A stretch of DNA of 64,000 nucleotides. Origin: a plasmid. The position numbers were made by a program, and so were the translations under genes. Each line of letters begins with the position of its first letter. Positions within the stretch are counted from its first letter, which is position 1. The stretch lies in the sequence record NZ_CP017043.1; one strand, 5' to 3'. The notes under the pieces were generated by a model. The model did no database searches. It had not been told where the DNA came from and worked only from the letters and a program-made list of their open reading frames with translations. Shown here piece by piece: positions 1-64,000 of the stretch.

Positions 1-3000
1 TTCCGGACGCGCGTGAACAGTGCCTCTTTCTTTTCCGGTGTGTCATAGTCATGAATAAAGGCAATCTGCTCTTTCGGTACGCCTTTCTCCACGAGTTTTT
101 CCCGAATATCGGCATATACCGTGAACGATGCTTTCGGGTTCGGCGTGGATTGGTCGCAGAAGATTACCTGAGTAGACTGCTTGTCCGAGGTCTCTTCATA
201 AATCTTATACACGTTATTGACGCAAAGGTTGACCTTACCGTCCGGATTATCCGGGTAGCTTGGATCAATGATGCGGGGATCCAGCGCGGCAGATTGTCCC
301 TCCTTCACGACAACAAGCATATTATCCATGCCTTTACCGGTGGACTTATCTGCATCCGCACGCAGCTGAATCGGTTTGCGCTGCCGAATGAGTTTGGCGC
401 GCTCGGCCAGCCGATCAACAATATCCTTCTGCAGCTGCGACGCCTCTGCCTTTACGATCTCAATTTCATACTCTGGGACAGGCAGTTTCAAGCTGTCTGC
501 GGTTTTCACATCCGCAAACTCCTTGAACATGCTCATGAGTTCCGGGATGTTGTTGAATCTTGCAAATCGCGTCTTGGCGCGGAACCCTTTTCCGGCCGGG
601 TCGATTTCCATCGTTGTCGTTTCCTGACCGAACGCGCTCGCCCACGCATCGAAGTGGTAAAGTCCCTGCTTCTCCAGACGGCTGGGGCGAAGATAACGCT
701 GCATTGTGTAAAGTTCTGCCATGGAGTTTGAGAGCGGTGTCCCCGTCGCGAAGACAACGCCGCGCTCATTTGTGACCTCATTCAAATATTGAATCTTTGC
801 CAGCAGATCCGTGGATTTTTCTGCGCCCGCAGAGTTGAGCCCCTGAATTTTCGTCGTAAAGGACAAATTCTTGTAAAAATGCGCTTCATCAACGTACAGG
901 CGGTCGATACCAAGCTGCTCAAACGTAATGGTCGCGTCTTGACGGCTTTGATACGCCTCCATAATCGCCTCGTACTGCTTTGTCAGCTTCTTGATCTGCT
1001 TCTCCATCTGTTTGACGGAGAATCCTCTGCCCTCCTTCGCTATTCTCATAGCCTCGAGAGAGTCTGTCAGCTCCTGTATCTCGCGCTTTAGGAATTGCTC
1101 CTGCCGTTCGAGCGACAGCGGGATCTTCCCGAACTGTTCATAGCTCATGATAACGGCATCCCAGTCCTGTCCCGTGATCTTTGCACAGAACTCTGCCCGC
1201 TTGTCCTTCTGGAAATCCTTGGGCGTTGCAACGAGGATCTTCGCGTTCGGATAAAGCCGCAGAAACTCTGCCCCGAACTGTTCCGTCAGATGCCCCGGCA
1301 TAATCATGAGCGACTTTTTGCAGAGTCCGATCCGCTTTGATTCCATCGCCGACGCCTGCATTTCAAAGGTCTTGCCGGCGCCGACAACATGAGCAAGAAG
1401 GGTATTGCCACCATATAGCGTATGTGCAACAGCGTCCTTTTGATGCTTCTTCAGCTGAATTTCCGGATTCATCCCCGGAAAGCTGAGGCGGGATCCATCA
1501 AACTCACGCGGCACAATATTGTTGAAATGTCTGTTGTAGTAACTCACCAGACGATTTTTGCGCTCTTCATCCCGGTACACCCATTTCAAGAACTCATCTC
1601 GCAGATTGTCCATCTTCTGCGCAACAAGAAGAGACGCATCCTCAATCACCACGCCTTTGTCGTTCCGTATGCGGATCTGCCGATGATTAAGCGCAGCCTC
1701 GAGAATGGCCAAGGCGTTTGCATCTTTCGTCCCAAAGGTCGAATACATCTTGACCTTATTCGACCGATGAGTATCCATCTTGCTCTCTACCTTCCACTCT
1801 CCTGTGGAGGCTGCATACTGGACGAGTCTATTTGTTCCGCGATATTCCAGCACGTCCTTGATAAATTGTTCAATATCCTCCGTCGGGATCCATGTTGCTC
1901 CCAGGTTGATTTTGATCTCATCGGCAGTCAGATCCTTCGGTTTCACCTTCTCCAAAGCTGCAAGATTTTTATTCGCGCGATGAATCTCACTGTGCAGATA
2001 GGAAACGAGCGGATTGCCGCCTCCGTTTTTCACCGCATCAATTTTCTCGTCATACGTCTGCAAGTGCTCCTGCAGGGCAGACGCCAATCTTTCCGGCTCC
2101 AGCACCTCTGGATGCGCCCCGCTCTCATAATCCGAAAACGTCTTGAAGAGAAAGCCCATCGTCTTGGTGTCAACTGTTCCATTTGTGACCTGCCACGCGT
2201 CAATCCCCAATGCCGTGATAGTATCCGAGAAGATGCGGTGTGCTTCGTTGATCTCAAAATTGAACATGACATTGTTGCGCAAACACTCCAGATAAAACAG
2301 CGGATCGTGCAGGGCAGCAGTCATTTCGGGCGCAGACTTCTCCAGAAAGTCGAAATACCTTATTTGTAACTCATCAGAAGAATGATCCATGGCATAATAA
2401 AATGCCCCTCTGTTTTCTTCCAAAAACAGATCTTTCTTCTGTTCATTCGAAAGTAATCTAATGCCGTTCCATACGGTCAGTTTTTCAGTGGATATATTGC
2501 TGCATGACCTCTGCCGCTGAAACAGTTTCGGAACAGGAAATACCTGCTCTTCTGCAATCCCCTGCATTTCTTGCTGCCATTTTTGAATCTGTCGCTCCAA
2601 GTTCTCCATGCGTGCACGAACATCACCGGACAGATATTCGTCTGCCGGAAGGTACGAATTTGTTTCCATGTCTTCAAAGATGCTGGTGTACTCCAGATCC
2701 TCAACGACCTCTTCGGCAGACAATCCTGTGAGTTTGGCCATGTAAGGAATATCAACACGCCCTTTTTCCTGCATGGAGATCATCAATGCCTCACCCGGCG
2801 TATCTGCATGATCCGGCGGGGTATAAGCATGGATGGTGCGCTTGGAGAATATATCGGATTTCCCGACAAATTCTCCGTTCTCAACAATTTCCAGAGAGAG
2901 CAGCAATGGATAGGATGCGTCCTTGGAAAAGTTTTGCCGAAGCTTGTTATCCTCATAAATACGCCCGTATTTTTTCATATATTCGTCATAGAGCTCATTC

Positions 3001-6000
3001 AGCGTCGCTTGATATTGTGTCAGTTCTGTGTCGCTGCAATCACGCAGCTCGGCATCATACATTGCCCAGATCTGGTCGCGAATCTGTATGGCCAAAAGGA
3101 TCTTTTGTTCCGTCTTTTTGTCGAAGGCCACCGTCTCGATTGTCCCCTGCGGCGTGTAATATACGAGGGTTCCATTCTGCTCGTAGAGACCAAAAGGCTG
3201 ATTATGTGACGGCGCCTCGACTTCCTGCGGAATGGGAAGCGCATCCGGGAGCGGCTGATATGAATTGGCCGGAATGGACGCAAGAACCGCACTCAGCTCA
3301 TCTGCCAGGGCTTTGCCGCTGTGTCCTTCAACGTAAGGCTCTATCCCAAATGCCATATTACGCATGGAGAGCGTTCCGAGTATGTCGGACGGATGCTCTA
3401 TGAAGTAGCGATTCAGATGATAGCCATCTTCGATGCGCTTGCTGCCGTCAAAGTGAACTACTTCCTGCCAATCAGCATTCACCCATGCGGGCAGTTCAGC
3501 ATCCGGTGCAAGCTCCTTTTCCCGTTTCCGGAAAATCAGGAGATCGGAAAGGACATTCGTGCCCGCAGCTTCAAACAGCTGGTTCGGCAGCCGGACGGCA
3601 CGAATCAGTTCGCCCTTTTGAGCAAGCTCTCTCCGGAGCGAATCATCCTTCTTGTCCATTGTGCCGTGACTTGTGATCGCAACGACAAGACCGCCCGGCC
3701 GGACTTGATCCATCATCTTCTTCAAGAAATAGTCGTGAACAAAATAATTCCTGTCATAGTTGGAATCCGTGATGATATAGTTTCCGAACGGAACATTGGA
3801 AATCGCTAGATCAAAGGAGTTCTGCGGGAAACGTATGCGCTCGAACCCCTTATTCAGTATAGTTGCGCCATCGGCTGCATATTGTGCAACCTTTGCCGTG
3901 AGCATATCGAGCTCGACGCCGACCCTGCGGCTCTGCTCTTTCATGCTGCTCGGCATATGGTGTAGGAAGCGGCCTGTTCCGGTCGATGGATCAAGTATGG
4001 TTCCCTGCTGAAATCCAGCTTGTTCAAGGCCGCTGTAAATTGCCTGGACAATCTCCGGCGGCGTATAAAACGCATCCAATGTGGAGGCACGCGCGGACAT
4101 ATACTCAGGCTCCGTCATGATTTCTTTCGCCTGTTGGTGTTCGCTGTGCCAAGCTGTATTGCGTGCGTCAAACGCCTCAGAGAGGCCGCCGAATCCTGAA
4201 TAGGCACGCAGAACTTCCAGCTCCCCTTCATTGGGGAGGTTTCCCGTGCGATCCAGATGATTGGCAATCTGCACGGCTGCGAGATTTCGCTGAAATACAG
4301 CGCGCTTCCCTGCTGTCGTGGACATATCGGCAGAAAGATCCAGTGTAGAAAGATCTACCTCCGCAAATTCTGCGTCAATGATGGGAGGCGCGTCCGTCTC
4401 GGCATGATCTTCCGCTGCCGGTAGATCAATCGTCTGCGGGTCGATTATCTCAGCTTCGTAAACCGGCCGCACGGTTTCGGAATCTGTGGCCGCCTCGTCC
4501 GCTTCAACAGGAGCCGCTGCAGGTTCTGCATCCGCTTCTGCCGCTGTATCCTCATGCTCGTCTGTCAACGTCTCCGCACGGTCCAATACAGGCTCAGGAG
4601 CCGCAGTATTTATCCATGAACTCAAAATATCATCGTAGGAGCGCCCGGACAGCTCTGTAAGCTGCACGAATAAATTTTCCCGCATATCGCTGGAATCAAT
4701 GCCGGCATACTCATAGAGGGCGCTGCCCATGGGAAGCGCATCCGAAAGCTCCTGGAACGTAATATCCTTCAGATAATTCCCGCTCGAATCATCGGAATAT
4801 TTTTCCAAATACCACTCCTTGATTGAGGAATTCATGGATAAAGCAGGTTTTTCTGCCTCAACCGAATCAGTCCCTGGAGCAGATTCCTCTAGGGCATTCA
4901 CGGCAGCCTCTGATTTTTCCGCTGGATGAAGCTCCTGTGCTGCTGCGGGAGTGGCATACGTCGCAGCCAGCTCATAGTAGGCTCGCCCGATCAGAGCGTT
5001 CTGCGCCTCCGACGAAAGCGTCTCTGCAGACATGAGTGCACGCACGAAAGAAAGGTACATTTCACGGGATTGTACGCCCGTAATATGACCTTCATTTCGT
5101 GCAGTTTGAACGTCTTCGAAGAATTTGTTTGCAGATTCCTCCTGCAAAACATCAGGAATGCGGATCGAAAATTCGTCTACACGAACGCTTCCTGGGGCTC
5201 CGGCATGATCTCCGCCGCCAGGCGTTCCCGCACCTCGGCGAGAACGCTGTTGTAGCTCTGAATCCACTGCATCACGTCGCGCTTCTTGAGGTCTTCCGTC
5301 ACGCCGTCCCGCTTGCAGATCGCTGCTGTCAGCGCCTCCGACTGTTCGAACATCATGTCCTCGTAGTCTCTCAGATACTGATCCAGCGTCCCTGCGTCCA
5401 GCATCCGCTTCCACTCCTCCGGCTGGGTTCTGTGCAAATAATCCCGCCTCATGTCGCCCCAAATCCCATAGAGAGATTTCAGGATCACTTCTTCGGTCAT
5501 TTGAATCTGCCTCCTTCTGCTTTGCAGCATTTGCTCTGTTCGCCGCAGTAATTGCATTGCCGAGCGAATCCAGAATCGTACGCGAAACCTGATTGACCTC
5601 TCCCAGAACCACCGCAATATGGACATCTTGCGGAATAGAAAGCTCCGCCGGAAAGGTGTTTTGATTGGAAAGCCCCAGCCGCGACCGCACAACATATTCT
5701 ACGCTCGCCGTTAAAAAATCAGCATGCTCCGAGTTCTGCGCCGCGGCAAGCTCTGCGGCCTTCGCTCGGATTGCCTCATCCAGCGATCCGTCGCTCCCAA
5801 GCGTGCGCAGCACAAGTGCTTCGTGTGCAGGGGTAAACTGCCATGGAATCCCTTGTACCGCTGCATCCCCGTTTTGAAAAGCAATCGTATCCCGAATGTC
5901 ATAGACATATCGAACGGTGTACTGATCATCGGGCTCCGATACCAGGAGCGGGATCGCGGCAGCACCATCACGCAATGTTGTTCGGAAAGAGTTTCGCCAA

Positions 6001-6185
6001 ACATGATCCGGAGCAACGGCGCTTGCCTCAGCTGAGGCACGGTAATGCAGATTGATCTGCTCCATGATGGAATACTTATGGAATTTGGCGATGGTATCAA
6101 GAAAAGCCCTATATTCTTGGGTACTATTGCTGACCTTAGTGAGATGGTCTCTTATTTCGAGCTGCAGCTGTTCTTTCTCTTCCAT
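1..6185 (-). CDS. Giant N6-adenine DNA methyltransferase / SNF2-family helicase fusion protein (partial; C-terminus lies beyond window start)
   Basis: The minus-strand frame is open from the ATG at 6185 (SD GGAGG upstream) to the window edge. It is absent from the ORF track because there is no stop in the window. Hand translation gives N-terminus MEEKEQLQLEIRDHLTKVSNSTQEY. N6-MTase motifs are FYTPPEIV (motif X), ILDPSTGTGRF (motif I, near 3992) and ISNVPFGNY (motif IV). Downstream there is a DEAH box (VDEAHFYKN) and a helicase-C region in the first ~700 nt. All listed + strand ORFs in 1-6200 are antisense shadows. Confidence 0.8.
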   Translation of the reverse strand, partial: MEEKEQLQLEIRDHLTKVSNSTQEYRAFLDTIAKFHKYSIMEQINLHYRASAEASAVAPDHVWRNSFRTTLRDGAAAIPLLVSEPDDQYTVRYVYDIRDTIAFQNGDAAVQGIPWQFTPAHEALVLRTLGSDGSLDEAIRAKAAELAAAQNSEHADFLTASVEYVVRSRLGLSNQNTFPAELSIPQDVHIAVVLGEVNQVSRTILDSLGNAITAANRANAAKQKEADSNDRRSDPEISLWDLGRHEAGLFAQNPAGGVEADAGRRDAGSVSERLRGHDVRTVGGADSSDLQAGRRDGRPQEARRDAVDSELQQRSRRGAGTPGGGDHAGAPGSVRVDEFSIRIPDVLQEESANKFFEDVQTARNEGHITGVQSREMYLSFVRALMSAETLSSEAQNALIGRAYYELAATYATPAAAQELHPAEKSEAAVNALEESAPGTDSVEAEKPALSMNSSIKEWYLEKYSDDSSGNYLKDITFQELSDALPMGSALYEYAGIDSSDMRENLFVQLTELSGRSYDDILSSWINTAAPEPVLDRAETLTDEHEDTAAEADAEPAAAPVEADEAATDSETVRPVYEAEIIDPQTIDLPAAEDHAETDAPPIIDAEFAEVDLSTLDLSADMSTTAGKRAVFQRNLAAVQIANHLDRTGNLPNEGELEVLRAYSGFGGLSEAFDARNTAWHSEHQQAKEIMTEPEYMSARASTLDAFYTPPEIVQAIYSGLEQAGFQQGTILDPSTGTGRFLHHMPSSMKEQSRRVGVELDMLTAKVAQYAADGATILNKGFERIRFPQNSFDLAISNVPFGNYIITDSNYDRNYFVHDYFLKKMMDQVRPGGLVVAITSHGTMDKKDDSLRRELAQKGELIRAVRLPNQLFEAAGTNVLSDLLIFRKREKELAPDAELPAWVNADWQEVVHFDGSKRIEDGYHLNRYFIEHPSDILGTLSMRNMAFGIEPYVEGHSGKALADELSAVLASIPANSYQPLPDALPIPQEVEAPSHNQPFGLYEQNGTLVYYTPQGTIETVAFDKKTEQKILLAIQIRDQIWAMYDAELRDCSDTELTQYQATLNELYDEYMKKYGRIYEDNKLRQNFSKDASYPLLLSLEIVENGEFVGKSDIFSKRTIHAYTPPDHADTPGEALMISMQEKGRVDIPYMAKLTGLSAEEVVEDLEYTSIFEDMETNSYLPADEYLSGDVRARMENLERQIQKWQQEMQGIAEEQVFPVPKLFQRQRSCSNISTEKLTVWNGIRLLSNEQKKDLFLEENRGAFYYAMDHSSDELQIRYFDFLEKSAPEMTAALHDPLFYLECLRNNVMFNFEINEAHRIFSDTITALGIDAWQVTNGTVDTKTMGFLFKTFSDYESGAHPEVLEPERLASALQEHLQTYDEKIDAVKNGGGNPLVSYLHSEIHRANKNLAALEKVKPKDLTADEIKINLGATWIPTEDIEQFIKDVLEYRGTNRLVQYAASTGEWKVESKMDTHRSNKVKMYSTFGTKDANALAILEAALNHRQIRIRNDKGVVIEDASLLVAQKMDNLRDEFLKWVYRDEERKNRLVSYYNRHFNNIVPREFDGSRLSFPGMNPEIQLKKHQKDAVAHTLYGGNTLLAHVVGAGKTFEMQASAMESKRIGLCKKSLMIMPGHLTEQFGAEFLRLYPNAKILVATPKDFQKDKRAEFCAKITGQDWDAVIMSYEQFGKIPLSLERQEQFLKREIQELTDSLEAMRIAKEGRGFSVKQMEKQIKKLTKQYEAIMEAYQSRQDATITFEQLGIDRLYVDEAHFYKNLSFTTKIQGLNSAGAEKSTDLLAKIQYLNEVTNERGVVFATGTPLSNSMAELYTMQRYLRPSRLEKQGLYHFDAWASAFGQETTTMEIDPAGKGFRAKTRFARFNNIPELMSMFKEFADVKTADSLKLPVPEYEIEIVKAEASQLQKDIVDRLAERAKLIRQRKPIQLRADADKSTGKGMDNMLVVVKEGQSAALDPRIIDPSYPDNPDGKVNLCVNNVYKIYEETSDKQSTQVIFCDQSTPNPKASFTVYADIREKLVEKGVPKEQIAFIHDYDTPEKKEALFTRVR
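5177..5500 (-). other. Embedded out-of-frame 107-codon ORF with its own SD (MTEEVILKSLYGIWGDMRRDYLHRTQPEEW...EAFV) inside the N-terminal part of the giant gene
   Basis: GGAGGcagattcaaATG at 5500 in the -1 frame relative to the giant ORF. The translation is well-formed, whereas the giant-gene frame over the same 320 nt is G/R/A/D-rich and low-complexity. A stop (TAG) at 5177 returns to the main frame. Confidence 0.35.
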
Positions 6186-6244
6186 GCTATTGCCTCCTAT
6201 GAGAGCGTTATACCGCTCTCATAGTAGCCCAAAAACACGGCTGC

Positions 6245-6263
6245 AAAATCCTATGATTTCACA
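6245..6263 (-). promoter_or_regulatory. Conserved upstream motif instance (giant MTase/helicase gene)
   Basis: aaaaTCCTATGATTTCACA is a member of the (A/T)4-TTCYTRTC-WTTTKTCA family. Confidence 0.45.
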
Positions 6264-6583
6264 GTGAGAAACATTTCTCAAGGTCATTATAGCATTCTGC
6301 TTTCGTAAGTGCAACTATATTTAGTTACACAAATAAATAAAAAGAAAGGAACAGTAATTTCTCAGGGTTATCATTTTCTTTTCGCTCCGCGTTGCTTCAT
6401 TCGCTGCACGCTCATTCCCGCGCTGCTCCGCTCTCAAGAAAAACATAACCTTCTGCTCATTCACTGTTCCCAAGATTTATGGCTTTCGCAGAATGCGTCA
6501 TCCGTCACACGTTCCGGACAGCGCATACTGCTACCGCCTCCCCGCCCGCCTCCTCATGGGGCGTTGCCCCCTGCACCCCCGAT

Positions 6584-8341
6584 TCAAGCAGAGGTATCAC
6601 TCGTTTTATTTGTTGTCCGTTGCCGCACAATGCTCTGCTCTTGTGCTGCCCTCTTCTCCCGTTCTTCCTTTTCGGCCTTCTGAACGACGTAGGAGCCATA
6701 AGGGGTATTCGGATGATCCCGATCCCAATTCTGTGGCTTATACCGGGAGAGCATTGGCGATAGGTTTCTTGATTCTACGCCGTCATTCAGGAGCGCCTTT
6801 ACAATCTTAGTGTCCATCGTGATGTTATACGGGAGCCGGATGCGCCCTTCCATCTTACGTCGTTGGTATTGGTACTCTGCTTCGAAGTCTTCTCGCATCT
6901 CGGTACGAGGTATCACAACATAGCGGCTCAGTTTTTCATTTTCTCTTACAAGCTCCTGGTCTGCAAGCTTCTGGATATATGCGAAATAATCCGCGCCGCC
7001 GAATATTTGATTGGGCGAATGATTCATCATTGCCTCCCTGATCTGATCCGGCGTATACTGGCCGCCCAGCACAAGCTCTTTCATGGCCGCAATGTCCATG
7101 TCCGGATTCACAAAGTCTTTCTCTATGTACTGACGGTGCATTGCATCCATATATGCAGCTGCGCAGGAACCTAGATCATTCACATCAAACATCGCGATTG
7201 CATCTTCTCTTGAAAGTGCCTCCTGCGCCTGTGCCAAGATCAACGCTGCGTATTCGGTGGAATCCGGAAGTGCAGCAGCAATCGCCAGAGCGATCAGATA
7301 CCGTTTCACAATATCTGTACGAACACGGCTCCGCAGCATTCTGGCCGCCGTGCGGCCGTCTGGAGAACGAGACTGTCCTTTGATATTGGTATACGCATCA
7401 TCGTCTCGCTGATGCAGCCCAAGGCTCTCACACGCACAGAGGAAAGTTTCGTCAAGGTAGGTCTCTCTGCTGCGCCCGGGTTCGATATAAAGGGGAGACG
7501 CCTGAGCAATGGACTTTCGGAGAATCGGCTGCACCTGCTCCTTGAGTAAAAACATCATACGCGCTGGATCTTTCTGATAAGCAGTCCGCTCGTCCTGAAG
7601 ACGGCGCATATAGTCCCGATAGATCGCCTCGATGATCTTCTGCTCATCGTCAATGGTGAGCACAGTTGTATTTGTCCTCTCCATATACTCCCTGGCGAAT
7701 TTTCGGTAAACATCTGCTTCGCTGCTCATGACACCGCCGGCATACGCCATGATTGCAGCATAGCGATTGTGTCCATCGGACAGCGCAGAAAAAAGCGTCT
7801 GAAAATAGGATTCATCGGCCTTCCGCTCGTTGGCAGACTGCCGAATTACCTGATTCACAACAGCGATCGGAAAGCCGTCTTTCAAGATCATGGCCATGCC
7901 AATACGATAATCCCGCTGAAGTCCCGCAGCTTCTGATTCTGCCGCTGCGCGCCGCCGATAACTTTCCGCCGCTTCGAGATATGTACGCGATGCACGCTCC
8001 GCCCACGCTTCATTGATGTTCTCCATGACTTTTCCGGTATAAAGCGCCATTGCGCGTACATCCGGAAGCAGTTTGGTCATGGGCGATTTTTCGCAGATCA
8101 CAGATCTCACGGCATCGACATCATATCCGCTTTCCAAAAGCCGGATTGCGGCCGTCAGATCGTTCTCGTAGTTCTCTGCCTGTTGATTGGGAAATTCGGC
8201 AGTATTCTCCTTTTTGCGCTCAACCATTGTTTGTCCGAGCACATCAAGATATGCAACTGTAATATTTTTCATTCGTTGCTCTCTCTCGTATTTCTGTGGC
8301 AGCTTGTAGCATAACGGCATGTGCGCGCCGTGTAGTTTCAT
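6584..8341 (-). CDS. Conserved hypothetical protein of conjugative elements (585 aa; start possibly at an internal Met, MKNITVAYLDV, ~8272)
   Basis: Long ORF with protein-like composition, located between the giant MTase/helicase gene and T4SS block 1. No recognisable catalytic motif. Confidence 0.5.
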   Translation of the reverse strand: MKLHGAHMPLCYKLPQKYEREQRMKNITVAYLDVLGQTMVERKKENTAEFPNQQAENYENDLTAAIRLLESGYDVDAVRSVICEKSPMTKLLPDVRAMALYTGKVMENINEAWAERASRTYLEAAESYRRRAAAESEAAGLQRDYRIGMAMILKDGFPIAVVNQVIRQSANERKADESYFQTLFSALSDGHNRYAAIMAYAGGVMSSEADVYRKFAREYMERTNTTVLTIDDEQKIIEAIYRDYMRRLQDERTAYQKDPARMMFLLKEQVQPILRKSIAQASPLYIEPGRSRETYLDETFLCACESLGLHQRDDDAYTNIKGQSRSPDGRTAARMLRSRVRTDIVKRYLIALAIAAALPDSTEYAALILAQAQEALSREDAIAMFDVNDLGSCAAAYMDAMHRQYIEKDFVNPDMDIAAMKELVLGGQYTPDQIREAMMNHSPNQIFGGADYFAYIQKLADQELVRENEKLSRYVVIPRTEMREDFEAEYQYQRRKMEGRIRLPYNITMDTKIVKALLNDGVESRNLSPMLSRYKPQNWDRDHPNTPYGSYVVQKAEKEEREKRAAQEQSIVRQRTTNKTSDTSA

Positions 8342-8540
8342 CAGCAGCGCTCGAACGAGGCTTTATTCTCGGAATAGATGCCATCGTATTTCGATAGAGG
8401 CGTTCTACTATCTTTGCATCTTTTCCCTGTGCCAAACGAATACATTCTTCTATGCGGTTGATGTGATGATAAACGAACCACAATGCAACAATCAGCAAAA
8501 GCGCTGGCATGCTGGCAAAAAACTCGATGGAGAACGACAT
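8244..8540 (-). CDS. Small membrane protein (98 aa)
   Basis: ORF with one hydrophobic helix (ALLLIVALWFVYHHI). It overlaps the annotated start of the 585-aa ORF by ~100 nt. Confidence 0.35.
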   Translation of the reverse strand: MSFSIEFFASMPALLLIVALWFVYHHINRIEECIRLAQGKDAKIVERLYRNTMASIPRIKPRSSAADETTRRAHAVMLQAATEIRERATNEKYYSCIS

Positions 8541-8603
8541 ATAATACTCCTTTCCAGTAAAATTGCCCCTTTGGTGAAGAGGTCAAGATATGCGACAGTA
8601 ATA

Positions 8604-8846
8604 TCATTCTCTATGCGCCCCTAACTCCAAGGACTCCTTCAAAACAACGCGCGTTTCTTGTATCATCGTCTCTGTGGAGGCCTTAACATCATGCACGGAA
8701 GAAATGACGTGCTCCAGCACTTCTTTGTTTTTCTCTTCCATTTCGAGAAAACGCTTCTCCATGCTCTTCACACGGCAGAAAAGCTGCAGCGTAACAATCA
8801 ACAAAACAACTGTTGCGCTGGTCAAAAGTTCAACGAGCAACGTCAT
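8604..8846 (-). CDS. Small membrane protein (80 aa)
   Basis: N-terminal TM segment (TSATVVLLIVTLQLF) followed by a charged helical tail. Lies immediately downstream of virB4. Confidence 0.4.
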   Translation of the reverse strand: MTLLVELLTSATVVLLIVTLQLFCRVKSMEKRFLEMEEKNKEVLEHVISSVHDVKASTETMIQETRVVLKESLELGAHRE

Positions 8847-8869
8847 AATATCACGCCTTTCCTCGAAAC

Positions 8870-11320
8870 TTACGGAGCAGCAACTTCTTCCGCCGGATCG
8901 GAGGATTTATCCTCAATGATGTTGCAGCGGATCAGCCAGCGACGGTTGAACTCTTCAACGCCGTGTTCGCGAACGATCTCCTTCGCATCATTGACGCCTT
9001 TGGTATTGACGGCAACGTAGGCCAGCGAAACGGGACAAGCATCCAAGGCCAGCTGGAAGAGGCGCGAGCCATAAGGCGACACATAGTAGTAGTCCATCTT
9101 CTTCGTTGCTGATGCGAGAATTTCAATCTGCCGACGGTTCAGCCCAAACAAGGCATAATTCTCGGCCGTTTTTTCTTCCAGAGCATCATTGTTGGGCAGA
9201 AATACGCGGCTGGGACAAGATTCGAGAACAGTGTGGAAAATGGGGCTGTTGACAATATCGGTGATGGATTGTGTCGCAAAGATAACGGAGGCATTTGCCT
9301 TACGGAGAACCTTGAGCCATTCGCGGATCTTCGCTGCAAACTGTTCGTTGTCAAAGAAGACCCAGCACTCATCCAAAACAATGATGGTCGGCTCCCCTTT
9401 CAGGCTTTGCTCGATCCGATGGAAAATATACATGAGCGTTGTTCCCACAATCTGCGGCGTGCTCATGAGTTTCTCCATTTCGAACGTCTGCCAGGAGCCG
9501 AGCTGGAGGCTGTCTACATCCGAATCGAAAATACGTCCATAGGGACCGCCGGAGCAGAGCGGCGCCAGGGCTTTTTTCAGTTCTTCGGACTGGATCGCAT
9601 TCACGAGGTTTGTCATGCGACGCAGACGCTTGTTCTCACCAACGTATGAAGTGGCGATGGCTTCCAGCGCATCCCAGATCAGCTGCTTGCGCTCCGGCGT
9701 GATTTCAAGATTCTCCTGCCGCACATAGTCACAAATCCATTCAAGCGCCCACTGACGCTCTTTATCATCATCAATCTTTGCCAACGGCTGGAAGGAAAGT
9801 GCCCCCGTTTCCTCATTTCCGAGATCGAAAAAAGTTCCTCCGACGCCCCGTGTGAGGACATAGCTCGATGCCCCCTTATCAAACACAAAGACACGGGCAT
9901 CTTTATATTTGCGGAACGAGGACTCTACCATATTCAAGAAGACTGATTTTCCCGCTCCAGTGGGACCGACTACGAGCGTATGCCCAACATCACCGACATG
10001 CAGCGTGAGCCGAAACGGCGTATTCCCAGAGGTCTGTGTATAAATAAGCGGCGGTCCCTGCAGGTGCTTATTGCGGGAGGCTCCTGCCCATATGGTAGAA
10101 AGCGGCATCATATGAATGAGATTGGCGCAAGATACCAAATGGCGTCGCACATTGCGGCCAACATTGCCGGGAAGAGAGCCCATCCAAGCATCTACACTGT
10201 TGAGATCTTCGACTTTCGCCTTAAAGCCGATGTTGTTGATTGTCTGAACAACGGCTTTTGCGCGCGTATCTGCTTCATCCGGCGAATCGCCTAAAACTAC
10301 AATGCTGGACGTGTAATAGCCGTAAGAGGTAATATCCGACTCGATCAACGTCTCTGCAGCCTTTGCTTGCTGATATTTTGTAACGGCCGTCTGGTTGAGG
10401 TTACTGTTATCCTCCTGGCCACTTGCGAATTCACGCATCATGTCTGTCAGACCCTTGAATTTGGCTTTCCATTCCTTCTTTTTCTTGCCGACTTCATTCA
10501 AGGCATCCAGTTTCCCAAGACAATAGTAGCGCGAGACCCACCGATACGAGAAATTTTGCAGATTCAGGTGATCGAATATCCCAAAGATGGTGTTATCCAT
10601 ATACCCGATGATCGTGATAACGCGCATATGTTTACTGCCCAGACGGGGTTCCAATCCGCCGGAAAGCGAAGAATCGCAAAGGAACTGATCCAGCAGCATC
10701 GGATGTTTCGGAAGCTTTAGTTTGCGCCGTTTCATGGATATTGTAGAGTAGAGATATGTGACCATCTCGTCTGCAGATAGAATTTCACAGGGAATTTGAC
10801 ATGCGAAAAACATATTATATACATCATTCACGACCGTGCGAAAGGCAACGAGATAGTCATCTTCCGTCAGCCCCTTCTGCTTCTTTCCCTCTACAACAAA
10901 GGAGCGCAGTCGCCCCTCATGGTCATTCGGAGGCATCCAGTAGAGCGTGGCGTAATAATCCGACTCAAAATGAGAATCCCCGCCGCTGAAAAACTCTTTG
11001 CGTTCATCGTCCATGATCTTGGTAATCGGATCGGGGAAATAGGAATCTGTCGGATAATCCGTCGAAGGAACGCGCTGAGACTCAAAAAACATAACCCAGC
11101 CCGTATCCATGGACGTGAAAGCAGAATTCAGCTTTTGCGTAATGACGGAAAGCTGCTCCTTGATGGCCGAATCCAAATCCGGTCCCCGATAGCTGAATGT
11201 CGTCTGCATGGAGCCGTCTTTATTCAGCACAATGGTCGGTGATCCTGGAATAATGCGTGCCCACGGCAACGTATATTTCAGAGGCTCACTTTTTACCAAG
11301 AAACGATCCAAACGATACAT
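8870..11320 (-). CDS. virB4: Type IV secretion ATPase VirB4/TrbE family (816 aa)
   Basis: Walker A GPTGAGKSVFLN, Walker B region IIVLDECW, and a VirB4-type N-domain (LPW...VLNKDGSM). Size and architecture fit VirB4/TrbE. Confidence 0.85.
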   Translation of the reverse strand: MYRLDRFLVKSEPLKYTLPWARIIPGSPTIVLNKDGSMQTTFSYRGPDLDSAIKEQLSVITQKLNSAFTSMDTGWVMFFESQRVPSTDYPTDSYFPDPITKIMDDERKEFFSGGDSHFESDYYATLYWMPPNDHEGRLRSFVVEGKKQKGLTEDDYLVAFRTVVNDVYNMFFACQIPCEILSADEMVTYLYSTISMKRRKLKLPKHPMLLDQFLCDSSLSGGLEPRLGSKHMRVITIIGYMDNTIFGIFDHLNLQNFSYRWVSRYYCLGKLDALNEVGKKKKEWKAKFKGLTDMMREFASGQEDNSNLNQTAVTKYQQAKAAETLIESDITSYGYYTSSIVVLGDSPDEADTRAKAVVQTINNIGFKAKVEDLNSVDAWMGSLPGNVGRNVRRHLVSCANLIHMMPLSTIWAGASRNKHLQGPPLIYTQTSGNTPFRLTLHVGDVGHTLVVGPTGAGKSVFLNMVESSFRKYKDARVFVFDKGASSYVLTRGVGGTFFDLGNEETGALSFQPLAKIDDDKERQWALEWICDYVRQENLEITPERKQLIWDALEAIATSYVGENKRLRRMTNLVNAIQSEELKKALAPLCSGGPYGRIFDSDVDSLQLGSWQTFEMEKLMSTPQIVGTTLMYIFHRIEQSLKGEPTIIVLDECWVFFDNEQFAAKIREWLKVLRKANASVIFATQSITDIVNSPIFHTVLESCPSRVFLPNNDALEEKTAENYALFGLNRRQIEILASATKKMDYYYVSPYGSRLFQLALDACPVSLAYVAVNTKGVNDAKEIVREHGVEEFNRRWLIRCNIIEDKSSDPAEEVAAP

Positions 11321-12421
11321 TTACACCTCTCCTCCTTCATGGCCGCGATCTTCAATATACTCGTTCACGTCGACACTTACTTCAACCAAACTGTTCTGCG
11401 CTTTCTCCAAGATGTCCTCCGTCTCTTTCTTGACTTCGATATGTGCATGAAGGAACTCGGAAAGGTCTTGAAAGCCAATGACCGTAGGATCTGCGTTTGC
11501 GAGATAAAGCCCAGGGAGGCTTCCCCAAAACACCTTTTTCAGATTGAATTCCTCAACGATATAGGGAACGCATTCCCGATCCAGCATATCCGTGAAAAAA
11601 GCACGGAACGGCTCGTCATTTGCTTGATCCAGGTGAAAGAGAAAGGTATCCGTATAATAGCCGTTATACACACTGATGATGTCTTCTGTGGCCATACGCC
11701 GCAGAACCGATCGTGTTGGAAACCATCGCCCCGTATACCGCAGAAAATCTCTCTTGGCCTCTTTTTCATTGAACAGAAGGAGTCTGCGCGTATGACGATA
11801 GGTCATATGCTCCAATCGGCTGTAAATCTCATCCAGCTCATACGGAATCAGCATGGAGACGGCACATACCCGCTTGCCGTTGATGAAAATGTCGTTGCCG
11901 CCAAACTCAAAGTCTATGTCCTGCGAGAGCAGCGCGTCCATGTAGAGCGGGCAATCGGGAAGCTCTTGACGATCTTCTCCCATGGAGAGCGAAAATGAGA
12001 GAACATCCATGATCTCCTGATATTCCAAAACCCTTGCCGCTGTTATCTTCTGGAACTCCTCTAAAAAGGCCTGAACCTCTTTTTCAAAGTAATCTACGGT
12101 TTCATGGATTGAGACGCCTGGGTGCAGCGCATTTTCGACGGAGGTCTTTCCGGCCGCATAGAACGGATTCCAGCCGATGATCAGATAATCCTGCGCTGGG
12201 ACGTCTGCGACGTGCTGATGCTCATTCCAAATGACCCAGCCGCGCCGAAACGCCCAAGGCGGGAGTGTTGTCGAAAGATCTGTTGTATATGGGGTGTAGG
12301 TGATGATGCTGAACATAGAGCCATTTTTTTGTTTCATAACGGACGGGCGAACGATCCCACCCCACGGGATCCATTCTTCGATTGCAGTAGACTGCAATCC
12401 AAATTCATTCAGTGATGCCAT
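11321..12421 (-). CDS. VirB4 N-terminal-domain-like protein without ATPase domain (366 aa)
   Basis: Shares the N-domain signature of the downstream VirB4 (EEWIPWGGIVRPSVMKQKNGSMFSIITY versus YTLPWARIIPGSPTIVLNKDGSMQTTFSY). No P-loop is present. SD AGGAG upstream. Confidence 0.5.
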   Translation of the reverse strand: MASLNEFGLQSTAIEEWIPWGGIVRPSVMKQKNGSMFSIITYTPYTTDLSTTLPPWAFRRGWVIWNEHQHVADVPAQDYLIIGWNPFYAAGKTSVENALHPGVSIHETVDYFEKEVQAFLEEFQKITAARVLEYQEIMDVLSFSLSMGEDRQELPDCPLYMDALLSQDIDFEFGGNDIFINGKRVCAVSMLIPYELDEIYSRLEHMTYRHTRRLLLFNEKEAKRDFLRYTGRWFPTRSVLRRMATEDIISVYNGYYTDTFLFHLDQANDEPFRAFFTDMLDRECVPYIVEEFNLKKVFWGSLPGLYLANADPTVIGFQDLSEFLHAHIEVKKETEDILEKAQNSLVEVSVDVNEYIEDRGHEGGEV

Positions 12422-12506
12422 ATTTTACGTTGCCGCGCAGATGTGAATTTTACGCGGCGTTCTCCTTTCTCCCTTGTTAATCTGAGTATAAAGCAAAAAA
12501 ATGCGC

Positions 12507-12524
12507 GGGATTCCTGTCTTTTTT
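12507..12524 (-). promoter_or_regulatory. Conserved upstream motif instance (VirB4-N/VirB4 operon), preceded by terminator hairpin 12553-12577
   Basis: ggaTTCCTGTCTTTTTTCA. On the minus strand it sits ~22 nt upstream of TATACT. Confidence 0.45.
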
Positions 12525-12584
12525 CAAGAACAGGTCAACAAAAAACGGAAACGGGAATCGCCCGCTTCCGCCAAATGCAGCCCA

Positions 12585-12857
12585 TCAGGTGTTATAATAT
12601 CGTTTCTTGTTCATGTATGACTTAATACAGTCAAAAAATTGAACGTCGCCTTTGCAGACATAGATCGCCAAAAAATGCAAAAGGAACGTGAAAATCAGGA
12701 TGTAAAAGAACCCAAAGTTCATAATCAGGAACACGGCGAACATTGCATTCCAGATCAGTACGGGCTTAGGCACTCCGGCGAGCAAAGCTGGCTCCATCAG
12801 TCCTCTGAAGAAGTCAACATTATACCAGGAGCGAAGCTCTTCCTCTTTATCTGCCAT
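12585..12857 (-). CDS. VirB3/TrbD-like small inner-membrane T4SS protein (90 aa)
   Basis: Size and hydrophobic hairpin (FAVFLIMNFGFFYILIFTFLLHFLAIYV) match VirB3/TrbD. Position between pilin and VirB4 matches the VirB2-B3-B4 order. Confidence 0.45.
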   Translation of the reverse strand: MADKEEELRSWYNVDFFRGLMEPALLAGVPKPVLIWNAMFAVFLIMNFGFFYILIFTFLLHFLAIYVCKGDVQFFDCIKSYMNKKRYYNT

Positions 12858-12873
12858 AAGAAATCAGCTCGTT

Positions 12874-13230
12874 TCAAAAGAGGAACGCAGAACCGAGCTT
12901 CGAGACCACAGTTGCGCCGCCGAGCGCAAGGCCGACACCGCCAACGCCCTGGATGCCGCGCTTGGCGATCTGATTCTCGAAGTTCATCGTGACCGAAAGC
13001 CCCAAAAGGCCGGCTCCTGCTGTGCCGATCGCCGTTGCAATGGGACCGGTGATCGTTTTCTGGAGCTTTTCGAGCGGGTTTGTCACGACCGCAAAGGTTT
13101 CATCTGCGGATGAAGCAAGGGACACTTCGTTGGTAATCAGGACAGCGCCCATCATGCCGAGCTGGAGCATCAGGAGCTTATTCTCTTTCGCAAACTTCCC
13201 GGCAGCCTTGATCTTTTTCTTGAAATCCAT
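12874..13230 (-). CDS. TrbC/VirB2-like T4SS pilin precursor (118 aa)
   Basis: Charged N-terminal leader, two hydrophobic segments, and a Gly-rich C-terminus (GVGGVGLALGGATVVSKLG), as in TrbC/VirB2 pilins. A TraF-like S26 peptidase is also present in the element. Confidence 0.5.
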   Translation of the reverse strand: MDFKKKIKAAGKFAKENKLLMLQLGMMGAVLITNEVSLASSADETFAVVTNPLEKLQKTITGPIATAIGTAGAGLLGLSVTMNFENQIAKRGIQGVGGVGLALGGATVVSKLGSAFLF

Positions 13231-13297
13231 AATAAATCATACCTCCTTGACGATATTCCCTACAAACACTTCTATCTTACTTCAAAAAAAGTGCCCG

Positions 13298-13317
13298 AAT
13301 TTCCTATGTTTTTTCAT
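13298..13317 (-). promoter_or_regulatory. Conserved upstream motif instance (pilin gene)
   Basis: gaatTTCCTATGTTTTTTCA. Confidence 0.4.
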
Positions 13318-13333
13318 TCGCAGACTTTTTTCC

Positions 13334-14293
13334 TCAAGTTACTTCATGATAAATGTACTTTTTCGAGGCCGGATCCCAGCGCTCAAGTTCGAGTATTTCC
13401 TGCACTTTTCGCGTCTTCCCAATGTATTTGAGATAGACGATATAGTGTACCGCCTGGGCGATCGTTGCCTGCTGCGGGTTCCGAGAGACACGCGCCGTCA
13501 TGTTCTCAAGGCGAAGAAGCGTATCCACGGCAGAATTGCTGTGAACCGTTGAGCAGCCTCCCCCATGCCCCGTAGACCAGGCATCGAGGAGCGCCAACGC
13601 TTCACCAGAACGAACTTCTCCAACCACAATGCGATCCGGCGTCATACGCAGCACCTGCTTGAGGCAATCCTCCATGGAAAATGTTGGTGTTGCACGCATC
13701 TGCACGCAGTCAACGGCGCTGCATTGCAGCTCTGGGGTATCCTCAATCAGGATGACACGATCATCCAGCTTGGAGATCTCGGCCAAGATGGCATTGAGAA
13801 ATGTTGTCTTGCCGGATTTTGTTCCCCCGGCCGCAATGATATTCTTCTTGTGATGGATAGCGTCGATCAGGAAATCATATTGTTTTTCCGTCAGCGTCCC
13901 CTGTTCAACATAGTTCTCCAGCGAAAATATGGTCTCAGGGTGCTTCCGAATATTGAGGGTTGGTGCAGAAACGATATTGGGAAGATTCCCTTCAAAGCGG
14001 CATTTGGGGAAAAACGAGTTGGACGGAATGTCCGCATCAAGGGCAGGACGCTCCGATACGACCAGCTGCCCTGTCAGCGCAGCCACATTGAGAATGATCC
14101 CGCGCGTATCTTCCGGGGAAATATTTTTCCCCGTATAAGCTCTCCCCTTGCCAAGACTGTCCGTCCAGATCTTGCCGTCCGGATTCACATATACCTCGAA
14201 GACGTTTTTATCCTGCATAAACGGCATGATCGCTTTCATCGAGGTAATGAGCGCATCCATTGTGATGTTATACCGCTCACTATTGCTGTTCAT
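13334..14293 (-). CDS. virB11: VirB11/TrbB-family secretion ATPase (319 aa)
   Basis: Walker A AAGGTKSGKTTFLNA, an IEDTPEL box, and a His-box region (STGHGG). Confidence 0.8.
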   Translation of the reverse strand: MNSNSERYNITMDALITSMKAIMPFMQDKNVFEVYVNPDGKIWTDSLGKGRAYTGKNISPEDTRGIILNVAALTGQLVVSERPALDADIPSNSFFPKCRFEGNLPNIVSAPTLNIRKHPETIFSLENYVEQGTLTEKQYDFLIDAIHHKKNIIAAGGTKSGKTTFLNAILAEISKLDDRVILIEDTPELQCSAVDCVQMRATPTFSMEDCLKQVLRMTPDRIVVGEVRSGEALALLDAWSTGHGGGCSTVHSNSAVDTLLRLENMTARVSRNPQQATIAQAVHYIVYLKYIGKTRKVQEILELERWDPASKKYIYHEVT

Positions 14294-17193
14294 TCTTCGT
14301 TACGCTCCTTGTTCATTGTCCCTAAAAAGGCATCCAAGCCTAACAGTGGGCTGCTGCCGTTGGTCGTATCCCCCGCTTCTTCGGTGTCTGCATCGAAAAG
14401 ATCAAGATCATCGTCCATATCCAGCTCCTCCGGCGCAGCCTCGTCAAAGTCCTCCTGATCGCCAAAAAGGAAATTGGAAAGCTGTATGTCGCTGTTCTCC
14501 CCTTCTGAGGCCGCAGCTTCCTCTGCGTCCGCATTGACGGCAAGAATGGAGGCATCCAGATCAATGAGATCTGATACGGCATCTGCGGGAGACGGCGTTT
14601 CTTCATGCACCTGCAGGATGTTCATACGCCTTTTTGCCTTGCTCTCCATCTCTTCCTGGATGGCCGATTGATGAGTGTCTTCAACCGCTGCCTGATACCG
14701 ACGATTTTCGGGGTCTACCTCTTGCGGACTTTCTGTCCGTGTCCGATGATCGGCGGCTGCTTCACTTTCGATATTTTCGGGCTGGCCGACAGGTTCTTCT
14801 TGCCCTGCTGCTGCAATCCCTGCGCTGGAGATCTCTTGCTCATTCAGCTCCTCCTCGGGGTGTTCCCCTGTAATGCGGAAAATCACATCCTTTTCGTATT
14901 GCGCCTTCTCCGCCTCGAGTTTTTGGACATAATCCTTATACGACATTCCGGCTTTGTTCGCCTGATCCTCAAGAACCCGCTTCCGATCATCCTCTTTCGC
15001 GGCCTGATCGGCTGCATGGACATCGAACAGCTCCTTGAAATTCGTGACGCGTGTCACGGTATCACTCACCGCCGGACATTTTATCTGTGTCCGTTTGATG
15101 AGGAACGGATACTCATAATAACGCAGCTTGTCTCCAAAGATGGCTTTATGCCCGGCCACAAAGACGAGTTCTTTCTCTGAACTCATCTGGGCGACTTCAT
15201 CCGGCGTCAAGAGTTCTCGGCCGGTCTGCGACGTAGAGTTTGAGCCCTTGAAAAAGCCGCCGCCCCCGTCGCTGTGCGAGATGGTCGATATTGTGCGTTT
15301 GCCAAGCGTCTTTGAAATTGCCTCGGCCGTTGCACCGCCGGAGTCGATATTAGGGGTAAAATAGATATGCACATGACAGTTTGAGCCGATGGAGTTGTCT
15401 TTGGTGTACTCCTTGTTGAGCTGGTTGACATCCTGGCAGACGATGCAGACTTTGATTCCATAGCCCGCACAGATGGCAAGCGCAAGCTCTATGCACTTCA
15501 TATTGCCTAACTGCGGAAACTCATCCAACATGAGCAGAAGGCGCTGCTTCTTTGGCGCGGGTTTATTGGGATCCGTGTCAAATTTCATGTCCCGTATGAG
15601 CTTCGAACAGATCATCTGGATGAAGAGACGTGCAATCGGCTTGACGGCCGCAATATCTTTGACCTCCATGCAGAGATACAGCGATACTTCCTGCTGCGGA
15701 TCGAGCAGGTCGCGAATCGCAAAATCCGATACGCTTGTGTTGTTTTGCACGACCGGATCCTGATAGATCGCCAAAGAGGTTTGTGCGGTCTGCATAATCG
15801 AGGCCGTAGTCTGCTGCGCACCATTCAGAATGTTGGCCGCGCATTCGGCCACCTTCGGATGGGACAACAGCAGATGATATGGCGCATTGGTTGGCAGCCC
15901 CGTCTGATCTACTGCCTCCCACTGGATTTTCTCCCCTTTTTTGATCTTCTGCTGCAGCGCAACGCGGATCTCATCAATGGATTTTACCTTGGTATCGAGT
16001 GCCTGGGCAAAGGGGCGAAAATCCTTGATATATTCCCCGTAGATTTCCTTGAGCGGATTCTTTTTGCGTTTCACAATCCCATTTTCATCAAGAATGGGCT
16101 TCCCGTCGGCGCCGATCTCTTCCACTTCCAGGAATTCATCCGGGCTGATATGCGGATAATCACGCATATCCGTAAAAAGCTCTTCCGTTGACTTATCCGG
16201 ACTGGAGAGAAATGACATAATGTCCGTCGGACACGGGAGCGGCCGCTCCTCTCTATCATGTTTATAAAGCAAGTGCAGGATAACGCCGTTCAGGAGAGCT
16301 GCAGCCGAGTTCGGCCAAAACTCATCGCCGCCCTTTGATTCTCCATCCGGGCGCACCATGACCGAAACGATAGACTGAACGTCCGATAACTCCTCGCTCG
16401 TACGATAATTGACCTCGGCCAGTGGGTTCCACCGTGCTGCGGATCCATCCGTGCAGAGCGGCTGAAACTTGAGTACCTTCTGCTTCAGGACGTTCTTCCG
16501 ATAGCCGCTGGTCAGGCTCCAGAGTTCGCCCTTCGGATCGAAAAAGAAGATACTGTGCTTCCAGATCAATCCCGTGGGGATGATCGTGCAGACGCCCTTA
16601 CCGCTGCGGGTCGGAGCCATGAGAAGCATATGCTCCACGCCGTCATGCAGCATGAGCTTATGGGTATATGGATTGATACCGACAACAACGCCGGAATCCT
16701 TGATGATCTTCTCCTTTTTGGTGTAAGGGATCAATCCAAGGAATCTCTTCTTTGTTTTCCTATACTCGTATACGCCCCCGTTTTTCGAGACGTAAGCGCC
16801 GAGATCCGATTTTTCGATGTCCTTGCTCGACGCAAAAGAAGCGCTGCCATGTGATGTCTGCACCAAAAACGCCTTTTTGAGGAAATACATGCAGACCATG
16901 GAGAGCAGCAAAACCAGCTGGGCAAATGACGAGTACGCATCGAGAATATCCGGAATTGCCTTACTGATATGCTCATCATATGACCACACCAGGTAATCAT
17001 ACGGAGGATAAATTTTACTGCCGCCGAGCTCTATATAACTTCCGAGCAAGGGATGATAGTCACACTCCTCTGCTACCGCCTGTGTCGCATACCATTGCGT
17101 TATCAGCATCAAAACAGCGAAAATGAGCACCGTATAAAGAAACGCCTTCTTTTGTGCTGTACGATGAATCTCTTCATCTATCATCTCAATCAC
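14290..17193 (-). CDS. virD4: Type IV coupling protein VirD4/TraG family (967 aa) with acidic C-terminal tail
   Basis: N-terminal TM helices. Motifs MAPTRSGKGVCTIIPTGL, FFFDPKGELW, RWNPL and LLLMLDEFPQLG. The long D/E-rich C-terminal extension is typical of T4CPs. Confidence 0.85.
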   Translation of the reverse strand: MIEMIDEEIHRTAQKKAFLYTVLIFAVLMLITQWYATQAVAEECDYHPLLGSYIELGGSKIYPPYDYLVWSYDEHISKAIPDILDAYSSFAQLVLLLSMVCMYFLKKAFLVQTSHGSASFASSKDIEKSDLGAYVSKNGGVYEYRKTKKRFLGLIPYTKKEKIIKDSGVVVGINPYTHKLMLHDGVEHMLLMAPTRSGKGVCTIIPTGLIWKHSIFFFDPKGELWSLTSGYRKNVLKQKVLKFQPLCTDGSAARWNPLAEVNYRTSEELSDVQSIVSVMVRPDGESKGGDEFWPNSAAALLNGVILHLLYKHDREERPLPCPTDIMSFLSSPDKSTEELFTDMRDYPHISPDEFLEVEEIGADGKPILDENGIVKRKKNPLKEIYGEYIKDFRPFAQALDTKVKSIDEIRVALQQKIKKGEKIQWEAVDQTGLPTNAPYHLLLSHPKVAECAANILNGAQQTTASIMQTAQTSLAIYQDPVVQNNTSVSDFAIRDLLDPQQEVSLYLCMEVKDIAAVKPIARLFIQMICSKLIRDMKFDTDPNKPAPKKQRLLLMLDEFPQLGNMKCIELALAICAGYGIKVCIVCQDVNQLNKEYTKDNSIGSNCHVHIYFTPNIDSGGATAEAISKTLGKRTISTISHSDGGGGFFKGSNSTSQTGRELLTPDEVAQMSSEKELVFVAGHKAIFGDKLRYYEYPFLIKRTQIKCPAVSDTVTRVTNFKELFDVHAADQAAKEDDRKRVLEDQANKAGMSYKDYVQKLEAEKAQYEKDVIFRITGEHPEEELNEQEISSAGIAAAGQEEPVGQPENIESEAAADHRTRTESPQEVDPENRRYQAAVEDTHQSAIQEEMESKAKRRMNILQVHEETPSPADAVSDLIDLDASILAVNADAEEAAASEGENSDIQLSNFLFGDQEDFDEAAPEELDMDDDLDLFDADTEEAGDTTNGSSPLLGLDAFLGTMNKERNEE

Positions 17194-17230
17194 CTTCCCT
17201 TGTATGCCATTATATCCATAAAAAACTGCG

Positions 17231-17247
17231 GTTTTTCTTGTCTTTTA
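17231..17247 (-). promoter_or_regulatory. Conserved upstream motif instance (virD4 operon)
   Basis: tttTTCTTGTCTTTTATCT. The minus-strand sequence has TATAAT 22 nt downstream. Confidence 0.45.
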
Positions 17248-17454
17248 TCTACCTGACGTAATTTCTTTTTTTGCCATCATCAGCCTACCACCTGCGACTC
17301 CAAAAGCAAGTGTAAAGCCTCCGGCCGCTTTGCGCACTTGCTTTTCTCGTCTCCGGCGGTATTCGATGGCTGTCAAAAAAAGACAATGCAGGGGAGTACG
17401 GCTCACAAGAGCAGTAAGATTCCTCACGGTCAGGTATCAAATGGAGGTAATGAA

Positions 17455-17718
17455 ATGAAATTCACAGAAGCAGACAAAGCCTATCTCATCCGGATCGGCA
17501 ACGGAGAACAGCACTTGCCGCAAATCGAGGAAGCGACACAGGTGGTACGGCTCACCAAGAACGGCCGTAAAATCTCATCCAAACGTGCTATCGAGGAGAT
17601 CGGTCGCAACGAGTTCTTGAGCGCAATGTCTCGCTGCGCATACCATCAAACCGCATCGAGGAGAACTCCTACAGAAGAAACCATTGAGTTTGTGGTTCCG
17701 GACAGCTTTTGGAAGTAA
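17455..17718 (+). CDS. Small hypothetical protein (87 aa) on opposite strand within the T4SS block
   Basis: ATG with a strong SD (aaatGGAGGtaatgaaATG). The product MKFTEADKAYLIRIGNGEQHLPQIEE... is soluble and charged. Confidence 0.4.
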   Translation: MKFTEADKAYLIRIGNGEQHLPQIEEATQVVRLTKNGRKISSKRAIEEIGRNEFLSAMSRCAYHQTASRRTPTEETIEFVVPDSFWK

Positions 17719-17777
17719 AATACGTCCAATCTCATAAAAATAGCCCCTTGTCTCAATGGATAAGGGGCTGATTCCTG

Positions 17778-18281
17778 TCAAGGAGCCACAGGTGCTTGTA
17801 TTTTCTTCAAGATATTCTCTCGTACCGAAGTCGATAGAAATGACCATCGACCGCTCTGGTCAACTTCAAGCAGATACGCAGCCGGATCGTAATGAATCAT
17901 GCTCATCACATCTTCCGGCTCCTGCGTGCCTTCTGGAGGCACAACGGAGACTACAACGCCGCCGGAGGTCGAACTGACCAGATAGTGCATGTGCTCCGTA
18001 TCATCGAAATACACCTGATAGATGAAATATTTGTCACTCGGCAGCACAGCATTTTCGGCGACGCCTATGACCGGCATATGACGCAGTTCTTCCGTTTGAC
18101 GATCCAGGACGAAATCAAACACGACGCCGCCGATCAGTGCCATTCCCGCGAATCCGATCAGAATACACATGATGATTCTGTGCCACATTGCTGGATTCCC
18201 AGCCTTTAATCCGCCGGTGACGGCCTCATATGTTTCCGAGAGCTTCTTCCCCTTTTTTTCGTCCATCATCGTCTTCCTCAA
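17778..18281 (-). CDS. Membrane-anchored hypothetical protein (167 aa)
   Basis: Single TM (IIMCILIGFAGMALIGGVVF) followed by a periplasmic domain. Translationally coupled to virB10 upstream (ATGA overlap at 18278-18281). Confidence 0.4.
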   Translation of the reverse strand: MRKTMMDEKKGKKLSETYEAVTGGLKAGNPAMWHRIIMCILIGFAGMALIGGVVFDFVLDRQTEELRHMPVIGVAENAVLPSDKYFIYQVYFDDTEHMHYLVSSTSGGVVVSVVPPEGTQEPEDVMSMIHYDPAAYLLEVDQSGRWSFLSTSVRENILKKIQAPVAP

Positions 18282-19594
18282 AACGCAATGTTTTGCGTCA
18301 CATAGATATTAAAGGTGTAGCCCGGCGCAACTGTCGCAGTCGGTGCCTGTATCTCCGTGAGCGCCGTGAACGCAGACGAATCCAGCGTGACGCGATCCAC
18401 CGCGACCGTAGAAAGCGCCGTTAAAGCACTGTTGAACAAGCCTTTCATGAAGTTGCTCCCCGTATGACGATGGAGCTTCCCTTGAACGCCCGAATAACCA
18501 ACACCGTCAACGGCCATCATAGCGTTTCCAATGTTCCATGATCCACCGTTTGGCAGAACTACGGTGTCGAAAGAAAGCCCAATGCGGCTCGATACGTTTC
18601 TGCTGCCGCTGCCGCCTTCCACCTTTCCGATTGTGCCAAGGACACGGCTGCCGGCCGGGATGATCAGATTGAGGCCGTTTACGTCATACACATCTGCCAT
18701 CACCTGTGCAATAACCGGTCCCGGTGCATCCGTATTGATCCCCGTCAAGAGCATGGCCGGGATAAGCGTACCGGCCATTACGGTACGTTCTGACGGCTCG
18801 CTGTAAGTGGGAGATGAACTGCGCTGCGCAGTATTGATGACTCTTCCGCTTGCACTTCCGTCACCTGCAGCCGCAGGGTCTCCCCCACCAACGCCTGTAT
18901 CAGATGATTTCCCGCCTCCATCAAAAGCAAAGGCGATCGCAGATCTTAATTGCTCCTTGAAACGATCTGCTGCAGCACGCTCCTCCTCGATGCGTGCCTG
19001 GTCTTGTGACGGCAACGCGTAATTCTGGCTGTATGCGCCGCCGGGAGGAGGCATAACAACCGATGTCCGTGGGACATCGGCATAGCCCGAATAGCCTGGC
19101 TGCTGCGGAATTGCCTGAATTCCTTCCGTTGACTGAGGCGGCACGCCGTTCGGATATTGCTCCTGGGGAATATCCGCATTTTTATGCGGGTCTTGCTGCT
19201 GGCGATTCCTTGATGCGTTCGCTCGTTCAAGCGCCCCGTAATCATCGGACAGTCTGCTTGTACTTCCTCCCTGGACGCGTGCAGAGTCCGCAATATCTTC
19301 GACGCGGGCGCTCTTTTTCTCCGTATGCTCGCCATCATCGCTCGCTGCGTAGAAAAATGCCAAACCAAAGACGAGAAAGAAAAACACCACAATCCCTGTA
19401 ACAACAGGCTTTGAGAGGCCAAAGATCGTATCATGCTCTCCTTTGAGCATGGACTTATTGCCCTCTGGTGTCTTAATATCCATCCCCTTATCCAACTCTT
19501 CGTCCGGAATGGCAAGCCCTTCTTCATCCTTCTTCATTTTCAATTTTCGCCCAGCGACTTCCGAGAGATTGCCTATGATCTCTTTCAGTTTCAA
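18278..19594 (-). CDS. virB10: VirB10/TrbI family T4SS protein (438 aa)
   Basis: N-terminal TM, a Pro/Gln-rich linker, and a C-terminal TrbI-type beta-barrel region (GTLIPAMLLTGINTDAPGPVIAQV...GSRVLG...). Confidence 0.7.
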   Translation of the reverse strand: MKLKEIIGNLSEVAGRKLKMKKDEEGLAIPDEELDKGMDIKTPEGNKSMLKGEHDTIFGLSKPVVTGIVVFFFLVFGLAFFYAASDDGEHTEKKSARVEDIADSARVQGGSTSRLSDDYGALERANASRNRQQQDPHKNADIPQEQYPNGVPPQSTEGIQAIPQQPGYSGYADVPRTSVVMPPPGGAYSQNYALPSQDQARIEEERAAADRFKEQLRSAIAFAFDGGGKSSDTGVGGGDPAAAGDGSASGRVINTAQRSSSPTYSEPSERTVMAGTLIPAMLLTGINTDAPGPVIAQVMADVYDVNGLNLIIPAGSRVLGTIGKVEGGSGSRNVSSRIGLSFDTVVLPNGGSWNIGNAMMAVDGVGYSGVQGKLHRHTGSNFMKGLFNSALTALSTVAVDRVTLDSSAFTALTEIQAPTATVAPGYTFNIYVTQNIAF

Positions 19595-19616
19595 TGAAGT
19601 CAGCTCCTTTCAAGGG

Positions 19617-20747
19617 TTATTTCTTGCGCTCAATCCTGACAATATCACTTTCTCCATACCGCAGTTCCGCGCGGTCGATAATTCGGTCGATGATATAGCA
19701 GTTGTCTTTTGTCTTGAAGTTCGCCAGGCTGAGATCCTTTTTCCCAGGCTCGCGGATGAACAATGCGGGCAAACGCTTCACGCCTTTGTTCACACGGATG
19801 ATGGTTTTCTCCCCATCGTCGAAAACCATCTCCGGCTTATAGCTGTCATTTCCTTTCACGGAGACCTTGTAGGAAAAATTCAGTTTGTCAACGCCGGTCA
19901 CACTCATATCCGCCGTAATGGTCTGCTCATCCTTTGCGTTTTGCAGGATCGCAGTCTGGGCGTCCTCGAGGCCGTAGCTCCACCGCACCATGGGATTATA
20001 CCAATCACTCACAGTGAGGATCAGCTGATAGCTCCTCTTATTCGTGGTGATGATCAGGTTTGTCGTACTGGACTGCACGACCGGTTTGACGTAGATGTGC
20101 GGCACACCAGCCACGGTCGTAGCATTGACTGCCCACGAACTGGTGTCGCCCCCGCCCACAAAGGAGATCTGCTCGCCCTTTTTCAGCTCAATATCCGTGA
20201 GGTATCCTGTACGGCAGTAAATTTTGTAGAGCTGATCGGGCGCATACGAAAAGGTCATCGTGCTGTTTCCCTGTGCGTTGGCAGCATCCTGCGTGTAGGA
20301 GACAGTATTCCCGCCGTATGGCACTGGATTGATGAGTGCCCGCCTGGAAGAATTGTCATCATAATCGTTGTATGACGCTCTGTACCTGCTCTCCAGGAGC
20401 TGCATCAGCTCCATCTGCAGATCGGACTGAGCTCTAAGCTCTGCCTCGAGATCTGCCAGTCGCTCAGAAATCGTGCGGATCAGGTCTTCGTTTCCGCTGT
20501 TTTTCTGATCCTTCAGCGACTCGAGTTGTCCGGTCAAGCTGTCCAATTCGTTTTGAAGCTGTTCGCTGTGCCGCATCGCACTTTCTGCTGCACCGCTGAT
20601 TTCAGGATCGGCCTCCTGCTCCACGGGCGCATATTTTGCTCGGAATTCCGAAAGCGTGGCCGCATTGACCGTCCCTGAACCCCATACGCTGGAGCACAGG
20701 AGCGAGCAGCAAACAAGCAGTTTGAGATTAGCTTTGTTCAGTTTCAT
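19617..20747 (-). CDS. VirB9/TrbG-like T4SS outer-membrane/core complex protein (376 aa)
   Basis: Signal peptide (LLVCCSLLCSSVWGSGTVNAA) and a coiled-coil linker, followed by a beta-rich C-terminal domain. Lies between the VirB8- and VirB10-like genes. Confidence 0.5.
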   Translation of the reverse strand: MKLNKANLKLLVCCSLLCSSVWGSGTVNAATLSEFRAKYAPVEQEADPEISGAAESAMRHSEQLQNELDSLTGQLESLKDQKNSGNEDLIRTISERLADLEAELRAQSDLQMELMQLLESRYRASYNDYDDNSSRRALINPVPYGGNTVSYTQDAANAQGNSTMTFSYAPDQLYKIYCRTGYLTDIELKKGEQISFVGGGDTSSWAVNATTVAGVPHIYVKPVVQSSTTNLIITTNKRSYQLILTVSDWYNPMVRWSYGLEDAQTAILQNAKDEQTITADMSVTGVDKLNFSYKVSVKGNDSYKPEMVFDDGEKTIIRVNKGVKRLPALFIREPGKKDLSLANFKTKDNCYIIDRIIDRAELRYGESDIVRIERKK

Positions 20748-20766
20748 TCTTCATTCTCCTCTTCTT

Positions 20767-21537
20767 TTATGGCTTGGTCGTCTGAGTTGCCTGTGCAGTC
20801 TGTGGCGCATTCGGCTCCTGGGTAGCCTTCGTTTCAGTATCCCGCTCCCAGCGCAGATCCTTGATGTAGATACCCAGAGGGTTGACGGCGAGTTTCTCCT
20901 TGTCGTCCGTCTTGATGATTTCAACGGTGAATAGTCCTGTATACGGCGTAACTTCACGTCGGCTGGCACCAGCCCGGTATTCAACCTCTGACCAGCGCAC
21001 CTGATAGCTTTTACCGCCCTCCATGGGAATAACGCTGTTGATCGTGACCTGAACGGTCGCATTATGCATCTTCTGCACACGATTCTCCGCTTCCATGCGC
21101 GACGTGAGGATATTCGCACCATCTTTGGTTAAGAAGCTATAAGCTGTGCTCAGCTGCTTATTGTAAACGACCTCATCCAAAGGAACGCTGCGAATATCCT
21201 GGACAAACTGACGGATAAAGTAACTATACACCTCATCGCTCGGCGTATAGTTGGCCATGGAATTTGCTGTCCCGACGTTGCGAACCTCCCCTGTCTTGAT
21301 GTCCGTTTCGACTACATAGACAAGCGTGTTCTCGGTGATTGCTTTGTAGCACAGAGCCCCGGCCAGCGCCACGATGACAATGACAAGCCCCAATAAAAGC
21401 CGCCGCAGATTGTAATTCTGCTCAATGATCTCTCCCTCGCGGGCGTCCCACTTGCGGCTGGCTTTCTCAGCCGGACTTTGCGAAGTCGTCGGCGGCGTAA
21501 AATGCTCCGCGCGATGAAACAGTTGATCAATCTTCAA
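20767..21537 (-). CDS. VirB8/TrbF-like bitopic T4SS protein (256 aa)
   Basis: Single N-terminal TM (LLLGLVIVIVALAGALCY) and a periplasmic domain of NTF2-like size. Position matches VirB8. Confidence 0.5.
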   Translation of the reverse strand: MKIDQLFHRAEHFTPPTTSQSPAEKASRKWDAREGEIIEQNYNLRRLLLGLVIVIVALAGALCYKAITENTLVYVVETDIKTGEVRNVGTANSMANYTPSDEVYSYFIRQFVQDIRSVPLDEVVYNKQLSTAYSFLTKDGANILTSRMEAENRVQKMHNATVQVTINSVIPMEGGKSYQVRWSEVEYRAGASRREVTPYTGLFTVEIIKTDDKEKLAVNPLGIYIKDLRWERDTETKATQEPNAPQTAQATQTTKP

Positions 21538-22193
21538 GAAAATACCTCCCTGACATTCTTTGTTGATAAAGACTTTATGCCAATGCCGTATCGGATGAGA
21601 TGACCGATCAGCATAGAAATAAGGGAAACGAGTGGGTTGCAGAGACCGAACAAGACGCCGTAGAAGATCCCTTTGCGTCTGTCTCCTTTGAAGTGACTCC
21701 TAAGAAAAAGAGCTGCCATACTGACAGAGACGATTTCAACGCCAAAAATCCGCATAGTTTGCTCTTCCAGAGGAAGAAACGCCAACTGATATAACCAGTG
21801 CGGCATGGGCAGAGCAAGCAAATAATAGAGGAGTACAAGGATAAGCCCGGCGAGATCGTATGGGATATATGTCTCCGTATGCTGATTCTGTTCTGCGCGG
21901 TGGAAACGGCAGAACACGTAAAACGCTGCTGCGCCCATACCGCATAGGAGAAAATATATCAGTACCGCTTTTTCATAGATAAACGCGCCGGCGAGAAACA
22001 GCAGAAAGAGAAGCTTTACATCCATCCCTATGCCGGATAAATCCGCACAGGAGATGTGCCATAAGAGAAACGAAAGAAAAAGCACATATAAGGGATTTTC
22101 CGGCTTCGTAAAGTAGATCAGCAGGACATCCAGCACAAATATCCCGGCCAGATGCTTCCATATCACATAGAACACCTCCAACCCAAATTTCAT
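21534..22193 (-). CDS. Polytopic inner-membrane protein (219 aa)
   Basis: Five to six predicted TM helices. First gene after an intergenic terminator/promoter region carrying the conserved motif (22213-22232). Confidence 0.4.
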   Translation of the reverse strand: MKFGLEVFYVIWKHLAGIFVLDVLLIYFTKPENPLYVLFLSFLLWHISCADLSGIGMDVKLLFLLFLAGAFIYEKAVLIYFLLCGMGAAAFYVFCRFHRAEQNQHTETYIPYDLAGLILVLLYYLLALPMPHWLYQLAFLPLEEQTMRIFGVEIVSVSMAALFLRSHFKGDRRKGIFYGVLFGLCNPLVSLISMLIGHLIRYGIGIKSLSTKNVREVFS

Positions 22194-22212
22194 TTTATCT
22201 AAAAAAAGCTGC

Positions 22213-22232
22213 TGAAATTCCTGTCATTTGTC
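22213..22232 (-). promoter_or_regulatory. Conserved upstream motif instance (219-aa/VirB8-9-10 operon) embedded in terminator-like hairpin GCTGCTGA...TCAGCAGC
   Basis: gaaaTTCCTGTCATTTGTCA. Confidence 0.45.
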
Positions 22233-22242
22233 AGCAGCGTCG

Positions 22243-22812
22243 TTACTCTTTCGATTTCTCGCTGTCTGATGAAAAACGGCTTCCTTCGCCGCCGTAGTAA
22301 GTAATTGCGTCAGACGGCTGCGTGCTTCCGTTTCCGCTCTGGATGAAGGCGATTGGATCTGAATATTTGCGTTCCCGTGCTTCGCTGTGTGATGCGGAAG
22401 CATTTTCTGCAGCGCCCTGCATAGCTTCTTGTGGAAGTGTTACCGGGCGCGCTGTAATGACGGGAATATTCGGCCTTGGGAAGTTGATGTTGGGAATGCT
22501 CGGCAGCGCTCTTCCTGGGTGTGTATTTGCCCCGTCCTTATGCGCAGCAGCAGAGAACGCAATGAAGGGGCTAAGCTCACGTATGGTCTCATGGAATATG
22601 GGGACTGCCTGTGGCAGATTCACATCTGCAGCAGGTGTAATCTGCATAAAACTGTCCCGTATCTTCGTATCTGTGGTATATGCGGATCCCATGACAGCAC
22701 CATAGAGAGCGGTCACAAGCAATGCTCCCAGGATCTTCCCCTTTTTCTGTATCATCAGCATAGGCAGCCTCCTACTTTGTATAAATACGGCAGCGTAAAT
22801 CTGTCTGCACAT
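22243..22812 (-). CDS. Membrane-anchored hypothetical protein (189 aa)
   Basis: N-terminal TM (ILGALLVTALYGAVMG) and a Pro-rich periplasmic region. Confidence 0.35.
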   Translation of the reverse strand: MCRQIYAAVFIQSRRLPMLMIQKKGKILGALLVTALYGAVMGSAYTTDTKIRDSFMQITPAADVNLPQAVPIFHETIRELSPFIAFSAAAHKDGANTHPGRALPSIPNINFPRPNIPVITARPVTLPQEAMQGAAENASASHSEARERKYSDPIAFIQSGNGSTQPSDAITYYGGEGSRFSSDSEKSKE

Positions 22813-23263
22813 ATCCGTCTACTGGATACATCTTGATAGACATGATGGATACGAGCGCATCCTTTGCACGAAAGTCCTCTAAAAACGTGATATTGTTTGC
22901 ATACGCTCCTTTGACCGACAACGTGAATGTTTGAAACGGCGCTTCTTCCTCGCCGCTGGAATGCAGGGATTGATAAGAAATAAGTTCCAGCTGATGCGCC
23001 TGGACTGCAAAAAGAATATCCGACGATACTGCCTCTATTTGCTCCGGAAGAACCGGGCGATAGGTTTGATTGTTGATAAAACCAGCCTGTTCCTGCCACT
23101 CTGTCATTGTTGCACGGATCTCGGCCGCTTGCTGATAAAGAGTGCTGAGTTTGCCAAGACTGAGAAAAAGCGCTGCCGTCATGCAACATCCACCGATGAG
23201 CAGCAATAAAAGCAGACCAGCACGTATATAGCTTTGAGGATTCAATCGTCCGCACATATTCAC
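22772..23263 (-). CDS. Putative lipoprotein / membrane-anchored protein (163 aa)
   Basis: Hydrophobic leader with a possible lipobox (LLLLLLIGGCC). Composition is protein-like, unlike the overlapping alternative frame 22755..23273. Confidence 0.4.
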   Translation of the reverse strand: MNMCGRLNPQSYIRAGLLLLLLIGGCCMTAALFLSLGKLSTLYQQAAEIRATMTEWQEQAGFINNQTYRPVLPEQIEAVSSDILFAVQAHQLELISYQSLHSSGEEEAPFQTFTLSVKGAYANNITFLEDFRAKDALVSIMSIKMYPVDGYVQTDLRCRIYTK

Positions 23264-23733
23264 GGCTGCACACTCCTTATCGAGAGTCTCACAACTCTGC
23301 GCCCCTCGGCGTCCTGGTATATGCTGTCAATAGAGGAGTCTCTAAGCATGGGGCTGCGGTTTATGTTTTCACGGAAGGCTTGCAGCGCGCCATCATTCTC
23401 CGGCATAAAGGTCACATACGCATATGGCAGCGCATTCCCATCTGCATCATAGAGATCACCAACGGCGACCTCCAGCAAGTGACAGCCATCGGGTCTTGCC
23501 ATCAGCAACTCGTTGAGTCCCTGTCGAACATGGGGATCTTCTTTTTCCGCAAGCTGAATGCTCTGCATTTCGCGCCGCATCTGAACAAGATCTTTGTTTG
23601 CCTGATCGTAGTCGGACAGCTGCGCCTGGGAAAAATGAATGGTCGAGCTATAAATAACGACCGTCGCTTCCATGCAGAACAGGATCAGCAGACAGATCAC
23701 GGTCATTTTGTGTTTCCTCAGCTTTTCATTCAC
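23260..23733 (-). CDS. Membrane-anchored coiled-coil protein (157 aa)
   Basis: N-terminal TM (VICLLILFCMEATVVIY) then a helical region. Start overlaps the upstream gene. Confidence 0.35.
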   Translation of the reverse strand: MNEKLRKHKMTVICLLILFCMEATVVIYSSTIHFSQAQLSDYDQANKDLVQMRREMQSIQLAEKEDPHVRQGLNELLMARPDGCHLLEVAVGDLYDADGNALPYAYVTFMPENDGALQAFRENINRSPMLRDSSIDSIYQDAEGRRVVRLSIRSVQP

Positions 23734-23764
23734 CGAGCAATCAACTCCTTTGGGCGAATAAAAT

Positions 23765-24277
23765 TCATAAGATAACGCCGTCTTTCTTTACGAAGAATCT
23801 CGGGACAAGGGTTCCGATGCGCGTTTCTATGATGTCATCGGGCTGCATTGATCTCCTTGCAACCATCGTGACCGATTGTCCATGCGCATCCATATAGAGA
23901 TATGCGCAGCCTGTGAGCATACGCCATATCCCTGCACCGGAATTTTTCTGCTTGGCATACGCGCTCCAATCCATCTCTCTTATAGCAGGATCGTCCGACA
24001 GTCTCTTCAACGTCTGCCGGAAAGCGCAAACATCAAATTCCTTCGTTGCTGCTGTAACGGTCACGGCAATATCGTGCGTCATAATGCGCAGCGTGATCAA
24101 AATAGGCGAACTGTGTTCACCTATGGAATACTCTGCAGCGTTGGCTACTGCCGCCTCGATGGCTTCCAGGAAAGTATGGTCGTTATAAAAAAAAGACCGA
24201 TACAAGATGCCGTAAATTTGTTCTTGCATTTCAGCGTACTCGTCAAGCCCAGAGCATTGAAATTGGTGGTGTTGCAT
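23765..24277 (-). CDS. Hypothetical cytoplasmic protein (170 aa), weak resemblance to GHKL/anti-sigma-kinase fold
   Basis: ORF with protein-like composition. The domain call is by weak pattern similarity only. Confidence 0.3.
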   Translation of the reverse strand: MQHHQFQCSGLDEYAEMQEQIYGILYRSFFYNDHTFLEAIEAAVANAAEYSIGEHSSPILITLRIMTHDIAVTVTAATKEFDVCAFRQTLKRLSDDPAIREMDWSAYAKQKNSGAGIWRMLTGCAYLYMDAHGQSVTMVARRSMQPDDIIETRIGTLVPRFFVKKDGVIL

Positions 24278-24290
24278 TGCACATCCTCAT

Positions 24291-24806
24291 CTATTTTGTC
24301 AATAAAGGTATGACGCGGCTATATATCCGATCTGTCGAGATCGTGCCGGTATAGCGCCCATCATAACTCCTTGCCGCGTATGTATATGGCAGGAACTGTC
24401 CCTGCTCAATCTCGTAGAACCCGCAGCGCGGCGTCATTGTGTGTCCCTTCCCATCGCCGGTCATAGCGTATCCGATCAGCTTTCCATTGACGCTGAACCG
24501 AAGATCTGGATCGACCTCATAGAAACCGCCCTCTATCGCTGCGTATTTGATGAACGCAGGATCAGCATCGTTCGGCAGCCAACCATTATGACGAACGGTC
24601 TCCATAACATCTTCATCCTGTTCATAAGCAACAATATCCCCATCTCGAACCGCAAAGCCGGGAATCGCAAGGTAGAGCCCAATAGGGAGACTGGCCGTTG
24701 TATTCATGTAAATCAATGTGGGCATCTGCAGATGAAGCGGATTGACCACGAGAAATACATATAACCACAATGCAGACCAGATATAGAAACGCCTTGTTAT
24801 GCGCAT
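24291..24806 (-). CDS. TraF-like S26-family signal/pilin-processing peptidase (start at MRITRR; SD GGAGGAG)
   Basis: N-terminal TM, then NTTASLPIGLYLAIP, which resembles the SxPxGLY box of plasmid TraF (RP4) S26C peptidases. Confidence 0.5.
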   Translation of the reverse strand: MRITRRFYIWSALWLYVFLVVNPLHLQMPTLIYMNTTASLPIGLYLAIPGFAVRDGDIVAYEQDEDVMETVRHNGWLPNDADPAFIKYAAIEGGFYEVDPDLRFSVNGKLIGYAMTGDGKGHTMTPRCGFYEIEQGQFLPYTYAARSYDGRYTGTISTDRIYSRVIPLLTK

Positions 24807-24846
24807 ATGATCTCCTCCGACATTATTGTATATCAGAGAAAATCCC

Positions 24847-24868
24847 CATTTTTCCTGTCTTTTGAACA
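24847..24868 (-). promoter_or_regulatory. Conserved upstream motif instance (traF operon), downstream of hairpin terminator 24885-24907
   Basis: catttTTCCTGTCTTTTGAACA. On the minus strand TATACAAT lies 21 nt downstream. Confidence 0.45.
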
Positions 24869-24906
24869 AAAAAGATCTGTTCGTTTTGAACAGATCAAAG
24901 GCCTTT

Positions 24907-25620
24907 TCAAAAGATATAGCTTTTCACTTCATCTTGAAAGTTTCGTACATACCGGCCGAAGCTGCCGGAGTTCAGCCCGCATTTATCCGCAAGGACGATA
25001 TTGGAATCATACGGACTCTCCACTATGGTTGCAACAGCAATATTCATGCGGCTATCCTGGTGTAAAATACACTCATCAATCCTCTCGAGGAGCTGGCTGT
25101 ATTGGTCATAATATTGCACAAGCGAGTGAAACCAAAATTCGTCAATGATCTTAAACTCGGGATCCAACTCTTCTTTTGCGGCAATGATGGTCGCCAGTAC
25201 CTCCAACATGTTTATGATTTTTGTCCGGAGAAAAACATCGTTGACGGTCAAACGATACTGCAAAGCGTTGAGCACATTGAGTTTAATCGCTGAATTCCAT
25301 ATGCCTAACTGAGATGAGGATACATGCAGCAGCTCCGTCTGCTTGACAATCGTCTCCTTACGTCTGTATTTCAGATCAACGAAGGCCTGCCAGTCCTGCG
25401 GGAGAGACTGGATCACCATATCGACCAAGATATAATTCGTTTCCTGCTTCATGATGCGAAACAGAATTTTCCCCCACATCGCAGAATCTTTGGCCGAGAG
25501 TTCTCGGACAAAGTGTTTTAATTCTGCCAACTCGGTTCGTTTCTTTTGTGCCTTGAAATGCTCATTGAGCATTGTCTCGGCCAAGTACATTCCCATGATC
25601 GGCTTATTGTAGTACAGCAT
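24907..25620 (-). CDS. Hypothetical protein (237 aa)
   Basis: ORF with protein-like composition. Followed on the minus strand by a hairpin plus T-run terminator at ~24870-24900. Confidence 0.4.
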   Translation of the reverse strand: MLYYNKPIMGMYLAETMLNEHFKAQKKRTELAELKHFVRELSAKDSAMWGKILFRIMKQETNYILVDMVIQSLPQDWQAFVDLKYRRKETIVKQTELLHVSSSQLGIWNSAIKLNVLNALQYRLTVNDVFLRTKIINMLEVLATIIAAKEELDPEFKIIDEFWFHSLVQYYDQYSQLLERIDECILHQDSRMNIAVATIVESPYDSNIVLADKCGLNSGSFGRYVRNFQDEVKSYIF

Positions 25621-25635
25621 ATGACCTCCGTTGTC

Positions 25636-26016
25636 TTATTCATGGGCAAGGCTCGGATAAGCCAAGCTTCGGCAAAAAGTATTCAATCGATCATAGTCTA
25701 TGGTATATGCTTTTGTGTGATCGAAAGATTTTTTCCCTTCAGCCTTGATTGTAAGGATGAAATCCTGTTGTACAAGAGAATGAACAATCCTCTTGATAGT
25801 GCTTTCAGACCAGAAAGGGAATTCCCCATGCTGCCAGTCTGCGATTGTTTTGCATACCCATTTGCGCTCATTCTCATGGAGGCATAGCTCCGTCGTAAGA
25901 AGTTGGTCAAGTCGATGGAGAAATATCGCCTCGTTCATGCCGATCACGACTGCAAGCTCTGCTCCAAAAGAAATGATGTTCTCTCCACCGCACACGGGCG
26001 TAGATACGATGTCCAT
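25636..26016 (-). CDS. Winged-helix 'FPFWSESTIKR' domain protein, short paralog (start MDIVSTPV, SD AAGGAGG)
   Basis: Shares LAVVIGMNEAIFLHRLDQLL...FPFWSESTIKRIVHSL with the N-terminus of the adjacent 381-aa protein. The fold is like replisome-organiser/RepA N-domains. Confidence 0.5.
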   Translation of the reverse strand: MDIVSTPVCGGENIISFGAELAVVIGMNEAIFLHRLDQLLTTELCLHENERKWVCKTIADWQHGEFPFWSESTIKRIVHSLVQQDFILTIKAEGKKSFDHTKAYTIDYDRLNTFCRSLAYPSLAHE

Positions 26017-26114
26017 GATGTACCTCCTTGCATAATACGTCATCACTCATTCAGTATAACCGAATGCAGAATTAAAATACTGCACGTTTTTCTGAATGCG
26101 AAGACCGTATTTCG

Positions 26115-27236
26115 TCAAGGACTCGCCCGTCCATCCACAATTCCATGTCTTCGCAGAAACTCCTGGGCAAACACAGATCCCTCACCGTCGGCAGCTGCCT
26201 GGCGTGTGAGAAACTCGTGCAGGTTTTGTCGGTGTTCTTGTTTTTGCTCTTTTGGGGCAGGAGGCGGTACAGGTGGAACATAACTGCCAGGGGGCTGTGT
26301 TTGGGTTGGAGTTGATTCTTGCCGTGGAGTAACAGGCGCAAATGTATAGTTTTCTTTGAGCGCAGCATGAAGCCAGCCCGTCGGATTCCGGATGATCTTC
26401 GTCTGCATGGCGATCTCCAAAAGTCGGGCTTTGTCGCGCACTTTCTCCTCTCCGTAGCGACGAATAAACTGCTCCAGCGATGATGTGGATACCCCCAGTG
26501 CAGCACAAAGGCCGCGAACGTCGCCTGTTGTTGTTTCACGTATTCTATGCGTGTTCTCTGTTGTAGTCTCTGTTACGCGCGCGCGCGAGGAGGGTGCCCA
26601 AACCCGCGCCGTTACTGGGGTTTCAGCACCTTCCGTCCGTGGTGTCAAATTGACCTCTGTACGTGGTTCATCTTGCTCCCCATGTGGTGTCATTTTGACA
26701 CTTATGCGTGGTTCACCTGATTTGACCTTTTGACCTTCTATGTTATCTTCCGATATATCAGCGGCCTCATGTTCTGGTTGTGTGTCCTCGGGAGCATGGA
26801 CGTCTTCGACATATTCCATCTGCTCTCGCATCGGTGGAGGCGCAGAAATACGCCGGTCGACACTTTCTACGCTCTCCTGAAATTGCTTATGTACGATTTT
26901 TTCACTAAGCTCTTCGATCAACTCATAGTTAATGGTGTAGGCCTTCGTCTTGTTGTAGGAATTTCCGATTACCGTCGATAACATCACCTCTTGATCTTCA
27001 AGAGACTTGATGGTGCGTTTAATCGTGCTCTCCGACCAAAACGGAAATTGGACATTCCATTGCTTGACGGTATTATAAATCCAACGGCGTCCGTATTCGT
27101 CGCAGATGCCCGCCTCACGGCTGATCCAGTATTGCAGCTGCTGCAGAAATATCGCCTCATTCAGGCCGATGAGAACGGCAAGGTTCGGCTGAACGGTAAG
27201 CGGGGATTCTTGGATCAGAAGACTTGACGCTGCCAT
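26115..27236 (-). CDS. Winged-helix 'FPFWSESTIKR' domain protein, long paralog with Pro/Thr-rich C-terminal region
   Basis: The N-domain LAVLIGLNEAIFLQQLQYWI...FPFWSESTIKRTIKSL is paralogous to the upstream ORF. The C-terminus has a second helical domain (GLCAALGVSTSSLEQFIRRYGEEKV). Confidence 0.5.
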   Translation of the reverse strand: MAASSLLIQESPLTVQPNLAVLIGLNEAIFLQQLQYWISREAGICDEYGRRWIYNTVKQWNVQFPFWSESTIKRTIKSLEDQEVMLSTVIGNSYNKTKAYTINYELIEELSEKIVHKQFQESVESVDRRISAPPPMREQMEYVEDVHAPEDTQPEHEAADISEDNIEGQKVKSGEPRISVKMTPHGEQDEPRTEVNLTPRTEGAETPVTARVWAPSSRARVTETTTENTHRIRETTTGDVRGLCAALGVSTSSLEQFIRRYGEEKVRDKARLLEIAMQTKIIRNPTGWLHAALKENYTFAPVTPRQESTPTQTQPPGSYVPPVPPPAPKEQKQEHRQNLHEFLTRQAAADGEGSVFAQEFLRRHGIVDGRASP

Positions 27237-27250
27237 CGTTCTCCACCTTC

Positions 27251-27724
27251 CTATTGCCATAAAACGAGCGGATCGACATACATATAATTCCCATCCGCCC
27301 CTCGAATAATGTACTCGAGGTGCAGATGAGGTCCGGTCACGCGTCCCGTTGCACCAACAAGACCGATAATCGTGCCCTGTCCCACATACTCATCGACTCT
27401 GACATCAACCTCGGACATATGAGCATAGCGTGTATATCCATCAAATAACGGATGATAGAGAAGCACTTGATTACCATAACCGTCCGCATAGTCGCCGGCT
27501 TGTATGACAACGCCGTCGAATAATGCGGGGATAGGCGTTCCTGCCGGATACCCTAGGTCGACACCTGCGTGGAAAGACCATTCTCCTGAGATCGGATGGT
27601 AACGCCATCCGAACGCAGACGTGACAGGAAGATCCGAAGCGTATGCCTGTGCTGACAGGAAAACTAAAAGCCCCATTAGAGCCGCAGAAAAAAACGCTTC
27701 TCGTATTCTGCCCACATTATCCAC
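27251..27724 (-). CDS. Secreted M23-family (LytM) peptidase
   Basis: Signal peptide. Motifs HAGVDLGYPAGTPI and GPHLHLEY (HxxxD and HxH zinc ligands). Confidence 0.8.
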   Translation of the reverse strand: MDNVGRIREAFFSAALMGLLVFLSAQAYASDLPVTSAFGWRYHPISGEWSFHAGVDLGYPAGTPIPALFDGVVIQAGDYADGYGNQVLLYHPLFDGYTRYAHMSEVDVRVDEYVGQGTIIGLVGATGRVTGPHLHLEYIIRGADGNYMYVDPLVLWQ

Positions 27725-27747
27725 TCCCCCAAAAACAACATTATGTT

Positions 27748-28308
27748 TTATTCGAGCTCTATTTCTCTTGACTTCGCAATGGACTTCATTTCCTTAAAGT
27801 AATCTATAAGAGCAAAATATTTCCTTCGCATCAGTCGTTTGTCTACCGAATCTGCTGGGTAACGCTCATCAATATGCGACATGAAATCTTCCAGAGATCT
27901 TTCAACACCGTCTCCACATTGAACAATATTGCGATCTACAAAATAGCGTATGTCTGACGGAAGGCCTGCATATCCAAGAGATATAATTTGTACGATGTTT
28001 TCGCTTGAATTTGTTAAATCATTTAAGTCAGCATGATGTAATATTGCTCCATCGAGCTTTGCATTTGATATATCCGCACCTCGAAGATCTGCATAGGATA
28101 AATCTGCATCACGTAAGTCGGCAAATTGTAATTGAGCACCATATAAATCTGCTCCGCCGAGATCCGCGCGCCGCAAATCTATGCCGCGAAGTTTAGCATG
28201 ACGTAAGCAAGCTCCACCAAGAAATGCGTTCTGCAGGTTACAGTGCGATAAATTCACCCTTTCCAAATCTGCACGTTGCCCCCTTCTTCCGAGAAAGCCC
28301 ATTTCCAA
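27748..28308 (-). CDS. Pentapeptide-repeat protein (186 aa)
   Basis: Tandem A(D/N)LxxA(D/N)Lxx repeats (ADLGGADLYGAQLQFADLRDADLSYADLRGADISNAKL). Confidence 0.8.
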   Translation of the reverse strand: MEMGFLGRRGQRADLERVNLSHCNLQNAFLGGACLRHAKLRGIDLRRADLGGADLYGAQLQFADLRDADLSYADLRGADISNAKLDGAILHHADLNDLTNSSENIVQIISLGYAGLPSDIRYFVDRNIVQCGDGVERSLEDFMSHIDERYPADSVDKRLMRRKYFALIDYFKEMKSIAKSREIELE

Positions 28309-28566
28309 TGCAAGTCAAGAATATTTTTCAGTTGATCTTGTGTCAGCTTTCTTCCTTTTCTAAAAGATGGCTTTTTATTTCTCATCACAATGCTCCTCCT
28401 AAACGAGAGAGAAAACGGTCATCCTTCTGATATTTAACGCCGGATATATAAACAGACGTATCATCTTTACTGCCTCGACTTTAGAAGAAACATCATTCCC
28501 CAGCCCATGATGCCAAGCAAAGCAACAACGACACGAGGGGCGGTGGACTCCACCCAAGCATTCAGA

Positions 28567-28773
28567 TCAACAACAATCATCACAGGATTCTCCTAAGTCC
28601 TCGACCACCTGAATTTCCATAAAATCAGATTCAAAACAGGAACAGGATTGTTCCACAAGTTCATGGAGATTATCAAGATTCTCCACCTTCTCACGCGCCT
28701 CATCTTCATCCTCCGCCTCGATCACGATCTCACCGGACAGATCATAAGAAAACGCAACCATGAATTTTCTCAT
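28567..28773 (-). CDS. Small acidic protein (68 aa, MRKFMVAFSYDL...)
   Basis: The ATGA start overlaps the stop of the DUF4406 gene remnant, mirroring the gene coupling seen at 32832. Acidic helical protein with a Cys-rich C-terminus. Confidence 0.45.
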   Translation of the reverse strand: MRKFMVAFSYDLSGEIVIEAEDEDEAREKVENLDNLHELVEQSCSCFESDFMEIQVVEDLGESCDDCC

Positions 28774-28852
28774 ACGATGACCTCCTCTCGTGGTTCGTAT
28801 ATGATTTCCTTGCCAAGTTGTGCTCCCAGTTTTGGAGTACATAGATGGCATC
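28771..28852 (-). pseudogene. 3' remnant of a second DUF4406 (nucleoside 2-deoxyribosyltransferase-like) gene
   Basis: Its nucleotide sequence matches the 3' end of the DUF4406 gene at 32832-32980 (gatgccatctatgt...ggaaatcatatacgaaccacgagagg) with an internal deletion. It ends where direct repeat DR1 begins. Confidence 0.55.
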
Positions 28853-28924
28853 CGCTTCGCGTCATCGCCGTTGTGATGCGAAGATACGCATCCCATTCCA
28901 GACCGCTCTACAAGAAACTCTATA
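28849..28924. repeat. 76-bp direct repeat, copy 1
   Basis: catccgcttcgcgtcatcgccgttgtgatgcgaagatacgcatcccattccagaccgctctacaagaaactctat is identical at 30446-30521. Confidence 0.9.
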
Positions 28925-29077
28925 ATGCTTTGTGTGCGGGTGATTGGCGCGGTGCATTACAATCGCTGCGGGATCATGGTCTATGGCGACATCGACGCTC
29001 CGTCCGACGGCACACGCAATACCGCTTGAAGCACCGCCGCCACCCGCAAAAACATCAACGATGATCTCATTCAGCAT
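28862..29077 (-). pseudogene. Truncated DNA cytosine-5 methyltransferase (N-terminal ~50 aa with motif I, fused to repeat-encoded tail)
   Basis: IVDVFAGGGGASSGIACAVG...VAIDHDPAAIVMHRANHP is C5-MTase motif I and surroundings. The reading frame then runs into DR1 and stops, so the catalytic PC motif and the rest are missing. Confidence 0.6.
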
Positions 29078-29435
29078 TTTCTAATTCCTCGAAATAGAAC
29101 CTGATCGGCCGGTGCGCTTTATCGGTCTCTGTGATTACCCCATATTGCATGGCTATGTGAAAGATAAAAACCTTCTCCAGACGCTCCAATACGGTTCCGA
29201 CATATTCGCGAAACTGCTCAATATCAAGCGTGCTTTTATAGTAATTGCATTTCCTGCACGCAGGTTTGTAGTTGGAGAGAGCGTTCTCTCCCCCTTTACG
29301 CAAAGGATAGACATGATCTACCCGCATTTTTTGGATGTTATCAATCTTTCTCCCACAGTACGCGCAGCGTCCCCCATACATTTCATAAACTTGACAGCGT
29401 ACCTGCTGAGAAATGCGTTTTCTCTTCGTCTGCAT
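29067..29435 (-). CDS. HNH endonuclease (122 aa)
   Basis: CAYCGRKID...DHVYPLRKGGENALSNYKPACRKCN is a canonical HNH zinc-finger nuclease motif. Confidence 0.8.
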   Translation of the reverse strand: MQTKRKRISQQVRCQVYEMYGGRCAYCGRKIDNIQKMRVDHVYPLRKGGENALSNYKPACRKCNYYKSTLDIEQFREYVGTVLERLEKVFIFHIAMQYGVITETDKAHRPIRFYFEELENAE

Positions 29436-29486
29436 TTCAACGCCTCCAAATCGACAACAACAGCAGTCTCAATCGCCGCTGTGGCG

Positions 29487-30395
29487 CTACGCAATATAAT
29501 CCTCAAAGCGATCGCAGCTACGGAAGATGATTTTATTATTCACCCATCTCTGCAAACGTCGAGCGGTCACAGGAGCGTTGGGTTTATCGTAGACCATAAT
29601 ATATGGATCATACGCATGATCTTTGAGCCAGTAGACGCGCGCCAGGTCTTCCTCGTGCGTGCTCCAATAATTGACAAGCACATATACGCGCCTCTTCCGG
29701 AAATCTGTGACAGATGTGCGTTTTGCAAAGGCAGATAACGCTCTAGGAACGCTCCAATCCTTTGGATTATCCCATGCAAAATGCAGCATTTTCACTTTAC
29801 AGGCGCTGAGGAGATCCATATTTTCCGGTGTGAACAGTCGCGCGTCGAGACCTTGCGTAAAATCAATCCATGCGCCGCTATGAGCAAGCTGTTCTAAAAG
29901 TTCCATATGCTCTTTTGCCGCCAAAATATTGGGATCAAGCAGCTTGATTATGCGTTCCCCATGCCAAAATTCATTGAGATCCGCGACTTTGTGACTTTCA
30001 TAACCTTCTTTCCAGCCAACGATGCAAAAGGGACATGCACGCGGGCAACCTCTCGTCAGAAAGCCATAAGCAATTCCTTGAATGTTATAGAGCGAATAAT
30101 CCGGACGCATATGTTCAATATGCGCCGGAAGCTGTGCGGCGCTGGTAGTTCCCGTCCCTCCGATTTCTGCACCAATCTCCGCAAGGCGTATGGAAAGCCC
30201 TTGATTCTGCGTAAACACACAGGCTGCATAAAGTTTTTCATATGGCTGAAACAAATTATTCCCCAACAGGACATCTTCAGGATAAAGCAGATGAACCTGG
30301 TCGCCCTGTTTCTTATGCCACGCCGACAGCTTCATCAGGCACAAATTGGGGAATTTCCCACCATCTACGTCAATAAGGCCAATAGTCATCGCCAT
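29487..30395 (-). CDS. Radical SAM enzyme with Rossmann/B12-binding-like N-terminal domain (302 aa)
   Basis: The cluster CPRACPFC (CxxxCxxC) lies ~118 aa in. The N-terminal region IGLIDVDGGKFPNLCLMKLSAWHKKQGDQV resembles the cobalamin-binding domain of class B radical SAM enzymes. Confidence 0.7.
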   Translation of the reverse strand: MAMTIGLIDVDGGKFPNLCLMKLSAWHKKQGDQVHLLYPEDVLLGNNLFQPYEKLYAACVFTQNQGLSIRLAEIGAEIGGTGTTSAAQLPAHIEHMRPDYSLYNIQGIAYGFLTRGCPRACPFCIVGWKEGYESHKVADLNEFWHGERIIKLLDPNILAAKEHMELLEQLAHSGAWIDFTQGLDARLFTPENMDLLSACKVKMLHFAWDNPKDWSVPRALSAFAKRTSVTDFRKRRVYVLVNYWSTHEEDLARVYWLKDHAYDPYIMVYDKPNAPVTARRLQRWVNNKIIFRSCDRFEDYIA

Positions 30396-30445
30396 CTTTC
30401 ACTTCTTCCACACTCTGAACTTCTATGAACGATGAAGAAAAACAG

Positions 30446-30521
30446 ACATCCGCTTCGCGTCATCGCCGTTGTGATGCGAAGATACGCATCCCATTCCAGA
30501 CCGCTCTACAAGAAACTCTAT
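30446..30521. repeat. 76-bp direct repeat, copy 2
   Basis: Identical to 28849-28924. It overlaps the stop of the 117-aa ORF. Confidence 0.9.
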
Positions 30522-30871
30522 ACCTCAGAATTGATCTCGTAGATGTTTCGGTAAAAATTGTTATTCTCGTCCCGTGTTTGAATTCGGGTAATATATCCAC
30601 AATCCACCAGCTGCTTCATATACTTCGCATAGGTATTCTTGTTGATGTTAAGGTCATAGCAAATCTGATCTCTGGGGAGACAATCCGTATCGCCATATGC
30701 GCAGAGATAAGAGTAAATTGTCTTTGCAATCACATGTAAGTTTGGATCCTGCATGACAGATGTGCCGACTATGCCAGCACCGTGTTCAAGCACATTTCTG
30801 GGATGTTGTCTGATACGTTCTTCCGTCACCTGCATATTAGAGTCTTGTATGTTGCTCATGATGACCTCCAA
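30518..30871 (-). CDS. Hypothetical protein (117 aa)
   Basis: ORF with protein-like composition, in the operon downstream of the VirD4-like gene. Confidence 0.4.
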   Translation of the reverse strand: MEVIMSNIQDSNMQVTEERIRQHPRNVLEHGAGIVGTSVMQDPNLHVIAKTIYSYLCAYGDTDCLPRDQICYDLNINKNTYAKYMKQLVDCGYITRIQTRDENNNFYRNIYEINSEV

Positions 30872-30921
30872 AAACTAATAATCACGCACTTTCATGCTCT
30901 TCAACGTGCGCAAAATAACAG

Positions 30922-31176
30922 CTACTCGTTCATCGCATCTACAAGCCATTGAGGAGCAAGAACATTTTTTCCATCATGGTCAAATAAGACTTGATATGTT
31001 ACAAAGAATTCTTCTGCCGCCTCTTCAGTGTAATGTTCTTCTGCCAACTCTCCATCTTCAGGACAAAGCGTTTTCCAAAAAGAACTTTCGAGAAGTTGTT
31101 TTATGGCAGTGTCTCTTGCCCCAAAGCCAATACGATAATACGGATAAAGCACGCGAGCATTTCCCATAACGTTCAC
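30922..31176 (-). CDS. Hypothetical protein (84 aa)
   Basis: ORF in the operon. Confidence 0.35.
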   Translation of the reverse strand: MNVMGNARVLYPYYRIGFGARDTAIKQLLESSFWKTLCPEDGELAEEHYTEEAAEEFFVTYQVLFDHDGKNVLAPQWLVDAMNE

Positions 31177-31224
31177 CGCTTTCTCGATTTATCAATCATC
31201 TGCCGTAAAAACATTTTTACCTTT

Positions 31225-32835
31225 TTAGATACTATGACCATGAATGATCTCACTTCGCTCAGGAGCTTCATACATGCGCGAGAGAAAATAATCGTTCTCC
31301 TGATATTGAACACCAGCCACATCAACACTTCGGGTATCCATAATAATCGAGTATTTGTTCTTTTTACCGAGGATAGAAATCACCTGCATATCTGTCTTGC
31401 ATCCATAAAATTTACAAGTCTGTAACAGCTCATCAAACAAAACAGCCTTCATCCCGCATAAAGAAATATAATTCAGCCCAGGGTATTCAAATATATTTAG
31501 GCGACCTAAAGACGTACACTCATCCATTAGAATCAAGCATCTGTATCTCCCTTTCATTGGCTCTCCCTTATATCCAAATATCCAGAGCATTTCCAAGAAC
31601 ACACGAAAAATTTGGGATGGTTGGCAAGAATTACCCGGTGGAGTCACCAGATACAAAGATACGGGCTGCGTGTGATTCATAAGATCTTTTATACAGAAAT
31701 CACTTCTTTCCGTATGGTGTCTAAGCACTGGATCAAGATAATCTTTGAGTGCTGCATTTATGATGGACAGAATATAACACGCCTGATTATTCGGTATTGA
31801 CACGATTCCGTGAAGTTTATGGTCAATAATTTTTTGTACCTTTTCCGGTTCCTCTAAAGATATATATGGATACTCCAAGGGTGTATCATATATTTTCCAA
31901 TCCAAAGGCATCCAGGCATAAACAGGAGCTCCGTCTTTATCGACCATTCCAACCGTATGATCCTGTATATATTGAGCAACATCATAAAGAGATAGAGACT
32001 TTGGATGCCGATCTTGATCAGCGTGATATGTATTTTTGAGATGCAGGATGATTTTCGTAAGAACATCGGCAACTTCTTCTACAACGTCATCACATACCAT
32101 CATTTTCCCCATCCGGATCAAGGCCGACGAAAGCGTCTTTGCTACAAATAGCTTGTCAGGGCTGTCCATCCGTATCTCGTCAAGAGGATTCCAGCACGCA
32201 GATGTATCATCTGTTGCTGTCGGCTCGAATTTGATTATCGTGTTCCCGAGCCGCTTTCGATAACCTGCGGTGACTTCCCAGTATTCGCCTTTAATATCAT
32301 GCACGACTACACTAGATTTCCAACCGTCAAGGAGCGTCGGGATGATAAATCGATCGCTTCGTCTGTGATTCGACTCACCCTCAATCAATATATGATTACT
32401 GGAATTATCTCGTAAATATAGGGGCATAGGGTTCATGTGGCGTTCGACAAACCAATTATATGCTGCTGTCCTTTTATCCGCAGGAAGTATCTTAGTTAAT
32501 GGGGGCACTACGCCACTAAGAATTGTGTCATACTGGCCAATTACAACACCTTCATCAGAGATCAGTCCCATCTTGGCATATTTTTTATAACTTCCCTGCT
32601 TATTCCCGTCCTCATATTTTTTACAGAAATGTATAAGTATCGCAGTCAATAAACTAAACGCAACAAATGGTGTAATTAGACCGATCAAGGCAACATCTTC
32701 TGATACTGTAAAATTAAGAATCAGCACTACAATGCTGCAAAACGTCAATCCCAAGACGCTGAGCTTAACGGTAAACACAGCCGTTATAAGCATGAGAAAA
32801 AAGCAGAAAACAGTCCATAAATCAATATGTATCAT
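31225..32835 (-). CDS. VirD4/TraG-like coupling-protein paralog with degenerate Walker A (536 aa)
   Basis: Three N-terminal TM helices. IIPTLLDGWKSSVVVHDIKGEYWEVTAGYRKRL...CWNPLDEI and LILMDECTSLG align with the 967-aa VirD4 (TIIPTGLIWKHSIFFFDPKGELWSLTSGYRKNV...RWNPLAEV, LLLMLDEFPQLG). The P-loop position reads EGESNHRRSDRF instead of APTRSGKG. The ATGA start overlaps the DUF4406 gene. Confidence 0.65.
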   Translation of the reverse strand: MIHIDLWTVFCFFLMLITAVFTVKLSVLGLTFCSIVVLILNFTVSEDVALIGLITPFVAFSLLTAILIHFCKKYEDGNKQGSYKKYAKMGLISDEGVVIGQYDTILSGVVPPLTKILPADKRTAAYNWFVERHMNPMPLYLRDNSSNHILIEGESNHRRSDRFIIPTLLDGWKSSVVVHDIKGEYWEVTAGYRKRLGNTIIKFEPTATDDTSACWNPLDEIRMDSPDKLFVAKTLSSALIRMGKMMVCDDVVEEVADVLTKIILHLKNTYHADQDRHPKSLSLYDVAQYIQDHTVGMVDKDGAPVYAWMPLDWKIYDTPLEYPYISLEEPEKVQKIIDHKLHGIVSIPNNQACYILSIINAALKDYLDPVLRHHTERSDFCIKDLMNHTQPVSLYLVTPPGNSCQPSQIFRVFLEMLWIFGYKGEPMKGRYRCLILMDECTSLGRLNIFEYPGLNYISLCGMKAVLFDELLQTCKFYGCKTDMQVISILGKKNKYSIIMDTRSVDVAGVQYQENDYFLSRMYEAPERSEIIHGHSI

Positions 32836-33188
32836 ACGATCACTACCTCTCTCGGCTCATATATAATCTCCTTTCCAAGCTGCTCTGCAAGAGCAAGTTC
32901 CTCCCGAACGCCTCTGCTGTTCTCCCAGTTCTGCAGCACATAGATGGCATCGGCGCAGCGCACCATCTCCTTGGTGATCTGCAAATAGGCCTCCCATTCC
33001 ATTCCCCACGGCAATACCGCAGGGTTCAGAACGATACTGTCTTGCTCTTGCAGCCGCTGTTCTGCCACGGCAAATATCTGCTTATAGTCAGCAATACCAG
33101 TGATTGCCCCAGCAATGAAAACAATTTTTCCCTCAAGATTCATTTTTACTGTCCTCCATGTCGAAATGGTCTCCAAATCTACAATCAC
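32832..33188 (-). CDS. DUF4406 / nucleoside 2-deoxyribosyltransferase-like protein (118 aa)
   Basis: KIVFIAGAITGIADYKQIFAVAEQRLQEQDSIVLNPAVL...CADAIYVLQNWENSRGVREELALAEQLGKEI matches the DUF4406 pattern (YisGPmtG...vvNP...cDaiymLpgWexSxGA.xE). Confidence 0.6.
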   Translation of the reverse strand: MIVDLETISTWRTVKMNLEGKIVFIAGAITGIADYKQIFAVAEQRLQEQDSIVLNPAVLPWGMEWEAYLQITKEMVRCADAIYVLQNWENSRGVREELALAEQLGKEIIYEPREVVIV

Positions 33189-33691
33189 TGCAAATAATAG
33201 GCGCCTGATTCTATATCGCCGTATTGAAATTCATCATGATCTGTAATCTCAACAAGATCTGCTCCAAAAAAATGAGAGCCGTCTATATAAAATTTCCCAG
33301 CACGATATATTCCTGTCTCTATCATTTCCTCTCTCACTCGATATACGGGCTTTCCGTTTTCCAGGAGCACGACAACTTGACTTCCCTTCTCCCAATTTGC
33401 CATAGATGCTAGGGCATCCTTTTTATGCAGGTAGAGCACCCCTTCACGAACGAGTTTTGCTTTATCGACGCCATCTGAGATCGTGCAGCCTGTTGTTAGT
33501 ACAGATTCACTGTCTGTTGATCGGATTTCACGTTCGTAAATTACCGCTCGATAAGCGACGAAAGTCTCTCCGGGATCTACTGGAGATGTAAAAATATTTA
33601 TGGCCGTAATGATGCCTCCAAACACAACCATTAGTACCATACTGGCGATTATTATGAACAAGAATTCGTCATCGTCTCTCATATCCAACAC
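33185..33691 (-). CDS. Membrane-anchored protein (168 aa), first gene of the operon
   Basis: N-terminal TM (FLFIIIASMVLMVVFGGIITAI). The ATGA stop/start overlaps the DUF4406 gene. It is divergent from the Xre gene at 33831. Confidence 0.45.
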   Translation of the reverse strand: MLDMRDDDEFLFIIIASMVLMVVFGGIITAINIFTSPVDPGETFVAYRAVIYEREIRSTDSESVLTTGCTISDGVDKAKLVREGVLYLHKKDALASMANWEKGSQVVVLLENGKPVYRVREEMIETGIYRAGKFYIDGSHFFGADLVEITDHDEFQYGDIESGAYYLQ

Positions 33692-33830
33692 CTTTCTAAA
33701 CGCTCGTTAAATTCTCTTGCCTCGGATATAATCAGGTAGGTGACTGTAAATCACGATAAAAGACTTTTCTCAGCAACAAAAAATTGGTACAATAAACGCA
33801 AAATTTTTCGTTCCACGAAGGGGACTGACA

Positions 33831-34142
33831 ATGACAATGAAAATATCAGACTGCCTACGGAAAACCAGAAAACAACAAGGGTTATCACAGGCAGAAATGG
33901 CTGAGAAGCTACGGATAAACATGCGTACTTACCAAAACTACGAACGCGGAATAACAAAGTTTCCGGCCGAGGAGCTATATAAGCTGGTGCTCATCTTTGG
34001 CATATCAGCAGATGATTTCTTCGAAATAGAGCGACATGATGCGCCTGTGCAGCAAGCACTCGATAATCTCAGAGCAGAGATGAAACGCCAGCATAAGGAA
34101 ATCCGGGAGCTCCTCGCTGCATGCCTTCCTGATAAAGGTTGA
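33831..34142 (+). CDS. Xre-family HTH transcriptional regulator (103 aa)
   Basis: LRKTRKQQGLSQAEMAEKLRINMRTYQNYERG is a classic Xre/Cro HTH. Confidence 0.7.
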   Translation: MTMKISDCLRKTRKQQGLSQAEMAEKLRINMRTYQNYERGITKFPAEELYKLVLIFGISADDFFEIERHDAPVQQALDNLRAEMKRQHKEIRELLAACLPDKG

Positions 34143-34148
34143 CGCAGC

Positions 34149-34343
34149 CTAATTCCACCAGTATGTGAGGTCAACCCCTAGTGCCTGACTCAAAACTTCA
34201 AGTGTAGCAATGTTTTTGGGGCGCATCCGATCACGTTCCCAGTTATAAATAGAACGGCGTGTGAAGCCGGTAATCCCTGCAAGATCCGTCTGTGAAAAGC
34301 CTCGTTCCTCTCGTAAGTTCCGAAGCCTTTCCCCGAACGTCAT
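34149..34343 (-). CDS. Xre-family HTH transcriptional regulator (64 aa)
   Basis: LRNLREERGFSQTDLAGITGFTRRSIYNWER. Confidence 0.7.
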   Translation of the reverse strand: MTFGERLRNLREERGFSQTDLAGITGFTRRSIYNWERDRMRPKNIATLEVLSQALGVDLTYWWN

Positions 34344-34912
34344 GGCTCTCCATTGACAGTTTCAAAATACCTGCCAATGACCTCGATTACCTGGAGCAGC
34401 GTCTGATGAAGCTCTTCCAGGCGCAATTCCTCGATTTTGTAAAAATTCGTTTTACAAGACAGCATTTTGTTGATTCGACAGATGTCTGACTCGAGTTTAC
34501 GATAGATGGGATGTACTACCCATTTTCCCTCTGTGTGCATGGAGATGAATGAATCAAACTCCTGCTGAACGCCAGTGATATAATCTGTAAGATGAATGAT
34601 CTGCTGGATGTGGATCTTATCAAAATTGGAGATGTGGATCTCAGCCGAAATTTTTTTCAGCTGCTTTTTGCTCATGTCGATGTACTGATCTATCAGTAGT
34701 GATAGCTCTGATACACCGCCCACAGCTAATATCTGCCGATATTTCCGTATCTGTTGCTCCAACTTGCGATTCTCACGCTTCAAGCTCTCGTAGTCTGCCG
34801 GAGTAATCTTAACAATACGTTCAATCTTGGGCTCACGGGATTCCAGCGCTTGAATTTTCTCCTCGAGTTCACGGATATATTCCGCTCTATTTTTCTCGAT
34901 CTCGACTGACAT
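34340..34912 (-). CDS. Hypothetical coiled-coil protein (190 aa)
   Basis: Overlaps the start of the Xre gene (ATGA). The N-terminal part is a heptad-rich helix. Confidence 0.4.
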   Translation of the reverse strand: MSVEIEKNRAEYIRELEEKIQALESREPKIERIVKITPADYESLKRENRKLEQQIRKYRQILAVGGVSELSLLIDQYIDMSKKQLKKISAEIHISNFDKIHIQQIIHLTDYITGVQQEFDSFISMHTEGKWVVHPIYRKLESDICRINKMLSCKTNFYKIEELRLEELHQTLLQVIEVIGRYFETVNGEP

Positions 34913-34946
34913 AGTATGCCTCCCTCTAAGCCCTTGTATAATGCCT

Positions 34947-34975
34947 CTTGTGCCTCCTTTTGATATTTGCTATAA
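34947..34975 (+). promoter_or_regulatory. Sigma-70-like promoter (TTGTGC-17 nt-TATAAT) driving a short plus-strand transcript
   Basis: TTGTGCctccttttgatatttgcTATAAT has an exact 17-nt spacer. Confidence 0.45.
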
Positions 34976-34981
34976 TCAAAA

Positions 34982-35085
34982 TGGAGTTTGCACGATGAAG
35001 ATTGACTGTGGATAGTCTTGTATCAGCATGGCGCAGATTCTGTTTCACATATCCGTACCGTCCCATCGGTACGGATATTTTTTTG
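34982..35085 (+). ncRNA. Candidate small RNA (~105 nt) ending in intrinsic terminator
   Basis: Runs from the promoter above to the hairpin ATATCCGTACCG-tccca-TCGGTACGGATAT plus TTTTTTT at 35049-35085. Only 5-6-codon ORFs lie inside. Confidence 0.3.
35049..35085 (+). terminator. Rho-independent terminator (12-bp perfect stem plus T7)
   Basis: atatccgtaccgtcccatcggtacggatattttttt. Confidence 0.7.
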
Positions 35086-35147
35086 AACGGCATGATAATC
35101 CACCATCTTTCTGAAACTCGCCAAAGGTATGGGGTCTACGAATATTC

Positions 35148-35444
35148 CTAGATGACGTAATATCTCATCATGCGCGAAAAATCATATCCATTCGTCCCAC
35201 GGTATTCAGAGAGGCGGATCAGGTTCTCGTTTTGCTCAGCCTGTTCGGCCTCGTCATACATATATTTGACTTCGATCAGCTGCGCATCAATGCGCTGCGC
35301 AAATCTACGCACAAGGTCACGGAAAGTACGCGTTGACATATTTACATCACTGACCAGCCACTTCTGTCCACTATCAAGCCTTGCAAGACATTTTCGATAG
35401 TTTCCGCAAGCAAACTTGACATCATGGATCTTCCATTCGATCAT
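35148..35444 (-). CDS. Hypothetical protein (98 aa)
   Basis: ORF downstream of the Xis-like gene. Confidence 0.4.
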   Translation of the reverse strand: MIEWKIHDVKFACGNYRKCLARLDSGQKWLVSDVNMSTRTFRDLVRRFAQRIDAQLIEVKYMYDEAEQAEQNENLIRLSEYRGTNGYDFSRMMRYYVI

Positions 35445-35464
35445 GATCTCTTGCCCCCTGCGGC

Positions 35465-35662
35465 TTAAACTTCAAGATATTGCTCTTCAAAAAAACGACG
35501 GTTTGTCTTGCCGCGAATCGTAAATTTACCGCGTTTCCGCAGCTCTTCATTGAGTTCAGCAATGATCTTATACGCCTTGGACATAGAGATTGCACAAATC
35601 TCCGAAACCTCTGCGGGTGTAATGAAGTTGCTCGTGGATTTTTTATATTGCATACTCTTCAC
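35465..35662 (-). CDS. Excisionase/AlpA-like small HTH DNA-binding protein (65 aa)
   Basis: ITPAEVSEICAISMSKAYKIIAELN resembles a MerR-like Xis HTH. Lies next to the integrase module. Confidence 0.5.
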   Translation of the reverse strand: MKSMQYKKSTSNFITPAEVSEICAISMSKAYKIIAELNEELRKRGKFTIRGKTNRRFFEEQYLEV

Positions 35663-35668
35663 ATCCTC

Positions 35669-35899
35669 TCAGCCCGCATTCGCGGGCTTTTTATTTCCCT
35701 GCTCCCCACCAACCTCAAGCAATCTATACCACTCGTTTGAAAACCCCAAAACAGCAGCAATGCGCTTTGCCACTTCTGGAGAAGGACGGCGGGTTCCTTT
35801 TTCGATAAAGTTATAATATTGCCGGCTGATGGCGCATTTCTTTGCGACATCCACCTGCGACAGATTCCCTTTGATGCGCATTTCTGTCAACCATTTCAT
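35669..35899 (-). CDS. Xre-family HTH regulator (76 aa)
   Basis: MRIKGNLSQVDVAKKCAISRQYYNFIEKG. Confidence 0.65.
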   Translation of the reverse strand: MKWLTEMRIKGNLSQVDVAKKCAISRQYYNFIEKGTRRPSPEVAKRIAAVLGFSNEWYRLLEVGGEQGNKKPANAG

Positions 35900-36053
35900 T
35901 TTTTCACCACCTAATTGCTACATTCTGTTGACAAGAAGATAATACGTCATATTTTCCTTCCTGTCAACATAGTGTAGCTAATTATTTCGAATAGCTATAT
36001 TCTGTTGCATCCATTGATGTTGCTACAAATAGTTGACATAATGTAACAGGGGG

Positions 36054-36413
36054 TTGCAGATGAACAGAATGAAATTATTGCGTGAGCAACACAACCTGAG
36101 TCAAACAGATCTAGCTAAAAAGTTAAATATAAGCCGACAGTCATATAATTTCTACGAAAATGAAAAGCGGGATCCAGATACCGCAATGCTAGTTCGAATA
36201 GCCGATTTCTTTAATGTCAGCCTGGATTATCTGCTTGGTCGAACAAACGACCCTTCACCGATCGTAAAAGAAATGACTCCCTCCTATCAGGAGGAAGTCA
36301 TACAGGATCTTGAGGATATTACACCAGATATGGCCAGCGAAATACGTCAGTATATCAGCTATCTAAAACACAAAAAAGGAGCTGCTGAAATGGGTATTAC
36401 GAAAAAAAAGTAG
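36054..36413 (+). CDS. Xre-family HTH regulator (119 aa)
   Basis: LREQHNLSQTDLAKKLNISRQSYNFYENEKR. Confidence 0.7.
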   Translation: MQMNRMKLLREQHNLSQTDLAKKLNISRQSYNFYENEKRDPDTAMLVRIADFFNVSLDYLLGRTNDPSPIVKEMTPSYQEEVIQDLEDITPDMASEIRQYISYLKHKKGAAEMGITKKK

Positions 36414-36516
36414 TACCTTTTTATCCCGTGATCTCAGGATTTACATAAAGCTTTTCAAAAAATGAAGTCTTTGTGCTTCTATTACAGAAACAGCACTTGA
36501 GAAAGGCGATGATCTC

Positions 36517-37602
36517 TTGTCCGTCCATAAAGACACAAAGCGCGGAACATGGTACGTAAAGATCAAATACACCGACTGGACAGGCGAAAAGAGGGAAACG
36601 ACCCGCAGAGGATTCGCAAAGAAAAAAGACGCGCAGCTATTTGAGCAGGATTTTCACCGGCAGAAACAAGGCGCTCATTCCATGACCTTCAAGGCATTAT
36701 ATGATCTATACATGGAGGACATAAAACCACGCATAAGACCTACAACATATCGAAGCAAGGAATATATGTTCACCTCAAAGGTGTTGCCGTTCTTCGCAAA
36801 TTTGCCTTGCGACCAGATTACTCCTGCAAAAATACGGCAGTGGCAAAACGAACTTGTCAAAGGCGATTATCAAGAGACATACCTCCGTACTATCAACAAC
36901 CAAGTTGCAGCCATCTTCAACTTTGCGGTAAATTATTATGGTCTACCAACTAACCCCGCAAAACGAGCAGGGATGATCGGAAAGAGTCATGCCGATGCAA
37001 TGAGATTCTGGACGGTTGATGATTTTCAAAAATTTATCAATCACACCACTACTCCACTATACAGAATTTCTTTTTTAATCCTTTTCTGGACAGGGATGCG
37101 TGTTGGAGAGTTTTTGGCACTGACCTTGGAGGACTTTGATTTTGACAAAAATTTGATACACATAACCAAAAGCTACGCACGGCTAGATAACAAGACTATA
37201 ATCGGCCCGCCTAAGACACCAAAGAGCCGCCGTGATGTCAGCATCCCTGCATTTCTTGTCGATGAAGTCCAGCAGTTTATCCAAGCGCAGCATTCAATCA
37301 ATCCAAATGCACGATTATTTGAAACCGGTAAACATGGATTATCTTATGAAATGAAGCGTGTAGCTGCACAGGTTGGCATAGAGAAAATTCGCCTTCATGA
37401 TCTTAGGCACTCTCATGCCTCCTATCTCATTCACCGAGGAATACCGATCATAGCGATTTCACAACGCCTCGGTCATGAAAAAATCGAGACTACACTACAA
37501 ACCTACGCTCACCTATATCCACAAGAGCGCGATATGATTATTGCTGCCATCGAAAGCGATCCGGCAACAAAAGGAGGGTCAAACGGGGGTCACGGAAAAT
37601 AA
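36517..37602 (+). CDS. int: Tyrosine site-specific recombinase/integrase (361 aa; probable TTG start)
   Basis: N-terminal SAM-like arm-binding domain. The catalytic region has R...HDLRHSHASYLIHRG...LGHEKIETTLQTYAHLY (the R-H-R-Y tetrad). Confidence 0.85.
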   Translation: MSVHKDTKRGTWYVKIKYTDWTGEKRETTRRGFAKKKDAQLFEQDFHRQKQGAHSMTFKALYDLYMEDIKPRIRPTTYRSKEYMFTSKVLPFFANLPCDQITPAKIRQWQNELVKGDYQETYLRTINNQVAAIFNFAVNYYGLPTNPAKRAGMIGKSHADAMRFWTVDDFQKFINHTTTPLYRISFLILFWTGMRVGEFLALTLEDFDFDKNLIHITKSYARLDNKTIIGPPKTPKSRRDVSIPAFLVDEVQQFIQAQHSINPNARLFETGKHGLSYEMKRVAAQVGIEKIRLHDLRHSHASYLIHRGIPIIAISQRLGHEKIETTLQTYAHLYPQERDMIIAAIESDPATKGGSNGGHGK

Positions 37603-37641
37603 ATAAGCGCAGATACCCTTGATATACAAGGCGCTCTGCGC
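37603..37641 (+). terminator. Intrinsic terminator after int
   Basis: aagcgcagatacccttgatatacaaggcgctctgcgctt hairpin (AAGCGCAGA/TCTGCGCTT) followed by atttcta. Confidence 0.5.
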
Positions 37642-37795
37642 TTATTTCTACTATTCGAGTTCAACTATACCACATTAACATTGTTTTGCAACCCCTGTAT
37701 TTCAGCCCTTTTCATTCTCTCTATTCTACGGATTCTCCATATTCTACATCTTTTTCGAGTTTTTCGGGGTCAAATGAGGGTCAGAGGATTCCTCA

Positions 37796-38251
37796 TCAAA
37801 AAGGAATATCGTCATCATCAGCAGACATGACCTGCTGGAAAAGCGATTCGTCACTCTGATCCTCCTCCGGGATCGGCTGCTGGCTTTCCGGATCTGCCAT
37901 CGAGTTGAGGGCGTTCGCCGAGACCATAGTCGCCTGTTTCGGCGTCAAGAACTCAATGTTGTTCGCCACAACCATCGTTGCATATCTTTTCTGACCGTTT
38001 TTTTCATAGGTATTTACGTCCAGCCGACCGATCACGTTGACAAGATGTCCTTTGGACAGTGATTTTTTGCAGGATTCGGCCAGCGCATTCCACGCCTCGA
38101 TGTAGAAATAATTGACGGGATACCGTCCCCTCTCGTCTTTTTTGAATCCCTTGCGTACAGCAAGAGGAAAATGAATGACAAGGTGCCCTGCCTGTGTGGT
38201 GTACTCGCTGATCTTGGCTGCGAGGCGGCCGCTTAATACAACCTGATTCAT
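37796..38251 (-). CDS. ssb: Single-stranded DNA-binding protein
   Basis: OB-fold N-terminal region (VVLSGRLAAKISEYTTQAGHLVIHFPLAV) and an acidic C-terminal tail ending DDDIPF. Confidence 0.85.
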   Translation of the reverse strand: MNQVVLSGRLAAKISEYTTQAGHLVIHFPLAVRKGFKKDERGRYPVNYFYIEAWNALAESCKKSLSKGHLVNVIGRLDVNTYEKNGQKRYATMVVANNIEFLTPKQATMVSANALNSMADPESQQPIPEEDQSDESLFQQVMSADDDDIPF

Positions 38252-38561
38252 ATTTATCCCTCCTATGAGTTATTTATGATGTGTTCTTATATCTTTATGA
38301 ATTGGGGAAAGGTTTAAGATGTGGTTATGAACATTTTAGTATGAAATATGATGGGTTTGCCATTCGTTCATAGCCCGTTAGGAAATCATCTGATATTTTT
38401 CAGAATATCTCTTAACAGGCTATGAACCTAGATACCTCATTTCGTCTGTGCGCCACACTTATCGCACGCACCTGGATGATCCTGACGATTCCCGCAGCTG
38501 GGGCATTCAAACGTAGCCATATGTACCATTCTTCTCACCTCCTCACGGTTCATCATCCATA

Positions 38562-40844
38562 TCATGAAAGATTGGGAAGGCCATCTTTGTCCCAAACAGG
38601 AGCAGCTCCGCAGCGGTCAGAGCAATACCAATAGTATACCCCCTTCTTCTTTTTGCTCTCAGCTCGTTTCAGATACCCCTTGCCGCATTCGGGACACACA
38701 ACAATCACAGGTTTATCTTTATGATCTGAAAATGCAGCATTGCAGACCTCTCGATCTTCGCACGACCAAAATGTTCCGAACTTCCCCTTGACTTGACGCA
38801 GCACCTTTCCGCAGCGCGGACATTTGTCTGTGCGTTTATCTTCCTTTTTGGCCGCGAAGTCCGGCTTTCCCTTTTTATCGGGCGCCATCGTTTTGCAGTC
38901 GGGGTAGCCGGAGCATCCCCAAAAAGCACCAAACTTTCCTTTACGCAGCCGCATTGGCTTCCCGCAATTCGGGCACGTCGGAAGATCCTTGTTGGTCTGC
39001 AGCTGCACATTCTTCGCATCAGCAAGCAGCTCATTGAGAATATCAACTTGTTTCGTCAAAAAGGAATCCAGAGGAATGGATCCGTCTGCGATCCGATCCA
39101 GATCGGCTTCCCACAACGCCGTTGTGTCCGGATATGTGATTTTGTCCGGCAGCATGGATATGACCATACGCCCCAGCTCAGTAGGAACAAGATATTTCTT
39201 CTCCGTGGCGACGGAGCGCGCTTTTTTCAATCCCTCGATAATCCCGGCTCGTGTAGCCTCTGTCCCGATTCCTTTGCACTCCTTGAGACTTGCGGCAAGC
39301 TCCTTATCCTTGACATATTTATGGATTTCTTTCATTGCCTGGAGCAGCGTGGCGTCGGTAAAGCGCTTTGGCGGTGTTGTAACTTTCTCTTTGACCACTC
39401 CGTGGTCATATCGTATGACATCACCTTCTGCGACTGCTGGAAGCACAGGAGCTTCTTCACCGTCTTCATCCGGATCCTTTTTATCCTTCTGGTAAATTTC
39501 CTTCCAGCCCATTGTCAGGATCGTTTTTCCGTTCCCGACGAATTCCTCATCCGCACACGAGATGATGACTTTGGTCGCCTGGTATGTATGGATGGGATAG
39601 AACTGGGCAAGATAGGCTTTTACCACGAGCAAATAGAGTTTCTTTTGCTCATCAGATAACTTTGTCAGATCTGCTGGGACTGTTGTTGGAATCAGCGCGT
39701 GATGCGCCGAGATCTTCGCATCGTTCCATGCACGAGACACAATCTTCACATCAGCCCGCGCAGCGAATTCATCCAGGTGCTCCTCTGAGATGCCTTCTAT
39801 ATTCCTTATAACTGCTGCTGCATCGCTCAGCTGGTTGGTTGGCAAATACTCACAATCGGAACGCGGATACGTTGTCAGCTTCATCTCATAGAGCGACTGC
39901 ATGGCATCGAGCACCTGCTGCGGCGACAGGCCGAATCTTCGTCCGGCTTCCACCTGCAGCGTAGACAGGCTGTAAGGAAGGCGCTGTCCTTCCTGCTTTT
40001 TCTTCTGCTCAACAGCAATAATTTGAGCGCCGTCTCCATGATTGGCCGCAGACTCTATTTTGGAAAGCAACCCCTCCGCAATTTCTTTTGAAAGCAGCCG
40101 ATTTTCAGAATCAAGTCCTTCCATATCGGGCTTGCATTTCCATGCTGTTGGTATGCTGCCGTTTTCGTGCTGCCATGTCACCTGCAGCACATAATGCGTT
40201 GTCGGTCTAAATTGACGAATCTCCTCTTCACGCCTCACAACGAGTGCGAGCGTCGGCGTTTGGACACGACCGACATGGACAACGGAATCATATCCTGCGT
40301 CTCTGCTCTTGATCGTATAAGCGCGAGAGAGATTCATCCCGACGAGCCAATCTGCCTGGCTGCGTGCGAGAGCGCTGTCCCGAAGACCTGTATAGTCTTT
40401 ATTATCCCGCAAGTCTCCGAGCGCCTGAACCACGCTTTTCTGATCCAGTGCATTCAGAAGGATCCGCTTCACCGGCTTCTTGTTGCTAATATAGAGCAAA
40501 ACCTCATCAATCAGCAGCTGACCCTCGCGATCTGGGTCTCCTGCATTGATGATATAGTCTGCTTTTTTTGCAAGCTCCTTGATAATCTTGAACTGCTTCG
40601 CTGCGTCTTTCTTGACCTTCAGCTTCCATTCATCAGGGACGATGGGAAGATCGTCCATCGCCCATTTTTTATAGCGCTCGTCATATTCACCCGGATCGTA
40701 TTGCTCCAGCACATGGCCAAAACACCAAGTAACGATGTCCTGGCCATTGTTAATCTCAATGCAGCCGTCTTTGGAAGTGCCCTTCCCTAGATTTTCTGCA
40801 ATCGCTCGGCCTAAACTTGGCTTTTCAGCGATAAATAAGCGCAT
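38562..40844 (-). CDS. topB: DNA topoisomerase III with C-terminal zinc-ribbon repeats (760 aa)
   Basis: MRLFIAEKPSLGRAIA (TOPRIM), a catalytic Tyr region, and multiple CxxC...CxxC zinc ribbons at the C-terminus. Typical of conjugative elements. Confidence 0.85.
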   Translation of the reverse strand: MRLFIAEKPSLGRAIAENLGKGTSKDGCIEINNGQDIVTWCFGHVLEQYDPGEYDERYKKWAMDDLPIVPDEWKLKVKKDAAKQFKIIKELAKKADYIINAGDPDREGQLLIDEVLLYISNKKPVKRILLNALDQKSVVQALGDLRDNKDYTGLRDSALARSQADWLVGMNLSRAYTIKSRDAGYDSVVHVGRVQTPTLALVVRREEEIRQFRPTTHYVLQVTWQHENGSIPTAWKCKPDMEGLDSENRLLSKEIAEGLLSKIESAANHGDGAQIIAVEQKKKQEGQRLPYSLSTLQVEAGRRFGLSPQQVLDAMQSLYEMKLTTYPRSDCEYLPTNQLSDAAAVIRNIEGISEEHLDEFAARADVKIVSRAWNDAKISAHHALIPTTVPADLTKLSDEQKKLYLLVVKAYLAQFYPIHTYQATKVIISCADEEFVGNGKTILTMGWKEIYQKDKKDPDEDGEEAPVLPAVAEGDVIRYDHGVVKEKVTTPPKRFTDATLLQAMKEIHKYVKDKELAASLKECKGIGTEATRAGIIEGLKKARSVATEKKYLVPTELGRMVISMLPDKITYPDTTALWEADLDRIADGSIPLDSFLTKQVDILNELLADAKNVQLQTNKDLPTCPNCGKPMRLRKGKFGAFWGCSGYPDCKTMAPDKKGKPDFAAKKEDKRTDKCPRCGKVLRQVKGKFGTFWSCEDREVCNAAFSDHKDKPVIVVCPECGKGYLKRAESKKKKGVYYWYCSDRCGAAPVWDKDGLPNLS

Positions 40845-40848
40845 ATAG

Positions 40849-40884
40849 CAAGCCCCCTTTCAGGATAAGTATATCCCGAAAAGG
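40849..40884 (-). promoter_or_regulatory. 5'-UTR stem-loop sequestering the topB ribosome-binding site
   Basis: Minus-strand GCCCCTTTTCGGGATATACTTATCCTGAAAGGGGGC. The 3' arm AAAGGGGGC is the SD, and the ATG lies 7 nt downstream. Confidence 0.35.
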
Positions 40885-40889
40885 GGCTT

Positions 40890-40909
40890 GAAATTCCTAT
40901 CATTTTTCA
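40890..40909 (-). promoter_or_regulatory. Conserved upstream motif instance (topB)
   Basis: gaaaTTCCTATCATTTTTCA. Confidence 0.45.
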
Positions 40910-40912
40910 AAA

Positions 40913-41263
40913 CTAGATCAGGTTGTACTCTTTCAATTTCTCCATTCCTATACTTTGATCAATATAGTGGCTCTCGTCATAGTCAAGCGGACGTGATTTT
41001 TGTGCCTCAAAGACACGGACATCATTTGAGTCGTCTCCCTCTTCCCCTATGTGAGATTTTATAAATTCGGAAGTCGGTACATCTAAAGCTCTGGCGATTT
41101 CCCCTAACAACAAGGAATCCCTTGTAGGACCGCCCTCGCTCATGAGACGAATAAAAAGATCGTGCTTTGTCCTCGTATGGCACTCAGCTTCGACTTCCTC
41201 AATAGTCATCCCGCGCATTCTGATAAAATTGTTCAGCCTCTTTGCATCTACCCAGTACAACAT
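40913..41263 (-). CDS. HTH-domain protein (116 aa), Xre-like
   Basis: LLGEIARALDVPTSEFI resembles an HTH recognition helix. Confidence 0.4.
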   Translation of the reverse strand: MLYWVDAKRLNNFIRMRGMTIEEVEAECHTRTKHDLFIRLMSEGGPTRDSLLLGEIARALDVPTSEFIKSHIGEEGDDSNDVRVFEAQKSRPLDYDESHYIDQSIGMEKLKEYNLI

Positions 41264-41277
41264 ATCAATGCCTCCTA

Positions 41278-42201
41278 CTATCTGATATTATCATTGCTCT
41301 TTCTATACTTGTCGCACGCTTCTTGGAACGTCTTTCCCATTGTAATCAGAATATCTTTAAGCGCTCTCTGCGCTTCACTGGATACGCGAGTCGCAGAAAT
41401 TTCTTTCATGAAATCATCTATCCTCATTGAAGGTTTATCGTCAATAACATCTCTGCTGATAATTGTACGCAATCCCAAATCACAAGCAAGGTGAATAGTA
41501 TCTCCGTTGTCCGGAATAAATTGAACCTGCATAAAGCGGTTTTGCAGGTCAGATTGTCGAAAATGGCATTTTTCAATATAGCTATCCAAAAACCCACTGT
41601 GTGTAAAGTCACATTTCTTAAAAGTGGCTTCATCAAAAGTACATTGTATAAAGGCTACATTCAAAAACTTGTTATCGGTAAATACAGACGTAGAAAAATC
41701 GGCACAAACCGGATTTACCGCCAAAAAACGATTCCCTTCGAGATGACAATTTTTTTCAAGCCAGACATGGTTGAGATTTGCTTCACGAAACACATTATCC
41801 GAAAATCGACACTGGTTGAATTTTGATTTTCCCAACATTGTGTTCTGCAGATCACATTGATTGATTCTACATACAGACATAGTTGTTTGTAGAATTTTGG
41901 CATTTAAGAAATTGCAACTTTCAAAAGTAACGTCAGATATATTTGCATTGCTTAATTGTGCATCAGTGAAATCACAATCCTTAAAATGCAGACGTTCCAT
42001 GGAAACGCCCGACAAGTCCGCTCCACGAAAAATCATGGAGTGAAACGGATGGATTTCGTTTGAGGAGCAAAAATCAAAACCCCGTAAATCACAATTTGTA
42101 AAATCTGCTTGTCTGCCGGATTCGTGATTCGTTTGCATCCATCGGTCATGATCGCTTAGAATCCGGCGCACCTCATCCGAAGAAACCTGCCGTCTATCCA
42201 T
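41278..42201 (-). CDS. Pentapeptide-repeat protein (307 aa)
   Basis: Long array of pentapeptide repeats (ADLSGVSMERLHFKDCDFTDAQLSNANISDVTFESCNFLNAKI...). Confidence 0.8.
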   Translation of the reverse strand: MDRRQVSSDEVRRILSDHDRWMQTNHESGRQADFTNCDLRGFDFCSSNEIHPFHSMIFRGADLSGVSMERLHFKDCDFTDAQLSNANISDVTFESCNFLNAKILQTTMSVCRINQCDLQNTMLGKSKFNQCRFSDNVFREANLNHVWLEKNCHLEGNRFLAVNPVCADFSTSVFTDNKFLNVAFIQCTFDEATFKKCDFTHSGFLDSYIEKCHFRQSDLQNRFMQVQFIPDNGDTIHLACDLGLRTIISRDVIDDKPSMRIDDFMKEISATRVSSEAQRALKDILITMGKTFQEACDKYRKSNDNIR

Positions 42202-42234
42202 ATACTATCACCCTCGCCGCATCCATGTCAAAAG

Positions 42235-42618
42235 CTATTGCATTGTATTTTCGGATTCGTAAGCATTCTCCTGCGGAGTGGTCTCAATATCCTCCGTGGA
42301 AGGATTTTCCTCGGACGTTCCTCCCGAGGATTCTTCCACAGGAGCTTCTTGTGTTGCTATCGGCGTCAGCTCGTTCGATCGTGACTGCAGCCACGCCAGC
42401 ACATCCTCGACAGGAATGCGTGAAAGGTCAATCGAGCCTCCATTTTTATTCAGTGCAGCTTGCAGCGCATCTGTCCATTTTTTATTTCGCGCGTTGTTGA
42501 TCGCGCTCATTTCTTTTCGTACTTGCTGGATGCGCTTCTCCGTCGCCTTTTGCTTCGACAGCAGATCATCCAGTTTTTCTTGCTTCTTGGCAAGACGATC
42601 CATTGCACTTTTCGCCAT
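42235..42618 (-). CDS. Coiled-coil protein, possible relaxosome accessory factor (127 aa)
   Basis: Charged helical N-terminus. Lies in the divergent unit opposite the relaxase. Confidence 0.35.
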   Translation of the reverse strand: MAKSAMDRLAKKQEKLDDLLSKQKATEKRIQQVRKEMSAINNARNKKWTDALQAALNKNGGSIDLSRIPVEDVLAWLQSRSNELTPIATQEAPVEESSGGTSEENPSTEDIETTPQENAYESENTMQ

Positions 42619-42646
42619 TGCAGAATCATGTCCTTTCCGTCTCTGA

Positions 42647-42949
42647 TTATCCTAAATTGTTCATGGAGGCAAAACCGCCGGATGCAGCAGCTTTTCCGTG
42701 CTGGCACAGATACTCGCGGTTCATCACAAACAGCAGATATAGATCGTTCTCATTGTAGGAATCCAGAATACCGGCTTCCTCTGCAATGAGCCCGACACGC
42801 AAAAGCTTCTCATATCGAATTCTTTTGCGCTCCTTATCCATATCTGCTGAGACCGCATCCATCTGCTTTTTGGTTTCAACCAGCTGCCGCTTTAAGCGTG
42901 CCAGTCTCTGCTGATTGCTCTCCACTGCCGCCACATCCTCCGCCGCCAA
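42647..42949 (-). CDS. TraC/TraD-like small relaxosome accessory protein (100 aa)
   Basis: The motif YEKLLRVGLIAEEAGIL resembles the (T)HRLIxLGGLxEKAGL box of Ti-plasmid TraD/TraC. Divergent from the MobA/MobL relaxase, as in the Ti traCDG/traAFB arrangement. Confidence 0.45.
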   Translation of the reverse strand: MAAEDVAAVESNQQRLARLKRQLVETKKQMDAVSADMDKERKRIRYEKLLRVGLIAEEAGILDSYNENDLYLLFVMNREYLCQHGKAAASGGFASMNNLG

Positions 42950-43256
42950 TGTTACGATTCAAGCAGAGTATACCATGCACGCTCCCATTTTTCCCAAAAT
43001 GGGAATCAAGTTTCCCGTTTGTTTCCCACTTTATTGTTCCCGTTTTGCTAGAATGGGAGTAACTGAAGTTACTCTAAGCTCACTTATGCATTTCAGCAGG
43101 CTGAAACGCCGTTCGACCCAATTCTTACGCCGCTTCGCGGGCGAATTTTTTTGTCGGTCGCCTACGCTCCCTGAACCTGCCGTTGGCAGTTTGGCGCTAT
43201 CGCTTATCGTCGCTCCGCGCCGCAGATTTTTACGATCAACTTAGAAGAGAAAACGC
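42950..43256. promoter_or_regulatory. Candidate oriT / divergent promoter region
   Basis: Inverted repeats CCCATTTTtcccAAAATGGG (42988-43007) and GGAGTAACTgaaGTTACTCTA (43056-43076), between the accessory genes and the relaxase. Confidence 0.45.
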
Positions 43257-46235
43257 ATGGCTTTATATCATTTTACGGTCAAAAATGACAAGCGCCCCAA
43301 GACAAAGACACAGATTCCGGCCGTCGAACATTCCGACTATATTAACCGCGAGGGAAAATATAAAAATGCAGATGAACGCCAGCCGCAAAGCATGGATAAT
43401 GTTATATCCTCAAATCGCAAACTGGATGCGATCGACGGACGAACCGTTTTGCTTTATTCCAGTCCATATGGAAAAATCACCAATACGGAAAAAGGGATTG
43501 CAGTCACGGATGATCCATCCTATGACACAATCTCAATGGCGCTCATGGTAGCAAAAGAGACCATGGACGAGCCTCTGAGCGTGAATGGCAGTCTTGCCTT
43601 CAAAGCAAAATGTATCCATGCTGCTGTTTTGGCCGATCTGCCAATTACCTTCAAAGATTCAAATATGCAGAGCGTCCTCGACAAGAAGCGAAAGGAGAAA
43701 CAGGATGAGCGAGAACGATTTAGAGAACAAGGTGGACGAGTTATCATCCGCAAGAACATTCCAAAGCCCGACATTGACGAAAATCAGCGTGGAAATGCCG
43801 AGACTGTTACCATCGGAACCTTACCCACAATGCGTCAACTGCCCAAACTCCCTGTGGATGGCACTCGATCAGAGGACGCTGCGTTGCTGGTGTCAAGTGA
43901 TGAGAGTGGTCAGCTGGGACACGACGGAGACACACGCAATCCCCCTGTGCGATGGGATCTATCTGACGGACGAGAACAGTACGCTCGAAGAACCGCAAGA
44001 CGAATCCTAGACAACATCGAAAGCAACATGGATGCGATATACGCACAGCGCCATGTTGAGTACATCAACCGAGAAAAAGCATTTTCGGAGCGCGGCGATT
44101 GCGTCTATAAGCAGCACCATCTTCCCAAATGGGCGAAGGATTCGCCCAGCGTCTTTTTTCGAGCAGCAGACCGTTACTCTCCAAAAAACGCAGCACGATA
44201 TAAGGAGCTCGAATTTGCTCTGCAAAACGAATTGACCTTGGAGCAAAACCTAGAGATTGTGAATAGATTCATCCAAGAGAACCTGCCGGATCATTACTAT
44301 ACGCTCGCCGTACATGATAAAATCGGCGCGATGTCTGACGGGACACATAATCTTCATGTTCATCTGGTGTTCTCCACCCGTCTGATTGACGAAGTAGAAA
44401 AAAAGAAAGAGCGGAAGCGATCCGCTTACTTTCGCTATCCGCTGCGTGATAATGTAAAGGAAAAAACCGAAGATGCGATGCGCAGCCATGGAGCGCCTAT
44501 CGACCGCAAATGGTCAGATCGCACCTACGTCCCACATTTGCGGGCATCTTATGAAGAAATCGTAAACTCTGTACTAGAGAGATATGGATACAGCGCAAGA
44601 ATAGACCATCGCAGCCTAAAAGCGCAAGAACAGGAAGCCCGCATGAATGGGGATATTGTTCTTGCCAATCTCTTGCACCGTATCCCGGAGGAGCACATCA
44701 GCAAGCACGGTGTGCTTGAGGAGAGCAATCCGCAGGTGCAGCGGATTAAGAAATACCGCATCCACAAGAAAGAGTATCAAGATTTACTGTTTGCGGCCGA
44801 ACTTGTCGCCCACGGCATAGAGGAGGATGAGCGAAAAGAGAAGACGGGACGGCTCAAGAAAAATATCAAAGCGGTCGTATCATCGAACGAGTTCATCGAA
44901 AGTGAAAACGACGCCAATTCACATATTGGCGAACTCCGAGACAGCTTCGTTGAAGCCGTCCATGCACATGAGCACTTACAGCGGATGCTGGTGTCTGCCG
45001 AGGATGCACGCGAAAACGCAAAACTCGAGTATATGACGCCGGAGGAGAAAGAAACCTATCAAGCGTATAAGAAGCTTCTGTCGGACATCCAGCGTTGGAC
45101 AGATTTTAAGGAAAACCTGTCAGAACCTAAAAATCCGACAAACGAAGAGCTAGCTGCATATCGGCAGCTATTGCCCGCGCTCGATGAAAAGCTGTCGAAC
45201 CTCCAGCAGGAAAAAGCCCTGCTTCAGGACAAAATAGATGAACTGGAAATTCGATTGCAGAATACAGATATACAGAAACAGATTCAGCTCATCACGCACA
45301 AGACGCTGCAGGCCAATGTCAAAATACGCAAAGAGCTGGCGAAGGCCGAGCAAAACCTGGAAATATCCATACGCGCGCTGGAGCAAGGCTTATTCTCGGA
45401 AACACACGCTGAAAATCAGCAAGACACCTATACAACGCATCAGCTCTATTCCATCATACGAAAGCGATTTTACGGCTATAAGAAGGAAGTGGAGCGACTG
45501 CAAAAACAGCTGGACGCAGCAAAAAAGAAGGTCTTGTCTATGGATCGCGCATTACAGATGGCAAGCAACATCTACACAAAGGGCGGTCTGAAAAAACTGC
45601 GCGAGGATCTGCGCAGCCTGAAAAAGAAGGAAGGCTACCTGCAAAGCGATCAGGCGAAACTAGAGCAAGACATCGCAGCGTTTCGCAAGCTGCCGACGCC
45701 GCCCTCTACGGATCGCGACCTGTACGCAGAATATCAAGAACGGTACAGCGCCCTCGCCTCACGGCGTGACGAGCTGAATCAACGGATCCATGACCTGGCA
45801 AATCAAAAAATCGAGCTGGAGCAGCGGAAGAAACGACTGGCCGCTCAGATCGACTCGCCGCAAGGGAAGGCCAAAATCAAAGATATTGCGCTTGGTATCA
45901 TGAAGAAAAATGCTCCCTATCAAGAGCAATATGATACGCTGCAGGGACGCCTGGAACGAGCAACAGGAAAAATGAACCGTGCAAAGGTGCAAATGGAGGC
46001 GCTGGCCAAAGCGGTACAAAAAGATAAGGGCAACACACAGCGTTATAAAGTAGCTGCACCCGTAAAAGCCAAAGACATGCCTAGCATTATCGCCGAAGCA
46101 GTGTCCGGAAACTCACACTATGCGAGTTTGGTCGCAACGATGCGGGATGATAATAGGGCGCTAAAGACGTGGACGCTCATGTCCGAGGCTGCCAAGGCAG
46201 AAGAGGCAAATAAAAGATACTACCAAGATCTATAA
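43257..46235 (+). CDS. MobA/MobL-family (MOBQ) conjugative relaxase with long coiled-coil C-terminal domain (992 aa)
   Basis: N-terminal MALYHFTVKNDKRPKTKTQIPAVEHSDYINREGKY (catalytic Tyr motif). HUH-type motif GTHNLHVHLVFSTR. A ~500-aa helical, Q/E/K-rich C-terminus. Confidence 0.75.
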   Translation: MALYHFTVKNDKRPKTKTQIPAVEHSDYINREGKYKNADERQPQSMDNVISSNRKLDAIDGRTVLLYSSPYGKITNTEKGIAVTDDPSYDTISMALMVAKETMDEPLSVNGSLAFKAKCIHAAVLADLPITFKDSNMQSVLDKKRKEKQDERERFREQGGRVIIRKNIPKPDIDENQRGNAETVTIGTLPTMRQLPKLPVDGTRSEDAALLVSSDESGQLGHDGDTRNPPVRWDLSDGREQYARRTARRILDNIESNMDAIYAQRHVEYINREKAFSERGDCVYKQHHLPKWAKDSPSVFFRAADRYSPKNAARYKELEFALQNELTLEQNLEIVNRFIQENLPDHYYTLAVHDKIGAMSDGTHNLHVHLVFSTRLIDEVEKKKERKRSAYFRYPLRDNVKEKTEDAMRSHGAPIDRKWSDRTYVPHLRASYEEIVNSVLERYGYSARIDHRSLKAQEQEARMNGDIVLANLLHRIPEEHISKHGVLEESNPQVQRIKKYRIHKKEYQDLLFAAELVAHGIEEDERKEKTGRLKKNIKAVVSSNEFIESENDANSHIGELRDSFVEAVHAHEHLQRMLVSAEDARENAKLEYMTPEEKETYQAYKKLLSDIQRWTDFKENLSEPKNPTNEELAAYRQLLPALDEKLSNLQQEKALLQDKIDELEIRLQNTDIQKQIQLITHKTLQANVKIRKELAKAEQNLEISIRALEQGLFSETHAENQQDTYTTHQLYSIIRKRFYGYKKEVERLQKQLDAAKKKVLSMDRALQMASNIYTKGGLKKLREDLRSLKKKEGYLQSDQAKLEQDIAAFRKLPTPPSTDRDLYAEYQERYSALASRRDELNQRIHDLANQKIELEQRKKRLAAQIDSPQGKAKIKDIALGIMKKNAPYQEQYDTLQGRLERATGKMNRAKVQMEALAKAVQKDKGNTQRYKVAAPVKAKDMPSIIAEAVSGNSHYASLVATMRDDNRALKTWTLMSEAAKAEEANKRYYQDL

Positions 46236-46237
46236 GC

Positions 46238-46272
46238 GAACACAAAAAGAAGCTCTCCATCGAAGAGCTTCT
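46238..46272. terminator. Bidirectional intrinsic terminator
   Basis: aaaaAGAAGCTCTccatcgaAGAGCTTCTttttat. Confidence 0.6.
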
Positions 46273-46317
46273 TTTTATATCCAGCAATACGTAAGCTATG
46301 CTTTGTGTAATGAAATT

Positions 46318-64000: not shown

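Follow-up and report, generated by a model that had tools for sequence, protein, structure and literature searches.

The 64-kb window (the whole stretch of DNA that we analysed) carries a 1.6-kb gene cassette enclosed by a perfect 76-nt direct repeat, R. The cassette is mobile and combines a dead DNA methylase with a radical SAM gene and an HNH gene that are both still constrained; we consider it likely that it arrived through an illegitimate join which duplicated 76 nt. It lies in the variable region of a conjugative plasmid or ICE of VirB type: the window encodes VirB4, B8, B9, B10 and B11, a T4CP and a MobA/MobL relaxase, together with a topoisomerase and a ParM-like gene. Among genomes, the closest relatives of the radical SAM gene come from Selenomonas. 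When the 2.9-kb region was searched against PLSDB and INPHARED by blastn, the only matches were to ~150 nt of the methylase N-terminus, and no related element appeared.

All cassette genes lie on the minus strand, in the order small-ORF tail, radical SAM gene, HNH gene and methylase codons 1-52. Upstream stands the gene of a small HTH_36/DnaD-like protein (30518-30871, minus strand; 113-117 aa; Pfam HTH_36, E=8e-6, with replication-initiator/DnaD-like matches in PHROG). Downstream is a DUF4406 pseudogene (28770-28908, minus strand), recognised by its similarity to the intact DUF4406 gene at 32832-33188 and by a phmmer match (E=1e-8); its 5' half is missing and it has suffered a 1-nt and a ~37-nt deletion. 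The stop of this pseudogene overlaps the start of the next gene (ATGA), which encodes a 68-aa DpnD/PcfM-like protein (28567-28773, minus strand), assigned from a Pfam search and from gene order in relatives. This small gene is the natural partner of DUF4406, the order DUF4406-68aa-37aa being found in L033 and L036 (L numbers designate related loci).

R (CATCCGC...CTCTATA) occurs exactly twice in the window, as copy A at 28849-28924 and copy B at 30447-30522. The two copies are 100% identical, their count stays at two when 0-3 mismatches are allowed, and none is expected (100 shuffles). The perfect 76-bp direct repeat reported in the preliminary description is therefore real, with its second copy 1 nt to the right of the 30446-30521 first given. 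It is also reproducible: 20 loci with the window arrangement were fetched, covering ~15 distinct contigs from separate samples, and every one of them carries two copies that match the repeat at 100%. This recurrence rules out an assembly artefact. Several of these contigs bear k141_ names, which we take to denote MEGAHIT assembly at k=141, a value exceeding the repeat length.

The two parts of R can both be traced. On the minus strand, nt 1-16 of copy B (TATAGAGTTTCTTGTA) form the HTH_36 gene's own 3' flank, and the TAG stop codon of this gene falls within the copy; nt 17-76 are DUF4406 interior, that is, the upstream part of the pseudogene. In fact, R nt 1-27 align with the sequence directly 3' of the HTH_36 homologue in L029, where the next gene is an M23 peptidase gene and where the backbone lacks the cassette as well as the DpnD/pentapeptide genes. 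In L117-L122, intact DUF4406 genes match R nt 17-76 at 95-97% identity. Outside the window, contigs contain the R core a single time each, within the normal coding sequence of an intact DUF4406 gene. Judged by these matches, R is local sequence present in duplicate, made up of HTH-gene flank and DUF4406 pseudogene, and not the end-marker of a mobile element. A perfect direct repeat around a discrete gene block could also be read as the terminus of a mobile element (MITE, att or IS end), and an att-like or MITE-like nature had been suggested; together with the artefact this is a very improbable account. Against it stand the mere two copies per 64 kb, the single-copy coding context of the R core elsewhere and the identical arrangement on contigs from separate samples. 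R has no significant predicted structure (z = -1.1), and scans for promoters and terminators gave no signal above background. Inverted repeats of note were not seen at R, and no dedicated recombinase adjoins the cassette, the nearest integrase lying 6 kb off on the opposite strand.

The cassette itself is found at three sites: after the HTH gene in the window, in the interval between a T4CP-like and an HTH gene in L030, and after Dam-59aa in L033/L036. Across these sites it keeps ~98% nucleotide identity, versus 73-92% for the backbones (aligned blocks). With such near-identical copies at two further positions in related VirB-type elements, we conclude that the cassette moves by recombination, and the cassette-type recombination event proposed earlier holds up. 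The companion proposal, that an insertion destroyed a restriction-modification (R-M) gene, is half right. A methylase gene was indeed destroyed, but the same stub is found at all three sites; since it travels with the cassette, no resident R-M gene was disrupted. At the L030 and L033/L036 sites the cassette has no R and no flanking repeat of any kind.

The joints suggest how R may have been doubled. At the right end, the cassette starts within a small ORF, intact in L033 (59 aa, overlapping the radical SAM start) and reduced in the window to a 3' remnant (30396-30446, minus strand) of ~17 codons that runs on into the radical SAM gene. At the point of truncation the ORF shares a microhomology of 9 of 10 nt, GAAGC(G/T)GATG, with the R end. 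At the left end, copy A is joined to the methylase stub at its Tyr52 codon, TAT, with 2-3 nt of microhomology to GTA-TAG, the 3' end of the HTH_36 gene. The anatomy is read directly from the alignments, and from here on we infer. Before the event, the site would have consisted of the HTH gene, a 16-nt flank, the 5'-truncated DUF4406 pseudogene and the 68-aa gene. The cassette would then have been joined after nt 76 of the local stretch through the GAAGC(G/T)GATG microhomology, while its other end, at methylase Tyr52, was linked back to nt 1 of this stretch, so that the 76 nt were copied twice. Such an event would be illegitimate, by template switching or break-induced replication, rather than a transposition or a site-specific integration. 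Copy B would be the original and copy A the derived one, a direction for which the L029 flank, short and diverged, is the basis. In one pattern scan of JGI metagenomes the empty site (HTH gene-R-DUF4406 tail, cassette-free: CTGAGGTATAGAG...GCGGATGCCATCTATG) had no matches, a weak search as most related contigs are in ENA; because it was not found, the pre-insertion state is a reconstruction.

Could homologous recombination do the same? In a Campbell-type scheme, a circular or episomal cassette that already carried the 76-bp segment would integrate by RecA-dependent exchange with the resident segment. R would then be a crossover substrate, and the cassette could loop out again through it. This would fit the perfect identity of the two copies at every related locus and the several sites that the cassette occupies. 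Homologous exchange is in fact seen in the family, the C-terminal half of P0004 being identical to the window radical SAM protein and its N-terminal half being of another type. We nevertheless hold the scheme to be unlikely. It requires an earlier molecule with both cassette ends on R, so that the illegitimate joints are merely shifted one step back; the cassette sits at its two other sites without R or any repeat; and the JGI pattern scan yielded no excised or empty form. We retain the illegitimate join as the preferred reading.

One detail does not follow from a simple random illegitimate recombination. The methylase stubs of the window, of L033 and of L126, which is far more distant, share their last codon to within 2 nt, and such a shared endpoint is not what this process predicts. 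Might the HTKHY codons of this methylase family be prone to breakage in general? Family-wide, the idea finds no support, since 0 of 59 viral homologues stop at these codons, and only radical-SAM-linked cassettes show the coincidence.

The stub is what is left of a C5 DNA methyltransferase (28922-29077, minus strand; motif I FAGGGG ... NHPHTKHY). Its ORF (28862-29077) comprises the first 52 codons of the enzyme (MLNEIIVDVFAGGGGAS...HPHTKHY), followed by 19 codons read into copy A up to the stop at 28862. This agrees with the ~50 methylase codons and the repeat-terminated frame described before; calling the gene decapitated was the wrong way round, for the head with motif I is kept and the body is lost. 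The stub shows ~70% nucleotide identity to annotated DNA cytosine methyltransferase genes (blastn), contains motif I as VFAGGGGAS and matches the full-length enzymes of L137 and L141 (phmmer E=1e-23). Where it ends, full-length relatives from IMG/VR (417-662 aa) continue as HY|CE(S/D)VWDVDP. These relatives had to come from IMG/VR, the protein homologue search with the stub having returned only short, seemingly length-matched proteins. The stub leaves the family after codon 52, ends at codon 71 and lacks catalytic motif IV (PCQ), motifs VI/VIII, the target-recognition domain and motif X. It is evidently a dead, non-functional remnant; with only 52 codons surviving, no methylase activity is possible. 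With the seed sequences used, the window yielded no further methylase. Orphan DNA methyltransferases are known from the establishment or leading regions of conjugative plasmids (PMC11541004). The full-length relatives of the stub are similarly C5 methylases of phages and plasmids, and one on an Enterococcus faecalis plasmid adjoins ssb, a thermonuclease gene and dam; the window, in contrast to those orphan enzymes, keeps the 52 codons only.

Next to this stub, the HNH gene (29067-29435, minus strand) encodes an endonuclease of 122 aa that belongs to phrog_2118 and to Pfam HNH/HNH_5, and it is preceded by a GGAGG ribosome-binding site. The canonical HNH nuclease announced between the repeats is indeed there: PF01844 scores 41.4 bits over a cut-off of 21.4, the beta-beta-alpha-metal motif can be read as CAYCG ... 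DHVYP ... N ... CRKCN with flanking CxxC pairs, and PDB 4h9d is matched at E=6e-8. With a dN/dS of 0.06-0.18, the gene is intact and under purifying selection. A damaging frameshift was also considered, the protein being called as 142 aa in L030/L033 versus 122 aa here owing to a 1-nt deletion near 29443. It was rejected: all of them have the ATG and the GGAGG, and the longer call merely takes a TTG within the radical SAM gene as its start.

Does this nuclease work together with the radical SAM protein? The two had been taken for a functional pair, and they could, with the former methylase, form a single defence or DNA-modification module (R-M or modification-dependent restriction) that the repeat-bracketed event crippled. 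In the window, L017, L030 and L033 the three genes are tightly packed with overlapping ends, and radical SAM genes repeatedly adjoin DNA-modifying genes. The distribution of the HNH gene points the other way. It is near only 3 of 80 radical SAM genome loci, hence missing at 77. On the same backbone, radical SAM and methylase are separated by 23 nt in L190 and by 455 nt, corresponding to HNH, in L017, so that HNH is cleanly absent from an otherwise collinear relative. In L137 the radical SAM gene overlaps a full-length 513-aa methylase by 4 nt, and in L126 an unrelated MmcB-like nuclease occupies the HNH slot. Given the 3 loci in 80 and this clean presence/absence polymorphism, the HNH and radical SAM proteins probably do not function as a pair. 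A Type II R-M system takes an active methylase and a nuclease; here the methylase is truncated, differently in L030/L033, and HNH is intact. In fact, at least three kinds of damage have put the methylase out of action, with HNH remaining intact and constrained, a state that would be lethal for a classical R-M pair. As the radical SAM protein also has no PADLOC match, we give the common module a small chance, somewhat smaller than that of the Campbell-type scheme.

Most likely, HNH is a putative selfish, free-standing homing endonuclease that colonised the spacer of a once-coupled radical SAM/methylase pair. This reading is drawn from the presence/absence and nuclease-replacement polymorphisms. 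Free-standing HNH homing genes of phages, such as mob/seg of the T-even phages, are inserted between conserved genes. The window gene resembles them in being a small ORF in the spacer of coupled genes, patchy, present or absent, and swapped for another nuclease family; it differs in residing on conjugative elements.

The other intact passenger, the radical SAM gene (29487-30395, minus strand), encodes 302 aa, with a B12-domain-like Rossmann-type N-terminal half and a partial-barrel radical SAM half that carries a CX3CX2C motif. The three cysteines of this motif (C116-P-R-A-C120-P-F-C123) are invariant in 33 homologues. The Pfam Radical_SAM profile PF04055 reaches only 19.2 bits (E=1.4e-3), below its gathering cut-off of 29.5, though some homologues carry a precomputed match to it. 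In PHROG, a profile search assigns the protein over its full length to phrog_9298 (E=6e-90). The AF2 model (pLDDT 92.3) gave AprD4 (6fd2), CysS (9n1b) and TokK (7kdy) as best Foldseek matches in the PDB (E 4e-5 to 5e-4, TMq 0.55-0.61). All top matches were radical SAM enzymes with probability 1.00, as expected of a (partial) TIM-barrel radical SAM fold. These models bear out the cobalamin-binding-like N-domain as far as fold goes: the N-terminal half is predicted to be B12-domain-like and superposes on AprD4, CysS and TokK, with cobalamin binding putative. AprD4 itself is not known to use cobalamin, and the sequence of the window protein offers no readable binding motif. Like class B (cobalamin-domain) radical SAM enzymes and AprD4, a non-methylating relative of theirs, the protein would have a Rossmann-type B12-binding-like domain followed by a CX3CX2C radical SAM barrel. 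Unlike them it has 302 rather than 450-660 aa, lacks a C-terminal domain, shares 11-13% identity, and belongs to a family that accompanies mobile elements and DNA methylases instead of natural-product clusters.

This family is large, with >8000 homologues in 2562 clusters at 50% identity, and phrog_9298 ranges over phages, plasmids and ICEs of Bacillota, Bacteroidota and Proteobacteria as well as archaeal viruses. Its phage members include the 'radical SAM domain protein' gp19 of Clostridium phage phiCT453B (52% identity) and that of the Bacteroides LoVEphage, whereas the window gene is on a conjugative element. It is an uncharacterised family of mobile elements and not a well-characterised housekeeping one. 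PADLOC and NCBIfam hold no model matching it, and our literature search found no characterisation of phrog_9298-type proteins in conjugation, anti-defence or DNA modification. A dN/dS of 0.18-0.32 indicates that the window gene, too, is intact and under purifying selection.

What might it do? At least 34 of 80 radical SAM genome loci have a DNA methylase or Mom-like gene within 3.5 kb, a count recomputed from 38/80 after dropping the 'C5' seed upstream in L041, which has no methylase domain. In 22 cases a DNA methylase gene stands directly beside the radical SAM gene, and the neighbour is Mom-like in L047, L048 and L050; phage examples with an adjacent methylase were found as well. From this repeated occurrence in operons with C5, N6/N4 and Mom-like DNA-modifying genes, we tentatively suggest that the protein may be a DNA-directed modification or anti-restriction enzyme expressed for the element's own protection. 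The support that gene neighbourhoods lend to the DNA hypermodification idea is circumstantial, and we found no experiment or characterised homologue tying phrog_9298-type proteins to DNA. A separate observation, which speaks against a DNA-directed role, is that the window has kept the gene despite the death of the methylase it was coupled to. A precedent exists in phage M6, in which the radical SAM isomerase gp53 acts on DNA-borne N-alpha-GlyT (PMC8989533). It shows, by analogy only, a mobile-element radical SAM enzyme installing or reshaping a DNA base modification after replication. However, gp53 is spore-photoproduct-lyase-like and part of a 5-hmdU pathway, whereas the fold search did not find the window protein SPL-like, and 5-hmdU genes are absent near its gene.

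We can push this line further, into a speculative proposal that is itself improbable. The radical SAM protein and its coupled DNA-modifying gene could form an oxygen-free two-step hypermodification pathway, in which a methylase or other enzyme marks a base that is afterwards elaborated, through radical chemistry, by the B12-domain-like radical SAM protein. Its role in the mobile elements of gut anaerobes would parallel that of the O2-dependent TET/JBP-type enzymes of aerobic phages. In the same proposal, the nuclease between the pair (HNH, or the MmcB-like one in L126) would make a site-specific break, and this would explain the loss of the methylase at codon 52 in independent lineages.

The repeat, for its part, is an ordinary recombination scar of accessory-gene shuffling among conjugative elements by microhomology joins; its origin is a textbook example, and a new mechanism is unnecessary. 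Any wider interest lies solely in the radical SAM passenger, a ~300-aa family of >2,500 clusters with a persistent linkage to DNA methylase and Mom-like genes. Should it act on DNA, it would represent a widespread oxygen-independent modification or anti-restriction activity of gut mobile elements, and the cassette, in which the radical SAM gene is kept and the methylase is lost, would show that such a function is possible without the cognate methylase.

Two copies of the 76-nt repeat, 100% identical, are all that the 64 kb contain, at 28849-28924 (copy A) and 30447-30522 (copy B), where chance would be expected to produce none. Every gene of the region is on the minus strand. In that strand's 5' to 3' direction, an intact DUF4406 gene (32832-33188) comes first, followed by a T4SS coupling-protein-like gene (31225-32835), an 84-aa ORF, an HTH_36 gene (30518-30871), copy B, a 51-nt leader, the radical SAM gene (29487-30395), the HNH gene (29067-29435) and a 71-codon ORF (28862-29077) whose codons 1-52 encode a C5 DNA methyltransferase N-terminus. 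Copy A is next, then a DUF4406-like pseudogene tail (to 28770), a 68-aa DpnD/PcfM-like gene, and finally the pentapeptide-repeat gene, the M23 peptidase and the rest. The perfect repeat bracketing the cassette is real: both copies recur in all 20 fetched loci with this arrangement, about 15 distinct contigs from separate samples, which rules out an assembly artefact. Folding of the repeat revealed no significant secondary structure (z = -1.1), and a promoter/terminator scan of it gave no signal above background. The pentapeptide-repeat gene (27748-28388, minus strand), a single 212-aa gene in most relatives, is split into 44-aa and 186-aa ORFs, probably by a frameshift; relatives L006 and L025 are split like the window.

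What is the repeat made of? The preliminary description considered an att-like or MITE-like element; its sequence is instead local. Taken on the minus strand, nt 17-76 and the 79 nt immediately beyond copy A make up the 3' part of a DUF4406 gene; identity is 95-97% over 62-92 nt with intact DUF4406 genes of six metagenome contigs and 75-86% with the window's own intact paralogue. In those six contigs the repeat core occurs once per contig as ordinary DUF4406 coding sequence. Nucleotides 1-16 (TATAGAGTTTCTTGTA) have no DUF4406 origin and match sequence 3' of the HTH_36 stop codon in L029, a related backbone in which this gene is directly followed by the M23 peptidase. Since HTH flank and DUF4406 interior meet inside it, the repeat holds an older junction, and since both copies contain that junction, the duplication is the younger event. 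The DUF4406 copy beside the repeat has lost its 5' half and carries a 1-nt deletion and another of about 37 nt, and is thus a pseudogene; its stop still overlaps the start of the 68-aa gene (ATGA), and DUF4406-68aa-37aa is the natural order in relatives L033 and L036. The window's exact 113-aa HTH_36 protein (30518-30859) was found on one other contig only, L029, which is without the cassette; the cassette-bearing contigs L001-L028 have slightly different alleles. Around 31000-31400 the backbone is a mosaic, diverging by 4-8% versus <1% elsewhere.

The 51-nt leader represents the 3' end of a small ORF. L033 has that ORF intact (59 aa, ending ...DEADVYFSSSFIEVQSVEEVKDGDDYWPY) and overlapping the start of the radical SAM gene; the window's version is broken off exactly where GAAGCTGATG is similar to the repeat's final 10 nt, GAAGCGGATG. 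The opposite joint links the methylase Tyr52 codon to repeat nt 1: the methylase side reads CAT-TAT/AGAG and the HTH gene side GTA-TAG-AG, with TAT/TA common to both. We propose that both joints formed at microhomologies and that re-entry took place 76 nt upstream of where the exit occurred; such paired joints would produce an insertion flanked by duplicated local sequence. This mechanism is inferred from anatomy, because one scan, of JGI only, returned 0 matches to a pre-insertion site. The repeat is a recombination scar built from local sequence rather than an element terminus and, structurally, the insertion is a fresh example of an already known type of event.

The cassette moves between positions in related elements, in line with the cassette-type recombination first suspected. 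L033/L036 share the block 30456-28924 at 98.4% identity, placed between Dam-59aa and 59aa-DUF3990-SLT-TrbL; L030 shares the block 30389-28983 at 98.0% identity, placed between a T4CP-like gene and an HTH gene. Backbone blocks among these elements are just 73-92% identical. The repeat flanks the cassette at none of these other sites. Paralogous radical SAM genes lie directly 3' of the relaxase in L011-L016 and directly 3' of DUF4406 in L126-L128, and one of these paralogous proteins, P0004, is of recombinant origin, its C-terminal half being that of the window protein. In L011-L016 (4750-5903) an 88-aa ORF and the paralogue (70-84% identical) directly follow a MobA/MobL relaxase; the corresponding window position (46235-46318) holds nothing. 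The window is itself a conjugative element, with VirB4, VirB11, a full T4CP, VirB10/9/8-like and TrbL/VirB6-like genes, a MobA/MobL relaxase, topoisomerase III, a ParM-like gene and a tyrosine integrase. Of its two coupling-protein-like genes (31225-32835 and 14290-17193, both minus strand), one encodes the full T4CP (967 aa, TraG-D_C domain), the other a 536-aa T4SS-DNA_transf protein by the cassette region, with the intact DUF4406 gene just before it.

The methylase gene in the cassette is a remnant. Motif I alone is retained, whereas full-length relatives have 417-662 aa and continue from HY into CE(S/D)VWDVDP...SP; one annotated relative is on an E. faecalis conjugative plasmid beside dam, ssb and a thermonuclease gene. 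The gene was indeed destroyed, but not as the target of an insertion: the stub belongs to the cassette. Sister cassettes are wrecked in differing ways, L030 joining codons 1-32 in frame to the final 48 codons (GNAVPP, motif X) and L033 stopping at ...KH/W. The stubs of the window (28922-28924, ...AAGCATTAT/AGAG), L033 (about 7152-7156, ...AAGCATT/GGCA) and the much more distant L126 (3801-3810, ...AAGCATTAT/AAGG) share the same end codon, within 2 nt; a site-specific break by the nuclease encoded just upstream is one possible cause. The L126 stub has 74% nucleotide identity to the window's and differs mostly by synonymous change (pS 0.73, pN 0.12), which implies that coding constraint lasted until recently. 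Among 59 viral methylase homologues, none ends at the shared codon. In two Selenomonas-type elements, the Dcm-like C5 methylase 3' of the radical SAM gene is also broken, into overlapping/split ORFs of 129+435 aa (L017, 6346-7882) and into 128+86+231 aa (L190, 4917-6360); C5 methylases adjoining this gene seem to decay repeatedly. Many 'mini C5 methylases' of 54-140 aa, with a motif I N-terminus fused to a motif X C-terminus, exist across bacteria (P0283-P0397; L030 1539-1781), such as a 96-aa protein of Klebsiella aerogenes UCI 28 on 51 contigs; they suggest recurrent in-frame internal deletion, although the candidates are apparently length-matched to the query and carry no frequency information.

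The HNH ORF is a bona fide, constrained HNH gene (dN/dS 0.06-0.18), yet it seldom accompanies the radical SAM gene, near which it lies in only 3 of 80 genome loci. L190 and L017 share the backbone ParA-ParB-...-radical SAM-C5 methylase-helicase-N6/N4 methylase-DUF4406, with 23 nt (L190) versus 455 nt (L017) from radical SAM stop to methylase start; the additional DNA in L017 corresponds precisely to the HNH ORF. L126 has an unrelated MmcB-like nuclease (phrog_5429/14517) in this slot. Such a distribution fits a putative free-standing homing endonuclease gene, and the supposed functional pair is probably a selfish nuclease gene beside an accessory enzyme gene. Divergence between L190 and L017 peaks in the radical SAM gene by the HNH insertion (L190 3950-4893, L017 4950-5893), at 76% identity versus 81-88% for the rest of the backbones, as might result from co-conversion around a homing endonuclease gene. 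Overall, the preliminary description was right about the cassette, the destroyed methylase and the B12-like radical SAM enzyme, wrong about the nature of the repeat and the origin of the stub, and probably wrong about the pair.

The radical SAM protein is constrained as well (dN/dS 0.18-0.32), its CX3CX2C triad and many other residues being invariant among 33 homologues. Its confident AF2 model (pLDDT 92) finds its best PDB matches in the B12-domain radical SAM enzymes AprD4, CysS and TokK. Profile searches assign it to no characterised family: phrog_9298 matches over the full length, Pfam sub-threshold only, and no NCBIfam or PADLOC model does. The family is very large (>8000 word-sharing homologues, 2562 clusters at 50% identity), present in Clostridium, Bacteroides, Oscillospiraceae and archaeal viruses and on Bacteroides, Geobacter-group and alphaproteobacterial plasmids. 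The closest genome matches (71%) come from Selenomonas noxia and from MAGs of Selenomonas, those further away (about 52-55%) from Lachnospiraceae and Oscillospiraceae.

Of the 80 genome loci, 41 have a VirB4-like gene no more than 3.5 kb from the radical SAM gene, and a VirB4-like ATPase is the upstream neighbour in 20 of the 62 scored for it, often overlapping by 4 nt. In 22 cases an immediate neighbour is a DNA methylase, and at least 34 loci have a methylase or Mom-like gene at a distance of up to 3.5 kb. In L137 there is a 4-nt overlap between the radical SAM gene and a full-length FAGGGGAS-type C5 methylase. Elsewhere the radical SAM gene lies 14 nt from a C5 methylase start in L190, is two genes from a 444-aa C5 methylase in one phage contig, and overlaps a DNA methyltransferase gene in Oscillospiraceae phage NatCom_21982. 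In Oscillospiraceae elements, a Mom-like DNA modification protein gene (phrog_1384, E=6.5e-32; L047 6597-7181, L048/L050 6851-7435) has a 58-nt overlap with the radical SAM gene, at the latter's 3' end. Guilt by association would tie the radical SAM protein to DNA modification. Phage M6 gp53, although of a different type, is a precedent for a radical SAM enzyme acting on DNA-borne modifications (PMC8989533); our literature search found no paper characterising the phrog_9298-type family. This family is the single lead here that merits experiment.

Follow-up and report, generated by a model that had tools for sequence, protein, structure and literature searches.

Coupling proteins and comparable systems

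In the usual view, coupling proteins (T4CPs) are ATPases that serve as the obligate gatekeepers of conjugation. The VirD4/TraG/TrwB/Cagbeta T4CPs (PF02534) resemble the short T4CP-like protein described here (sT4CP) in sequence, fold and location in a conjugative element, and share with it the Walker B motif, the RecA-like sheet and part of the all-alpha domain. However, sT4CP differs from them in its destroyed Walker A motif, in the loss of the periplasmic loop or of the entire membrane anchor, in the deletion of a C-terminal RecA part (about 75 aa, with no PF12696 match) and of the tail, and in being encoded outside the VirB10-T4CP-VirB11 slot. Another second coupling-protein-like gene in a conjugation locus is TcpB of Clostridium perfringens pCW3, which lies beside TcpA, is unneeded for transfer and is missing from some plasmids (PMC6137059, PMC3181468). 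TcpB belongs to the FtsK/TcpA-type ATPase lineage and to other hosts, and is likened to sT4CP here in concept.

Decoys derived from conjugation proteins have a precedent in CtiC of SGI1, which originates from a relaxase domain and inhibits IncC transfer (PMC13635750). Like the role proposed below for sT4CP, CtiC is an integrative-element decoy acting against a competing plasmid; however, it mimics the C-terminus of the relaxase TraI and its function is experimental, whereas sT4CP derives from a T4CP and its function is deduced. T4SS-DNA_transf domains have also been reported in a few Menshen NsnA proteins, as putative sensors (PMC12065111). Menshen NsnA fusions and HerA-Sir2 (Nezha) join a T4CP-like or HerA/FtsK-type module to a nucleotide- or NAD-cleaving effector. 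In contrast, sT4CP and the adjacent DUF4406 gene have no PADLOC match, a presumably dead ATPase, unfused genes and no variety of contexts. In the literature on DUF4406, degenerate T4CP paralogues, Selenomonas ICEs and NDT-like anti-defence genes we found no description of this gene pair, in agreement with the preliminary description, which had considered the pairing new. PADLOC, PHROGs and NCBIfam returned nothing specific for sT4CP or for the neighbouring membrane protein; in PADLOC, neither DUF4406 nor the membrane protein had a match and sT4CP had only a 13-bit match at chance level.

A shortened coupling protein homologue with a destroyed P-loop

The window, a stretch of 64,000 nt from record NZ_CP017043.1, contains a conjugative element (ICE) of Selenomonas-type bacteria. 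The sT4CP gene (31225-32835, minus strand; 536 aa) matches PF02534 (T4SS-DNA_transf) with E 1.3e-35 and a score of 123.6 against a gathering score of 20.1, the match covering only profile positions 37-321 of 468. No match to PF12696 or PF10412 was found in the Pfam search. Scores with the NCBIfam TraG/VirD4 models were far below the cutoffs (153 bits against the TraG cutoff of 586, and 75 against 728).

At the Walker A position, sT4CP reads GESNHRRS (residues 153-160), where T4CPs have APTRSGKG. The BLASTP alignment with the element's own T4CP pairs H-ILIEGESNHRRSDRFIIPTLL with H-MLLMAPTRSGKGVCTIIPTGL across this region, so that R-R stands at G-K and LILMDE faces LLMLDE, which bears out the earlier observations that the P-loop is replaced and that the LMDE box aligns. 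An intact P-loop was also looked for by careful alignment and is absent: the Lys of GKG is Arg in 15 of 15 aligned family members, with Arg or Ser in place of the Gly before it. Within the P-loop, [R/S]-R-S-D-x-F is the only fixed part, the remaining positions differing between alleles. The Walker B motif is intact (LILMDE, residues 434-439), with D438 and E439 invariant across 62 sequences.

Missing from sT4CP, compared with the T4CPs of Selenomonadaceae P-type plasmids, are the periplasmic loop, a coiled coil, a portion of the all-alpha domain, the region of the Arg finger and the C-terminal tail. In sT4CP the all-alpha domain is shortened, as is the C-terminal RecA part, and against the closest full-length T4CPs it has a deletion of about 75 aa that takes in the NCHLQIFYAPND...TGRALMT region. 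According to the alignment and the AF2 model, the N-terminus forms three packed hydrophobic helices from which the periplasmic loop has been deleted, and in the most frequent allele (463 aa; 251 member sequences) residues 6-74, the entire membrane anchor, have been lost. T4CP-invariant residues outside the deleted stretches are all kept. The AF2 core has a pLDDT of 75-94, with low confidence at residues 478-510. Its best Foldseek matches were Cagbeta (E 6e-12), TrwB and DotL (entries 8dol, 1e9r and 6sz9), and HerA-Sir2 was retrieved as a weak fold match. A search of PDB sequences with the single sT4CP sequence found nothing, and one with the family profile matched only Cagbeta 8dol. The comparisons support identification of the product as a shortened T4CP homologue, predicted to be ATPase-dead, and not as a standard T4SS component.

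The genuine T4CP of the element (14290-17193, minus strand; 967 aa) matches PF02534, PF12696 and PF10412 and has an intact Walker A motif (APTRSGKG). It lies in a VirB8-VirB9-VirB10-T4CP-TrbB operon (TrbB, 13334-14293), where it holds the VirB10/VirB11 slot, and the sT4CP gene is found some 10 kb upstream of it, close to the regulatory module. The two proteins share 26% identity (E 1e-23, 92 bits), compared with 35-45% identity (246 bits) between sT4CP and T4CPs of Selenomonadaceae P-type plasmids, such as that of the Megamonas funiformis plasmid NZ_CP048628.1. Homology to the element's T4CP, as first described, is thus real, but a recent duplication of that gene is ruled out. An adaptor for a plasmid-type relaxase was also considered and is unsupported: the ICE relaxase has only 30-34% identity to those of the plasmids, which is no more than the other T4SS genes show. 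One further candidate for a short T4CP (P0117, 607 aa) was rejected as a contig-end fragment with an intact P-loop.

Operon context

The three co-directional minus-strand ORFs of the preliminary description are present: a membrane protein gene (33185-33691), the DUF4406 gene and the sT4CP gene. ATGA coupling applies to the last two, the DUF4406 stop overlapping the sT4CP start as GTATGATA (ATGA) at 32832-32835. The membrane and DUF4406 genes are instead separated by 41 nt, since their apparent overlap comes from extending the DUF4406 ORF to a GTG, beyond its conserved ATG at 33143. The membrane gene encodes a single-pass membrane or periplasmic protein of 165-168 aa with one N-terminal hydrophobic segment and no Pfam match. 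The family is an orphan and evolves fast, its conserved part being a C-terminal domain of about 130 aa; relatives have 165-213 aa and only 37-45% identity, and the gene is absent in one ICE (L093). Its homologues amounted to only two clusters in a word-indexed search and to 12 representatives in 1.84 billion proteins, and it may be a lineage-specific envelope protein. It and DUF4406 would be neighbours of sT4CP and not obligate partners.

The divergent Xre-type HTH regulator reported beside these genes was confirmed (33831-34142, plus strand; 103 aa; HTH_3, E 9e-14). It is found in window-type, L005-type and L099-type ICEs and is absent or vestigial in L091-L098. With both this regulator and the membrane gene variable or missing in relatives, the proposed Xre-controlled three-gene operon is not supported. 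Neither is the trio self-contained: it lies within one long, uninterrupted operon with all genes in the same direction, reaching from a switch near 35.95 kb into the T4SS region. Upstream of the trio, this operon includes conserved genes for a coiled-coil protein (34340-34912, minus strand; 190 aa) and an HTH protein (34149-34343, minus strand; 64 aa). The switch is CI/Cro-like and divergent (xre76, 35669-35899, minus strand; xre119, 36054-36413, plus strand). Within it lies the best sigma-70-like promoter (35939-35967, minus strand; TTGACA-17-TATTAT), identified by consensus match only, which is likely the start of the long minus-strand operon.

Directly downstream of sT4CP is a small gene (30922-31176, minus strand; 81-84 aa) with 96-99% identity among ICE variants that share only 61-65% in sT4CP. 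It is followed by an N-terminal fragment of an HTH_36, replication-initiator-like gene (30518-30871, minus strand; 117 aa), which is full length (361-369 aa) in L091, L092, L094 and L095.

The DUF4406 gene

The DUF4406 gene (32832-33143, minus strand) encodes 103 aa from the conserved ATG, which has GGAGGA 8 nt upstream; homologues have 103-104 aa. The ORF is open to the GTG at 33188, and residues 1-15 of this long form are disordered in the model. The ORF 32832-33188 matches PF14359 (DUF4406, E 1.4e-28) and phrog_355 (E 1.7e-28). Its AF2 model (pLDDT 85) has an NDT-like flavodoxin-type fold, and the top Foldseek matches were 2a0k, 6qai, 8qc0, DNPH1 and BcmB, while no meaningful match was found by sequence in the PDB. 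The likeness to NDT, DNPH1 (Rcl) and BcmB-MilB N-glycosidases lies in the fold (Foldseek TM about 0.6, probability 1.0) and in an S-x-G-V-x-x-E motif with Glu at the nucleophile position. In DUF4406 the conserved form is S-x-G-V-x-E-E (here S91-R-G-V-R-E-E97), and E97 is kept in at least 90% of 37 homologues, the exceptions being frameshifted. We take E97 to be the counterpart of the nucleophile Glu (Rcl E93, NDT E98), and the Gly-rich loop after strand 1 presumably corresponds to that of nucleotide-specific NDT/DNPH1-type members such as Rcl. Compared with the solved NDT/DNPH1-type enzymes, this putative enzyme is shorter (about 100 aa), only 13-26% identical and assigned to a separate Pfam family, PF14359. 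DUF4406 also occurs in phages, heads a NAMPT-NadE NAD-salvage cluster in one viral contig, and occupies the corresponding operon position in a sister ICE family devoid of sT4CP. It would appear to be an independent gene, more broadly conserved, for an N-glycosidase-type enzyme at the head of the transfer operon.

Distribution, selection and exchange of alleles

The sT4CP family comprises about 17 clusters, all within one ICE family, and context consequently gives little independent information. Among 185,579 species genomes sT4CP was found in only one (L011), with the same ICE gene order. All recovered contexts of the DUF4406/sT4CP pair represent the same operon slot of this ICE family, and the pair was never found elsewhere in a genome. 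A search for co-occurrence of DUF4406 with Walker-A-less VirD4-like genes, as had been suggested, thus led back to a single ICE family. Whether the trio might be a standard part of T4SS loci with a conjugative role had also been asked: the DUF4406/sT4CP pair, not the trio, is standard in the ICE family, with no known conjugative role.

At least six intact sT4CP alleles were recovered, with dN/dS 0.22-0.28 at dS 0.6-1.4, and every allele examined has an intact ORF, of 455-537 codons. Residues 141-240 have a dN/dS of 0.07-0.13, similar to core T4SS genes, while the overall value is three to five times that of those genes. Positive selection was not detected in a sliding-window dN/dS scan (no window above 0.55). 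Judging from these substitution patterns, sT4CP is a real, functional gene under purifying selection.

The backbones of L091 and L092/L094 are near-identical (CagX dN 0.01), yet their sT4CP alleles differ by dN 0.32. Such swaps between near-identical T4SS backbones indicate that sT4CP does not co-evolve with the T4SS or the T4CP. DUF4406 and sT4CP alleles have also recombined independently of each other (L005 versus L091: DUF4406 dN 0.056, sT4CP dN 0.238). In L092, sT4CP is interrupted by an IS insertion; this natural loss implies that the gene is dispensable for survival of the element, which fits any accessory role equally well.

Possible roles of sT4CP

Our preferred reading, a tentative one inferred from the homology, motif loss, selection and distribution of sT4CP, is that it acts without catalysis, as a decoy or competitor for partners in the relaxosome or the T4SS. 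It would derive by exaptation from a P-type (TraG/VirD4) coupling protein and be catalytically inactive, retaining the core RecA-like sheet, the Walker B box and a large part of the all-alpha domain, and it may have lost everything needed for ATP hydrolysis or for docking to the T4SS channel. Such a protein would work by binding and not by energising, sequestering proteins that bind the nucleotide-binding or all-alpha domain of a T4CP; candidate partners are a relaxase, relaxosome accessory factors and T4SS ATPases. The most likely targets would belong to competing P-type plasmids of the same hosts, with interference of the fertility-inhibition type during ICE transfer. Allele shuffling, the lack of co-evolution with the element's own T4SS and the plasmid-type T4CP origin point only indirectly to such a role. 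The deleted periplasmic loop and the anchor-less commonest allele argue that channel docking is not needed, and the allele swaps on near-identical backbones that sT4CP is not co-adapted to the ICE's own machinery. The identity of 35-45% to plasmid T4CPs singles out no specific present-day target. Two features count against a decoy: the retained Walker B motif, with its invariant D438 and E439, is unexplained if nucleotide chemistry is irrelevant, and a functional link to DUF4406, which we discount, might lie behind the unvarying adjacency of the two genes and the overlap of their stop and start. It is doubtful, if arguable, that a coupling protein turned pseudo-enzyme serves the ICE either as a decoy against rival P-type plasmids or as a DUF4406-partnered sensor in a two-gene anti-plasmid or anti-defence arrangement. 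As a sensor, sT4CP would detect incoming relaxase-DNA complexes.

Alternatively, sT4CP might be an accessory or regulatory factor (adaptor, chaperone or brake) for the ICE's own transfer. This is unlikely in general, and equally so in the form in which sT4CP holds the ICE relaxosome or the HTH_36 protein, or modulates the T4CP, as CagZ holds Cagbeta. The predicted co-transcription with T4SS genes downstream of the CI/Cro-like switch speaks for it, as do the purifying selection, the Cagbeta-CagZ entry 8dol as top structural match, the 81-84-aa gene and/or HTH_36 gene that always follows sT4CP, and the absence of the HTH_36 gene from the sister ICE family that lacks sT4CP. However, that family presumably transfers without sT4CP, alleles are exchanged between near-identical backbones, the HTH_36 gene is cut to 117 aa in window-type ICEs that keep sT4CP intact, and an identity of only 26% to the ICE's T4CP makes mixed oligomers unlikely. 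Decay of a second T4CP acquired by element fusion or recombination, leaving a relic with no present function, is very improbable: the multiple internal deletions and the destroyed P-loop, whose residues differ between alleles, the elevated dN/dS, the IS-disrupted copy in L092, the fragmentary second copy in the window and the precedent of TcpB as a dispensable second FtsK-like paralogue (PMC6137059, PMC3181468) fit it, but the ORFs stay intact at considerable synonymous divergence, dN/dS reaches core-gene values in the conserved part, and the T4CP-invariant residues persist.

The preliminary description proposed a candidate exclusion/defence or anti-defence module. In a two-gene conflict system, DNA-protein complexes arriving by conjugation or from phages would be sensed by the T4CP-derived domain, and the NDT/DNPH1-like effector would cleave a nucleotide, an NAD-related molecule or a signal; we consider both the idea and this version of it improbable. 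The overlap and adjacency are invariant in all alleles, DUF4406 keeps its catalytic-type Glu motif and NDT/DNPH1/BcmB fold and heads an NAD-salvage cluster in a viral contig, ATPase-plus-NADase pairs such as HerA-Sir2 exist (themselves weak fold matches), and T4SS-DNA_transf is a putative sensor in Menshen NsnA (PMC12065111). Nevertheless, we saw no hallmarks of a defence system, PADLOC gave no matches, the pair is confined to one slot of one ICE family (the L011 hit included), and the remnant copy has a PcfM-like gene, not sT4CP, beginning at that start. The claim that the pair forms a system is further weakened by DUF4406 occurring alone in the sister ICE family and in phages and by the reassortment of alleles. 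A binding decoy or adaptor is more likely than a new defence system.

Were the decoy or the sensor reading true, sT4CP would be the first described non-catalytic T4CP derivative in mobile-element conflict. A conserved, selected, ATPase-dead and often soluble derivative would show that the substrate-binding scaffold of T4CPs can be reused without its motor. In the decoy case, plasmid transfer in oral and gut Negativicutes would have a compact inhibitor that is genetically encoded, and there would be a handle for finding the T4CP surfaces that bind relaxosomes. If it is a merely tolerated accessory gene, the consequence is a modest correction of annotation: it should not be called a functional TraG/VirD4.

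Remnant copy and cargo insertion

The remnant of a second gene pair reported at 28567-28852 proved to be partly genuine. The 3' half of a second, frameshifted DUF4406 (28770-28905, minus strand; 77% nucleotide identity) and an sT4CP 3' end of the P0010-type allele (28424-28468, minus strand; 45 nt, 96% identical to L093/L094) are present. However, positions 28567-28773 (minus strand) encode a DpnD/PcfM-like protein of 68 aa instead of sT4CP, its gene starting at an ATGA exactly where sT4CP would begin. A perfect 76-nt direct repeat (28849-28924 and 30447-30522) flanks a cargo insertion that consists of a truncated C5-methyltransferase gene (28862-29077), an HNH gene (29067-29435) and a radical-SAM-like gene (29487-30395).

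An integrative element in circular or tandem form

The window is almost entirely occupied by one conjugative element with a P-type T4SS. We detected VirB8 (20767-21537), VirB9/CagX (19617-20747), VirB10/TrbI (18278-19594), a 967-aa type IV coupling protein (T4CP; 14290-17193), TrbB/VirB11 (13334-14293), VirB4 (8870-11320), a MobA/MobL relaxase (43257-46235) and a tyrosine integrase (36517-37602), together with two TrbL/VirB6 homologues, Topo III and SSB. In metagenome contigs, related copies are found next to chromosomal genes, either immediately 3' of guaA or near others, and have the integrase at the element end, so the element is an ICE. The relatives that carry a name are Selenomonas.

SSB, Topo III and pentapeptide genes, not chromosomal ones, adjoin the integrase in the window (junction region 37603-37795), and homology to the guaA-integrated copies (loci L091 and L096) starts at ~37658, beside a hairpin. 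On these grounds, the window and the related loci L005 and L095 represent a circular (excised or plasmid-like) or tandem form of the ICE. Other samples contain contigs of 63-66 kb, consistent with an entire circular element. A HipA_C-domain kinase-like gene (47655-48575(-)) and a ParM/actin-like (ALP_N) segregation gene (49592-50830(-)) are plasmid-style maintenance functions of an element that integrates. Two pentapeptide-repeat genes are also present, one (27748-28308(-)) adjoining the region of a partial DUF4406 copy and the other (41278-42201(-)) adjoining Topo III and SSB. DNA mimicry is known for some pentapeptide-repeat proteins, and on that basis these two might have anti-restriction or topoisomerase-protection functions.

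A short T4CP homologue that cannot act as a motor

The gene at 31225-32835(-) encodes a 536-aa T4CP homologue (sT4CP), as the preliminary description had proposed. It matches PF02534 (E 1.3e-35) over profile positions 37-321 of 468 only, and the Pfam search retrieved neither PF12696 nor PF10412, both of which match the element's real T4CP. BLASTP aligned the two proteins at 26% identity (E 1e-23), with GESNHRRS opposite the Walker A motif APTRSGKG, bearing out the claim that the P-loop is replaced, and with LILMDE opposite LLMLDE at Walker B. The P-loop is more than mutated: it varies among alleles (GESNHRRSDRF, VDESSRRSDQF, GSAQYSRSDRF, GESYYRRSDRF), and its fixed part is R-S-D-x-F only.

A word-indexed search of 5.8 billion proteins retrieved a tight sT4CP family of about 17 clusters (455-537 aa, 61-99% identical), past which there was a sharp drop to ordinary T4CPs of ~770-800 aa at ≤45% identity. 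A Selenomonas MAG was the one carrier among 185,579 species genomes. sT4CP is closer to plasmid T4CPs (35-45% identity, 246 bits) than to the ICE's own T4CP (26%, 92 bits), and these relatives belong to ordinary VirB8-B9-B10-T4CP-VirB11 operons on plasmids with ParA/ParB, such as a Megamonas funiformis plasmid. sT4CP descends from a plasmid-like lineage of T4CPs within the same bacterial family.

Compared with plasmid T4CPs, sT4CP has neither the C-terminal tail nor the periplasmic loop that separates the TM helices. A coiled-coil insert of ~90 aa is also missing, as are ~75 aa from each of the all-alpha domain and the C-terminal RecA part. In T4CPs, the deleted RecA stretch includes the sensor and Arg-finger region. 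In the commonest allele (463 aa, 251 member sequences), which adjoins a DUF4406 found on 127 contigs, residues 6-74, the whole membrane anchor, are also absent. sT4CP is unable to act as a T4CP motor and frequently unable even to sit in the membrane. Since it lacks four of the six defining T4CP features tested, it should not be called a functional TraG/VirD4. The AF2 model is confident in the RecA-like sheet and flanking helices and poor at 295-340 and 478-510; among solved structures, it matches those of Cagbeta, TrwB and DotL best.

Selection and possible roles

sT4CP is kept by selection, which is strongest in the conserved T4CP core. Pairwise Nei-Gojobori dN/dS was 0.22-0.28 for sT4CP, 0.22-0.32 for the neighbouring membrane protein, 0.06-0.18 for DUF4406, 0.05-0.10 for CagX and 0.02-0.05 for VirB8. 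A sliding-window scan of sT4CP gave 0.07-0.13 at residues 141-240 (IIPTLLDGW…WNPLDEI) and 0.36-0.55 in the anchor and C-terminus, with no window above 1. No T4CP-invariant residue has been lost outside the deletions. sT4CP is a functional gene. The reading as a relic, with the dispensable TcpB of pCW3 as a parallel, is very unlikely, because the reading frame stays open over a dS of 0.6-1.4. In one metagenome copy (L092:10606-11945), an IS with an rve-family transposase splits the gene into 463-aa and 108-aa pieces, so sT4CP is dispensable for survival of the element.

We tentatively suggest that sT4CP acts by binding, most plausibly as a decoy against rival P-type plasmids. It would bind partners of the T4CP nucleotide-binding or all-alpha domains and thereby might interfere with competing plasmids; SGI1 CtiC, a relaxase-derived decoy, offers a precedent (PMC13635750). 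A role as adaptor or brake on the ICE's own transfer is possible, if rather doubtful; sT4CP shows no co-adaptation with the T4SS of the ICE. There is a small chance that it belongs to a DUF4406-linked conflict system, for which it may be relevant that, in a few NsnA proteins of Menshen, a putative sensor role has been noted for T4SS-DNA_transf domains (PMC12065111). None of the defence-system features tested was found, and the proposal of a defence or anti-defence module is not supported. Neither an ATPase-dead T4CP derivative nor its pairing with DUF4406 was found described in the literature or curated families. sT4CP is a clean case of a pseudo-enzyme, limited to one ICE family.

Gene order and allele reassortment

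sT4CP, DUF4406 and the membrane gene lie on the minus strand, with the T4SS genes on one side and the integrase-adjacent regulatory module on the other. The preliminary description had correctly recognized a membrane-type protein at 33185-33691(-), which has one N-terminal hydrophobic segment and no match to any family, a DUF4406 ORF at 32832-33188(-) (E 1.4e-28; also phrog_355, 'nucleoside 2-deoxyribosyltransferase') and a divergent Xre gene at 33831-34142. Of the ATGA overlaps it reported, the one joining the DUF4406 stop to the sT4CP ATG (GTATGATA) is real. The overlap of the membrane gene with DUF4406 is not, since the conserved DUF4406 start is the ATG at 33143 (gene 32832-33143(-)) with GGAGGA 8 nt upstream, the homologues have 103-104 aa, and the model shows residues 1-15 of the longer ORF as disordered.

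The gene order in related ICEs is int – xre – xre – small ORFs – 190 aa – HTH64 (a 64-aa HTH protein) – (divergent Xre) – (membrane protein) – DUF4406 – sT4CP – (81-84 aa) – HTH_36 – M23 peptidase – … – VirB8, where the genes in brackets are variable. The divergent Xre is absent or vestigial in L091-L098, and the membrane gene (165-213 aa, variants 37-45% identical) is absent in L093, at odds with a three-gene, Xre-controlled operon. The operon genes are all co-directional with short gaps, and no convincing terminator was detected downstream of the three genes. The strongest promoter-like site, a sigma-70-like TTGACA-17-TATTAT that is the best match in the region, lies at ~35.95 kb inside a CI/Cro-like switch. 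Here, a divergent promoter region (35900-36050) separates a 119-aa CI-like Xre (+) from a 76-aa Cro-like Xre (-), probably a phage-like genetic switch heading the transfer operon.

A sister ICE family (S. artemidis, serine recombinase) also has DUF4406 in this position, preceded by the same HTH64 and divergent Xre; the next genes encode a small membrane protein and the M23 peptidase, and both sT4CP and the HTH_36 gene are missing. DUF4406 is thus older and more widespread in this slot, and sT4CP was inserted in one subfamily together with the genes downstream of it. The three genes are not a module. DUF4406 and sT4CP alleles have been reassorted: between L005 and L091, dN was 0.056 for DUF4406 and 0.238 for sT4CP. 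Strongly different sT4CP alleles also occur on T4SS backbones that are nearly identical, with dN of 0.01 for CagX and 0.32 for sT4CP between L091 and L092/L094. Directly 3' of sT4CP, an 84-aa gene (30922-31176(-)) without a match to any family is 96-99% identical across variants whose sT4CPs are 61-65% identical, which points either to very strong constraint or to a recent sweep.

Recombination at the DUF4406 3' end

The remnant of a second copy reported previously exists, in a more complicated form. Positions 28770-28905 hold the frameshifted 3' half of DUF4406, whose homology to the intact pair ends exactly at the ATGA, where a DpnD/PcfM-like 68-aa gene (28567-28773) begins in place of sT4CP. 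A further 45 nt (28424-28468) match the 3' end of a different sT4CP allele at 96% identity. A perfect 76-nt direct repeat (28849-28924 and 30447-30522) flanks a 1.5-kb cargo insertion (28862-30395) encoding a radical-SAM-like protein (phrog_9298, E 6e-90), an HNH endonuclease and a truncated C5 cytosine methyltransferase (the first ~52 codons, with the FAGGGG motif). This cargo is absent from L005, and it divides an HTH_36 gene region that is single (361-369 aa) in other ICE variants. Crossovers and cargo insertions recur at the DUF4406 3' end. A further sign of this hotspot is L103:5777-8908 (GCA_015473145.1, a frameshift-rich assembly), where two DUF4406 copies surround a homologue of the 84-aa gene and a Dam-type methyltransferase fragment, and are followed by an sT4CP without membrane anchor. 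Two window ORFs, 25636-26046(-) and 26115-27260(-), have N-termini like that of the HTH_36/DnaD-like fragment at 30518-30871 (…LNEAIFL…FPFWSESTIKR…), indicating that replication-initiator-like genes are paralogous on the element.

DUF4406, a putative enzyme

The DUF4406 model (pLDDT 85) resembles nucleoside 2-deoxyribosyltransferases, DNPH1/Rcl and the CMP N-glycosidases BcmB and MilB (TM about 0.6). The motif S91-R-G-V-R-E-E97 and a Gly-rich loop, SGAITG, after strand 1 are conserved, and we take them to resemble the nucleophile Glu and 5'-phosphate loop of Rcl, which would suggest a nucleotide rather than a nucleoside substrate. In an IMG/VR viral contig (L106:4995-8282), the first 14 nt of a NAMPT-like gene (PF18127 and PF04095) overlap DUF4406, and a 168-aa ORF and an NAD synthase (PF02540, E 1e-52) come next. 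As a single lead, this DUF4406-headed cluster possibly functions in NAD salvage or anti-defence. In other viral contigs, DUF4406 lies among early genes.
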